Source: Amphiscolops sp. MND2022 (lineage: Eukaryota). Taken from it: a stretch of 64,000 bases of DNA. Below, one piece after another: positions 1-64,000 of the stretch (the stretch's first letter is position 1; the number at the start of each line of letters is the position of its first letter). The stretch is from positions 22,322,001 to 22,386,000 of the forward strand of contig OZ076409.1 of assembly GCA_964187785.1 (NCBI GenBank), given 5' to 3'. The notes beneath the pieces were generated by a model. It was not told the origin of the DNA, made no database searches, and saw only the letters and a list, made by a program, of their open reading frames with translations. Position numbers and translations under genes: made by a program.

Positions 1-34
1 TTCTTGTTGCATTGCGTTTGTTGCAGATTATGCC

Positions 35-3000
35 ATGGGGTTCAATCCTGAGCAGTACTATAGTGTAAATCGAATGCCACAAAGACGTAGTCTGTTGCGA
101 GCGGCCAGCAGAGACTATGAAGTGTACTTCACGGACATTGAAAGTGTGCTGGATCGAATTAAAGAGATTTTCAACCACCTCATCAACAAATTGATATCTG
201 AGATACAGCAAGATCTTCCTGGTCATTCACACAGAATTCGATTGGTATTGAATGCGCCTACCATCAACTATCCTATTCATATCCCATTCTCGTCCGTAGC
301 GGATTTCAACGCCGAACTGATTCTCGATGAAATTGACAGGGTCGTTAATTCCAACGAGTCATTTGATATTAGCAACAATATAAAAGTCAACGTTTTGAAG
401 GTTTCTTTACCAACAATGGGCGGGAACCGGCTTGGAGGCATACAGAGCAGGACTGTTCCCGATATCAAGCTCTTCACGAAACAAAAGAAGTCAATAATTG
501 TAATCAAAAGTGACCAGAACGATTGTCTTTTGCGGGCCATAGCAATTGGCATCAAAGTTAAGGAGCGATCTCCCCGGCCGCCTAGTAAAAGAAAAACGAC
601 AAAAAACTTGCACCTGGATCGGGCTTCCGTGCAAACGCGTGAAATGCAGCATTTGATAGCCCTTCTGAAATCTGATCCAAGCATCCCCCAAGACGAATTG
701 CAGACAATTTTGGCTGGTGGTGCTTCCTCGAAAAGACTTCCCACCTCTGCCTTTGACGACTCCTCTACTGGGTTGCTTCACCATCAGACAGCTCAAACCT
801 CTCCTGCTTCTGGTAAACCTCTTGCTCTACAAGATTTAGAATTTTTATCTCAGTCGCAAGTGTTGAAAGACTTTTGTTTATCTGTTTACGATAGCAACTT
901 GATGGGCACTTTCCTTAAATGTTATAATCAGGAAGCACAGCAGAAAATCGACCTTTTGTATGATGCTCAAAACAGACATGTAGATTTAGTTACCTCAATG
1001 AAAGGACTATTCGATGCTCGCCACTACTGTTACAGTTGTCACAAGGCCTTTTTCACAGTGAAGCATTTATGCTCTGCCAGTGGTTGTTTGCTGTGTCGGC
1101 AGCCTGGCTGTCTCAATAAGACCGGTTTCATCAACCTTTCGCCGCTCAATTGGACTACCTCGTCCAATGACTTGTCAAAGACCCCTCGCCAGTCACCGGT
1201 TTTCCAGTGTGATAGATGCAGGATAAAGGTACGAAGCCAAAAGTGTCTGGATTGCCATGTTACCTCTGGGGTGTGTCATTTGTACACTTTGTGCCCTACA
1301 TGCGACAATACTGTACCTAAGCGAGCTTTCTCCAATCACATTTGCTCAAAAAAACGCTGTTCTACATGCTCCGTCCATTACTCATTGTCAGACCGTAAAA
1401 ACACCTCTTCGCCTTCATCGGAACATCAATGTTTCGTACAAAAACCGAAGAGATGTATAGAGCGAGAAATACCGAATGGTGATACCAATAACGAATTTCC
1501 TGATTGTGAAATATTGGGCGGAGAGAATTATCGTGAAGAAGTTGAGAAAGAAGATCCGATGACGCAAATCAAACGCAGGAAAATGAGCAACGCTCCAGTC
1601 GATGACGATGGTACTGTTACGTCCCGTGACCAGCCAGCAAACAACTTTGCACGAGCTCCCTTGGATGACAAAATTTGGGTTTTTGACATAGAAACTGACC
1701 AGAGTTGTGGCAATGAAGGGCTACATAAACCAATTCTACTGGCAGCAGAGTCTTTGACAGGTGATGAAGTTATTTACTGTGGCTACGATTGTATAAACGA
1801 TTTTTGTGAGGATGTTTTTGCTAGTGTTGAAAGGGTTCGTCAAACTGAATGGTTTATTGCCCATTTTGGCAGTGGGTTCGATTTCCTACCAATCCTGGAA
1901 TGGCTCTACAAACAACACAAATATGTTCCCAAAATTTTGCTCAGAGGTAACAAGGTTGTGTCAATGCGTGTGGGGAATAAACGATTCATTGACTCTTATC
2001 TTTTCATCCCGATACCTTTATCAAAATTTCCTACAACGTTCAATCTCAAGGAATTGAAAAAAGGATACTTTCCTCATTTTTTGACATCTAAAGAGGCCCT
2101 CTATCCCGCCGCTACTTCAAAGCTGCATAGTTTACAAACATGCGAGAAAGGGGAAAACTGCAATCTGCGCAAAATTGTTTCCAACGACTGCAATCACTGT
2201 GTAGCTACACAAAGCAATGTTAGCTGCTTCAATGCAGGAAATGACCAAGAAGAAGAATGCCAAGAGTTTGCTCTCAAAGAAGGCCAATTTCCACCCGCGT
2301 GCCTTTTTGCGTTGAATTCGATGAAAGGACAGCAAACGGTGAGCACGTTTTTGGAATGGCACTCAGCACAGACCCAGCTTTATAAAGTTAATAAGCTCGT
2401 TTACGACTTTCAACAAGAACTCGTGTCGTACTGTCAGTCAGATGTTAAACTACTCAAAGAGGGTTTTTTGAAGTTTAGAACATTAATCAAGAAAGTGTGC
2501 AGCGGAATAGATCCGTTCGAAGTCGCTTGCACAGCAGCATCAGCATGTAATTACATTTATAGACAACTATTCATGCCGAAGGACTCCATCGCAATCCTCC
2601 CTCAGAACGGTTACACGGGCAATGAGTTAACGTCTTTCCCAGCTGCCGTTTCGCTGTCGTGGGTGGAACAAGTTGCAAATGATCGGAAGTCAAACGAGTT
2701 CAGTATTCGTCTGTATAAATCAGGCGGAGGATTGAAGCGAGGCAGAGGTAAGGAGCAGACACTTGGATCATTCAAAGTAGACGGACTTCTTCTGTACAAA
2801 CGAACATCTCAATCAAAGAGTACCGCATGTGGGAGTGTTGTCCAGAAACCACAACTGTCGATAGTTTTGGAGTTTTTTGGATGTTACTTCCACGGGTGTC
2901 CTTCTTGTTATACAGACCGAGATGAGGTTAATAAGAAACGAACTGCTACAACAATGCATGATTTGTACACCACAACAGTTATGGACAGACTGGACTGGAT

Positions 3001-5071
3001 ATCAGCTCAAATCTCGAACGGCACAGTCTTCACAACAACAGATAACTTACGTTTTGTTGTGCATAGTATATTTTTCATTTGGGAATGTGGGTTTAAAAAA
3101 CTGTTGGAACTGTCCATATCTGAAGACGAAGAAGGAATTGATACAACGTGGACGCATTTGACGAGGTCAGTAGCAGCAAGACTCAGCAGCTCCCCCTCGA
3201 GCATTTCCGATGACATCCAGCAGGTCGAACAAAGTCGTGTAATACATCAGACCTTACTGTATCGGCTGAGTAACATCAAACTACTGCAACAGATGTCAAA
3301 TGACAGCATTCGTTACAGTCCGTTACAGCCTCGTGATGCTTTTTTTGGAGGAAGAACAGAAAATTTTGTCATGAAGTGGTCTCGACAACTACAGTCTCAG
3401 ACCTTCAAGTATGTCGATGTTTGTTCGCTGTACCCATATGTGAATTCCAGGTCAGTGTACCCTTCAGGGCATCCTGATTTGATTCTGATTGCTACAGAAC
3501 AGCAACAACAATCGATTGTGCGTAAAGAAAAGGCTCGGAATAACAGCAACTCTGCCAATGAAAAACCGCCTCAAACCAGTTGGTTTGACGAGGATGTGAA
3601 TGTAGCTCAAAGTAAAGCTGTGGAGTTTAAATTTTTGGATCGGGTTGACAGGATTCTTACAATGCCCAGTAACGAACGAGACTCGGGAGGAGATCAATGT
3701 GAAGCTGAACAATCACATTCTCTGCCTCCACCACAGAGGTTCCGAAAGTTCTCGCAACGAACGCTTTTGGAATTCCCCTTAACTTTTGTTGAATTAAAAT
3801 TGAAAAACGAGGATTATTTTGGTCTGATAAAATGCCAAGTACTGCCACCGTCTGATATACATCTACCCATTTTACCATTCAAATTTCAATCGAAACTCTT
3901 TTTTCCGCTATGTCGAAGTTGCGTTGAAGAAAGATCCAGCATGCCTGACAAAAAGAGTGTGGACTTGACATCAAAGAAGTGTGTTCATCGCCAAGTAGAA
4001 GAGAGGAGTTTCTGGGGCACGTTTGCTACCCCAGAAGTTAAGCTTGCTTTGGAAAATGGATACCGAGTGATAGATGTAGCAGAGATTTGGAGTTGGTCGA
4101 GAGCAAAAAGGTCTGTGACATTGTTCAAAGAATATATCGATAACTTTTTGAAAATAAAAATGGAGGCATCTGGTTGGCCAAAAACATGCCGCTGTGAAGA
4201 GAAGATGAATTCTGATTCATCGACAGAAATGATATGCGAGCATAAGAGGCGTTACCTTCAGGAGATGAAGAAGAAAGAAGGCATTTCACTTGACCCTGCG
4301 AGGATAGAGAAAAACGAAGGTCTACGCTTTAATGCTAAAATACTTCTGAACAGCTTCTGAGGTTATCTCGGAATGCGGGATAATATGCCAAAAACGAGGT
4401 ACGTCAACAACTATCGAGAGGTCGTGGACTATTTCACATCGCGAACAAAAAGAGTTACTGATGCGACTCTAGTGGGCGATGATTTGATGCTGCTACAATA
4501 TCAACTCATTGATGACGCGGCAGACGCTCCGCGGAAGACAAATGTGATTCTTGCTGCCTTCACAACTGCACATGCTCGCATAATACTTTTCAACAATATG
4601 CAGCTAGTGAAAAATCCTAAAAATGTACTCTATTGTGATACAGACAGTATCATGTATGTCCACGATCAATCTCTGACCGATTCCCCGGATATCTCAATTG
4701 GGAGTGGACTGGGCGAAATGACCGACGAACTGCCTCCTGATGTCTTGATTGACAAGTTTTGGAGTGCAGGGCCAAAGTTTTATTGCTTGTCTGGTCACAA
4801 CGTTAAAACAGGACTGGAGTATAATATTTTCAAAGTCAAGGGTGTAACGCTGAATAGGGCTACAGAGAAAACATTCAACCCCGATACCTTCAGAAAACTC
4901 GTGCTTGGTGAGACTCATGAATTGCGAAGTCCTTACAGTAGTCTGAGTCGTTGTGTTCGAACAGGCCAACTGAAAAACAAGTTTTGTGAAAAACGCGCCC
5001 GAGTCACAAGTAACAAACGTGTTTTCAACACAAATTCCGACGAATCTACACCGTTTGGTTACGTCGGTTGA
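35..5071 (+). pseudogene. polB: Protein-primed family B DNA polymerase (~1678 codons) with one in-frame TGA at 4358-4360
   Basis: ExoI FDIETD, ExoII AHFGSGFD, ExoIII YCQSDV, RDAFFGGRTE, motif A YVDVCSLYP, motif B KILLNSF*GYLG (ORFs 35..4360 and 4373..5071 in the same frame), motif C YCDTDS, GPKFY, KVKGV. Confidence 0.96.
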
Positions 5072-5274
5072 ACAATAACTTCTCATTTATTTTAGACATA
5101 CATGAATTTTATCAAGTTTGTAAAACATTCGTCCTTGTTGTGTGGCTACTACTTTGCTTTTGAAAATAAAATTTGTGCTTAAATCTCGATTGATCATCTG
5201 GATTAAACATCCTCCTTGGTTAATAATCAAAACTGGCCCAATTAACGAACTGCTGTGTTTCAGACTTTTTGTCA

Positions 5275-6180
5275 ATGGAATTCCGACGTAAATCATCGTC
5301 CTTCTATGCCCATTTCGTTTTTTACCCGAACCCGAACTCTGAAGACAAAGCAGTGAAGCAATGTCTGTACGTACGGGAAAAATTATGTGAGATGTTCGCT
5401 GCTAGAAATGTCGATTATCTAATGGGGGCACATCTTTTCAGTTGTTACAGACAATGCGGTTACAATTTTGATGAAGTGCGATGCATTTGTGATGAGTCAC
5501 CGCAAATACAAAATGGCAGGTTCCCATCTGGACGGTGTTACATTTTGCCGGAGCCAAGGGACGCCTCCACTATCGACAATCATATTCACATTTTAGTCCA
5601 TGTACCAGCAGCAAATACCACAGGGCAACAATGTAAGGTAGGCTACGATGTCTCTGTACAATCAGTCGCAGGAAAGAATCCATCTGCTAAGCGTATAAAA
5701 GTGGAAGAGGCTGCACAAGTTTCTGTTTCTGGAAACAGTGGCAACCTGACCGTCAATGAGAGAAGCGCAGATTTGCCGAGTGCCACCATTTCACCCTCAA
5801 CATTACCTGTTGACACATTTAGAGACACTCTTGACCCAGTTGTTACTACAGAGACCAACATGAATTGGCAACTTGAAGGAGTTGTTCGCCAAATACAAAA
5901 ATTTTTCAGCATCGACTTGAAAAACAAAGAATTTGGTAGCTTTTCAGTGCAACAGAGAAATGTATGGTGTCCTTACTCCTTGTGGACCAGCTTTGTTGTT
6001 GCTGCTGGCGACGGTTTCACCACAATCGTTGGAAATACCTTCAATTACGCAATGAAAATGGAGCGAAAAAGACAATCGGCAGACTATGCAAACAGAGAGC
6101 TTTTTCCGAAGCGAGCCCCCAAAATGAAGGCCCGTGTTCTTTGGGAACTTCATTGTATCTCTATGCAACAGAGTCTGTAG
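5275..6180 (+). CDS. Polinton accessory protein (~301 aa), candidate HUH-endonuclease-like
   Basis: Long ORF with ATG at 5275, AATAAA at 6213; HIHILVH at 5581-5601 and YAMK at 6046-6057. Function is speculative. Confidence 0.55.
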   Translation: MEFRRKSSSFYAHFVFYPNPNSEDKAVKQCLYVREKLCEMFAARNVDYLMGAHLFSCYRQCGYNFDEVRCICDESPQIQNGRFPSGRCYILPEPRDASTIDNHIHILVHVPAANTTGQQCKVGYDVSVQSVAGKNPSAKRIKVEEAAQVSVSGNSGNLTVNERSADLPSATISPSTLPVDTFRDTLDPVVTTETNMNWQLEGVVRQIQKFFSIDLKNKEFGSFSVQQRNVWCPYSLWTSFVVAAGDGFTTIVGNTFNYAMKMERKRQSADYANRELFPKRAPKMKARVLWELHCISMQQSL

Positions 6181-6403
6181 TGGTATTTACGTTGTCTGTA
6201 GTTGTTACTTGTAATAAAATATTCGTCTAATTTTTATTTTTCTTTCAAATCTTTAGCTGGCCCAGCGAGTTTTTTCCCATGTTTTCTTGGAAAAGTCGGC
6301 TATCATTGGATTTATTTTCACAATCTGGTACTCGATTATTTAGTATTGCGTGTTTTTGGAAAAGACCATTTTGCTCAGTTTCAATACATTGGAGCGGTCA
6401 GAC

Positions 6404-7010
6404 ATGTTTGCGCTGACTTTGTCAAAACTTGAATTGTTTTTTGAAATTGCCCGCAAATTCCACAGGCATTGCACAAAAACTAACTATGATATCATGGCTG
6501 ATTATTGCCTCAAAGAGATTGCAGCAAGTTACGAAATCGAATATCGATCACGATGCTATTTGCCGGAAAATTCGCCTACAACTCGACAATTCCGTCCCCC
6601 GACGTTTTTATTTCAATCACATTCTGTTTTTAACTGTAATTATCGTGGAAACGAATTCTTGTACATGTCAAGGAGTTTGTGATCAATGTGCTATCAACAA
6701 AATTTTCAAAATGGGTGATTTGTCGCATTGTGCACCTTGGGGCGGTATAATTGGACCTGGAATGACCGTCAGAACGCATTACGTTTTTTGAACTATATCA
6801 TCAATTTTGAAGTTACACGCTGTTTTCCATGATGCTTATGGCCAGTTGTATCGGACTCGTCAGAAGGGCCCCGGTTACAACTATATGCTACCATTTCAGT
6901 TACTACCAAATGTTTTTTGGCTTGGGCATTTTACAGGTTTTCTCTTCTTCTTCTGGTTAAAAATCAGGTATTCCACTCAATTCAGATACTTTGACGCACT
7001 TCTCAAATAA
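6404..7010 (+). pseudogene. Disrupted accessory gene, C-terminal part phospholipase A2-like
   Basis: ORFs 6429..6791 and 6807..7010 are in frame across TGA 6789-6791: WGGIIGPG...LHAVFHDAYG...KGPGYNY followed by a hydrophobic tail; ORF 6350..6682 may be the frameshifted N-terminus. Confidence 0.5.
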
Positions 7011-7038
7011 TTGCTCCAGCGATTGACATCCAAAAGCC

Positions 7039-7464
7039 ATGTCCGCCTATGTTCCATTATCAGATTCTTTGCGCATTGCATTGCAGTTCTACCAAAACCT
7101 TCCTACACAACCCAACAATTACTCGCATAACCCTCAACAAGTGCTCTATCCCAGAGTGTATCTAGTTAGAGAGCAACCCCGAGGTTTATATGGGCCAGTG
7201 CCATTGGATTCTGTCGGTCGCACGCAGCAAATTGATATGAGCTGGGAAGAGTATTGCAGTTTAGTTCACAGCAAACCTCTTGCAATGAACATTTTGACAT
7301 TTCGTGACTACACGAATGCTCAGAATGACAACACGAGAATTCAACGGGGTATCCCAATGTACAGCCGGCCGTCACAAATTCTCCTCTCTCATTTACAAAG
7401 CGGAATAGCCCCCCAGCAGCCCAGTAACACAATGTCAGTCCAAAACCCTGGCTTTATGTTTTAA
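7039..7464 (+). CDS. Hypothetical Polinton protein (Q/P/N-rich, 141 aa)
   Basis: ATG in good context (aaagccATG), co-oriented with the cluster; no recognisable motif. Confidence 0.45.
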   Translation: MSAYVPLSDSLRIALQFYQNLPTQPNNYSHNPQQVLYPRVYLVREQPRGLYGPVPLDSVGRTQQIDMSWEEYCSLVHSKPLAMNILTFRDYTNAQNDNTRIQRGIPMYSRPSQILLSHLQSGIAPQQPSNTMSVQNPGFMF

Positions 7465-7518
7465 AACAATCATGTTGTTAACAAAACAGCAAATTACGGT
7501 TATTCAGCCCAAAACACT

Positions 7519-8082
7519 TTGGTTAGAGAAAGGCTATACATGACGAGGCACTATGCATCACAGCATACCAACGGATCCAATCATTTTATGAATATTGCCG
7601 GTATCTGGTGTAACAATACTTGCTGTGTGCCCAGAACCTCTATAATTCCGACATTGAGAAGTTACGCCCCGCAGTCGAGCACATCTAGTTTTGATGGGAT
7701 GACGCAACAAGATTTAAATACAATTGACTCCAATCGAACTGCTAGCACGCTCACTAACAATCCTTCAGTCCAACCAAACAACTCCTGCAATTCATCAATT
7801 ATCGCTGGTGGCCGATCTTCAACATCATCAGACTTGCGCTACCTTCCGGCAGCTAATATACGTGCTCCTGTCGAGCAGCAGTCAGAGACGGACAGCGGGC
7901 AAGGTGACAACAATAGCGATGATAACATGGGTGACTATGACTTTGACAGTGAAGTATCTGAAGACGAATTTCAACTTCCTCCTGATTCAATGACATCCAT
8001 TGCTTCGACGATTAACAACTTGTCGGAGCCGGTTGTAACCCCAGTAGCTCCCATTACATCGACAACAAGCGTTTTGACATAG
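7519..8082 (+). CDS. Hypothetical low-complexity S/T/N/acidic protein
   Basis: 187-codon ORF, co-oriented, followed by T-rich 3'UTR-like DNA; may be joined to 7039..7464. Confidence 0.4.
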   Translation: MVRERLYMTRHYASQHTNGSNHFMNIAGIWCNNTCCVPRTSIIPTLRSYAPQSSTSSFDGMTQQDLNTIDSNRTASTLTNNPSVQPNNSCNSSIIAGGRSSTSSDLRYLPAANIRAPVEQQSETDSGQGDNNSDDNMGDYDFDSEVSEDEFQLPPDSMTSIASTINNLSEPVVTPVAPITSTTSVLT

Positions 8083-8513
8083 TGTCCTGTTCATGTTTTT
8101 TTTTGTGTGTTCAGAGTTTGCTAGTATTTTTTCATTGTTTTTGTTCAAACCTTATTCTAACTGTATGTTTTTGTTTGGTTCCTATCAGTTTGTTTTTAAA
8201 TTTTTTCTTCTTTATGTGCACAATAATACTATGGATAATTTTTATACTGTGGATAAAGTGTTTTTTTTTGGCTTCTCACTACTTTGTTTCAGTATTGTTT
8301 TGTCTCAGCTTATACTAACGAAGTCACTGTACAGAGATTCTCGATAATAATGTCTATTTGCTTTTAAGATGCATGGTTGCGATACAATTTGTACACGACG
8401 GAACAGACGAGGACACAAATATAGACGAGATTAGAAAAGAGTGACATCTCGCCTAATGTGAACGAAAAGTTGGTAACAATTCCCCTGGGTCATCAGAATT
8501 AACCTCTTACAAG

Positions 8514-9371
8514 TTGGCGGACCTCCACAGTCAGAGTCAGAGGATCAAAGCTAGCGATCGACAAAATGATGAGTCTTTTTGTGAGTCCATTGGGCAGTCA
8601 CCGCGTTGCTTACCGTTTTCTCAAGCTGTATTTTTGACACAACTTGCTGTCATTTTTATTTTGGACGCATTCTGTCTGTTGAAACTTATCACATCCCAAA
8701 CTGAAGCAAGCACAAAACAGAACCGAGAAATAACTGACAATTCGTGTCACGATACATCGATTTATATGAGCATTCTGAGCTCAACGTTAGCCTATCTTAT
8801 TCCGGCCCCAAGAGTACCTGTGAAAGTCCAAAGTGAGAGAAGACAACGCACTGTAAAGATATCATCCAATGAACACTCAAAAAGAACGGGATTAACAGCG
8901 CAATGTTTTTCATCACCTCAACAACGTCACGATCAACAATCAAATGAAGCAAATTTGGGAAAAAACGAGGTTCCTGCTGTTTCAGCCACTTCGGTAGCGT
9001 TGCCGATTGAACCCGACACGCAGATTGAAGGCGTGGATTACCCTGACTATGATTGTTTGCCAGAATCAAATGCAACACTAAGTCTTTACAACCAGTCAAA
9101 AGACGCAACGAATCTTTCCTGCAGTATAAATTTTGACGTGGAAGAAGACTCTGACATTTGGCTCTGCTTCAATTGGCAAGTAAGCCGAACTTTTTTCATT
9201 TTTTTCTCACAGATTTTTTTCGTCATGGGTCTTGTTTTGTTCTCCGTTAGTAGAATGTTATTGGTATCCTCACTGAATTGTGAAGAACGAACTGCTCATT
9301 TCATGATTCTTTCCACTTGCATTGCCTACTTGTTACCCAATGCTGATAATCTCGACAGATCAAATAAATAA
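8514..9371 (+). CDS. Predicted membrane protein with two copies of a transmembrane hairpin (start uncertain)
   Basis: VFLTQLAVIFILDAFCLLKL...SILSSTLAYLIPAP and IFFSQIFFVMGLVLFSVSRM...MILSTCIAYLLPN; stop lies 4 nt before the ATPase ATG. Confidence 0.6.
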   Translation: MADLHSQSQRIKASDRQNDESFCESIGQSPRCLPFSQAVFLTQLAVIFILDAFCLLKLITSQTEASTKQNREITDNSCHDTSIYMSILSSTLAYLIPAPRVPVKVQSERRQRTVKISSNEHSKRTGLTAQCFSSPQQRHDQQSNEANLGKNEVPAVSATSVALPIEPDTQIEGVDYPDYDCLPESNATLSLYNQSKDATNLSCSINFDVEEDSDIWLCFNWQVSRTFFIFFSQIFFVMGLVLFSVSRMLLVSSLNCEERTAHFMILSTCIAYLLPNADNLDRSNK

Positions 9372-9375
9372 CGAA

Positions 9376-10270
9376 ATGATTAAATTAATTTCCACGGAAA
9401 ATCGCATTTTTATGTGTGTCTGTGGCGCATCAGGCTCTGGTAAAACACACCTTTTACTAAACATGCTGACCAGTCGTTCCGACGGTATATTCTGGCCGAG
9501 GTTCGAAAAAGTTATCCTCTTCTACCGCCATTGGCAAACAATATATGAACAATTTTATCAAGATGTGCCAAGCAAAGTTTTCTTTGAAAACGTGGGGTGA
9601 AACGGAGAACGAAACCGGCCTTGCAAAACTTGGTAATCAGAAACACCAAACCCCAGGTCATAAGACAAGTCATTCAAGAATAGATACCCTGATTTCAAAA
9701 CTCTTGGATCATCAATCCCAGGAAAGCAAATACCATACAACGTTTGGAAATGAAAGAGCACTGGCAATTTTTGATGACTCGTGCGAAGAAATTCTTCAGA
9801 GCGCAACCTTCGCCAATCTTGCAACCGCTGGTCGACATAAAGGGGTCAATGTGATTTTTATCATGCATAACTTGTACCAGCAGGGTAAATATTGTGTCAC
9901 GGTCGACAAAATTACAACACATTTGATAATTCTCAAGTCACCAAGAATAGGTCGGCAGCTCAGGCTACTGGGGTCCGAACTGGAATTTGCTGATGCTGCG
10001 TTTCTTCAAGATGCTTACCAGTTGGCCACATCCGTGCCACATGGACACCTGCTGATTGATCTCAGCACCAACTGTCATGATGCCCTCAGATTTAGCACTC
10101 GTATCTGCAGATCTAGCGACGACATAACTACGCTGATTAAACAAAACAAAAACAAATTACGATCAAAAGTGCATTCAACCACCAACATTACGCGAAAGAA
10201 AGAGAAACCAGACAGTCGGATCCTCATTAATCTCCAAAAAGGTTCTACCGACTGGGTTTTACGTTCCTAA
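9376..10270 (+). pseudogene. FtsK/A32-like DNA packaging ATPase, frameshifted near 9590-9600
   Basis: Walker A GASGSGKT in ORF 9322..9600; Walker B LAIFDD, AGRH and HNLY motifs and HGHLLIDL in ORF 9545..10270 (different frame). Confidence 0.92.
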
Positions 10271-10496
10271 AAGAGTTTTCAACAATTACGCTCGTGTCTA
10301 TAAAGATCACACTGTTGGCACACACAACATTACTGTAAACAGGACCAAAACTATCCAATCATTGCCTTTCCAAAGTTGTCGCCCTCTTCTATTCTTTACC
10401 GGGAATATGCATTATACAGTCCGAATCATCGTTGAGGCTGTGAATTGGGTCACGCCGAATCGAATTATTTTTGGTATTACAATGGGATCAATTTAG

Positions 10497-11114
10497 ATGG
10501 AAGAATTTGTTTTGTTTCCCCTATCTCATTACCTTGAGCTTACTTCATCGGTCAGCGATATGAACAGTACTACAGCAGATACTACTTCACGTTTTACAAC
10601 CCACCAAACACATTATCCAAATGCTCCGAACTCTGAGCCCGATGTAACATTTGAAAAACAATCAAACTCCAGTGAAGAGCCGCCCGCCGCTGAAAAAGAA
10701 TGGCTCAAAGGAATTGTTGAACCTTCACCGGAATCCAAAACAGAGAAGGAATCTGAAAAAGACCTACAAAAGACACAACATGAATTGTCTATCCGCAGAA
10801 AAAGAGTTCAGGGGTTAATAGACCTGATGATATCGACCAGAGGAATAAGATTCAATAAATCCAATGCTACATTCTCTTTCACGAGTAACAATTTGGCTCA
10901 TGAAACGCCAACGAGTAGCATCAAAATTCTACAGTTTCTCCGCGATCTTCAACAGTATCGAAAAAAGGTGCCCCAAGAATACTTTCTTGTTTTGAACATT
11001 TTATTCCCCCCAACAAAGGCAATTTCTTTAAAACGAGCCAATGACCTTGTAATCAATCGCAATTGTCTCAGCTACATCACTAATCAAAACGTTCATACAC
11101 AGCGAATGCAATGA
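10497..11114 (+). CDS. Hypothetical Polinton protein (205 aa) upstream of integrase
   Basis: Intact ORF MEEFVLFP...; its TGA overlaps the integrase ATG (ATGA at 11111-11114). Confidence 0.7.
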   Translation: MEEFVLFPLSHYLELTSSVSDMNSTTADTTSRFTTHQTHYPNAPNSEPDVTFEKQSNSSEEPPAAEKEWLKGIVEPSPESKTEKESEKDLQKTQHELSIRRKRVQGLIDLMISTRGIRFNKSNATFSFTSNNLAHETPTSSIKILQFLRDLQQYRKKVPQEYFLVLNILFPPTKAISLKRANDLVINRNCLSYITNQNVHTQRMQ

Positions 11115-12142
11115 CTTTCGAACGTAGCAAGCATCGAAATGTCAAGGAGAGGAAGCTGACTGAGTCAGAATATCGTAAACTCCATGGAATCTATACCTCC
11201 CCAAGTGACCCGGCCGCTTTTGGCAGCGTTAAAAATTTGGTGAAAGCAAGTGGCTTGCCACGTTCTAAGGTCTTGGCTTACCTACAATCGTCGTCGACGT
11301 ACACAAAGTTCAGGGCGACAAAACGGAAATTCGCTCGCTTATCTGTTGTATCGCTTGGCATTAACCATATTTGGTCACTGGATGTGGCATATATGGAGAA
11401 ATTGGCCAATTTTAATAATGGTAACAAATACTTACTTCTTGCAGTGGACACGCTCTCTAGAAAAATTTGGGTGCAACCGATGTTGAACAAAACAGCTGCA
11501 GCTGCTAAAGCAGCCTTCGAGAAAATGTTGAATTTCGAGACGATGCAGTTCCCCATTAAGCTATGGGTTGATCAAGGCAAAGAGTTCAGGAGTGAATTTT
11601 TGAAATTTTGCAACGATAACGACATTGAAGTTCACAGTACTTTCAGTGAAACAAAAAGCTGTATGGCCGAGCGTTACATCAGGACACTGAAAACTATTCT
11701 CTACAAGTTTTTCGAAGAACATCGAACTTTCAAGTACGTTCATCTACTTCCAAAATTTGCTTCTCTTGTAAATAGGCGTTACAATCGCGCCATTGGTATG
11801 CCTGCTGCCAATGTTACTGCTAAAGACGTTCCTAAACTAATTGCTCTCCAATTTGAAAAGTCAAAGACTCGTCCGCAGAAACCTCAATTTGAAGTCGGTG
11901 ATCGAGTACGTATTGCGCTGAAAAACATGCCATTCCGGAAAGGCTACAAACAACAGTACACCAATGAAGTTTTTAAAGTTCATCAAGTTTGTAAGCCTAA
12001 GAAAACTGGGCTGGCAACGACTTACAGATTAGAAGATATCAAAGGCGAGCCAAATTTGGGAAGATTTTACACCGCCGAGCTCACTCATTTCAACTATCTA
12101 CAGAATAGGAGCCGGCCGCGTCATCAACGTATCCTAAATTGA
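11111..12142 (+). CDS. int: Retroviral-like (rve, c-integrase type) integrase, intact, no chromodomain seen
   Basis: DDE triad WSLDVAYM / LWVDQGKEF / MAERYIRTLK; C-terminal FEVGDRVRI...FRKGYKQQYTNEVF typical of Polinton integrases. Confidence 0.95.
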   Translation: MTFERSKHRNVKERKLTESEYRKLHGIYTSPSDPAAFGSVKNLVKASGLPRSKVLAYLQSSSTYTKFRATKRKFARLSVVSLGINHIWSLDVAYMEKLANFNNGNKYLLLAVDTLSRKIWVQPMLNKTAAAAKAAFEKMLNFETMQFPIKLWVDQGKEFRSEFLKFCNDNDIEVHSTFSETKSCMAERYIRTLKTILYKFFEEHRTFKYVHLLPKFASLVNRRYNRAIGMPAANVTAKDVPKLIALQFEKSKTRPQKPQFEVGDRVRIALKNMPFRKGYKQQYTNEVFKVHQVCKPKKTGLATTYRLEDIKGEPNLGRFYTAELTHFNYLQNRSRPRHQRILN

Positions 12143-12247
12143 GCTGTAGCTGCTACCCTTTAGCACAGTCTACGACACCACCACTATTTAATTTAATCTA
12201 CCATCAAGCCTCTATGTTTTTGGTCAAGTAATGTAACTGGTGGTACC

Positions 12248-13078
12248 ATGAGTGAGTCCTTCACAATCACACTCTCTTCTAATGCTTCCCTTGATGTGTA
12301 TCAGTCGAATACTCTGGCTTCATTCAGGACATGCCTCCCGACTTCCATTGAACTTGATGGCCCGTGGGAGGTTGCGATCACCGAAATAGCGTATCCCCGG
12401 AAGATTTACAACGTAAGCGACTCCTACTTTGATTTCTATTGGGATGTAGGTGGAAAGAAGTGGGTCAAAAACTGCAAATTTGAGAGGGGTGTTTACAACG
12501 ACGTGCAGGAAATCATTGATGAGATTAATAGAAGCATTCATCGTGCGCGAGGGGCATGGAATAAAGAAAAGTTGAAAGTTTATTTCAGTTGGAAAATCGA
12601 TGCCGAAAACAAATTTGTTTTGAATTACCCAAATACTGTCAAATTTGCAAATATGTCGCCCGATCTTTTCCATATTCTTGGATGTCAGCGGGTGAAGTCT
12701 CCCTGGAAGCATCCACCTCATTTTCATGACATGCCATCCTATTTCCCAGTTGATATTCATCATTGGCATCAAGTTTACGTGTATGGCGATTTCATCGAAC
12801 AGCAGTTTGTTGGAAACAGTAGAGCGCCTCTATTGAACACTTTCCCTTTGTTCAACCCTCAGCAGATGCCGCCAAGAGATTTGGAGGAGAAACCTGGGGG
12901 GAGTTTCGGATACGGCGTTTGTTCTTTCAGGTCTTTTTCAACTCCAGTATTCAAAAAAGTGTCAAAGAAAACCTTGACCGACTTGCTGATAGAATTACGC
13001 ACTGATACAGGAGATCTGATACCTTTCGTTGGCGTCGGAAGAACAACATTAACTCTTTTATTGAGAAAGAAGACTTGA
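12248..13078 (+). CDS. Minor capsid protein (penton, single jelly roll)
   Basis: N-terminus FTITLSSNAS..Y.SNTLASF...LP..IELDGPWEVAITEI and C-terminus IELRTDTGDLIPF...LTLLLRK typical of Polinton mCP; AATAAA at 13204. Confidence 0.88.
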   Translation: MSESFTITLSSNASLDVYQSNTLASFRTCLPTSIELDGPWEVAITEIAYPRKIYNVSDSYFDFYWDVGGKKWVKNCKFERGVYNDVQEIIDEINRSIHRARGAWNKEKLKVYFSWKIDAENKFVLNYPNTVKFANMSPDLFHILGCQRVKSPWKHPPHFHDMPSYFPVDIHHWHQVYVYGDFIEQQFVGNSRAPLLNTFPLFNPQQMPPRDLEEKPGGSFGYGVCSFRSFSTPVFKKVSKKTLTDLLIELRTDTGDLIPFVGVGRTTLTLLLRKKT

Positions 13079-13295
13079 TTTTTTCCATTTTCCTTATCAT
13101 AACACGCATGGTATTTATTTCCTTTGTTTAGCTTTTAAGTGTTTCAAAAGTTCATGATTGTTACCACTGCTTTCTTTGGAGCATTGGTCATTTTTTAAAA
13201 ACAAATAAAAAATCCTAATTCATAATTGTATTCTCTTCAGGCCAAACTGGTTGCTTTACTTTTGTGTCCTGCAAAAAAGTCAACCTGGAGGTGTA

Positions 13296-13810
13296 ATGAG
13301 CTATTCTAATCACAACAGACCACAACATCCTACTTTGAATTACTTCCAAGGATCACCATACCGCCAATACGGTAGCGGCATAGGTACCGCAATCAAAGCT
13401 GGCCTCAAAGGCTTCGTCATTCCCATGGTTAAGCGTTATGGTATTCCTGTGGCGAAGTCTTTTCTACAACAGGCAGCGCCAGAAGTTATAAACCTTTTGG
13501 ACGGAAATACAAAGCCAAAAGCAGCCATGAAAAATGCAATTAAAAAACTATCCGACAACAAATGGGCTCCGGTCGCCGGCGTCGTGTTAGTGGCGTTCCT
13601 CGGGGGAAAAAAGGTCGCTACCCGAAACTAAAAAAGAAATCGAAGCTAAAGAAGAAGAAAAGCAAGCAGCGTCGCCGGAAACCTTTGAAAAAGAAGAAAA
13701 AATCGTCACTTGATTCTCTTATCGGACGGAAACCAGTCCGTCGACGGAAAACAAAATCAAAAAAAAGAAGCCGGCAAGACTTTTTTGCTTCGATAGTTGA
13801 TCGCGCCTGA
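13296..13810 (+). pseudogene. Basic core/DNA-condensing protein, frameshifted in A-run near 13542-13547
   Basis: QYGSGIG + amphipathic segment (13251..13631 frame) continuing as QMGSG + very K/R-rich tail ending SRQDFF (13562..13810 frame); located between mCP and MCP. Confidence 0.75.
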
Positions 13811-13880
13811 CCATCTTTTCGTTTGCTACGATAACTGAGATTAAAAACTTTCAACTGTTAATTATACTTCACTTTTCATT

Positions 13881-15218
13881 ATGCCTGATACATTTATTTA
13901 CTCCGAGCCACCAGTACCTGGCATGCATTCAGGACTGTCATTGTTTGGGACCTCTGAGATCCTTGTCGATTTTCAACGTGGTTATCATGAGGAAATTTTC
14001 ACTGCAAACAGTGCGGATGGGCCGGTGTTGGAGTTTGATTTCCAGGGGGCCAAAACCGACATTGGAGGTACAGTAATAGACTTGGTTAATCTTTTCCTGA
14101 AATTGGAGGTCAAAATGAAATTTGTTGGCAGAGGTGATGATGACGATGTAACTGATAAGAAACCTGTTTTTGTTAACAATTTAATGCATAGTTTATTCCA
14201 AAATGTAGAGGTTTCCCTTAACGGGACACCAGTGTCGTCAGCAAACAACTTATATCCATACAAAACGTTGGTTGAGGCAGAACTTTCGCATAACGCTTCG
14301 TGTAAAGAAGGCTGGCTACGCTGTCAAGGGTACAGTTTCGAAACAAATCCTGGAGACATTAGTGGTGTAGAGGCATTCAGCAACAGGAAGAAACTAGGTG
14401 AAAATTTGACGTCAAAGTGGAGTCTTTACGGTAGAATTGCCGATAACTTCTTGGCAGACAATCATAAGTTTCTACTTCCTGGTGTCGAGGTCAGAATTCG
14501 ACTTCATCGCGCACCCGACCAATTTGTGTTGGTCCATGAAGGAGGTGCGAAAGACTCAGCAGGTGATTTCTCCTTACAAATTGTGAGCGCCTCTTTGTTG
14601 GTTCACAAGCTGGAATTGAAAATTGAGACTTTTCTAACAATCGAGCGAATGTTGTCCAAAAAAGCCGCTCACTACGATTTTCGTGAGATGGTCCCCAAAT
14701 CGTTCCTAATCTCCAGCGGCGTCACTATGTATTACAGAGACGACCTCTTCAACCGTGCCCCGATAAGTCGATTGGTGTTGTTTTTGGTGCCGGAAACTAG
14801 CTTCAGTGGTAATTTTGAAACAAATCCTTTCCACTTTCAGCAAATGGACCTCGAGACTGTACGAATCAATCGAGAGGGAGCACTTGTAGGGGCCACGCCT
14901 TTGCATCTTAATGATAATCTCGTTCGTTCTTATTACAACACTCTGAAGGCACTTGGTTTTGAACATGGTGGTAACGGTATCACTCTTGACAATTTCAATA
15001 ATCATTTCTGTCTGGTTTTTAAATTAACTGCTGATTACCACATCGAGGACAACACAATTCGTCCTGAACTCACTGGCGCGCGGCTGGGTCCAGAGCTGAA
15101 GTTCTCCAAAGCAACAACAAAACCAATTCGTCTCATTTTGATGGGCGAGAGGAGGTCCATCGTTCTCATTGATCGCAACAGAGAAGTTATCAAAAATTCC
15201 AGTATTTACAATGGTTGA
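13881..15218 (+). CDS. Major capsid protein (hexon-like, double jelly roll), intact 445 aa
   Basis: LSLF...LEF...IDLVNLFLKL, FVNNLMHSLFQNVEVSLNG...NNLYPYK, FLLPGVEVRIRLHR, NPFHFQ motifs typical of Polinton MCP. Confidence 0.92.
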   Translation: MPDTFIYSEPPVPGMHSGLSLFGTSEILVDFQRGYHEEIFTANSADGPVLEFDFQGAKTDIGGTVIDLVNLFLKLEVKMKFVGRGDDDDVTDKKPVFVNNLMHSLFQNVEVSLNGTPVSSANNLYPYKTLVEAELSHNASCKEGWLRCQGYSFETNPGDISGVEAFSNRKKLGENLTSKWSLYGRIADNFLADNHKFLLPGVEVRIRLHRAPDQFVLVHEGGAKDSAGDFSLQIVSASLLVHKLELKIETFLTIERMLSKKAAHYDFREMVPKSFLISSGVTMYYRDDLFNRAPISRLVLFLVPETSFSGNFETNPFHFQQMDLETVRINREGALVGATPLHLNDNLVRSYYNTLKALGFEHGGNGITLDNFNNHFCLVFKLTADYHIEDNTIRPELTGARLGPELKFSKATTKPIRLILMGERRSIVLIDRNREVIKNSSIYNG

Positions 15219-15696
15219 CAACACTCAGTTAACGGACCTAATCAACAAAGACCCAGTACTCAAATTCCGGTTTCGAGGTTGTTACGCCCGAGATACATTT
15301 CCTGCCTTGCAAAAAAATGGATTCATTATTGTGAACACACATCCCTCAACTCAACCTGGTGAACACTGGCTACTCATCGCTTCGAAAAATGACACAGTGT
15401 TACTTTACGATAGTTTCGGGAGTGATTTCCGAGAGTTTTTTGCGGACATCTTTGCAAAAGTTGGTCGATCCGTTCGTCCGAGAAATCAAGGTATCTTTCA
15501 ATACAAGCCATCTTCGACGCTACTTCAGCCTGCTGATAGTCAATTCTGTGGCATATAATATTGTATTTATTTGGCACATTTTTACTATAGAACAAAACAG
15601 TCACTTACAAGCGAAAAATTGATTCAAATTTCGAGTTTTCCGTCATATGCCACAGAAGAAGACGTTTTGAGATTTTTAGTCCATCTTTCAAGATAG
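15211..15696 (+). pseudogene. Adenain-like cysteine protease with in-frame TAA at 15556-15558
   Basis: FRGCY, IVNT..STQPGEHW (His), YDSFG (Asp), LQ....QFCGI*YCIYL (Gln/Cys); frame continues to TAG 15694-15696; ATG overlaps MCP stop. Confidence 0.92.
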
Positions 15697-15852
15697 CGCA
15701 TGATAATATTTCAGCTCAGAGTTTGTAAAATTTGACTGTGCAACTTTACTGACATAATTTTTATCAATGTTTTATGTGAAGTATAGTAATTTACGTGTTC
15801 AGTATGTTCGTTGTTTTTGTTTCAGTTGCCGAGTAGCCTTAGAGCAGCTTTT

Positions 15853-16587
15853 ATGCAGCTGCGAAACTCGTTAACGGGTTTGGTTGTGACACCAAACCAA
15901 TTCGAACGTGCTGATAGCATTTTACGTTCGATTTCCGCAATGCTCTCTGTGAGCTCGCGGACAGGGTCCCGTATTCCTCCCCCGGCCAATGCGGAAATGA
16001 GCTTGCCATCGTTTAATTCATTTCTGAACAACCTCTCGTTGCAGCCACTTCCAGAACAGCAGCCGGAAGAGACAGCTACAGAAGCTAGCATATCGTCTCC
16101 CGAAGTCACCTCCGATGCGGCCCCTGTCCCAAAAAGACGAAAACGTCAATTGACAGAGGCCGAAGTCAAAGAGAAACTTTTGTCCGGCTTGCAATCACCG
16201 TCATCATCACCTGCGCTACGAAATGAAAACTTATTTGATCGTTCTGTGGACTTCGGGCAAGTCTGCCGAAGAATACTTCAGCTCGAGCGCGAGCAGAATT
16301 TAGGTCTGATAGACCAAGTCTTTTATATCGGAGGAATGGTTGTGGAAGTGCTCCAGCACCAACTCGCAACAAAAAATTGCGCTCGCATTGCCAGCGAGCT
16401 TCAGAAGTTCGGTGTCTTCCTGGGAAAGACCAAAGTCGCGGAGGCAAAAAGAATATACGAGCTCTCTAAAAAGTTCCCGAAACTGAGGCGTGTTCGCACG
16501 GGATTCTCGCCGATGGAGCTTACACAGAGCGTTCGGCATTTCGAGAACATTTGTTCATCCGACCGCGACTTCTGGTCTCAGGAGTAG
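15853..16587 (+). CDS. Hypothetical nuclear protein (NLS PKRRKR, helical C-terminal domain)
   Basis: Intact ORF (first ATG 15853), last gene before the terminus; possible splice acceptor at ~15825. Confidence 0.6.
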   Translation: MQLRNSLTGLVVTPNQFERADSILRSISAMLSVSSRTGSRIPPPANAEMSLPSFNSFLNNLSLQPLPEQQPEETATEASISSPEVTSDAAPVPKRRKRQLTEAEVKEKLLSGLQSPSSSPALRNENLFDRSVDFGQVCRRILQLEREQNLGLIDQVFYIGGMVVEVLQHQLATKNCARIASELQKFGVFLGKTKVAEAKRIYELSKKFPKLRRVRTGFSPMELTQSVRHFENICSSDRDFWSQE

Positions 16588-16746
16588 CCAACTCCCTGCT
16601 CTGCATGCGAAGAAATTCCTTTATTTTTCTACTATCCCCTACTTTATCATCAAATATTTATTCCCAGCAGCAAACAGAGGTTTGAAGTTTTAAGAGTGTT
16701 TGTTAAAATTTTATTCAATATAAATTTGGGTTAAAACTGTTCTAAG

Positions 16747-16921
16747 TACCTGGTTTATTTGCGGCTGTATTCTTCTAAAATTTATGGTTCCAGGCCGATC
16801 ATACTCTGGACCATATATGATTCCAGGCCGATCATAGCAAGATCATAGTAAGAAAATTTGTATGATTTGTATGGTGCCATAATATGGTCAGATTATGACC
16901 GGCCTGGTTGGGAAACCCGGG
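16747..16921. repeat. Putative right terminal arm of the Polinton-like element with subterminal repeats
   Basis: TATG(G/A)TTCCAGGCCGATCATA at 16783-16803 and 16816-16836, inverted copy TATGACCGGCCTGG at 16894-16907, end GGAAACCCGGG at 16921. Confidence 0.7.
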
Positions 16922-17252
16922 CCTTGGAAACTACAAGGGAAAAACTGTTCGGAGTTCACTTCACCGAAATTGAAAAACCAAACCTCTCATTCTATTCACA
17001 AAAGTGTATGAATTGATTGAAACGTAAATGAAATTGCAAGACATTGCAAACAGTGAACTTTTCTAACAGTGAGTTTATAACAATGATAATATTTTGTGCT
17101 CTAGTGACACGTTGAAATGTATTATAGCGTCAAACAATAACTTTCACTGGGATTGATGAACCCAGTATATTTGAACGATATTCTCACACAATTTATAAAC
17201 AATATTCTTACAAAGTGACAGCATAACTCCAATCAAGAAATTGACAAGGAAG

Positions 17253-17485
17253 ATGCTGCTCCAATCTCTACTAACATGTTGGTGCCTTGCTATGGTGACC
17301 TGTAGACAGCCCAATATCCTGTTTTTCCTTATAGATGACCTTGGATGGAATGACGTGGGGTTCCACGGCAGTCGACAAGTTGACACCCCACACCTAGATT
17401 TACTGGCCAATGAGGGAGTCATCCTTAACAACTATTATGTACTCCCAATGTGTTCACCCAGTAGGTCCAGTTTGATGACTGCGAG
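17253..17485 (+). CDS. ARSB: Arylsulfatase B/I/J-like, exon 1
   Basis: Signal peptide, [18 protein letters not shown], formylglycine motif [12 protein letters not shown] (CxPxR; Cys at 17451). Confidence 0.93.
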
Positions 17486-17838
17486 GCATGGGTTTTGAAA
17501 TTTTATTTTTTAACAAGAAACTAACTCGAAATAATTGTATGTTGCTCAAAGAGAAGTGGCATTGCTGATTAACTTTTTTCCAATTAACAATTAATGAGTG
17601 AATACTTCCAAAAACACTCAGAGTTTAATTTTAAAATTCTAACAGTAGATTATAACCTGTACTTTGCTATATCGTAGTGTATAGATAATGTATCTATCTC
17701 AAGAAACAAAACATCATGTTTTTAAGATAACTATTCAAGAGAATAAAACAAAACTAAACTTTTTCTGCAATTCGAGAGCTTTTTGGTCTCGATTTTTAAA
17801 TCTAAAACATTACTACTCATCAACACCCTCGCTGCAAG

Positions 17839-17994
17839 GTACCCTGCACGAACTGGCATGCAATATTACGTCATTGTGGCTGGACATCGGTTAGGTCTGC
17901 CTCTACAGTACAAAATCCTACCCGAGTACTTGAATGATCTGGGATACGAAAGTCATGCTCTAGGCAAATGGCATCTGGGGTTTTTCCACCGCAA
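17839..17994 (+). CDS. ARSB: Arylsulfatase exon 2
   Basis: YPARTG...LPEYLNDLGYESHALGKWHLGF; donor GTTAGT at 17995. Confidence 0.92.
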
Positions 17995-19900
17995 GTTAGT
18001 CATAATCATCACCACATTGATGGCAAAACGATATCATGCTGACCAAATATTCGACAACTTCTTCAAATGAAAAAATCTTGGGTGATGATGGTGAAGTTTG
18101 TTTTCCTCGTTGATCGTTGACAACAAATGCAAGGCCTTGCAAAAATTATGCAAGGTCCAAGATTGTTGCATGAAAGGCATCATTTGAAAAATGCTCAAGG
18201 AACCATTCAATTGACCTGTTAGGACCGGTAACCAACCCAACTATATATATATATATGCTTTTTTTGCAAATTTTTTGAAGGTTTACATGAGGAATATTTA
18301 CAGAGTTCAACAAGACATTCAGCTACTTAGTTACTTTTGAAATTCGAAAGTTCTATTCAGATAAATGCAATGTTTGAAATTGCTAAGAAAGGGACAGTTG
18401 GATCTTACTGTAGTCATCTCGAGGAATAATTTTGACACAGGGCTGATTGAAAGCTCGAACTCTAATCATTCAAAATCACTTCATAACTTCAAGTCGACTC
18501 TCAAGTGTTTTATCTGATAAGTTTAAACTTGATAGTACCTTCACCAAATAGTTGTTTTCGTTTTAGGGGAATGGAGATTCTGTTTCAGTGAGGTAACTTA
18601 TTTTTTCTCGTGAAAAATTCGAACAATTAGCTTCTGAAATTCTTGTGAAATTATAAAGTAAGATGGAAGTTTAATGACTTATGAAGAATCAGGTATTTAG
18701 AGTTTTTAAGAAACAGAAACTCGAGGGTTCGATTCCCACTGGGGACTGTTTTCATGAAGCGGAATATTCACAAAGTTCAACAACATATTTAGTTACATAG
18801 TTAAGTTTTAAACTTCAATTAATAGAGTTAAATAATACTGTATCTCCCCCTGTCCCGTGTATGTTGCCTGGTGTTATTGTAGACCCTACAGATGTAATAA
18901 GACAATTCTTCGATTACCCTAACGTAACTTGAAAATATGTCCCCTAATGAGTATCACGAAAGGTCCCGATTTCGCAATTACCTGGCCGTTATTTTCCCAG
19001 TTCCTTTCGATGTTTGACGTGGCACTAAGCAAGAAGAATCCAAAAAATTTCATTGAGTGACCTAAGTAGTGAAGAATCCACGAAAACTAATAAATGCCAA
19101 TAATTGCTTAGTGAAGAATCCACAAAATTTCGAGAAATCAGGAAACAAGTCAAATTTGGCATTTGGCGATTCTTCGCAGAATACACACGCTATTAGTGCA
19201 AGAATCGCATGAATTATAATGCAGTTGAAGAGTCCACATAGGACTAGAACAGAATTGTTGCAGTCACTGTTTTCCCCGGATTGCCGTCGTAATGTTGCTC
19301 TTTTCGCTGTTTCAACGAAATTGGCAGGTACTTCGTGAACAAACAGCAAAAACAAGCAAAAAACATATGACATGCGGCCCATTAGCCAGAGACTGCAAAA
19401 AGCTCTGAAATTAGACTCTTTTAAAGATGCTAACCTTGATTTAGCAGTATGCCATCTTAAGTAGCGAAAACCATTAAGATGAATCTCTCCGTCTTTCACA
19501 AATATGTGCTCGTGGTGCCCCAGCTTGCGAGCTGAATGTGGATTTCGCCAAATAATTGTTGTGGACGAGATGCTGTACATTAATGTAAGTTTATGGCTAC
19601 TTTGACAACTTTTGATCTTACTCCGCAATTTTAGATACTAATCCCCAAGTCACCCTGAATATTGAAAATTAAACAGGATTTCCTCTTGGAATGTCTAAGC
19701 TGTTGTTTCGAAGTCAATACGTAATTTACGTTACTGACAGCAATTAAAGACTGGATCAAGTTGGTGAGGGCTCCTTAAGCGACGACAACCCCCTTCAGAT
19801 TGGACAACCTTTACACAAGGAGGCAAAATGGGCCTATGGCTATGGGCGCCTGTCCCGGAGGCACTGACGGTGAATGCTTGCCGTTACAGTTGTTGCTATT

Positions 19901-22421
19901 CCCAGCGTTTGACATCTTGAATATCTTGCCCAGCTCTTTCAAGTTCTTCCAAGATCTTGCCAGAACATTACGAGATACATCCCGGTAACGAACTAGCAGG
20001 ATCCTGCTAGCTCGATTGTTGTTCAACCAGGGCGCGAATATTTTTTTGGAAGTTTTACACTTGTCACACATTACACGCATTGATAAGACGTCACACTAGT
20101 TCACACAACTTCGTAAAATGACCAGTTTACACCATCGGAATTTACAGTAATTGACTAGTTTACACCAAACATCATTTCTACGCAACTTGATTGCCTACAC
20201 TGTGCATCTCATTAATACACATTGTTCTGGTAATTACCGTTTGTTCTGGTGAGTTACACAGGCCGACTCATAAATACACTGCTTGATTCGCATACACAAT
20301 ATCAGTCAGTCAATCTAATTACATTAGCAGTACTGTTACTAGTAGTACTAGTAAAAAGACACTGGCAGTGCTAATGGAAGTGCTCACGATAGGGACCCAA
20401 ATTACCAATTTCAATGAATTGATGACCGATCAATTGCCCATTTAGATTATACGTACCTAAGTATTTTTCACTGTCACTAAGAATTTGTGATCAATTTATT
20501 GTTTCGTGATTATTTTTGAAATGATTGTTACCAGTGAAACCCATTTTTGTTTTCTGGTTGATAAATTTCCAAGTTTGTTAGGTTGGTATGTTGGTGATGC
20601 TCAACTTGGAATAGTGACCTAGTTTCAATTGTTTGGGGAGGCTTGAATGGGGGGGCTGTTGTTGGATAAGAAACAGTGTTTTTGTGATGGGAATAAGGCA
20701 CATGGTCCAAACTTCGTTTTTAGTTCAATAATTCATGATTGATATTCCATAAACTATTGTTTTCGGTTCGATAAGGTTTCAACTTCGTATAGACTAATTG
20801 TTACAACTTTTCGTGATGTCGCTCACGACAGGAATCAAAACCGATCCTTTTCAATACCCTGGCTCAAAAAAGCCGGACCAGAATAACAAGTTGATGAATT
20901 TGTTAACCAATCATTCCGGTGACCGTGCTTTGCTCACGACAGGAACCAAAATTGAAATTAGTTGAGCTACTATTGATGAGGGCTGCTTTGAAATGATTTT
21001 TTCTTGAATAGGAAACCCGGTGACAGATCAACCAATTGTTATAATTGTACTAATTAGTAGCTACAAGGTAGGTTATTTACACGTGAATGCGTGGATGAAA
21101 TACACTTGTACACGTGCGCAACTTGCATTGAATGCAGTTTGTACGTACTATGCACGGGACAGCTTAGGTATGATAACTAACTATTTATTGAATCTTTGTT
21201 CACTTTGATTGTTTTACGATGTGGTGGTATGAATTGGAATTAAAATGAACACTGAGTTTTGAATGCCAATAAACATGGTGTAAGTTAGTCAAACTTGGAC
21301 CACTTTCCACTTTCTGCAAATTGCAGATCGCTATACTTGCAATAAGTGGAAGTTAGTCAATGTTTTGAATGAAATACGAAAAAGTGTATTTTTGGACCAA
21401 CTTCCATTTTTCACTAACTATGTGCCTTGTCTAGTTTACACTATTTTCCAATACGCGCGTTGACACAGCTACACCGTTCAGGCATAGACAGTCTTGACTA
21501 ACTTACGCTGAATGACAATTTCACGGATTACACAGATTACGCAGCGTGACTGATATCCATTTTACCGGGATGTGTACCGTAATGAACTTGCAAGATCTTG
21601 CAAGTTCTGGCAAGATCTTCGAAGAAATCCAAGATAGAATCCAAGATCTTGTCAAGATATCCACAATGAAATCCAAGATCTTGTCAAGATATCCAAGTTG
21701 AAATCCAAGATCTTACCAAGAAATCCAAGTTAAATTCCAGGAAAATAATTGTCCAACATGTTGTCCTTCTGAAAGCAACGCTTCCAGAAACTGAACAATG
21801 TCCTTATTCTGATGTGGAGGCTCTCTGCTGATGTAGAGTTTCATAACACATGTGACAGGAATTACGACGAGAACGTGGCCTCCATGGAGTCCCAAAAAGA
21901 ACAGATCAGCAAGTCAAAACCAAACTGAACAAAAAATAACATACAAAACAGAAGTGTCCCGTCTCGGAAAATTTTGAAAAAACAAAACTTGTATCCAGAA
22001 GAAGAGACATCTGAATCTGAAACTACACCAAGTGACGGTTTAGGAAAGTGAACAAGAAAACGTCAATAAAAAATTTGTCGAACATGTAGTTCTTCTGCAA
22101 GCAACGCTTCCAGAAACTGAACAATGTCCTTCCTCTGAGGTGGAGGCTCTCTGCTGATGTGGATTTATATAACACACGTGACAGGACTCAAGATATTCAA
22201 GATGTCAAGGCAAAGTCCAAGATCTTACCAAGATATTCGAGATCAGAGATCTTATCAAGATTTCCAAGATCCAAAATCTTGTCAAAATATCCAAGATGAA
22301 ATCCAAGATCTTACCAAGAAATTCAAGATGTCAAGATAAAATCCAAGATCTTTCCTAGATTTTCAAGAATTCAAGATTTTCTCAAGATATTGACAAGATA
22401 TTCAGGGTTTCAAAAGCTGGG
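19901..22421. mobile_element. Non-autonomous TIR DNA transposon (CCC...GGG ends, EnSpm/CACTA-like) in intron 2
   Basis: TIR CCCAGCGTTTGACATCTTGAATATCTTG vs reverse complement of right end CCCAGCTTTTGAAACCCTGAATATCTTG; inner inverted pair 19946-19988/21562-21604; many CAAGATCTTG-type subterminal repeats; TT on both flanks (2-bp TSD candidate); no transposase ORF. Confidence 0.8.
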
Positions 22422-23520
22422 TTCCGCTGAAGATTTTATGAAATTGATGCAGCGTGGTCCTCTTGCACGTGAGGCGGGTTATCTGCATGCGATTTATTTA
22501 CAATTCAAAGTCCCGGCGAACAACGAATGAACAAATCATTGGTCAACCATTGAAAGAATATACTTCTGGTGTGCGTCGTTTTAAGTGGTGCGAAATTTTT
22601 ATCGAAAAGGGCTTACCTGCGCTACGAATATGGGTGTTTTTCACAGCAACAGGTGGTCCTCAAGTAAGTACGGAAAGGTTGCAAAAACATTGCAATTTCT
22701 GGCAATTTCATGCTCTGGTATTGAACACGTTATCTATTGAGAGGCATCTAGTCGAACAAATGATATTCTCTCTGCGTATTTGTCCTAAATCATGACACAG
22801 ATTTTTGCTATCCGTATCCCCCTTTTGACGATTAATGTGAGCAAATACTAAAACCTAACAGCACAAAATAAATAATGAATATCAGAGTAAATTCGATGTT
22901 AAATACTTCACTACTACAGTGTTGTAGTACTGTAGTAATACGGTCTTTTTCTTTTCTTTTCTTTTCAAAAAAATTGTTTCCATAAACTTCACAATCTCTC
23001 GAGGAGTTCTTTTGAGACGGGCTCATTGAAAAACCGGTGTTCAATCATTCCAAATTTCTTCATAACTTAAGTTGATTCTTGGATGTTTCCCCTGGTGAAG
23101 TTATACGAACACAAATCAAACTTGATGGTACCACTTTTTTTCCGTCATATACAAGTTTTATATTCGCCATAAATAAGTTCCTCGCCATAAATAAGAATCA
23201 TTTTTGAAAATCAATTTTGCGAAGCAAACAATTATTTTGGTCGTTATCTTCGTTTGAAAACTTGTCTCAAATTACAAAATTTCACATGTCAATACAAAAC
23301 GTTATGTCAACTCAATGACTTTAGGAGTTCAATTCAAAATTTTTGATGATTTGCAGAACGAAAGATTGCAAACAACTTGAAATTTTAGTTCATTCGTTTA
23401 ACCAGAGTTTGTCCTACCACTGAAAAAGTGAAGTTTCTGTGATTATCGAAAAACAGTCAATTTAAACATCTGGCTAGAAAACGACAGCCTAACAATGCTA
23501 ATTTTTGGCTTTTTTTCTAG

Positions 23521-23606
23521 CTACACGCCAACCTACAGAGGATTCCAAAGCTTTTATGGGTATTACAACGGAGCAAGTGACTATTTTGATCACAGATCCT
23601 ATGAAG
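23521..23606 (+). CDS. ARSB: Arylsulfatase exon 3 (3' end 23606 or 23619)
   Basis: After ttttttctAG: (N)YTPTYRGFQSFYGYYNGASDYFDHRSYE, phase matches exon 2; too short for the ORF track. Confidence 0.88.
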
Positions 23607-23944
23607 GAATGGATTTCTGGTTTCCCAAATAGTCAACTGCCGTAAAATAAATGGTTGTAACTTTGCAAAAAATGCACAATATTTTACTTGGAATGCGGTG
23701 AAGACATGAAATCATGTGCGAGTGAAATATTAATCCAGCAACCGTTTCCCAAATCCTTCATTTGATTAAAAGTTTACTCAATCGTTAATTTCGTCATATC
23801 AATTTAAAACTAAAAGACAATTTTTGGAGACCTGAGAAGGAAGCCTAATTGAGTGCTTGTACTTCTAGGAAAGCGCCTCACTTTGGTACTTTCTACTTCA
23901 TATACTGTACTTTGAGAAAAATTGGTTCTGAAAAGTTTCGGTGC

Positions 23945-24657
23945 TGTAACGATAAGCGCTGGCGCTTGAACCGCAACGTAGAGTGGAGGAACTAGAACAG
24001 CGAATGTAATCCGGGACTTAGATCTCCGCGGCCCTAGCTCATTTTCCCTCCGAAGGAGCCAGTCCCAAGGTGGGGGAACCGTCTTGTTGGAAACTCTCTG
24101 GCCTGGTCCTAGTCTGTAACTGCTAAAAGTAACGGGCATCTTGCATGTCTCAAGACCACTGCTCAATTAGCCTTTAAAAAGGGGGCTGAAAACAGGAGGA
24201 TGTTGAGCCATAGTATTGGAGAATCTGATAAAATCGACATCAAAAAGGGTAACTACAGATGTAAATGGGCAGCTCTCGAGCATATCAATCTACTACAACA
24301 AGGAAAGCACAATAAGCATAACAGTATTAGAAGTTTGAGTTATTTAACAAGAGCGAATCGACCATGGCTTCCCAGCGCTAGCGCTCGTCACCGCACCGGA
24401 CACCGCAGGATCTTCAGGCGAGCATCTGGAACACCGGTTTCTGTTACCTATGTAGTGTAAACGCCAAAGATGGGCACATCACCGTGTTCTAGGGACTGCT
24501 TTTTACGTCTTCTCTTCTCGTCGTCTCTCGCGGGGGCGATTTCTGATTTCTGATCTGCTTTTCTGACAGGTCTTTCGTCTGGAGCATGTTTGAGTGCCAC
24601 GTCAGATTTGAACGAATTTTTGCTTCGAAAATTTTGACATGGGCAGTTGCCGTTACA
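23945..24657 (-). repeat. Gypsy 3' LTR
   Basis: No difference seen by eye versus 42116-42828; purine-rich GAAGCCCGGGGAGTGA (minus strand, 24658-24673) directly upstream as PPT. Confidence 0.97.
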
Positions 24658-25424
24658 TCACTCCCCGGGCTTCTGGCTTGTCGTCCCTGGCAAGCGGCAT
24701 CTGGCCTCGTCTGGAAAAGGCATCGCAGTGACTGCTGGGAACCATCATCCACACCACAGGGGACAAGGACGAGTCCTCGTTTTTCAGCAACTATTTTTGG
24801 CAAATTTCGCGGTTTTTTTCAAGGAAAATTTTACTGCCTAGTATTTTTTACAAATTGCAAACGAGGTTTTAGCACCAGCTCGAGAGCTAAGGTTTTCAGT
24901 CGGTTAAAACTCGTTTGGGCAAGCAGTTTTCGCTAAAAACTCTTTTGCGACCAAGGTCAGCTAAGATCTCCTTTTTTATGCAACTAGACATTTACAGTTT
25001 TCGGTCAATTTCGGACAACGTAAAACTTCTTTTGGGAGGGCGCCGCTTCGGCTACTCCTTAGACAGTCGATAGAAGATGCTTGAACACCAAAACACAAGG
25101 AAAAACGGCAAAAATCGTAACTAAAAGGCTAAGACTTTTTCTTGACTATGGCAACTCAAAAACACCGCGAACGGTGCGCAACAGAAATAACAGTTTTTCT
25201 TTGGTAATTCTTTTTTACTTTTGTAGGCGAAGCAGCTGGGGCAGGCGCACACTATTGGCCGTACACCCAGCGCATTACTAACAGTACAGTAACTAAGTAA
25301 TAACTATGAACAAAAAATTGCACCATGTACGGGTAGCACCGGTTAAAGCGATAAGTTTGAAGGCACAGTTTCGGCAGAGTTTAGAGTCTATAGGGAGCGC
25401 GAACGCTCCCATTGGCGGCAGGGT

Positions 25425-28400
25425 TTATTGGGCTGAGCTGCGTCGAGCTCGATTCTTTATGGCATCATCGGGAGTTCCTGGATTGCTGGCATCTTCCGAC
25501 GCATCTGACGCTCTACGTTGAGCAGGAACCACAGTAACTACTGTTTCCGAGTCTGATAGGTCTTCTGGGAGCGTTAAATCGGCGATCGGCTGCACCAGGA
25601 TAGTGTTGGGGGTCAGTTCCGCGGCGTGTTCTCCGGTTTGGGGTTGCGATGACTGAGGACTGGCCTGTGTCGATGGTGGACTCACAGGCTCTGGCTGCAG
25701 AATATGAGTAGGCAAATCCAGAGTCACGGGCCGGTCGGTGGGCTGACTTAGTGACATGGCCATTGTGGGTGCCAGCATGGCAGGCGCGAACGCCTGTTGT
25801 CTCTCGAGTTCAGCTCTACTCTCCACGGCCAAGGATATTCGTTTGGAGACCCAGCCAGGCTGTCTCCAGAGCTCGCAAGCTCGCTTCCATTTTGGGAAGC
25901 TGGCAATCTCCAGCTCCAAGCAATGTCCTTCCCACTCTGCGCGGGCTTCGGGGCCTAGCACGGAATTGATCTCATCGTGTTGGACGATGGACATATCCCC
26001 TGACATCGTCATCTTGGCCTGCGGTCGCCAGGCAGCTCTTCTAGGGAACGGAGTCACGCGGCTTTGCAGGTTCCTCTGACGAGTCTGAGCTGCTCCTTCA
26101 ATCCAGTTTGGGATCTGAGCCAATTCCATTTACTGGATTTGTCGATTGAAGGCTTCAGGGGCGCGACCAACGGGTTTTGCTCTGGGCCATCCCAGTGGCT
26201 CCTTCCAGTAGTGATTTGGGAAGGTGATGCAGTTGAAGGCGTACAGGGGATCTATTGGTGGACCAGCACTAGTGCTGGCACGGATCACCTTGCGTATAAA
26301 CTCCTGCGACCAAGGGAATCTAAAGGGGACTCCATTCAGGCTGAGAGGCGCGGAGTACCAGTTGACTGGGCCGTATTCTCGTGGCAAAGGGCACGCTTTT
26401 CGTGTGCGGGCACGCAATAGACCCATCAAGTTCTCTTCCAGCTGTTTCTCCGACTTCAAGGTGGTGTACCCATGCGGCATCTCGCCACTCAATACAGCCT
26501 GCACAATGCGCTGATAGGTCAGTGGGGGGCGTCCTTGGAGATAGGTGCAGAAGGAGACCATGTGCACCTGCACTGCTCTCGCCAGTGGTTTGGTGGGATA
26601 CTGGCACACACCGACCGCACCGAAGATTGGGGCCAGGACGGAAGCCATAACGGCCACGAAGTCCTCACTTCGGCCAGAGTCAAATCGGCGATTTGCTGGG
26701 GCATAGGGAATCCCGTCGTTTCCGCAGGGAGTTGACGCTCGGAATTGTGGAGGGGTTGCGATTGATCCACGCCTACGAATAAGCCAGAGGCGAACACTAG
26801 GGTGGAATACAACCAATGTTGGAGGGACGCACGCATGCGTTCCAGCTGGGTGACATAATCTTGCTGGTCCTTGGTATTTAGGAGATGACCCCATCGAGTT
26901 AGGCTGCGTAGCTGTCCCTGCGCGAGGATCAGGTAGCTGTAAAAGGTGACTAGATCACTGGATACTACCAGCTCGACTAACATAGCCAGGGGACCTGCCA
27001 CAAACTTCGTCGGGCCCATGGTTAGCGCGAGCGCTAACATCTCTCCTACAGTAGTTTCGCCGATGGTTTCCAACAATTTGTCAGTCTGCACATTGGTGAG
27101 CAAGTACTCAGAGGCTATTACGTCAATGTTCCAGCCTAGTCCGAGACTGGTACAAAAGGCTTCCAAGGGACAGTTAAGCTCTTGAGCTACCTCGGCCAAG
27201 GTCCTGTCCACGAATCTGGACTGATACCATTCGGCATACGTTATTCCGGCGGCATCTACTTCAGTCTTCAAGTTGGTCGCCTCCACAGCCACGACGTACC
27301 TCATGCTCACGGGCAACCTGACAGGCTCTATTCCCGCGGCAAACCGAATTTGGGGGATGGTCCTTTCGACCGTGCGTGTGGCAGGCCAGGTTTCAATTTC
27401 CTTCACGAGCTCTGCCAGCTCTGCTCGTACGGGAATTTCTTTGTCTTTCCGCCCCAACCAGTTGTATCGTCGAACGGCCTCTCGCTCACTCATGTTAGAT
27501 GCTCGCATGACGCGATTCCCGTCCAAGTCGAAGGCCATTCGCCCCATACACATTCCATGATCGAACAGTATGGCGTCGTCGATAGTCAGTTGTGCATTTC
27601 CTGATCGTTCCACAGCGATTAGCACTCTTGATACAGCAGCAAAGAAGGCGGGGTATGACAATGCATCGGGGCGTAGGTCTCCGCGATCAACCCGAAGATT
27701 TGGCGCACATATAGCAAACTCGATTCGGCGCGCCTTGCATACCTCAGACAAGATGTACACAAACTGCTGCAAGCTTCGTTGCCAATACATGAATCCCGGC
27801 GGGGATGTGAAGAGCGCGAGCGCTCCCAGACGACCCCGAAGGATCCCTGCTGCACGCTCCATTGCGTCCGCAACCACGTTTACTAAGGTCGCCACATTCC
27901 CAGGTCTACGGGTATCTGCCATGAGGGCATCCAGGTTGTGTAGCAGTCCTTCACAAGCCATGTGGTCGATCAAGTTGGTGAAGACTACACGTCGCGGGGG
28001 CGGCTCTCTTAGGGACCCTCTCAGATTTGGGTCGTACATAACCGCGACCATCTCTGCAACCTCGGCGAAGCGGGAGAGTGGCATTGTTAACACCAGCACA
28101 TCGGGCAGAAGGTTATCGATGGGCAGATCACTCTTGAATGTCGAGTCTACCGCTACACAATAGCGCGCACGCTGCAGAGCTGCTTTCAGGAGGGGCTTCA
28201 TCGACCTGATATTGCGAGCGTAGCGGGCGTTTGCTTCCCAGGTTTCTCCTTCGTGCAATATGTACCTGGCGGGAAAATGCTCGGTGAGGTCGTGCTGCAG
28301 GCGAGCCATGTAGTTGTTGGTTGTGGCGGGCAGTTGCTCTCGAGCACGCTGTTCCCAGGCTTGCTCACTTAGCTCCGCATCACGGGCACGTAGCGATCGA

Positions 28401-29704
28401 GTTATTTGAGCCGCAATGGTGATTCTGCTCACCTCTCTTTGCTCGGCGTCCGACGGCGGTGCTCTCCTTCTAATCGCACATGTGTTCGGGTGCAAACACT
28501 CTGCTGCCATCCAGATGCGTTTGCTATCGCTAGTTACCACGGAGCCGGATACATCATCTGACGGGGGAAGAAAGGCGGGAGGAGTGGTCTCTTCGACTGT
28601 CTCGGGCACCTCCAGGGACATGTTGGCAGAGCCTGTGCCCAAGGGCACAGGATTCGTTTCAGGATTCGCATCCACACTGCCGTAGCGGTTAATGGCCTCT
28701 TCCAGGGACATTTGAGGCGCGCCTACGCCCAGGTGGCCGACGCGATATGGAGGCCTCACGACCACTACACTCTTCATTTGCGATTGCTGGGGTACATCTG
28801 CTCGCTTGTCCGGAGGGGGACGACTGGTCGGACTGTCGGTCACGGAATTATGGCGTGTAGCGACGATGTTTTCCTCAGTAAGTCGCTTCCGTCCAGTTTC
28901 CTCACGGGGATAGGTTATGGCGCCGGTGCTTGGTCCAGCCGTGGTTTCTGCTTCCATAGACACAGCTTCGGCTAGGGTGGTGGGTGGGGTGACACAGCCC
29001 GAGGGCTGAGCTGCGGCTTGCAAGTAGTGTGCCAATCCGGGAATCCTTTGCACAACTGCACGAACGAAGTCAGAGGAGTTGGGGTAGTTGGCGACCGCTT
29101 GCAGCGCCACAATCACCGCTTGCTCGCTGGCACTCCGTCCGATAAGATTTAGATTAGGCACTGATGGCAGTTGGGACCCCGAGGGCTCCCGACTTGAGGC
29201 TGGTTGATTGGTAGTGTTTTGCGTCGTCGTTGCCTGGGTTCCATACGGTGCCCCATAAGCAATCGAGCTAGAATGCGGCGTCATCTGCACTGGATTTGGT
29301 GCCGAAATGGAAGGCAGTGATGGGACGTTGACGGGCATCATACGCAGTGATGCTTCTTGTTCGAATCTGGTGCCCTGGCTAGGGCCATGCACTGCGATTG
29401 ATCTTTCGTCCAAGAACTGGTGAGTCAAGTCGTGCCCATCCCAGGCATTGTTGGTGCACGTCAAGGTGCGACGATAGCCTGCCACCTCCGTAGTGATTGA
29501 CAAGGATGCATTTGGCAGCATTTGCATCGATTCAAGCTGGGTCAGTAAGGCAGCCACCCCAGCTACGGCTACTGGCGAAAGACCGTCCCGCAGCCTTTCT
29601 TCGACATATAGGGCCTGATTGACCCTCTGCGCACGCGCAGATTCCTGGGGCCTTGCACTATTAGACCCTGTTGCAGGCACTGAACTGTTTGGGCAATGGG
29701 CCAT
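25425..29704 (-). pseudogene. Extra ORF3 downstream of pol (~1420 codons), SGNH-hydrolase-like central domain; one frameshift (~26665) and one stop (26130-26132)
   Basis: ORFs 26519..29704, 26130..26894 and 25425..26129 join into one reading frame; motifs VAVDS, FTNLIDH, DLRP; no signal peptide or env-like architecture. Confidence 0.75.
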
Positions 29705-30005
29705 TATTGCATAGGTCTAAAAAGGACCACTGTTAGACTTACAGGGGCAAGTTCTCTCTGGAGCGAGCCGTGGGCCGGTTCGTCCTTCAATTGCAGCAAT
29801 GCAACATCGGCTCCGTAAGGGGGCCACTACAAACTTAAAATTTAACTCTAACTAACTAACGAACTAGAACAAAACCTTTGAGTAAACAACATGACAAGTT
29901 AACATCTCGAGAGCATTTCAAGACTCTTCCAAGGTTGTTACAAGAATTGTTACCAAGACAAAGACTGAGGGCAAAGGAAAAATGGGGACAACTAAATTAA
30001 TAAGG

Positions 30006-33000
30006 CTACTCCAGCCCTATAGTTACTATTGATACATATACGCGGCTATGCAAAACCACGCGAATACCAGTACCCTCGAACATGTTCGTTAGAGTATGGT
30101 ACAGATTGACCAACGAGAAAGCCGGTCTCTCGGGGTCCAGAATGGGTAAGTGGACCCGTGTGGATCCTTTATCTATCAGGCGCTGTATCAAGTACGTCAT
30201 GCAACGCAAGTAGTCATCGGTCAGCAGCGGTGCGCGCTGGTTAGCACGGACTATTAACAGGTGAATACTTTGGTTAGGGTTGGGGTTCACATCAGGCGGG
30301 ATAGTGAGAATCTCGCCCACTTTAGGTCGTAAGGCAAATACATCTTCTATGCCGCACTCCCGCAGCACATATCGCAGGGCGGCAGAGTTGGTCTTTAGGT
30401 CAGCAGGGCATGCTAACACTATGTCGCCCTCGGCCTGCAAGAAATCAGATTCATCGTAAGAGACATTATCGGCTGAATTCGGATACAGGGCTCCCGGGTA
30501 AACAATCTCTCGTCCGGGACCATTATCGGAGGGCAGACACACGCGAGGCGTACGCCCTTGGACTGCAGCCAGGTCTTGCCACACTGAGCGGGGCATCGCT
30601 CGATTGTCGCTGCCGGCCTTTACCCACGCATCTAAAGTTCCCAGGGCGGCTTTGGGGAACAAGGGGATCTCGAAGGTGTGAGTCCACTCGTCTAATAGTC
30701 GAATTCTGGGATAGGTGGCGAAACATGTGATAATTAATTCCAGCCACCACGCAAACTTCATCTTGCCTCGGTACCAGTCTATGATATGGAAGCAAAGTAT
30801 TAAGTCCACAGTGGTGAGGGTCCTCAGACTCTCTAGACAGGATAACAGATTCAACGGTTCCACCAACGCCTCCACTCGTGGAGCTGTTACCAGCAGCCAC
30901 CAGTGAGGAGCCGGGCTGTATACCCCTCCTGGTTCCACCTGGACTCCATACTTGTCGCATAACAAGTCGGCAGTGATGCATCGGGCCATCTGCACAGGTT
31001 CCCTTTCAAAATTGAATGGTCCAAACGCAATATTGCTGGGCACAGGGGGCAACACCGTGGGCAGGGTAAACTCCAGGCCCTTTCCATCGCTAGTCCACTC
31101 CTTAAACCTAGGACAAGGGGCCTTCGCTACCCCGGGCAGTGACAACTTCTCCAGGATAGTGTCCACAGGGTGGTCTCCGGACCGCTCTACAGCCGAGTAG
31201 GTTTTCTCGGCCCGCACCGTGAGGCGGTACACCAAGTTTTCTCTCTCTTCCGGAGGAACTCCCCGGGCTCCAATGGGAACCCTCCGGTTCTCATTCACAG
31301 CTAATAAGCAGACACAATCTCGCAGCCCGCAGGTTCCACATTTGTAGCGCGGCTGCCGTTTACTCCTTAGTTGATACCTAGGAGCAGTTGCAGATGCCTC
31401 TGTTAGCGTCTCTGCAGTTCTGGGAGCTTCCGTTTCGGCCTGGATCGCAGTTTCGGTTTCGGCATTTCTCGGTGTTTCTTTCTTCCTCGTCCTTGCCTTC
31501 GCTCGGATCAGCCGTTTCTTCTGTGCCTTGGGTGGTCTCCCCCTCCCCCTTTTAAAAGAAGGAGCGGTCCCCGCTCCTGGCGAAGTCTCGGGAACTTCAG
31601 GCAGATCGGGCTGAACGTTGCTGTCGCTGCTGGCAGATTTGAGAGGAATCGGAGGGGCGGTCGGCCATATGGGATAGTTACTAAGAAAATTGGTTAGCGA
31701 GGGATTCGTCAACAAGGATGCTGAGGTTCCTGGTAACGATGTTTCTTTTTCGGAGGAGGATATCTGTGGAGACGGTGAGCGCACGCGCTCATGGTCAGAG
31801 AACAGTTGAGGTAGTACACGGGCAGGGGATATCGACTGATCCAACGCAGTCGGAGGAGCCGCAGGCTCCACTAGATCCTCGTCAACTGGAGGTATCGGCA
31901 ACATGGCATCGGATAGTTCGTCGTCTGTACCTGAGGTGGAATAGTCAAATTGCTGATAATGCGGGCGGGAGCCGCCTGCGCGAAGTTTCGTGCGTAGTCG
32001 AGTGTCCATCCAGTGACGTCGACGTGAGGGCAAAGATGCATCGGACGCTTCTGAAAGTAGTTGTTCGGGTTTATACGACGATAGAGACTTGTCGTCATCA
32101 ACTACGTCGACGGAACGTTCAGGTTCGGGGTCCATAAGGACCACCACCTCACCACTGTCCGTGTGTGCAGTAGCAAGTTCAAGTGGGCCACTGTGGTGCG
32201 GTTTAAGACGCTCAAAATGAACCTTTTGACCTGTGTCTAGCACATAGACACGACCGTCCTGAAAGACTTGCACAACCTTGTGCGGGCCTCGCCAAGCACG
32301 CATCAATTTCGGGGAACCCTTTTGCGGTACGTAGCGGCAAAATACCCAGACGAGCTCGCCTACTTGGTAAGCTCGCGCTTGTATAGCACGGTCGTACTTC
32401 AACTTTTGACGCAATTGGGCTTGGTGCGTGTTACGCCGTACCAAGTCATGTATTTCCTGCTGGCGAGCCAATACATGATCGACATACGCCTCATGCGACT
32501 CGAATGATTTGGCTGCAAATTCGGGATACAAGAACGTGAGAGGGATTGCCTTCTCTACACCACGGGTCAGCATGTAGGGTGAGAAGCCAGTGGTGGCGTG
32601 CCTCGTAGAGTTGTAGGCGCCCATGACCTCATCAAGACATTGGTCCCAGTCGCGCATACGGCGGGAGCAAAAAACTCGCAGTAGGGTTAACAGCGTCCGA
32701 TTTTGACGCTCCACCAAGCCTTGGGTTCTCGGATGGCTAGCCGTAGAGGTTACTTTGGTAACGTGGGCTGCTTTTAGGAATTCGTTGGACACCTCAGCAG
32801 TCAAATTTGGAGCATTGTCAGATTGCATTCTAGTGGGTGTGCCATGACGGGCGAACCACTTTTGCAGCAGCAACCGAGAGGTAGTCACAGCGTCGTAGTC
32901 GTGATGACTACAGGGACTGCTTCCGCGAACTTGGAGAAATGGTCAATTATGACCAAGATGCCAGTGTTATTACTGTCTGAGGGGCAGATCTTCAGATGAT

Positions 33001-36000
33001 CATATGGGACCAATTCGTTGAAGTACCCGCTCTGGATGTTCTTTAGGTGGAATCGGACGTCACCAGGCTTATCTCGAACTTGTTGACAGGTGAGGCATTG
33101 GCCAACGTAACGGCCCACGCTGCGTCGAATACCAGGCCATGTGTGACGTTCTTGAATCCGAGCCACCACTTTGGAGATACCTTGATGTCCCATGGCGTCA
33201 TGCGCGCGGAATAAAATCTCATGCTGGTACAGTTGAGGCATGACGATCATGCACGGACGTTCGTGCAGGGGACGTTGCTTGGGAGGGTATCGTACGCAAA
33301 GCACACCATTCTTGTTAATAAACAGGAGAGTTTTCTTCTGACGGTAGTAGTTGCGTGCGAACTCACGCACGTTCTCGGGAAACACGTCATGATCGATGGG
33401 TTCGTTTAGCACCAACTTTTTGAGTGCTAGCACATGAACATCACGGTTTTGGGCTAGAATCAAATCTTTGATACCATGCACGGTGTGAGCATGTTCGTGA
33501 AGTTCAGTGTTGATGTCTTTAAGAGCCATAATTGAGTCACGTACACCCGAGGGAGTACCTTGCAGCGCAACAGGATTCGCCCCAACAATGGCATAGACGG
33601 TACGTGAGGGTACATTTACGGCATGCGTCGGTAATAGATAATCTTCGCGTGCTTCATCAGTGACATCAATCCAGTCCTCAGGGTAGTCTGGATAGGCATC
33701 CTCGTGCGGTTGCAGAGCAAGGGAAGGCGGAGGCGGCAAGGGGGCTGCGAATGCTTTTGCTTGTCTGTCCCTCCTGCTCGCTCGTTTGGTGCGGCGAAGC
33801 ACACGTAGCAATTGGTTGGGAGCCTTAGGCTCCAAGTTCTGCAGGTGCGCAGGTAGCTCGGGATGATTCGGGATGACTCGACCCTGAAGGTCGAACCATG
33901 GGGCAACAGGTAGTTTATCAAATTCGTCAGCTGAAAGGAAATTCCAGCGTTCGCCCGCGGCTGGCTGCTGTGCAAGCTGTTTCTCTCGGCATCGATACTC
34001 GTTGGTTCGTTTGCTCAAGCCATCGGCGTTTCGATGTTGAGTTCTTGGGCGGTGTTCCACGCGAAAGTGATACTTTCCAGGCTCATAATCCATCGGCCGA
34101 TTAGCGCTTGATCCGTGGAGAAGGTTTTCAACCAGGACAAGGCTTGGTTGTCCACCCGCAGGGTGAATTTCCGGGGACATAAATAGCTGTGGTTTTTCAC
34201 TATGAAATAGTAGGCGGCGAACATTTCAAGTTTGGGAGCTCCGTATCTAGCTTGCGTGGTAGTGAGCTTCTTGCTACCGTAAACTATCGGTCTCAGGCGT
34301 CGTTCACCCGGAGGACCTTGCCATTGGTGCAGGATACCCGAAATGGCGACAGCACTAGCGTCAGTGTCCAACACAAACTCTCCTTCGGAATCAGGCTGCG
34401 CGAGCGCAGTTGCCTCGATCAGGGCTTTTTTGATCTCATTGAATGCGGTTTGTTGCTCAGGACCCCAGGCGAAGGTGGCATTCAGTCCAGTGACGGCGTG
34501 CAGGAGTGCAACCAGCTTAGCGTGCCAAGGGATGAATTCGCGATAATAGTTGGCGAAGCCAAGGAAACTCTGCATCTCCGTCTTGTTACGGGGAATTTCC
34601 CAATCGCGCAACTTGACGACGGCTTTCGGGTCGGGCTTCACTACTTCTGCGGAAACCACTCGTCCCAAATACTTGATCTCCGATTTCATGAAATCGCATT
34701 TGGCCACGCGCATTTTGAAACCGGCTTCACGGAGGCATTCAAAGACTTCACGCAGGCGTACCATATGGTCTTCCACAGTCTCTGTGGCGATCACGATATC
34801 ATCAATGTAGGCCATGACCATGCTGCCCTCACGATTGACAATATTCTTAGCGCACGCGCTATTGACCGCTGAAACGTGGCAGATGCATTGCACATACCAA
34901 ATGGCATTCGCCGCCACTCAAAAAGTCCTAGTTCACAAGCGAAAGCGGTTTTGTGGCGATCTGCCTTCCGCACAGGAATTTGCCAAAAGGCCCAAGCAAG
35001 GTCTATGCTGGTATAAATCTTCGCCTTGCCTAGCCGTGCCAGGCTTTCATCAATACGGGGCAAGGGATAGGCATCCTTAATGGTTACCTCATTTAACGGG
35101 CGGAAGTCGCAGCAAAAGCGCAACTCCCAGTTTTTCTTTTTCACCATTACAATGCCGCTCGCCCAAGGGGACAGCGAGGGCTGTATCATTCCCAGAGCTA
35201 AGAGGTTCCGCACCTCCTGATTGGCACGTTCGGCCTTCTCAGGGGACATCCGGCGAGCACCTTCGCGATGCGGTACAGCCCCTGGTTCCACCTCCACGGT
35301 GTGCTTAGCGATAGTGCACCGACCGATGTCCGCTTTGTGTTTCATGAATAGTTCATCGAATTCATCGAGGAGGTTACGGAGAGACTCGCAGGCGCTAGCG
35401 CCCCATAAATCCTTGACCGCCTTTAGCTGAGATTCTGGCCCAGGAATCGGAGCCATTAGCTCTGAGTCTGTTCGCTTGCGAATTTCGCGCTCCGATAGTC
35501 CTGCCTCGCTAGGGTCAGTTGAGGACAAAAACTCAAATTCTGAAGAAAAGGTTAACTCAGAAAGATTCACTTCACTATAAATTTTATGAACAAAATTTGC
35601 ACGACTGTCGTCGGCGTCAGTTTTTGTGCGGGTTGTAGTGGGAGAGTCCAAACATTGAGGTACTGCTTGGTATACTACCGTTATGGGTACTACGGAGCCC
35701 AGTTGTACACCACACCGCATGCGTTGAGGGTTGCTGGTGAGATTTATCAGGCTCACAAAGAGTATTCCTGTCTCACTGACAGTGGCCACGCTGTCCTCTA
35801 AAAAGACGACATTGTGCAACGTAGTGTCAGACAAAGAGGCATTGAGCGCTACGCTTTGAAAAATCAGCGGCTCTAGTGCATTGGTGACGAGCTTGGCTCT
35901 AGCCACCGCTCGTTCGAAAGGTTGCAGGACCAAGTCACTGTCCAAAACGACTGGAGTAGCTATTGAAGTGTCACCTACCTGTGCGTGAGCATGATGCCAC

Positions 36001-36563
36001 ACAGGCTTCACTGGTGCTCGCACCACAATCTTCATAGATGTTAGATCCAATAACAATTGGTAGGAGCGAAGAAAGTTCCGGCCAAGTAGGAAGTCTTCCA
36101 CACCCATTGCGTCATCTACCACCACAAAGTTCGTTTCAAGTTCGTATCCTCCCAGCTGGAAATGGATATGTTCTGCGAGGCCGTAGGTCTTTATTGTCTT
36201 CCCGTTGGCTGCGTACAGGTCAACTTGGTAGGGTTTAAGGACCGTTCCAGTTCGAGCTGCCACTCTGTTGAAGGCGGAAAACGTCAGTATGGAGACGCCC
36301 GAGCCAGTGTCCACCATTCCTCGCAGTGGGATAGGTGCTGCATGAGGCACCACGAAAGAGACCACGAGCGACGCACGCTCATCTATACGCGCTTCACCGG
36401 TGGGCTCCTGATGATTGATGTTATAGCATTTGAGCTCCTGGGGACCCAGACAAATGCCAGGGGGAAATACATCCACCACCACACAGGCTTCGAATTTCAT
36501 ATCCACTCCATCCATTGAAGCGCAGACTGGCACTGGGGAATATGTTGTCAGAGTCGCAGACTC
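30006..36563 (-). pseudogene. pol: Gypsy pol: protease, RT, RNase H, integrase with long C-terminal extension; frameshifts near 34850, 34075, 32910
   Basis: VDTGSG; KDAYPLP, MPFG, AYIDD; DTDAS, VDNQAL; HDAMGH...CLTC, IDHFSK, QSDNA, GLVERQN; WRGPHKV. Confidence 0.95.
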
Positions 36564-39549
36564 TCACGGAGCGTACCATTCTTTCGGTCGAGGCAACTCG
36601 TTTCGTTTGTAGAGGATAGACAATTCGACCCATAGCTTCGCCAGAGTTAGCGTCGGCCTACGTGTTTGCTCAGCTGCCAGCAACAGGTGAATTGAAATCA
36701 GCGTCCGTCCTTGCGGATCGAACGTCGTGGGTTCCAAGCAGGTCTGAACTTGCTTAGCACCACAAGTGAATGTCATCGGAGTGTGGAACGCAGGCGGTTC
36801 CGCTGGATGTAGCATCAACACACGGTCATCTTCCAAAGGTACGGTGTGCGCGGCGATGCCAGCTGATTCGACCTCAGCCCATCGATTGTAGGCTAACTCG
36901 TCACTGGGCTTCGGCGCATGGGAGTGCTCACCACATTGCACTTCCGCCTGATCGAAAAGTCCACAGCTCGTGCATTGATAGATCCCCGGATGACCTTCAA
37001 GGATACCATCGGTCGTGTCTTCCGTGGTCACCTTTACGCCCTCTGGTTCGGAGGCAGTCATTGGTTTTCGGGCCTGGTCACGATTGGGGCACTCGCGAGC
37101 AAAATGTCCGCTTTGCCCACAGTGAAAACAAGCACCTACCGGCGCTCGGGCGGGCGCTGGGACAGCGGGAGCTGGGACATTTTGGGGGGGGGGGCGCCGG
37201 AGGTGGCAGGACGCCCTGCGGCATAACCATCTTGTTCGGCGGCAGTGGTGCGAAAGGATGAGGTCTAGACCTCATGGCTAATCTGGGATCATAGGGTTGT
37301 TGAGGTTGGGTGGGTCTGGGACGATTTCGTTGCAGCTGACGTGTGGTAAATCGCAAGGACTCCACGGTAGGGGGTTCGGTAAGAAAAGTCTCCGAGGCGT
37401 ACACTATGGCGAGTTCACGCCTCAGCACTGGATCTCGCACACCTTCCATGAAGCGTTGCAAGATTTCATAGCGTTTGGTAATGATACTTTCTTGCGGGAA
37501 TCCTTGGCTCCTGAGACCCTCTAAAGCGTCTAAGTACTGCATCCAGTCCTCTTTTTCTTGTTGGACGCGGCTTTGGAAGGTCTGCCGCACCTGCATACGA
37601 TTTCCTCCCGCGCCAAATCGGCTAGATAGCAACTCGAACACCTTCTCGGGGGTGTCACGTTCAGACTCAGCCTTGTTGATGATGTAGTTGCGAGCCTCAC
37701 CCTCGAGGTGACCGATAATGCTCCAGGCCCGATCTTCGGCCGAGATTTTGGTTTGGACTCTTTTCAAGTATCGCTGCATCACTAAAATCCAGCCATCAAT
37801 AGACCCGTCCTTAGAGCCTCGATACACGCTGGGTTTGGTTTGAGCCAGGTCACGTCCCGCAAGCAACGGTGCTAGTTCTTTGGACATTGCTTTGGAAATG
37901 GCGGCAGTGAACCTCAATTGCTCGGGAGAAATGATTTCAGTCTCTCCTTCCTTGGGTGCCACTTCATCAGTACCGTCGTCACTGCCATGCGTAGCTCGCA
38001 CTGAGAGGTTCGCCACGTCTTCTTTCTTGCGAGTGCTACTCGCACAAGGAGCGCCCGAGGGCATTCCATCCTCGGCTGTCCAGTCGGCGGTCAGATATAG
38101 GGAGTCCGTTCCAGAAGCCATGGTAGGGGCCGTCGCATACGCAGCTCCATCAGTCTGGGACCCTAGTGTGGCCTTGGTACAGGATAAATCAACTTCGGTG
38201 GAAGTATCTAGATAGATAGGTGACATTGGGTCCACACCTTGGTCCCGGGTGGCACTTCGAACTACGGAGGAGGTTATTTGACTCATCGACGAGGAGTCGT
38301 GGGGCCCTCTTACCTGCACCCGTGCAGGTTTACGCTCCACATCAGCCATGATGAGTACGGGATCCTTGGTTCGGGTTTCAGGCGTCGTCGACTTGGAGGT
38401 GCTAGGCTTCAATGCACTCACCAGCTCGGGTTTCGTTGCCCGACCCAGGTGCGATGATTCCGGAATCTTATTTGAATCCGCGACTGGCGCACCTTCAGTG
38501 GCACCAGATTGTCGTGGGAGGGACCTTTCGCGCCTCATGATGTTGATAGCATTGAGCACAGTGTGCATTTGGTTACTCAAGTCATTGATCTGGGTTTCCA
38601 CACGAAGTTCACGGGCCATCAAAAGGTCATTCATCTCACCCATTCTGTAGCCTAGTGCATCTACGCGAGCACTCTGCGTGTTCTGCGCGGTTCGCAGTTG
38701 ATCACTGACCTGCAATCCTTCTCGCATCGTTGTCTGCAACGTTCTCATATTTTCAGCGATGGCACGATGTTGGTCATTGCACCCAGCACGAGTGCTAGCC
38801 AGTTCAGCTAAGGCACGTTGGGTCTCGGCTTGGGCTTCCAATATTGCGGCTTTATACACCGAAGATCGTTGGGACGATGCCACTGAACCTGGCACGCTCC
38901 TCGTACGAGGCACCTCAACTTGACGTTCACCTACATTTATCATGGGTGGTCGCACTTTCTTGTGTTTGCCATATGCACAAACTCTAGTGTTACCTCGAGT
39001 GACTCCAGACCCTTGCGGTCTCGCACAACTCGTGTTCTCCGTGTAGGTAAGATCCTCGTCCACCGTGATCTGTAGGCGGGAGCTCATCTTTTCTCCTGGG
39101 GGTGCGCGAGAGCACCCTTCCTCAGCTGCAAGTTCGTTGGTCACGTTCGAGTTGGGCCACTCCTCTTCTGCTTCATTGGTTCTTTCACGACAGGTTTCTT
39201 CGACCCATTGCTCGGTTCGACGAGAGCTTCCAGATGCAACGGAACCCTCAGAGGGAGGGACCATGGCGGCCAATTCCTCCTTGCGTTGTTGCTCGATAGT
39301 GACTTCGTCAGACATTTCGTCTGAAAAATGCGAACCGTCCATTGTGGATCCTATGGTCACCCATGACTGCGAACTCATGTCAAGCTTTTCCAGGCCTGGT
39401 AGTACCATTACACACGATGCCAATGGCAGAGCAGGTGTCAACGATTCGGACGTAGCCTTTAAAGAAGTCTCGAAGAACGCGGGATTTGTCGAGTCTCTGT
39501 TAGCTCTAGGCTCGTCTCGGTGTGGACTTAAGAAATTTGACTGTTTCAC
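36564..39549 (-). pseudogene. gag: Gypsy gag with long N-terminal extension; frameshift at G11 run 37184-37194
   Basis: Capsid-like KPSVYRG..DGSIDGWI...HLEGEAR...FQSRVQ; CCHC knuckle CFHCGQSGHFAREC appears after a +1 shift and reads into ORF 36564..37061. Confidence 0.9.
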
Positions 39550-42082
39550 AACGTCCCAAATTTCTCGAAATGCGTTTTAAGGCTCGGAGGTTGCTCAAAC
39601 TCGCACAGCGCTTTCCCACAAGCACACTGGGTCAGAAAATCAACCTGGTTTGGGGCCAAAAGCCTCCGGTCACTCACAGGAAGATTTTCAAAGAATTTTT
39701 GGATTTTCCAAAAATCGCACAACAATACTCAAGAGGCTCGTGTGTGCGCTGGAAGCGCTGTATCAAGCCCAAAATTGACCAGCAGATCTTGGGTACGCGT
39801 AGGTTCACGAAAATGAACACAGTTTTGAGCTGCGCCCCTTCTACACAGTTTCACCTAGGTACAGACGTGCGGTACCACTATGTACCGAAATACACTGTTT
39901 TTCACGTCTTTTTCAAGATTGTGGTCCACTGGAAAAAGCTAGCAAGCTCAAATTCTCTGCAGCAACGTAGGAACTAGCACAAGTTACGATGGTGAGCTGC
40001 AAAAGGGCCCCACCCGTCGGCTAAGGTACCCGGGTTACTTGGAATAATTTAGAAAAAACTACCTTTTTGCGCACCTTTTTGGGCGCCGCGTTTTTCCTAT
40101 TTTCTCGACAAGTATCACACAGATCGGCACCAAACTTGGTAGTCTATGCCTATGGGCACCTATAATGCCGCTAATATGGTCGAATTGAAGCGCAAGCGCT
40201 TATTTGAGGTTTCGACCTACTATGTACGTTGTACACGAAAAAACACTGTTTTTGACGACTTTTTTCACAAATTGACGAAGAGGATCACCTCAGAAAGTGA
40301 CACGGCGGTCAAAATGGGACCAACGTGTTGCCCCACTACCCGTAGCACTGGGATAAACCCTCAATCGGTTGTGCCCGTCAATTATAAGTCACTGACAGTC
40401 CTGCAGTTTTGGATCTTTTCGGCTTTTTCAGCTTCTCTGGAGTCAAAACGTCAGAGAGCTTTTCTCGACTTTGGGGAACGATACGCCCACCAAATTTTCG
40501 GCACTAACGTTGTTTTTGGTGGTGGTTACGAAGATGCAACCACTTTTTGGCTAGGGTTCGGAAATCGATGACCCGACCCTAGTTCAGAGACGGTCCGGTT
40601 TTGTGGAAAATTGATCAAATTCAGTGCGTTTTTCCACTTTTCTCAGCACTGATAAGGAATTTTTGCATGCGGTTTTCACTACAATGCGTTGTTTTTACTA
40701 TAGAAACAGAAAACGAGAGCACGAAAGCTCCTGACTAACAAAAAGACAGAGTGCCCAGGGGGTTTTTATTGTGTGCTAGGACACTCCTGAAACTAACTAA
40801 AATTCTAGGTTTTTCAACTTTTCTCGACACTGAAAAGGAGTTTTTGCACGCGGTTTTCACCACAATGCGCTATTTTTATTGCAAAAACAGAAAATAAGAG
40901 CGTTCAGACTCGCTCTGGTCCACTAAGCTTCACTCTCAAGACTTTCAGACAATGCACCTTCTATGCCTAAAAACACCTTAAATTACCGGTTTCTTTGCAC
41001 CGTGTCAGCCCCAGGCTGCCTGAATCCGCTGTAAAAGTTACAGTTAGTGTCCTGTGGGTTTACTACGCTTGACAAAACACCGTACACTGCTTTTTCACGC
41101 TTCTACACAAGTGTACGCCTGTGTTTCTGGGTGCCTTTTTGGTCAAAATTCCATTTTTTTGCAATTTTCTGGTGCTAGATCGGCACTTTTATCACAACCA
41201 AAGGCAAAATTGCGGCCTTCTGTGCCTCGTACTAGCTTTCTCGAGCCTTGCAGCTGCTCTTTACAACACTTTTCACGAAGTTTTCCTGGTTCCGCTGAGA
41301 ACAAGTGCTCAAAACCACGAAAAACACGAAAAAAACGCAAAATCAGGGTTTTTTCACGCAAGTGCTATCTTTTTTGCAGAAAAGCACTTCGTAGGGTGTC
41401 GTTACATCTACAATAAAACATTACTGACCTGCACCAACGATTCCCCGTCGAAAAAGGTGCATTTTCAAAAATTTCACCGACCATGAGCCATTTGAGCGAC
41501 GCGTCCGGTCACAGGGGGTGCACCTTCACCACGCTTTTTCTCCACATCCAGACCAGATAGAGACACGCGGTTTGGACCATTAGCATCGTCTGCGATTGCA
41601 CTTGCTGTCCACCAAAAACCATACCTCTAGGACGTCTCCACGAGAAATGGGAGTAGAAAGTAGGCAACACACAATTTGACTTCCCCTTCGCCTCGCTGGT
41701 TCATGGTCAGCCATCCACCAGTTACCTTCTTGCATGGCATAAAATGGCTGAAAATAGCTTGCAAAACCTGTTAAACACCTGTAGCCACGTGCTACGGTCT
41801 TCAGCACCTGCAAAAAGATACCCGCTGATGGGCACACAACACATCACACAAAAATATCGATTTCCTTCCAAAACACCTAAAAATACCATTTTCGCACCTG
41901 AAAACGTGATTTTTTCGGGTTTTCTCTGGTTCAACGCCTCTCCCAGTTCCAGTAGAATGTCACACGACTAAAAAAGGGTAGAACTCTGCTTCTCTCTCCT
42001 CTTCCAGAGTCGAAACGGGCTTGGCGCTGATTACCAGGGGGCCAGATCTTTTAAAAACCGCTAGGGAAAGCTTCCCAAGACG

Positions 42083-42100
42083 ATCCCTCTGTGGTCGCCA
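42083..42100 (-). promoter_or_regulatory. Primer binding site, probably tRNA-Arg
   Basis: Minus strand TGGCGACCACAGAGGGAT; plus strand ATCCCTCTGTGGTCGCCA resembles the 3' end of animal tRNA-Arg(UCG). Confidence 0.75.
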
Positions 42101-42115
42101 AAAAATGAGGTTCTA

Positions 42116-42828
42116 TGTAACGATAAGCGCTGGCGCTTGAACCGCAACGTAGAGTGGAGGAACTAGAACAGCGAATGTAATCCGGGACTTAGATCTCCGC
42201 GGCCCTAGCTCATTTTCCCTCCGAAGGAGCCAGTCCCAAGGTGGGGGAACCGTCTTGTTGGAAACTCTCTGGCCTGGTCCTAGTCTGTAACTGCTAAAAG
42301 TAACGGGCATCTTGCATGTCTCAAGACCACTGCTCAATTAGCCTTTAAAAAGGGGGCTGAAAACAGGAGGATGTTGAGCCATAGTATTGGAGAATCTGAT
42401 AAAATCGACATCAAAAAGGGTAACTACAGATGTAAATGGGCAGCTCTCGAGCATATCAATCTACTACAACAAGGAAAGCACAATAAGCATAACAGTATTA
42501 GAAGTTTGAGTTATTTAACAAGAGCGAATCGACCATGGCTTCCCAGCGCTAGCGCTCGTCACCGCACCGGACACCGCAGGATCTTCAGGCGAGCATCTGG
42601 AACACCGGTTTCTGTTACCTATGTAGTGTAAACGCCAAAGATGGGCACATCACCGTGTTCTAGGGACTGCTTTTTACGTCTTCTCTTCTCGTCGTCTCTC
42701 GCGGGGGCGATTTCTGATTTCTGATCTGCTTTTCTGACAGGTCTTTCGTCTGGAGCATGTTTGAGTGCCACGTCAGATTTGAACGAATTTTTGCTTCGAA
42801 AATTTTGACATGGGCAGTTGCCGTTACA
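42116..42828 (-). repeat. Gypsy 5' LTR
   Basis: 713-bp direct repeat of 23945-24657, TG...CA ends. Confidence 0.97.
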
Positions 42829-42953
42829 TCATATACTGTACTTTGAGAAAAATTGGTTCTGAAAAGTTTCGCTATCCATACGCTCTGCATGTAATCGTAC
42901 ATCAAATCACATTGTTCATGTTTAATGAAGATGGTAAACCAGAAATATGACAG

Positions 42954-43189
42954 ACAGTGTCAAGTTCTGGGGCCTAGATTGGCACCTGGATATTGAAGGT
43001 AACCTGACCAACTTAGACAACGAGTTTGGACTTTATTCCACCCATGCGATTACCAACAAAAGCAAAGTTTTAGTGGACAAGCACGACTTCACAAAGCCAC
43101 TGTTTCTGTATGTGTCATTCCAAAGTGTACATTCTGCAAATCCAGACGATCCTATACAAGTGCCAACGAAGACTGAGTACAATTATAAG
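42954..43189 (+). CDS. ARSB: Arylsulfatase exon 4 (5' end 42954 or 42958)
   Basis: FWGLDW...GLYSTH...KPLFLYVSFQSVHSAN..PIQVP; donor AG|GTTTGT at 43190. Confidence 0.9.
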
Positions 43190-44850
43190 GTTTGTTCGTC
43201 AATTCTATTACTTGATGATTCTTTGGTAGAGACATGGTCAACACCTGGTAGTCGATGGATATTCTAGAAAATTTTAATCTAATGTGAACAAGTTGGGAAG
43301 TCGGGGCCCGTCTAAGGCTCAAAAAGAGCAACGCCTTTGTACTTTAAGTATATTCGAAGACATTTTAAGTGTGCTTTTTGTTTCCTACTTTTTAGTCGGC
43401 GCTTTCGATAGAAAAGCCGACTACGGTAGTGTTTCTTTAAGACCAGCAAGCTGACACTTTTCTATGAGGATTTCTATAAGTTGTAACTTAGTAACTTCTA
43501 AATAGTTCCCGCCAACCTTTTAGCCGAACACTTTGGAACACTGTGCTGGGCTAAAAAAAATTCATGCTTGCAAAAGTAGAGGAGAGACCAAAGTTTTTTT
43601 AAGCAACTATGCTTTATCAGAAGTGTCCCCTTTGAATTTTAGTGGAAACAAAGAACATAATGTTTTCCCTTAGGGATTTTCAGCTCTATGCGAGTTATCG
43701 AAGAAATGTTTTTTTTTTCAAAAAAAGATTGACTTCTTGAAATTTTATTTTTAAAAATTTTCACACATTTTTTTGGTTTTTTGTAGTTCTCTGTTAGGAA
43801 AACTGTTGTCCGAGTCTTAAGAGTAACCTCTTTAGTTATATTTTGGTTATATGGGACTAATGAGTTTTTTCAATAATTGTGGAAGAGACCTGCTGTTTTC
43901 TTCGGAACTGGGCGACTTTTTTTTGAAAAAATCATTTGGTTTAAAGGTACCCATTCACGTATACAAAAATTTTTGGACTGTGTTCTCCTCATGACCATAT
44001 CAATGAGCTAAGGGCAAACTAAAGACCCAAAACCCGACAATTTTGTGTTGAGCGGAAATCGAAACTAATTCCAAGAGAGGCCCAAATGCTCTAACAATCA
44101 GGCTAGTGATTAATGTCAAACCAAGTGTTGGGAGTCTTTAGGAAACAGAAGGACTAGTGTTTTTTCAATTCGATCAATAGTATAAATAGTATCAATAGTA
44201 TCAAAAAAGGTAAAATAATTGGGATATACCGTCAATAATTCAGAAATTATGCACGTTTTGGATTTTTTGACACGGGGGAAACAAAACATCGGAATAGCAG
44301 ACCTTTACTAATAACAAGCATAACATCTTCTTCGTGGAAACTGGGAAGGATGCAACGGCTCAGAAAAGTGTATCACGATTCACATCATTTTTCTAAATGA
44401 TGCGAAAAGAGTGTTGATTTTGAAAAAGAACAATTCAACAAAAGATCTCAGCTACAACCAAAGAAATTAAAAAACTTCAAGTTTTTAAGCTCATCTTTAA
44501 GCGAAGATGAACTTTAAAAAGGTGAACAAACTACCCAATAAAAAGGAACACATGCTCAACAATTCCAATTCACATTCAAGAACAGGCATCCAGTGAAATG
44601 AAGAAAGAAAGTTACCCGATACCAGGAACGAGTTACCTAATAGCCAAAAAATAATTCGTGACTCTAGCTGCTAACACAGTAAGAAAGACAAATCATTCTC
44701 AATACGTCTCGACTCAATAAAAAAAACTTACAACACAAATATTTAACATTAAAGAGAGAATATCTGAAAATGAAAAATACCGGAAGCGAAATCTAGGCGA
44801 CAAAAGTGGACTTCGATTACACATTTGGACAGATCAAACAGGACATAGAG

Positions 44851-45673
44851 TAAGGCCAGCATAAAATCATGGGCGTGAATTAGCGTGATTTTCTAGCCAA
44901 TCAGAATGCTCTGTGTCATGGCGTGACTTTACGACGGAATGTGATTGGCGGAATTCAAAGTAACAATTCTAGAACATTCTAGAAAATCGAATAATATAGA
45001 ACAATGAAAAGGAACTAGAAAATGGCGGAATATGACAGTTGTGAAGTGATCCGAGCAATTTGATTGGTGGAATAAGACTATAGTTTCTATACTATATTAC
45101 TATTCTATTCAAAATTAAACTACATACTATCAAAGTCAGTTTATTCAAGTTTAAAGTTTATGAAAGATTTGCAGTTTTTTGATCAAAACGAATGTCTCGC
45201 TTTTGACGAAAAACCTGCTTTGAGTGTTCCTGACTTTGATAAGGTACCAAGTACAGAGTTTACATTATATCGATCAGTCTCCCGGTCATTTCCCCAATGT
45301 CTGACATTTGCGACATTTACGATGATACAAAAAACAAAATCGAACAGTTGCAAGACTTCTGGAAGGGTAACAAAAGTAGAATGCCTCAACTTTCATCTAT
45401 TGCGCTAAGTTTCGGGTTTCTTCAATCATCCTCAGCAGCTTGGAAAGAAATTTCGGTTGTTTTTCAAATATTGTGACTTCTGATCGCCAATGTTTGGACC
45501 CAGAAACCATCAAACAACTGCTGTTTCTGTACATGAACTCTGGAAAATTGAATTGAATTCACCTTTTGCTCCAATTTTTTTCTCCATGATTTTAGCGTGA
45601 TTTTCGATTAAAAATAGCGTGAATAAGTGCGTGTTTTTTGGGCATGTTCGCGCGTGATTTTTTGCTGGCCTCA
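44851..45673 (+). mobile_element. Non-autonomous hAT transposon (823 bp) retaining a dimerisation-domain remnant
   Basis: TIRs TAAGGCCAGCATAAAATCA / TGATTTTTTGCTGGCCTCA; flanks ACATAGAG and ACATAGAA (8-bp TSD, 1 mismatch); ~45354-45556 translates FWK....MPQLSSIAL...SSSAA/ERNF..FSNIVTSDRQCLDPETIKQLLFL. Confidence 0.88.
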
Positions 45674-45753
45674 ACATAGAAACAGAAAACCTAGGCATTA
45701 ATTGTCAGTCATGGGAGCAAATGACAGAATGTTTCTGACTCCTGAAATACGCC

Positions 45754-46040
45754 TGTGTCTCACCGATAGCAATACTTTTCTAATGGCCGACCAGGCCGCT
45801 CCATCAGCCAAAAAATGATTAAAAAAGGAAAAATTATTATTTCCGGAAGATTTGTGTCTAGCAATTAAAACATACAGGATGCGGGAAAACAAAAACAACA
45901 TGTGAAAATATTTACAAAATGCCAAGGGAAATATTCATCCAAGATACATGTATGCTTTACAATTTTGAACTATAATTTGTTCGAAGTCAATTATTTGAAG
46001 GAATGATTCATCGATTTCAAATAAAATTCCATTCAGAACA
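45754..46040 (-). repeat. BEL/Pao 3' LTR
   Basis: Direct repeat of 52498-52784; minus strand TGTT...CACA. Confidence 0.92.
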
Positions 46041-46148
46041 TAACACCGCCTGCCTCGATTTCGCAGGGAAGAAATTAACAAGAGCGTTGAACACGCAAGC
46101 GCAATAAAATAAGGCACAGTAAAAGATATATAAGGTTAGGGAACAAAT

Positions 46149-49100
46149 TCATTTGAATTCATCATTGAAATTAGCATCAAACATTTTCTTCAATTTATGC
46201 ACCGGTCGATTAAAGATTCCTGTAGCGGTTTTTATTTTTACGACTCTCACAAACTTGTCTGGGCCGGTGTAGACATGTTGGATTTTTGCCAATGGCCACT
46301 GTAGTGGGGGAACATTGTCATCAATTACAAAAACAATATCACCAACTTTCAAAGTAGAAGTTTCTAGTTTCCTTTTATTTCTTTCTTGCAGGGAGAGTAC
46401 ATATTCTTTGACCCATCTTTTCCAAAAATGAGAGACCATTTTCTGTATTTGTATCCATCTTTTTGTGGGTGAATGTGTACTGTCAGGGTTTTTCAAATCA
46501 TCGGTAGTTTGGCTCAAGGGTAGATTCTCCAACTTTCCACCCAAGCAGAAATGAGCAGGAGTTAAGAAAAACTCGTCATTTGGATCTTCTGATAATGGGC
46601 AGATTGGTCTTGAATTCAAAATCATTTCAATTTGACAAAGTAGAGTACATAGTTCTTCAAAGGACAGAAATTTGTTTCCCATAACTTTTCGGAGATGTAT
46701 CTTTGCACACTTGATTGCTGATTCCCATAGGCCACCAAAGTGAGGAGCTCTTGGAGGGATGAAGAACCACTTGATGTGCAAGCCTGCTGCTTCAGCCTGC
46801 AAGGAGTCACAGTGTTATTCCTTAATATCTTTTGCAGGTCTGCTATTTCTTTCTCCGAACCAACAAAATTTTTCCCATCGTCACTATCAAGATTTTTAGG
46901 ACAACCTCTGCGAGAAACGAATCTTCTAATGGCTGCAATACATGCTGCTGTACTAAGATCGGAGACTAGTTCCAGGTGAACTGCTTTACTGGCAAAGCAC
47001 ACGAAAAGTGCTAGGTAGGATTTCTCAAGAGAATTCGGAGATTTCCTACAAAGGAAAGGACCAGCAAAGTCTAGGCCCACGTCCTCAAAGGTTTTTATAG
47101 GAGGGTCAACTCTTGTCTTTGGAAGATCTCCAATCAAGGGGAAAACTGGCTTCGAGTTGAAGCGATTACAATTGACACAATTCATTATCATTTTTCGAAC
47201 CAAATTTCTACAACTGGGAATCCAGAAACGAGTTCTATTGTGAGCAATTGTTTGACTAGTCCCACCATGGAGTGTCAGCTGGTGAGAATTCAATACAATT
47301 AGACGTGCGAGGTGACTGTCTTGAGGAAATAGTCTTTGAAACTTGTTTTCTTCGGGCAACTTTGCATGTACTAATCTTCCTCCGACACAAAGAATGCCAT
47401 TATCGAGAAACGGGTATAATTTGCAGATTTGACTCTTGGGCTTAACTTGTTGTGCAAATTCTAGAGTTCGGATTTCTTCCGAATATCGTTTCATTTGTTC
47501 TTGGCGAATCAAAATTATGATTGACTCTGTTAACTCTGGGGCACTAATGTAACTTGGTGAAACAACCACGTTCTTCTTCAGTTAGTTTGTCAATAAAACG
47601 TCTAGCGTAAGCAAGAATTCGGAGTACTTTGTATAAGGAGTTAAACCTCGACAAATCAATAACATCCTTTTCGGTATCCCTGTGAGCGACAGAGGTTTGA
47701 AGACTGGTAATTCCTGTTGTTAGAGTCTACTTTTTCAACTCTTCAGATGTTTCAACAATTGACAATGTTTTCGGAATTTCCTCTGTTAGTAACCACTTCG
47801 GACCATTCCACCATAGGTCATGTTGGTTCATTTCGTCAGGGTTAATTCCTCGAGATGCAGGATCCGCAGAATTCTCCTTGGAACACACATGATTCCAATT
47901 CAATTTGTTTTCACTTTGAATTTCACTAATTCTGTTTGAAACAAAAGTTGACCAGCAAGATGGTTCTTTTGACAACCAACACAGAACTATTGTTGAATCA
48001 GTCCACGCGAAGGTTTCTTCAATAACAACTGGCGTTTGACCAATAGACTTGATGACAGATTGATATAACCTAGTGCCTAGCAAAGCAGCACATAATTCTA
48101 ATCTTGGAACAGATTGTGTTTTCACGGGGGCTACCTTGGTTTTGGCAACAAGCAGGGATGACTTCCGTCAGCCATGAGAATCTGTGTCAACAATATAAAT
48201 ACAAGCGGCATAAGCCCTTTCTGATGCATCACAGAAGAGATGCAACTCAATCTTGTCCGAGAATCCATCAAGTAATACGAATCGTTGCAATTCCACATCC
48301 TTTAAAGAGATCAATTTCGTCCTCCACTTCAAATATTGGTCGACAAGTTCGGAAGGGAGGTGATCATCCCATGAAATTTTTGCTTCCCAAGCCCTTTGCA
48401 TTAACTGTTTCCAGAAAATGGTAACTGGTGACAACCAACCCAATGGGTCAAAAGTCTTTGAAATGTCACTGAGCATTTGTCTTTTGGTCAAAACCTTTGC
48501 TTTAAAGTTTTCCTTTTCGATGTGGGAAACCTTAAAAACGAAGCGATCTTCGCTGTGTTGCCAAACAATAGCGAGCGTTTTTATTGTATGATCTTTGTCT
48601 AAAAACTCCAAGTTATCATTTGCTTCGCTATTCTCGGGCGGAAGGTCTAAGATAATGCTGGATTCGTTCGAAGTCCACTTGCGGAGATCGAATCTTCCTC
48701 GTTTAAGAGTTTCTACTAATTGCTTTTGGAGTTTTCGAGCTTCATCGATCGAATTGGCTCCAGTGAGAATGTCATCAACATAAAAATCTTTCAATTTAGC
48801 TCTTTGAACCTCAGTGGATACTTCCGACAAATTGGCACATTCTCGCAAAGATCTGATTGAATGATACGATGAGGAAGCTACGCCATATGTAACTCGGGTC
48901 ATGCGTAAGGTTTCAACCGGACCATCAGCTGTAAATCTCCAGAGGATCCGATGAAAGTCTCGATCGGCTTTATCCAGCTCAACTTGCCGATACATCTTCG
49001 CTACATCAGCTGATAAAGCAGTCTTGAAGAAACGGAATCGCACGAGAATATTGAAAAATCATCTTGAAGTTTGGGACCAACTAGCAAACAATCATTAAGT

Positions 49101-51359
49101 GATAAACCCGTTGTCGTTTTAGCACTAGCGTCAAATACAACACGCAATTTGGTGGTTGTACTATCTTCTTTCAGCACGCAATGATGAGGCAAGTAGAAGT
49201 TTGGAGAATTATTATTCTCCCCGGGTTGGACCTTCTCCAAGTGTCCAAGGTCAATGAATTCTTGAATGAAAGCTGAATACTTTCGAAAAAAGGTCGACAT
49301 TATGGCGCAAAATGTATTCGAGACGAATGAAACGCTTCATTGCGTTCGCTTTCGAAAGTCCCAAAATGTGGGGTCCATCTTTAAATGGCATCTGTACTAC
49401 GAAACGGCCGTCTTCATTGCCTTTTGTAGTGCTATCGAAGTGCTCTTCACAACGACGCTCATCCAAAGTTAAGTGTCTGAATTCGGGGACACTTTCTATT
49501 TCCCAAAATTTCAAAAGGAGTTGGCCAGAGTCACAATTCGGAGTGGTAGTCATGTGGGACACAACGTTGTTGCTGCCAGACGAATACACAGGACCAGACA
49601 CAACCCAACCGAATACGGAATCCCGAATGCACAAGCCGTTGTCAATTATTTTATTATCAAGCATAATGTCTTCTATAACATCTGCACCTAGCAAGACATC
49701 AACCTTATTAGGAACGTTGAAAATGGGATCAGGGTATGAGATGAAGATTAACTTCGATAGTATCATTCAACTTCACAGGCAATAAGCCTCGAGTTTTTTG
49801 GAAATGGGAAGAACCCATTGTAGAAACATTTATTTGGCTGCGCTGAGTTGGCAGCATGAGCGCCTTTGCAACATCTTCTGTTACGAAACTGGCTTGTGAA
49901 CCAGAATCTAAGAGAGCCCGCAGCTTGATCGCGTCTCCCGATGAATTCCGAATTGTTACAAGAGATGTAGAAAGAAGAACAGTAATTATTTCATTGTCAG
50001 CACTAAAGTGCCCTGTGGTGAATTGTTTTGTAGACTCCATTTTGTTGGAAGTCGAATTCATACTTGAATAAGTCTTTGTAGAGGTGCGTTGATCAGGGAG
50101 TTGTTTCTGAGGTCGATGAAGCAAGGTGTGATGTTTCATTTTGCACTCACGACAAGTGAACTTTGATGGGCACGCATTAGACGAGTGTCATGATTGGAAG
50201 CAGTTGAAACAGAGCTTTTTGTCTTTTATGAACTTATGTCTATCAGCAAGACACATTCCTTTGAATTGTGAACAAGCGTAAAGGCGATGATCCTCCTGGC
50301 AAGATTCGCACGATGAGCCTTGAACAGCATAATTCTGAACCCTTTTGGTCAGAGTTTGATTCCCTTGGTTACAGGGAGAAGTCACACTTGGTTGCGGTGT
50401 GACCTTTGTGCCACCCGATTCGAGTGCACGGCTTCTTGTGTCAAGGAATTTTGACAATAATTCCCAAGACAAAACGTCAGTGCCAGGATTATCCAGCTGC
50501 CACTGCTTACGTGACTCTGGATCCATCTTGTCCGTCAGAACAAAAACTAAGATTGCATTCCAGTGCTCTACTGGTTGACCAAGTTCAACGAGTGCTCGTA
50601 AATGCTCATTGGTGAGTTCCAGAAATTTTCTCAATCCAAGAGCGGATTCAGTTTTCAAAACCGGCTGCGACCAAATTGCTTGCAAATGAGCTTGAATGAT
50701 GCTCCTTTTATTTTCAAATCGATCTTTCAACAATGCAAAGGCAATATTATAGTTTGCGTCAGTTATCGAGATTGAACTAATGAGTCTCGCTGCTTCACCT
50801 TTCACACAGGCTTTCAAATAGTTCAGCTTCTCTGAATTGGAGAGGTGGGTATTAGGATCGTTGGAGGCCTTGAATAGGTCAAAGAAACTCATCCAGTCAA
50901 GTATGATCCAGTGAATGTTGGTAACTGAAGTTTAGGCAACTTCAATCTACTCGATGTGGCAGAGCTTGATGGAGAAGAGTCTGTTGAAAACTCACGCAGA
51001 GGTCTATCGCGTTCTTTTTTGTAATTCTCAATCAATGCAGACAACCTAGCGATGGTACCACTAGCAGAAACATGAAACTCCGTTTGCTGTTCTAGTTCAT
51101 TAGCTAAATCATCTTCATCTTCTATCAATAATTCAATTTGCGCATCAAACTTATGAATCATTGCAATTCTATCTTGTAATGTCTTCAGCAAAGCTTCACC
51201 TTGAAACAATTTAGTTGAAGAGTCAGTAGCAGTGACCGTAAATTCATCAACTTTCTGTTCCAATCTAGTGAAAGCACATTTGTGACCACCTCGGATGCGA
51301 GTAAGTTTTCTATCTTCAGTGGCTGGTTGTACGGAAGCACTACTTTCAGTTACAGACAT
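46149..51359 (-). pseudogene. pol: BEL/Pao gag-pol, multiple frameshifts and stops
   Basis: LKLPKLQLPTFTG, Cys/His knuckles, LLDSGSQ, YLPHH...KLRVVFDAS, FYVDD, FCDAS, PRLELCAA, GLDFAGP, PHFGGLWE, FWKRWVKEY. Confidence 0.95.
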
Positions 51360-51587
51360 TTTTCAGATTACAATACAACACTATCACGAACAATAAACAA
51401 AGTAAATAATCCTCAAAGTCAAGTCGGATAGGCCACCGTTGAGCTAATCGTTCAGTGACCACACCGAATTCAACTCACAGGGTGAAATAAAAAACTTCTA
51501 ACGTTAAGTTGACTTCAAACTCTGCTCTAAAAGCTTCTTCAATCTTCTTTTCCTTTGAGAAGGTTTCTTGCTGGGACTTCTTGTATT

Positions 51588-52253
51588 TTAGGATAAAGCT
51601 TTAAGATTGTTTCCGTGCTCAAAAACAATGAACAAAGACTTTAATTCAATATCCGCTACTGGATGAAGTCGTGAATATTCATTCAAAAGAGGAATATCAT
51701 TCTGTTTTCTACGAGAAAAAAGGTTTTCTGTGACTCGAATAACAATGAAATCTTGATCACGAAGATCATCAAATGCATGGGGTGCACCAATACGTTCACA
51801 ATAGACTAAGGCTGTTATACGTGATTTATATTTTACCAATTCAGTTGCTAATTCTTTAGGGGTAAGAGCTGTATTGTTATTTGATTTATGGGGAGTCAAG
51901 GAGTTGTTCAGAATGTCATGCCAAATAACTAATTGATTCGTATTTTTAAGAATATCATGATTCAGTAGAAAAGACAATTTGTGCGTATCACTTTGAACAT
52001 AGGGGTTCAAGCTCAAAGAAGGAATGGCTGTGATAAAGTTCCCTAGGGTATTTCGGTTATAAAAATCCAAGTTTTGTAAAGTTCGTTTTAGTGAACTTGC
52101 ACCGATAATATTTATCATGAGTGAAGTTTTCGGTTTGCTAGGGGTAAGCTGAAGGTCGATCAGAGACTTCGTAAAAATGTGACTATCTGTATCCAAAATT
52201 TTAGGAAGTAATAATAAAGGACAAACTATCAGGGGGATCCACAGTTTTTTCAT
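51588..52253 (-). CDS. Extra ORF upstream of BEL gag, SGNH-hydrolase-like
   Basis: Uninterrupted 221 aa between PBS and gag; IIGASS, AIPSLS, IWHDILNNS, YSRLHP in SGNH block order. Confidence 0.65.
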   Translation of the reverse strand: MKKLWIPLIVCPLLLLPKILDTDSHIFTKSLIDLQLTPSKPKTSLMINIIGASSLKRTLQNLDFYNRNTLGNFITAIPSLSLNPYVQSDTHKLSFLLNHDILKNTNQLVIWHDILNNSLTPHKSNNNTALTPKELATELVKYKSRITALVYCERIGAPHAFDDLRDQDFIVIRVTENLFSRRKQNDIPLLNEYSRLHPVADIELKSLFIVFEHGNNLKALS

Positions 52254-52497
52254 CGTCGAAAAAACGATATGCCTTTAAGTTGTAAAATGGAAAGAGCTAA
52301 CCGGGGAATGACGATCAATCGTGGATGAAGCTGAGACTAGCAGGTTGAAGGGTTTGCAAGTTAGTTACTTGGTAATTAGTTACTTGACAATCGAGTGTTA
52401 CTTTTGTAAGGACAACGTTTGGTACAAAGTTCCAAAAAAAGTAGTTTCGTTTCGAAAGTTCAAAGTTCGTGAGTCCGGGGTCTATGGCGGACCAAAA

Positions 52498-52784
52498 TGT
52501 GTCTCACCGATAGCCCTACTTTTCTAATGGCGGACCAGGCCGCTCCATCAGCCAAAAAATGATTAAAAAAGGAAAAAGTATTATTTCCGGAAGATTTGTG
52601 TCTATCAATTAAAACACACAGGATGCGGGAAAACAAAAAACACATGTGAAAATATTTACAAAATGTCGAGGGAAATATTCATCCAAGATACATGTATGCT
52701 TTACAATTTTGAACTATAATTTGTTTGAAGTCAATTATTTGAAGGAATGATTCATCGATTTCAAATAAAATTCCATTCAGAACA
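52498..52784 (-). repeat. BEL/Pao 5' LTR
   Basis: Direct repeat of 45754-46040. Confidence 0.92.
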
Positions 52785-53981
52785 ACACCCATGCGGGTCA
52801 CCGCGATATTTCTGCATCAGTTCACTCCACTGTTCAATAATAGAAACATGTCTGAAATACTCCTGTTAATTCATCGTAAAGCGTGTTCATCATAATTCAT
52901 CAGAAACATATTAACTGTAACATGTTATCGACTTTGACTCTTCTCGGACGATACGTTCTGTTACTTGAGCAAAAGATTACATACAACTATTCGTCTTTGA
53001 ACACAGGCGAAGCTATAGGAGTGCGCCAATCATCAATACATGTAGTTGTTCGCTTCATCTCTATGAAAGCGCTGCTTCGAGAAAAAAATAGGTAAAGACG
53101 TGGCAAAGCCCTGTCTCACTGTTACCAGTCACATTTACGGCTTCTGTAACATTTCAACTTACGAAGAAAAATTAAGAAGTGAATGTTTTTTACAATGCAG
53201 ATGTTCATTCATACGAAACTATTGGAAAATTGTACATGAAATGCATAAAAAATGTAAAAATGTCAAAATTTGACTTTTTATTTTTTTTGAGCATTGCGTT
53301 TTTTGAACATCAGCTTTTGTTTTTGAAAAGCATTCTGAATAGCTTCTGATTTTGTCGAAGAATTTTTGAACTTTTTTTCCTACTTTTTTGGAATTTTTTC
53401 AAAACGAAACTTGCCGGAATTCTCCTCAGAAAAGCATCTGGATAGCTGTTTTTTTTATTCTCAGATTTTGACGGATATTTTATTCAACAAAAGTATTGCT
53501 ACAAACTACAAAAATTGCGTCAGAAAGTTCAAAATTCGAAACTTACCTTTTTCGGTGTCATCTCAGATATTTTGGTCATCATCAAAAAAGTTGAAAAATC
53601 ACTTCAAATACATATTCCACGGAACTAAGCTTGTGGTAGTTGAATTCTGTGGAAGTATCTTTATCATTTGGTAAACATAGATATACATTTGGAGCATGGC
53701 AAATTTTGTTTAGAAAACGCCGCTCAGTTACGTTGTAATTACTCTGTCCAATGTAGAAATTTGGTCTAAAAATAGCCAAATTGTTTTATATAGTTTTGAT
53801 TGAACAGTATTAATAAAATTGACTGATACTGAGTTTAAATTTAGCTGCAGGCAAAAGGTGTGAATATTTTGTCTCTCAATGAGTAAGTGATTACACAATA
53901 TTTGATTCTCTCTGGTTTTAATGTTCAAAGATTAAAAATTCAACACTTATTGTCATAGCATAACATGTTCAAATCTTCCAG

Positions 53982-54962
53982 GATATTTGGAATCAAAAGC
54001 GTCGGAAGTATGTTGGCAACTTGAAAGAGATGGACAATGCGATTGGAGATATAGTGCATCAATTTGTTCAAAAAGGAGTTCTGGACAACACTATAATAGT
54101 TTTCAGTACGGACAATGGGGGTCCCCAGAATGGATTCATGGGTAACTGGGCAAATAACTTTCCCTTGCGGAGTGGGAAAGGCTTTTTCTTTGAGGGCGGT
54201 GCCCGTGGTGCTGCTTTCGTCACGGGGCGTATGTTCCAAAAACGAGCCGGGGAAGTTTCACATGATTTGATGCACATAAGTGATTGGGTGCCGACTCTGG
54301 TTGATGCCGCTGGCGGAGACTCGTCAAAACTGGGTGACATCGATGGACACAGTATGTGGAGTGTATTGACAGAGAAAAACATAGAAAGCCCAAGGAAAGA
54401 AGTTCTCATAAACTCCGATTTATTCCAAGATTCAATTGCATTAAAAGTTGGGAACTTTAAGTACCTGAAAAACCCAAATGATGGTTACGATCAATCATTT
54501 GACAACTGGTTTCAGGCTCCCGGGAAACTTCCTGACACCAATGAAACATTAATAGCTGGTACTACAAAAGCTCAAGTTTACTGTGGACCAATTCCTAACG
54601 ACATAAATCTCTCCTGTTTTTCCCAAACATCAGGCGAAGAAGAATGTATGTTCGATATTGACAAAGATCCTTGCGAGTTTTACAACTTGATTGATGATCC
54701 CAGCTATTCATCCGTAAAAGAACGACTGATGAGTAGGGTGGAATACTGGAAAGGCCAAGAAGTAACACCCTTAAACCCTCCTGTGGATCCGCAAGGAAAT
54801 CCCGCCAACCATGGATACATCTGGAAACCGTGGACTAATGATCCCACAATTCCTCCCAATGCAGACAAAGAGAAAAACGGCAGGTTCAAATGCAAAAACA
54901 AGGCAAAGGACTTAATTGCCGAATATCAAAATCTTGCCAAGTTGCACAAAAACAGTCAATGA
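53982..54962 (+). CDS. ARSB: Arylsulfatase exon 5 (terminal)
   Basis: After cttccAG: DIWNQKRRKYVG...MDNAIG...NTIIVFSTDNGG...NFPLRSGK..FFEGGARG...HISDWVPTL...IDG...MFDIDKDPCE; joined CDS 1692 nt (or 1701) is in frame; AATAAA at 55056. Confidence 0.95.
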   Translation, partial: DIWNQKRRKYVGNLKEMDNAIGDIVHQFVQKGVLDNTIIVFSTDNGGPQNGFMGNWANNFPLRSGKGFFFEGGARGAAFVTGRMFQKRAGEVSHDLMHISDWVPTLVDAAGGDSSKLGDIDGHSMWSVLTEKNIESPRKEVLINSDLFQDSIALKVGNFKYLKNPNDGYDQSFDNWFQAPGKLPDTNETLIAGTTKAQVYCGPIPNDINLSCFSQTSGEEECMFDIDKDPCEFYNLIDDPSYSSVKERLMSRVEYWKGQEVTPLNPPVDPQGNPANHGYIWKPWTNDPTIPPNADKEKNGRFKCKNKAKDLIAEYQNLAKLHKNSQ

Positions 54963-56099
54963 TGATTGCTGCAGTGTCTCAATATAATCGGATCATCCTT
55001 TTTGATGTTCAAAACAAAATATTGTTATCGAGAGAACTCAATTAAACATTTTATAAATAAATTGAACTTCCTCATATCTGAAGTTCTGAAAGAAATCTAA
55101 AACGTCCCCCTCTAGACCAACTGATTTTTTGTAATCAATAAAAGACGAAAGGGTCCTCTTTGGAATACTTTTTTGACATTGTGGCATTTGCTTCAAAAGG
55201 ATACCCTTTGAACATTTTCATATTTTGTAACAGCGTGGAAAAAAAGAACCCGAAGGGTTCACATTTTGATTTATACAATGGATACGTTTTTCAAAATCTC
55301 TAACAAAATTTTTAGCAAGTTTGCACCTGTTGAGTCTTGAGCTGGTGCCGACTTCGACCGTTCACGGCTTCTCTATTCAGAAAAACAAAATAAAACCTAA
55401 CTTCACCAAATTCTAATTTTTTGACAACTTCAGATACAAATTTAACGAAACTAAGCTTTCATCAAATAGATATTACTTGGCTATATTTTGGACTTTTGGA
55501 CCTGGTCGTCAAAATTTCTCGATCGCCTGATTTATGTCTGAATTTAAACCCATCAAAAAATCCTCGAACAAACTGAGAAACTTTGTCAACGTTCCAATGG
55601 AAGTGCAACTGCCAGTTTCTTTTAAAAATGCTTTTCTTTTGTAATTTTCCAAAAAGAGTGAAAAGAGGCATCCATGAATTTGATAGTTTTCACCTTCAAC
55701 TCTTTCAACAAGAAGACAAGATGTTTTGCAGTTTTCCCAGAAGATTCCATCAATATCTTACTAAAATATGACATGTTTACATGTCTCGTCCTGGCTGTAC
55801 TTTCTTTTTCAAATGCTATACTATTCGCAGTGGACTCTTTGTGATAGCGATAATGGAATCCACTTCTTAGTTGCGCTGGAAAAACACTTAGAATATGTAA
55901 AAGTCCTTCTTGGGAGTCACTAAAAAGAGCATTGGTACCGGTAACCACAGCTATTTCTTAAATTTAATAAATAATTCACATCCTTTAGATGTATCATTTG
56001 AGAATCCCGCCCATGATAAGCTTGTCACAAATCGTTGAGAAATGCATTTTTTTCAGACATTTAAACATTTAAAGGTTTTTGTGCAAACTTTGTGCAAAG

Positions 56100-58600
56100 T
56101 TTGAAACGTTTCGAGGGTTACAATGTTAAATGTTCTCAACCACGATTCCAATTGACATCCAGTTTGCTTTTTGGGAGACACATTTGTAGACTTGTGTTTG
56201 GAAAAGGCACAAACTGAACCGAAAGAAGTCGAAATTATCGATATTTTCCAACTTCTGACACTTTAAGTCAATGTTCGTGAGTTATCAAGCTACATATAAC
56301 GCTTTTAGTGCGAAAGTTTATAGTTTCTTAGGTAGAACAAATTCGCAAAATGAAAATCGAAAGTCCAAAACGTTTCAAAATTGAAAGTTTTTTCGTTAGC
56401 TATTCGTAGTTTTGTTTGTTAAAAAAACGAAAACCAACGCGTAATACAATAGGTTTTTTGAAAGACAATTGGAGTTTCATGTTAGAAGAGAGCCTCAAGT
56501 GACCTCCAAGTTATCCAAAAATCTAAAAACTTTACAATTTTTGATTTTTTGATGAAATTTTGAAAGATTCCGTGGATTAAAATAATGAAACTTTTCAAAT
56601 TCAATTTTCCAATGTTCAGTAGGTTTTTTGAGAAATTAAAAACTTTTTTGAATATGCCTCAATTGGTCCCCGAAAAGTCAAAAATCCTGAAGTTTTCCAG
56701 TTCATGAGAATTTTTCATTCAATTAGTGTACAATTTTGTACGTTTTTGATCAAATTTTGTAGAATTTTGAAATGTGTCGAACGTTACAAAAACTATCTAC
56801 AAAGATTGCTGTTGATTTCCGGTCTGCTTTTTAGGAGAAATTTTCGCAGACTTATGTTTGGAAGAAGCTACAAAATAGCCCGCAAAAAAGACGAGACTAT
56901 CAAAAATTTCCAACTCCTGACAGTTTTAGTGATTGTTTATGAGTTGTCAAAGCTTCAGACGATTTATCAAGCGTTGCAGTACGTCTACTTATTTCGAAAG
57001 AATTGTGAATGTAAAATTACTAAAGTCAGTTGCAGTTTCATAGTTTCATGGCAAAGGGAGCCTAAAAACAACGACCACAAAGTTGTGAAAAAACCAAAAA
57101 ATACAAACTTTATTCCACTTTCAATTCCATTCTGACAAGTTTTGTGGAATAAAACTTCGAAACTTCTGATTAACATTTAAATGCAATGTCCAGTAGGCGT
57201 TTTCAAAAAAGGTGTATCTTTTCATAAAGTTATGCCACAAGTTGACCGCCCAAAAGTTGAAAAACACAAAATTTTTCAATTTAACTTGTCTTGCGAGCTA
57301 TTTCAATGCAATATTTGAAAGTTTGTTTGAAAACTAAGTACAAAGAAATTGAAGACGAAGGAACTATCTATGCAGTTTGCTTTTTTGAAAAAAAAAAACG
57401 TTGCAGTGATTTGATGATCCTGATGAGACGGAAAGTAAAAAACTTCAAACATTTCCGAAAACGTTTCGCTGGTTATAATGTTTGAATTGTTGAACAACGA
57501 TTGCAGACGATATCCATTTGGTTTTTTTGAAGAGAAGTTTGCAGCTTTATGTTTGGAAAAATTGACCGAGAATTTGCAAGGTTTCGACAATTTCAGTGAT
57601 TGTTTGCAAGGTAGACAGTTCTATTTGCACCACACAAATGATGAAGCTAAACAGAACGCTTTCTAGAGCAAAAATACGGGGTGTTTTACGTAAAACAATA
57701 TCTCACAAAAATCCAAAAAACTTTAAAATCCAAAACCTTTTCGAACTTCGAGTTTTCTTGTAACTTTCGTAAATATTTCGTACAGTTTCGTTTGTTGGAA
57801 AACTGAAAACGCTCTGCAGCAAACAAAAGCGTGAAACAATAGGCTTTTTGGAAGTGAAGCAGTTCCATGTTAGAGAAGACCAAATGACGAAAAATCATCC
57901 GAAAAAGATTCAAAAATTAGAGACATTTGGTGATTAAAAGTTCCAAAAAGCTCTGAACCTTATACTTAGTTTGGCAAAATACTTTAGTAAAAGAACGTAA
58001 CAGTTTTGTATGGAGATAATACACCAGAATTTACCAAAGTGCTCGAAAAAATTCTGATTAATTTCGTGGGTCAATCAACAACCACTGAACCAATTGGTAT
58101 CCAAAAGGCGTTTTTGACAAGACATCTGCAGTTTGTTAGAAAAATTCATCACGATGGCCGCAAAGTTGACAAAAGATCACAATTTTTGGAATTTTGTCAT
58201 TTTTCAGTGACATAATTCAGCTCTAAGTATATTTGAAATTATAAATTAAAAAGTAGATTTGCTATACGGTTTTATTATTTAAAAAAACTTCGGAATGACG
58301 CAAAAATTTTGTTGTCCGCTCAGCAAATGTTATAAAAAAATTTAAGAAAAAAAACTAGATGATCGTGATGAAATTGTTCAACGATGCTATGGTATTTATC
58401 GAGAACGCTTTTTAGGAGCTATCAGAAGTTTGTTTTAAGAAATAGAACAAACAGTTTAACAAAAATACAAAATTTTCGAGTTGTGAATTTTTTAAAGCAA
58501 TTTTTTGTGCAAAATTTTCGAAAAAATTTCTGAAATTCAAATCTTTAAAGTGCTGACAGTTGGTCAACTTAAATATCCAGTAGTCGTTGTTGTAGAGATA
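56100..58600. repeat. Old, degenerate AT-rich repeat array
   Basis: Recurring diverged motif (ACGATT....GATATCC....GCTTTTT.GGAGA......GCAG.CTT.TGTTTGGAAAA) near 56140, 56800, 57500, 58090, 58380; no credible ORF. Confidence 0.5.
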
Positions 58601-58706
58601 ACAACAGTTTTTGTTAGAATAGGCCACGAATCCAACATGTCACACAACGCTAGTATGTTTTGATAACAGGTACTTGTTGACAGATATCGTCTAAAATTGC
58701 AAGGTT

Positions 58707-61700
58707 CCCATCAGCGGGTATCTTTTTTGCAGGTGTAGAGGACCGTAGCACGTGACTACGGGTGTTTAACAGGTTTTTTGAGCTATTTCCAGCCATTTTT
58801 TGCATTGCAAGAAGGTGACTGGTGGATGGTTATCCGAGATCCAGCGAGGAGGCAGAGGGGTCAAATCGTGTGTTGCCTACTCCCTACTCCCATTTCTCGC
58901 GGAGACGTCTTAGAGGTATGGTTTTTAGTGGACAGCAAGTGCAACAGCAGACAATGCTAATGGTCCAAACCACGTGTCTCTATCTAGTCTAGACGTGGAG
59001 GAAAAGCGTGGTGAAGATGTACCCCCTGTGACCAGAAGTGTCGCTCAAATGGCTCATGGTTGGCGAAAATTTTGAAAATACGCCTTTTGCGACGGGGAAT
59101 TGTTTGGTAAGGCTTGTTTTCCTTTGTTGCAGCTCAGTGTGTGCTTTTGCACCTGTTTTCTGTGAAAAAAGTTCGATTTTTAGTGCAAAAGTCGCAAAAA
59201 CGTGATTTTTGGCATTTTTAAGTACTTTTCTTGGTACGAGCGCGAGCGCTCGAATTATTAGCCACAGCAGTTGCAAAAATAAATAGAAAGCAACCCAAAA
59301 CCTTGAGGGTTATGCTACATAATGTAACGACAACTAGAAAGGCCGTTGGAGTCCTTTTTGAGACACATTTTGCATGAAAAAACCCGGTTTTTGACGAAAT
59401 TGGCAAAAAACCACTATGAAATGCCACTAGGAGAGTGCTGGATTGTGATGTAATTGCCTCTTCCGTGCTGCTGTTAGTTTGGGGCACACTCCACGGTACC
59501 GAAAATAGGATTTAGGAGAGCTTGTAACGTTTTCTTGGTGAGAAGAGGTCGAAAAACCTTGATTTTTGGCCAGTTTCATGAGTGCCAGAGTGCATCATTA
59601 AAACCTCTGGGGCACTCAGTGTTTTCGTGACCTGGGAGCCTGCGCGCTCTCATTTTCTGTTTTTGTAGTAAAAATAACGCGTGGTGGTGAAAACCGCGTG
59701 TGGAAACTCCCATTCAGTGCTGAGAAAAGTGGAAAAACGCACTGAATTTGATCAATTTTCCACAAAACCGGACTGTCTCTGAGCTAGGGTCGGGTCATCG
59801 ATTCCTGAACCCTAGCCAAAAAGTGGTTCCATTTTCGTAACTACCACCAAAATTAACGTTAGTGCCGAAAATTTCGTGAGCGTATCGATCACCAAAGTTG
59901 AGAAAAGCTCTCTGACGTTTCGACTTCAGAGAAGCGTAAGAGGACCGAAAAAATCCAAAACTGCAGGACTGTCAGTGGGTTATACCCAACGGGCACAACC
60001 AATTGAGGGTTTATCCCAGTGTGCTACGGATAGTGGGGCAACACGTTGGTCCCATTTTGCCCGCCGTGTCACTTTCTGAGGTGATCCTCTTGGTCAATTT
60101 GTGAAAAAACTCGTCAAAAACATTGTTTTTTCGTGTACAACGTACATAGTGGGTCGAAACCTCAAATAAGCGCTCGCGCTTCAATTCGACTACATTAGTG
60201 GCATTGTAGGTGCCCACTGGCTAAAACTACCAAGTTTAGTGCCGATCTGTGTGATACCTGTTGAGGAATTAGGAAAAACGTGGCACCCAAAAAGGTGCGC
60301 AAAAAGGCAGTTTTTTCTTAATTTTTCCGAGTAACCCGGGCACCTTAGTCGACGGGTGGGGCTATATTGCAGCCCCCCATTGTAACCTGTGCTAGTTCTT
60401 ACGTTGCTGCAGAGAATTTGAGCTTGCTAGCTCCTTCCAGTGGACCGCAATCTTGAAAAAGACGTGAAAAACAGTGTATTTCGGTACATAGTGGTACCGC
60501 ACGTCTATACCTAGGTAAAACTGTGTAGAAGAGGCGCAGCTCAAAACTGTGTTCACTTTCGTAAACCCACGTGTACCTAAGATCTGCTGGCCAATTTTGG
60601 GCTTGATACGGCGCTTCCAGCGCACACACGAGCCTCTTGAGTGTTGTGGTGCAATTTTTGGAAAATCCAAAAATTCTTTGAAATTCTTCCTGTGGGTGAC
60701 TGGAGACTTTTTGCCCTAAACCAGGTTAATTTTCTGGCTCAGTGTGCTTGTGGGAAAACGCTGTGCAAATTTGAACAGCCTACGAGCCTTAGAACGTGTT
60801 TTGAAAAATCTTCGACGTTGAAAAAACATCAATTTTCTTAAGTCCTCACCGAGACGAGCAGAGGTCCAAATCCTTGAGGAGACCCCCTGCAAGCCTACCA
60901 GCGTCTGTTTCACTATTCTAACAGCGTGGTTGGTGCCCACTGGCAGCGCCTGCCAATTTTGGAGTCAATTGGTATTGTATCTTTGAGAAATTGACTAAAA
61001 CAAACTGCACAAGAAGGTGCGCAAGAAGGCGAATTCTGCGAAGTCTTGTGGGATTGCCTGAACACCTTATTCAAAGAGTGGGGTCAAATTGCTGCCCACT
61101 ATCGTAACCAGTGCAACTTTATCGTATTGTTGTCGAAAAAACGAGCGTGAGCGCTCTTTGCAGTTCGCCAGAATCTGGGTTGACACGTGAAAAACAGTAC
61201 ATCTTGGAACACGGTGATACCGAACGTCTGTACTGTGTTGAAACTTCACCTAGTCATCTCAGCACAAATCAGCTATTATTCCCGTATACCTCAACTTACG
61301 TGGGATTGTGTGGTTGATTTTGAAGCCAATTCTGCGGTCCTAGCGTTAGCGCTAGCCTCTGGAGTTTTTTTCAAGTGAATCTGAAAAACCCAAAAAATAC
61401 CTGAAAAGCCTCTGACCTGTGACTGGATCCTAATACCCCGATTCTGGACTCACTTTTTGGGTCAGTGCATCAATCCGGAAGTGCTGTATACCTTCCAGCA
61501 CGCTACAACCCTTGGAACTAATTTCGACTCTTCTTGGACGTGCATGGTCATTGTGTCTGTTAGAGGTTTCACCGAGACGAAAACTAGGAAAGTGAGAAAA
61601 AAGTCGCTTCTACGTGTTGGAAACCTGTCGAAACCCCTAGTTTGAACTCCCAGTAGTTCGTTCATTGCTGTGCGTGTAATATTTGATCAGTATCGAGTGG

Positions 61701-64000
61701 GCTGCCTTGCTGGATCATAGCATTTTGTTACTTGAAGTCGTGATATCTTGTGTATCGTAACGAATTAGATCATTTTTTGGAACTGTCGGCGCACCTTATT
61801 GGAAGGTTGGGATAACATTGCCCTGGACTATTCCTATTAGTGCCAGTTGGTGCACCGTTGCTGAAAAAAGTGATCTCGAGAGCTCAGCACTGTGGACGAG
61901 AGTCTTTGATTGCATGTGAAAAATAGTGTCAATCGAAACACGGTAATACGGAACGTCCGTACCAGATCTAAATCTTGCCCAGTGGTCTGAATCCTCATTG
62001 ATTTTCTTTGTAGTGTAGCTGGCTGTACGTGTGATCGCGTGACCAACTTTGAGCCCAATACCACGTTTCCAACACTTGAACAAGCCATTTGAGTGATTTT
62101 CGAAAACAGTTGAAAAATCCAAAAATCGTTGAAAAAGGCTCTAGCTTGGAGCTGGAGGCAATCATCAGCTACTGTAGGTTATTTTTCTGACTTGTGCGGC
62201 TGACGAAACGTGCTGTGTCATTTTTTACCCAGTACGATTGATAAAACTGAATTTGATTCAGTTCAGACACACGTCTTGAACAAAATTCCAAAAAACGCCA
62301 GAAAAACTATCAGTGTAAACCTTCAATACTTCCGCTGTACGGGAGGCAAACCCAAAAAGCCTTCATTTTCGAATGGAAGGGACCCAATAGACCTTCCTGG
62401 GTGCAAACGAGGCAAATCCCACAGTTCAAAAAAATTGCCGGCAGGGGTCATAGATTATAGACTCTTCTGGGATTTCGAAATTTGATTCTGAACAGTGCAA
62501 GTCAGCAGTTTTAAGTGCCTGCGACGCACTCTGGACTACATTTTTCCAAAAGAAAATCTCTAGGAGTTACCTTGAGCAGGGTTTTCGATATCCAAAAGAG
62601 ACCCTGAGTGTTCCGATTTAGCCATAATCACGAGATTTTGGGAGGAGCAACTTCCTGGTGACGAAAAATTTGACCGGATTGCCCGAGTGTGAAACCTTTT
62701 TGAACACTCTGGTGCCTCATTTTGGTGTTATTCCGCTGCTGTATCGAGTAGCATCAACGCCGAATATTACGCCAAATTTGCAGAGAACTCTTTTGGGTAA
62801 TTGCAAAATACCCAAATCTCTTGAGGTTGAGAGGTCGACAAACCGCTCGACTGTCTGTTTGGTGCGCACTATCCAACTTGGCTGCAGCAATTTGCTCGAG
62901 AGCAAAATTTTCTAGTCCACTGAGCAGTCTGCAAAGTGTTGAGCAGTTTTCAGCACGCTGTGATTGCTAGAAATTCTCTTGACTTTGACCCTGACTTGGG
63001 TACACAGGTTGTTCTAGTGATGCAGTTCGGAAGCTCTAAAGCTAAAATTAAACATGGGAAAATCTCCCGCCGCCTCCGTTCCTTTTTTTCAAGGGGAAGG
63101 AGTGTCCGTGCAGCACAACCATTGGATAATCATGATGTTCAACCTCAAAATGAATCCCAAATGGTAGATGAACATGACCGATCGACGAAGTTAGAGGATT
63201 TGAACTTGAAAGATTGGCCTCTGGAGGATAGTTTCAAACCTGTCTCCAATTTTCTAGACTCAATGTTATCTAACTCTCAGGATACCGTGCTGGAGAGGAG
63301 CATAAGGACTGCCAGTCCTAGTTCAGTATCGTCGTCGAAAAGGTCTCTCCATGAAACCAGTATTCAGATTTATCAGAAACAGGACCAACAATCAAAGGCC
63401 TTGGAGCAGCAGATGGATGAGATGTCAATCTTTTCGGCACAAGGCACACGTCGCAGGGAGAAACTGCTAGCGCGAGCGCTAGCACAAATGCAGTCGATAA
63501 ATGCAGAAGTGCAGGCCCACCTCAGAAATGCCGATATCAATGTTTCAAACGACCTCAAATCAGAACCATTGACACCGCCAACAAAAGACAAGGGGGTGGA
63601 CCCAATATCTTTGGACACTACAACCAAGGGTATTGCTGACACTTTGCCTGAATATCACGCCGGTGATAATGGGCTGCGCGAGCGCAACCTCTACTCAAGT
63701 GATACGAAGAATGAACGAATATCTATCTCATCCTCCATTTCCTTATCGCAGGATTCTTTAAGCAACTCTCACTTCCCTGGAATAAAGTCCCTAATATCAA
63801 CTACGAAGTTGCTACCGAGTTTGCTGAAAGACTCCTTTGAGCCACAATCTGCTACATCTAACGCTGGAATGAAACCTCCGGAAAAATTCCAACGCCTCTG
63901 CTTCCTTTTGAAGGGGGGAGGGGGCACCAGCGCAGCACAACCAATCGATGAACCGGCCTCGATATCTTCGAACAACGCAACCATGGGCATGGCTCATACG
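58707..64000 (+). mobile_element. 5' portion of a second, related Gypsy element (no LTR/PBS seen; continues past window)
   Basis: 58707-60860 is a diverged reverse-complement copy of the 5'UTR at ~39510-41830; followed by gag-like ORF. Confidence 0.85.
63020..64000 (+). CDS. gag: Gag-like N-terminus, open to window end (absent from ORF track because no stop)
   Basis: 327 open codons from ATG 63020 (MQFGSSKAK...); TKDKGVDPISLDTT and SVSSSKRS resemble TRDQGVDPMSPIYLDTS and SVASSQRS in the first element's Gag. Confidence 0.7.
   Translation, partial: MQFGSSKAKIKHGKISRRLRSFFSRGRSVRAAQPLDNHDVQPQNESQMVDEHDRSTKLEDLNLKDWPLEDSFKPVSNFLDSMLSNSQDTVLERSIRTASPSSVSSSKRSLHETSIQIYQKQDQQSKALEQQMDEMSIFSAQGTRRREKLLARALAQMQSINAEVQAHLRNADINVSNDLKSEPLTPPTKDKGVDPISLDTTTKGIADTLPEYHAGDNGLRERNLYSSDTKNERISISSSISLSQDSLSNSHFPGIKSLISTTKLLPSLLKDSFEPQSATSNAGMKPPEKFQRLCFLLKGGGGTSAAQPIDEPASISSNNATMGMAHT

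Follow-up and report, generated by a model that had tools for sequence, protein, structure and literature searches.

Modules at the C-terminus of the integrase set the insertion sites of LTR retroelements, and few kinds of them are known. In chromoviruses such as MAGGY, a Ty3/Gypsy integrase carries a host-derived reader fold, the chromodomain, after its GPY/F motif, and targeting is reported as shown for MAGGY (10.1101/2021.11.30.470311). Ginger1 transposases also join a Gypsy-type integrase to a captured C-terminal OTU, Ulp1 or PHD domain, but they are DNA transposons, and the word 'macro' has no occurrence in the main text of the Ginger1 paper (PMC2836005). Captured domains on Gypsy-type integrases are already known, and so are macro domains in LTR retroelements. 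Macro domains also occur in some non-LTR ORF1 proteins and insect Gypsy polyproteins. In fish epsilon-like endogenous retroviruses the macro domain is described in additional ORFs and not as an integrase tail (PMC4977317, citing Basta et al. 2009; compared here by description only). A functional analogue is coronavirus nsp3's SARS-unique domain (SUD), in which two tandem macrodomains without the glycine loop, Mac2 and Mac3, likewise form part of a viral-type polyprotein; they are reported to fail to bind ADP-ribose and to bind G-quadruplexes and Paip1 (PMC2674928; PMC8167360).

The window analysed here (a stretch of 64,000 nucleotides) contains a Ty3/Gypsy element whose integrase ends in two tandem macrodomain homologues. 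An integrase-fused tandem pseudo-macrodomain is apparently new within the literature searched, a partial selection in which no publication turned up that describes a macrodomain joined to an integrase, or a retrotransposon with pseudo-macrodomains in tandem; an earlier mention may exist. If the domains no longer serve ADP-ribose, as we propose below, they would add a eukaryotic mobile-element case to the few macrodomains without ADP-ribose loops, of which SUD is the example.

The element is an LTR retrotransposon of 18.9 kb on the minus strand, as are all features below except the flanking duplication. Its two 713-bp TG...CA LTRs (5' LTR, 42116..42828; 3' LTR, 23945..24657) show no difference over the 712 bases compared. 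Between them, Pfam gives the Ty3/Gypsy order of gag followed by PR-RT-RH-IN, and Ty3 is the best PDB match for the RT of a relative. The gag region (36564..39576) encodes a PNMA-like capsid (Pfam PNMA, E 0.002) and a CCHC knuckle (zf-CCHC, E 4e-7), and pol (32885..36563), delimited by Pfam and by tblastn with relatives, encodes protease, RT, RNase H, an insert of about 300 aa and the integrase H2C2. In the window copy gag is disrupted near 37200 and has a stop at 36564-36566, a region that the relative P0289 covers as a single ORF, and pol shifts frame near 34850, 34070 and 32930. These breaks are either true lesions or assembly errors; because they disrupt the gag-pol frame, the tail would not be produced from the window copy as assembled. 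Three extra ORFs of 1065, 274 and 234 aa, found in the ORF list between pol and the 3' LTR (25425..29716), matched no Pfam or NCBIfam family, and the idea of an SGNH hydrolase as the 1065-aa product was not supported on checking.

The integrase tail lies in an ORF of 978 aa, stop to stop, at 32942-30006. It opens with the remainder of the integrase core (weak Pfam matches to rve at aa 17-71 and to rve_3 at aa 65-114) and a GPY/F-type motif at aa 219-248; together these span 32199..32942, in frame with the tail. About 730 aa follow this motif, in the order acidic linker, AT-hook, YxLR, four-Cys motif and the two macrodomain homologues, D1 and D2. The initial annotation of this DNA, which had counted about 700 aa past the integrase core and had pointed to an AT-hook and a cysteine cluster within them, was right on all three points. 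No chromo family was matched at the integrase C-terminus in Pfam at E values up to 1; the C-terminal domain has a macro fold.

The linker (31563..32198) is rich in Pro and Ser and acidic (pI 4.5). Next to it, in a basic stretch, lies the AT-hook-like KRGRGRPPK (31527..31553), an RGRP core flanked by basic residues, which scores 11.1 bits with Pfam AT_hook, below the cut-off of 17.4. When the linker was shuffled 20,000 times, RGRP arose in 0.6% of the shuffled sequences. This stretch is likely to be also a nuclear localisation signal. A YxLR motif, YQLR, follows at 31365..31376, and then a CxxC-x4-CxC motif, CGTCGLRDCVC, at 31308..31340. Among relatives, in counts that include many near-copies, RGRP is kept in 33 of 34 proteins whose sequence extends 70 aa or more upstream of the Cys motif, and YxLR in 43 of 45 proteins containing that motif; of 51 proteins covering the cysteines, 45 retain all four. 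The cysteines form a possible zinc site; no confident structure model was obtained for this region. The spacing of YQLR equals that of Y537-L539-R540 in the chromatin-binding sequence of foamy virus Gag, where, as here, a second Tyr follows; our motif lies in an integrase, its second Tyr stands at +10 as opposed to +7 and +12, and the likeness spans four letters (PMC9040877). A putative role of YxLR as an anchor of the foamy Gag type, binding the acidic patch of H2A-H2B, is a lead only.

The tail motifs are also retained in a subfamily at about 64% RT identity (P0299 and P0251). Moreover, a single ORF spans RT through both domains in P0297 and P0299, and runs from the integrase H2C2 onward in P0251. 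Identity to P0299 is 55/125 in D1 and 64/150 in D2, compared with 64/205 and 21/70 in the linkers and 161/235 in the integrase core. Together with replaced residues that are shared between clades at about 50% integrase identity (see below), the fusion as one ORF in divergent members suggests that the two homologues are under constraint and are not relics.

D2 comprises the last 148 aa of the ORF (30027..30470). As a single sequence the window protein had no Pfam, NCBIfam or PDB match for this region, and the Pfam Macro family (PF01661, cut-off 22 bits) did not match the window ORF and reached E 0.3 in one of 116 members; one relative, P0189, scored 11.5 bits, also below the cut-off. The macro tail thus escapes Pfam. 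Relatives were gathered by a word search, which gave 50, and by a profile search with a limit of E 0.001, which yielded the best 150 of 292 representatives; among the matches listed, identity reaches down to about 30%. A shallow profile of 26 rows gave no PDB match and a poor model (pLDDT 39). For modelling, the last 364 aa of the window protein were aligned with 115 of 199 relatives, selected for an overlap of 95 aa or more and for carrying little additional sequence. The resulting model has two well-predicted domains (mean pLDDT 79.9, pTM 0.52), with pLDDT mostly above 90 in D2.

Human TARG1 (OARD1, C6orf130; 4J5R, 4J5S, 2L8R), of the ALC1-like class, is the top Foldseek match of the D2 model, at E 2e-9 and a TM of 0.82 on the target. 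Superposition in VIA gave Z 17.9 and an rmsd of 2.1 A over 137 residues at 13% identity (model 211-353, chain 12-152), ahead of DarG (Z 15.0) and Poa1p (Z 13.6), and a wide fold search likewise put TARG1 first (Z 16.7). In PDB sequence searches, too, TARG1 alone was matched significantly by the family profiles: with the profile of the window's family nothing else fell below E 0.01, five TARG1 sequences matching at E 1e-3 to 2e-3 and one unrelated entry following at 0.26. Based on the model and the profiles, D2 is a TARG1-like macrodomain fold at the integrase C-terminus, with extra N- and C-terminal strands, the integrase fusion and the duplication setting it apart from TARG1. The match to SARS Mac2-Mac3 is far weaker (Z 6.7-7.8), and a common origin with them is not indicated. 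The ESM Atlas placed D2 in a Macro cluster at 0.90, which we take as a lead only, and gave no usable match for D1.

A TARG1/OARD1-like macrodomain at the end of the tail, and a Foldseek check of it, had both been put forward in the initial annotation. The fold was indeed detected, but the count of one domain was too low, as a second, degraded homologue had been overlooked upstream at 31031-30687. This is D1 (residues 638-752; 30687..31031; pLDDT 74-97 by blocks). In the model of the last 364 aa its strands and helices run in the order of those of D2, with loop 1 and helix 1 shortened and most of loop 1 missing. Profile comparison by hhalign links D1 to D2 at 75% (E 2.6e-5), where 30 column shuffles reached at most 0.8%. 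The link to the single domain of a sister clade (described below) is stronger still: 94.6% and E 6e-8 over 109 columns, with a score of 51.8 against 19.9 for the best of 30 column shuffles and 10.7 for the reversed profile. No PDB sequence matched a D1-centred profile. In fold searches D1 was spanned only by tandem targets (4d86, 8ufm and 8yax) at high rmsd, and D2 dominated the match lists of the joint model. On profile evidence, D1 is homologous to a macrodomain.

D1 and D2 each occupy one side of a branch in a 25-row tree (supports 99/99 and 100/100), as one duplication would give, at a point where long branches come together; the stem branch of D1 is long (1.78). The outgroup was a phage Poa1p-like macrodomain (NC_023557.1, P0254), itself a long branch, so that the root and the order from single to tandem are not fixed by the tree. 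The same phage domain served to display loop 1 of TARG1; as a bridge to the family it proved too distant (hhalign below 1%).

The sister clade came to light through P0374, a protein that surfaced in the RT search and whose last 140 aa by themselves, without a profile, match TARG1 at E 3e-6. A search with its domain gave 29 proteins, of which 28 match the D2 profile and 21 have an integrase-core match, about 50% identical to that of the window. These proteins carry one C-terminal domain, the exception being P0375, whose rearranged sequence contains two partial domains. RGRP, RYxLR and the Cys motif were present in none of the 29, and the macro domain is the only part of the tail common to both clades. 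With the sister profile, 120 residues of TARG1 are matched at E 8.8e-9, and D2 aligns at 99.9% (hhalign). The lineage is present in high copy, with 90% clusters of 314 and 2541 members. Single domains, some of which keep the catalytic Lys while others lack it, and tandem domains with AT-hook and Cys motif form a natural series in which a change from enzyme to tether could be tested.

The ADP-ribose pocket was compared position by position. In the HMMER alignment to 4J5R no gap interrupts the stretch between the strand preceding K84 and D125, and TARG1 numbering was set by the 41-residue spacing between K84 and D125 (PMC9411070). In D2, R899 (30248) takes the place of K84, and D936 (30137), P937, E938 (30131), R939 and P940 (30125) those of G121, C122, G123, L124 and D125. 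Loop 1, placed through the sister profile, aligns D848 with D37, N852 with G41 and A854 (30383) with G43. A degenerate catalytic Lys and GCGLD loop, noticed at the outset, are thereby borne out, as K84 has become R and G121-D125 has become D-P-E-R-P. D833, in a register taken from the VIA superposition, is retained in 117 of 128 rows; it is probably the adenine-contacting Asp that matches TARG1 D20.

These replacements recur throughout the family, in rows that are related copies and not independent events: R at the K84 position in 132/139 (K in 2), D at G121 in 109/119, E at G123 in 102/118 (G in 3), A at G43 in 129/138, P or S at D125 in 104/113, and a loop 1 without Gly in 154/156. K84 and G123 occur together in none of the 151 aligned rows. 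P0189 has retained Gly at the G123 position. Among the 45 rows at 50% identity or less the pattern is similar, with R at K84 in 36/40, D at G121 in 25/30 and E at G123 in 20/30. In D1 the residue matching K84 is Ala or Ser (119/130), and D-x-x-R persists (D in 136/144, R in 129/143). In the sister clade loop 2 reads D-P-N-R in all 24 rows, loop 1 lacks Gly in all 29, K84 is replaced by R in 24 of 29 rows and kept as K in 5, and the D125 position is G in 23 of 24 and D in one. Both clades depart from TARG1 in the same places (K84 = R; D125 = P, S or G; a loop 1 without Gly; G121-x-G123 = D-P-E or, in the sister clade, D-P-N). Since the D-P-x-R loop is common to clades at about 50% integrase identity, the pocket was remodelled early and then kept.

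What such changes do in known macrodomains is documented in part. G43E, I44E and G123E each cost TARG1 its ADP-ribose binding and activity, and the G43E and G123E proteins are reported still to bind RNA (PMC5928194). In a coronavirus X domain, a single Gly-to-Ser change is reported to stop binding (PMC2674928). SCO6735, in turn, is active without K84 or D125, and ALC1-class hydrolases differ in mechanism (PMC9411070; PMC7050489). We predict from the replaced residues that ADP-ribose binding by D1 and D2 has been lost, and lost early; the retained D833, the Lys in 5 of 29 sister rows, the Gly of P0189 and the case of SCO6735 nevertheless leave ADP-ribose chemistry some room.

Without the residues with which TARG1 holds and cuts ADP-ribose, D1 and D2 are likely to be a re-purposed docking module. 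The reading that we favour, at somewhat under an even chance, is that the tail is a chromatin tether with re-purposed pseudo-macrodomains, whose putative ligand is something other than ADP-ribose. It is drawn from the position of the tail, which is that of the chromodomain, from the neighbouring AT-hook and YxLR, and from the SUD precedent. Sequence and model point to an ancestor that captured one TARG1/ALC1-class macrodomain at its integrase C-terminus. Both glycine loops were lost, and D-P-x-R fixed, before the split from the sister clade, which keeps one copy. A single duplication would then have occurred in the tandem clade, which also carries AT-hook, YxLR and the four Cys; the tree is compatible with one origin and does not prove it. 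The two domains would neither bind nor remove ADP-ribose, and their conserved pocket face (D848, R861, E862, R899, D936 and R939) may bind a host protein or nucleic acid. AT-hook and YxLR would supply contacts with the DNA minor groove and the nucleosome, as the chromodomains of chromoviruses do at the same place.

Several observations weigh against a tether. D1 and D2 are acidic in the window copy (pI 5.3 and 5.5), counter to plain nucleic-acid binding, and both trail the integrase core in conservation. In the sister clade the domain occurs with no AT-hook, YxLR or Cys motif beside it, so that tethering need not have been its old role. The protease of the element could cut the tail off, the AT-hook stays below its Pfam cut-off, and YxLR is four letters long. 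A more specific proposal, which we hold tentatively and consider somewhat unlikely, is that the captured TARG1 was rebuilt into a reader of another chromatin ligand that targets integration and was then duplicated, a macro counterpart of the chromodomain; unlike the chromodomain of MAGGY, it would be a targeting module by analogy (10.1101/2021.11.30.470311, for MAGGY). The macro tail could in that case provide a new targeting module, and a re-purposed reader would imply a macrodomain ligand of a kind so far undescribed.

The main alternative, which we judge rather improbable, is that the domains act outside target choice: as an RNA-binding or scaffold part in particle assembly, translation or nuclear import, maybe after cleavage from integrase, or by mimicry, blocking some partner in host silencing or in the PARP pathway. 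TARG1 is reported to bind RNA outside its pocket (PMC5928194), and SUD to bind RNA structures and a translation factor (PMC2674928; PMC8167360). Such a role would also fit the long acidic linker between core and domains, the domain being the sole tail part that the two clades share, and P0374, whose domain is still in frame although its integrase is deleted. Against such a role, the tandem-clade domains come in a single chain after three motifs of chromatin type, and no cleavage site was identified.

That the tail steers integration was proposed in the initial annotation through ADP-ribosylated, damaged chromatin. The targeting role agrees with the position of the tail and with AT-hook and YxLR; the route through ADP-ribose is not supported, given the lost glycine loops and the Glu at G123. 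A non-canonical reader of ADP-ribose or PAR that steers integration to damaged or PARylated chromatin is accordingly doubtful, and we give it a small probability. It would account for TARG1 being the closest fold and for the retained D833 and D848, and conserved arginines near the old pocket (R857, R861, R899 and R939) could hold phosphates. Tandem macrodomains increase avidity in PARP14-type readers, which also counts for it. Yet the glycine loops whose backbone amides would be needed are missing in both clades, and most of loop 1 is missing in D1; Glu at G123 is the binding-dead change of TARG1 (PMC5928194), and in the coronavirus X domain a change of one Gly is reported to suffice (PMC2674928).

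An irregular junction at the ends of the element, such as break repair could leave, would further suit an ADP-ribose reader, but it is a single case and maybe an assembly artefact. A 43-bp sequence found at only two window positions, 23898 and 42829, flanks the element: the left copy (23898-23940) is followed by four unduplicated bases (23941-23944) before the LTR, and the right copy (42829..42871) abuts the LTR directly. The ordinary target-site duplication of 4-6 bp expected of Ty3/Gypsy is absent at this single insertion. The duplication, one event, has the appearance of an irregular junction or of an artefact of assembly, and a link to the tail, raised in the initial annotation, is neither favoured nor disfavoured by it.

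An ADP-ribosyl hydrolase that removes PARP marks from the cDNA, RNA or proteins of the element seems very improbable. The varied mechanisms of the ALC1 class, with SCO6735 as the case at hand, and the Lys of five sister rows speak for it, but the substrate-binding loops are gone besides the dyad, and none of the 151 rows combines K84 with G123. Counter-defence against PARP, suggested earlier, is likewise not supported by a domain in which K84 is R and D125 and the glycine loops are lost; a TARG1-like domain in a transposon need not mean counter-defence. Least probable of all is that the domain is a passenger in decay, derived from a captured host gene and without present function. The missing catalytic residues and the broken window copy speak for it; against it, the domain stays in frame in subfamilies as distant as about 30% identity, shares the derived D-P-x-R loop, retains its duplication, exceeds the linkers in identity and folds confidently in the model.

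Some further features of the locus were recorded. The first three bases of the right 43-bp copy recur after the inner end of the other LTR, a possible microhomology. Contigs of one public sequencing run, with a share of 0.06, match the LTR and 3' parts of the element and include neither flank nor tail. A Polinton-like element and a BEL/Pao element, both recognised by Pfam, neighbour the Gypsy element, which would suggest that the host is an animal.

Relatives of the integrase tail retain intermediate states of the macrodomain pocket. A glycine is kept at the position of TARG1 G123 in the relative P0189, and a lysine at the position of the catalytic K84 in P0384, P0385, P0386, P0397 and P0401. 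These proteins represent natural controls that can be of use for studying the pocket changes.

Some sister-clade proteins also show rearrangements involving the tail. P0374 is missing the integrase, and its RT-RNase H is fused in frame with the tail; in P0375 a piece of integrase is flanked by two partial macrodomain copies. In P0400, a partial macrodomain leads into a GDSL/SGNH-like domain (Pfam E 1.3e-6); this fusion probably arose when a deletion brought pol together with an ORF lying downstream of it.

Large extra ORFs were found between pol and the 3' LTR on the minus strand (29716-26519, 26954-26130 and 26129-25425), with zero matches in Pfam and NCBIfam; an SGNH identity guessed for the 1065-aa ORF was unsupported. 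Pieces of the 1065-aa extra ORF are present in P0049 and P0225, indicating that relatives carry it as well. An insert of ~300 aa (about 34000-33300, minus strand) separates RNase H from the H2C2 domain of the integrase. It matched no family, and in some members of the sister clade, P0397 and P0372 among them, it reaches up to ~2 times this length.

At the other end of the element, a primer-binding-site-like sequence (42093-42115, minus strand) has its TGG start at 42100, separated from the end of the 5' LTR by 15 bases, a greater distance than the 1-3 bases normally seen. The 5' leader (39510-41835) has an inverted copy at 58704-61245, 83-88% alike; within the window, this copy matches neither the LTR nor pol.

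Two further elements share the window: a Polinton/Maverick-like element (2-16587, plus strand) encoding a protein-primed PolB, an A32-like ATPase, an rve integrase and a capsid-like ORF, and a broken BEL/Pao element (45754-52784) with DUF1759, RT, Peptidase_A17, integrase and DUF5641, flanked by direct repeats that are 96% identical.
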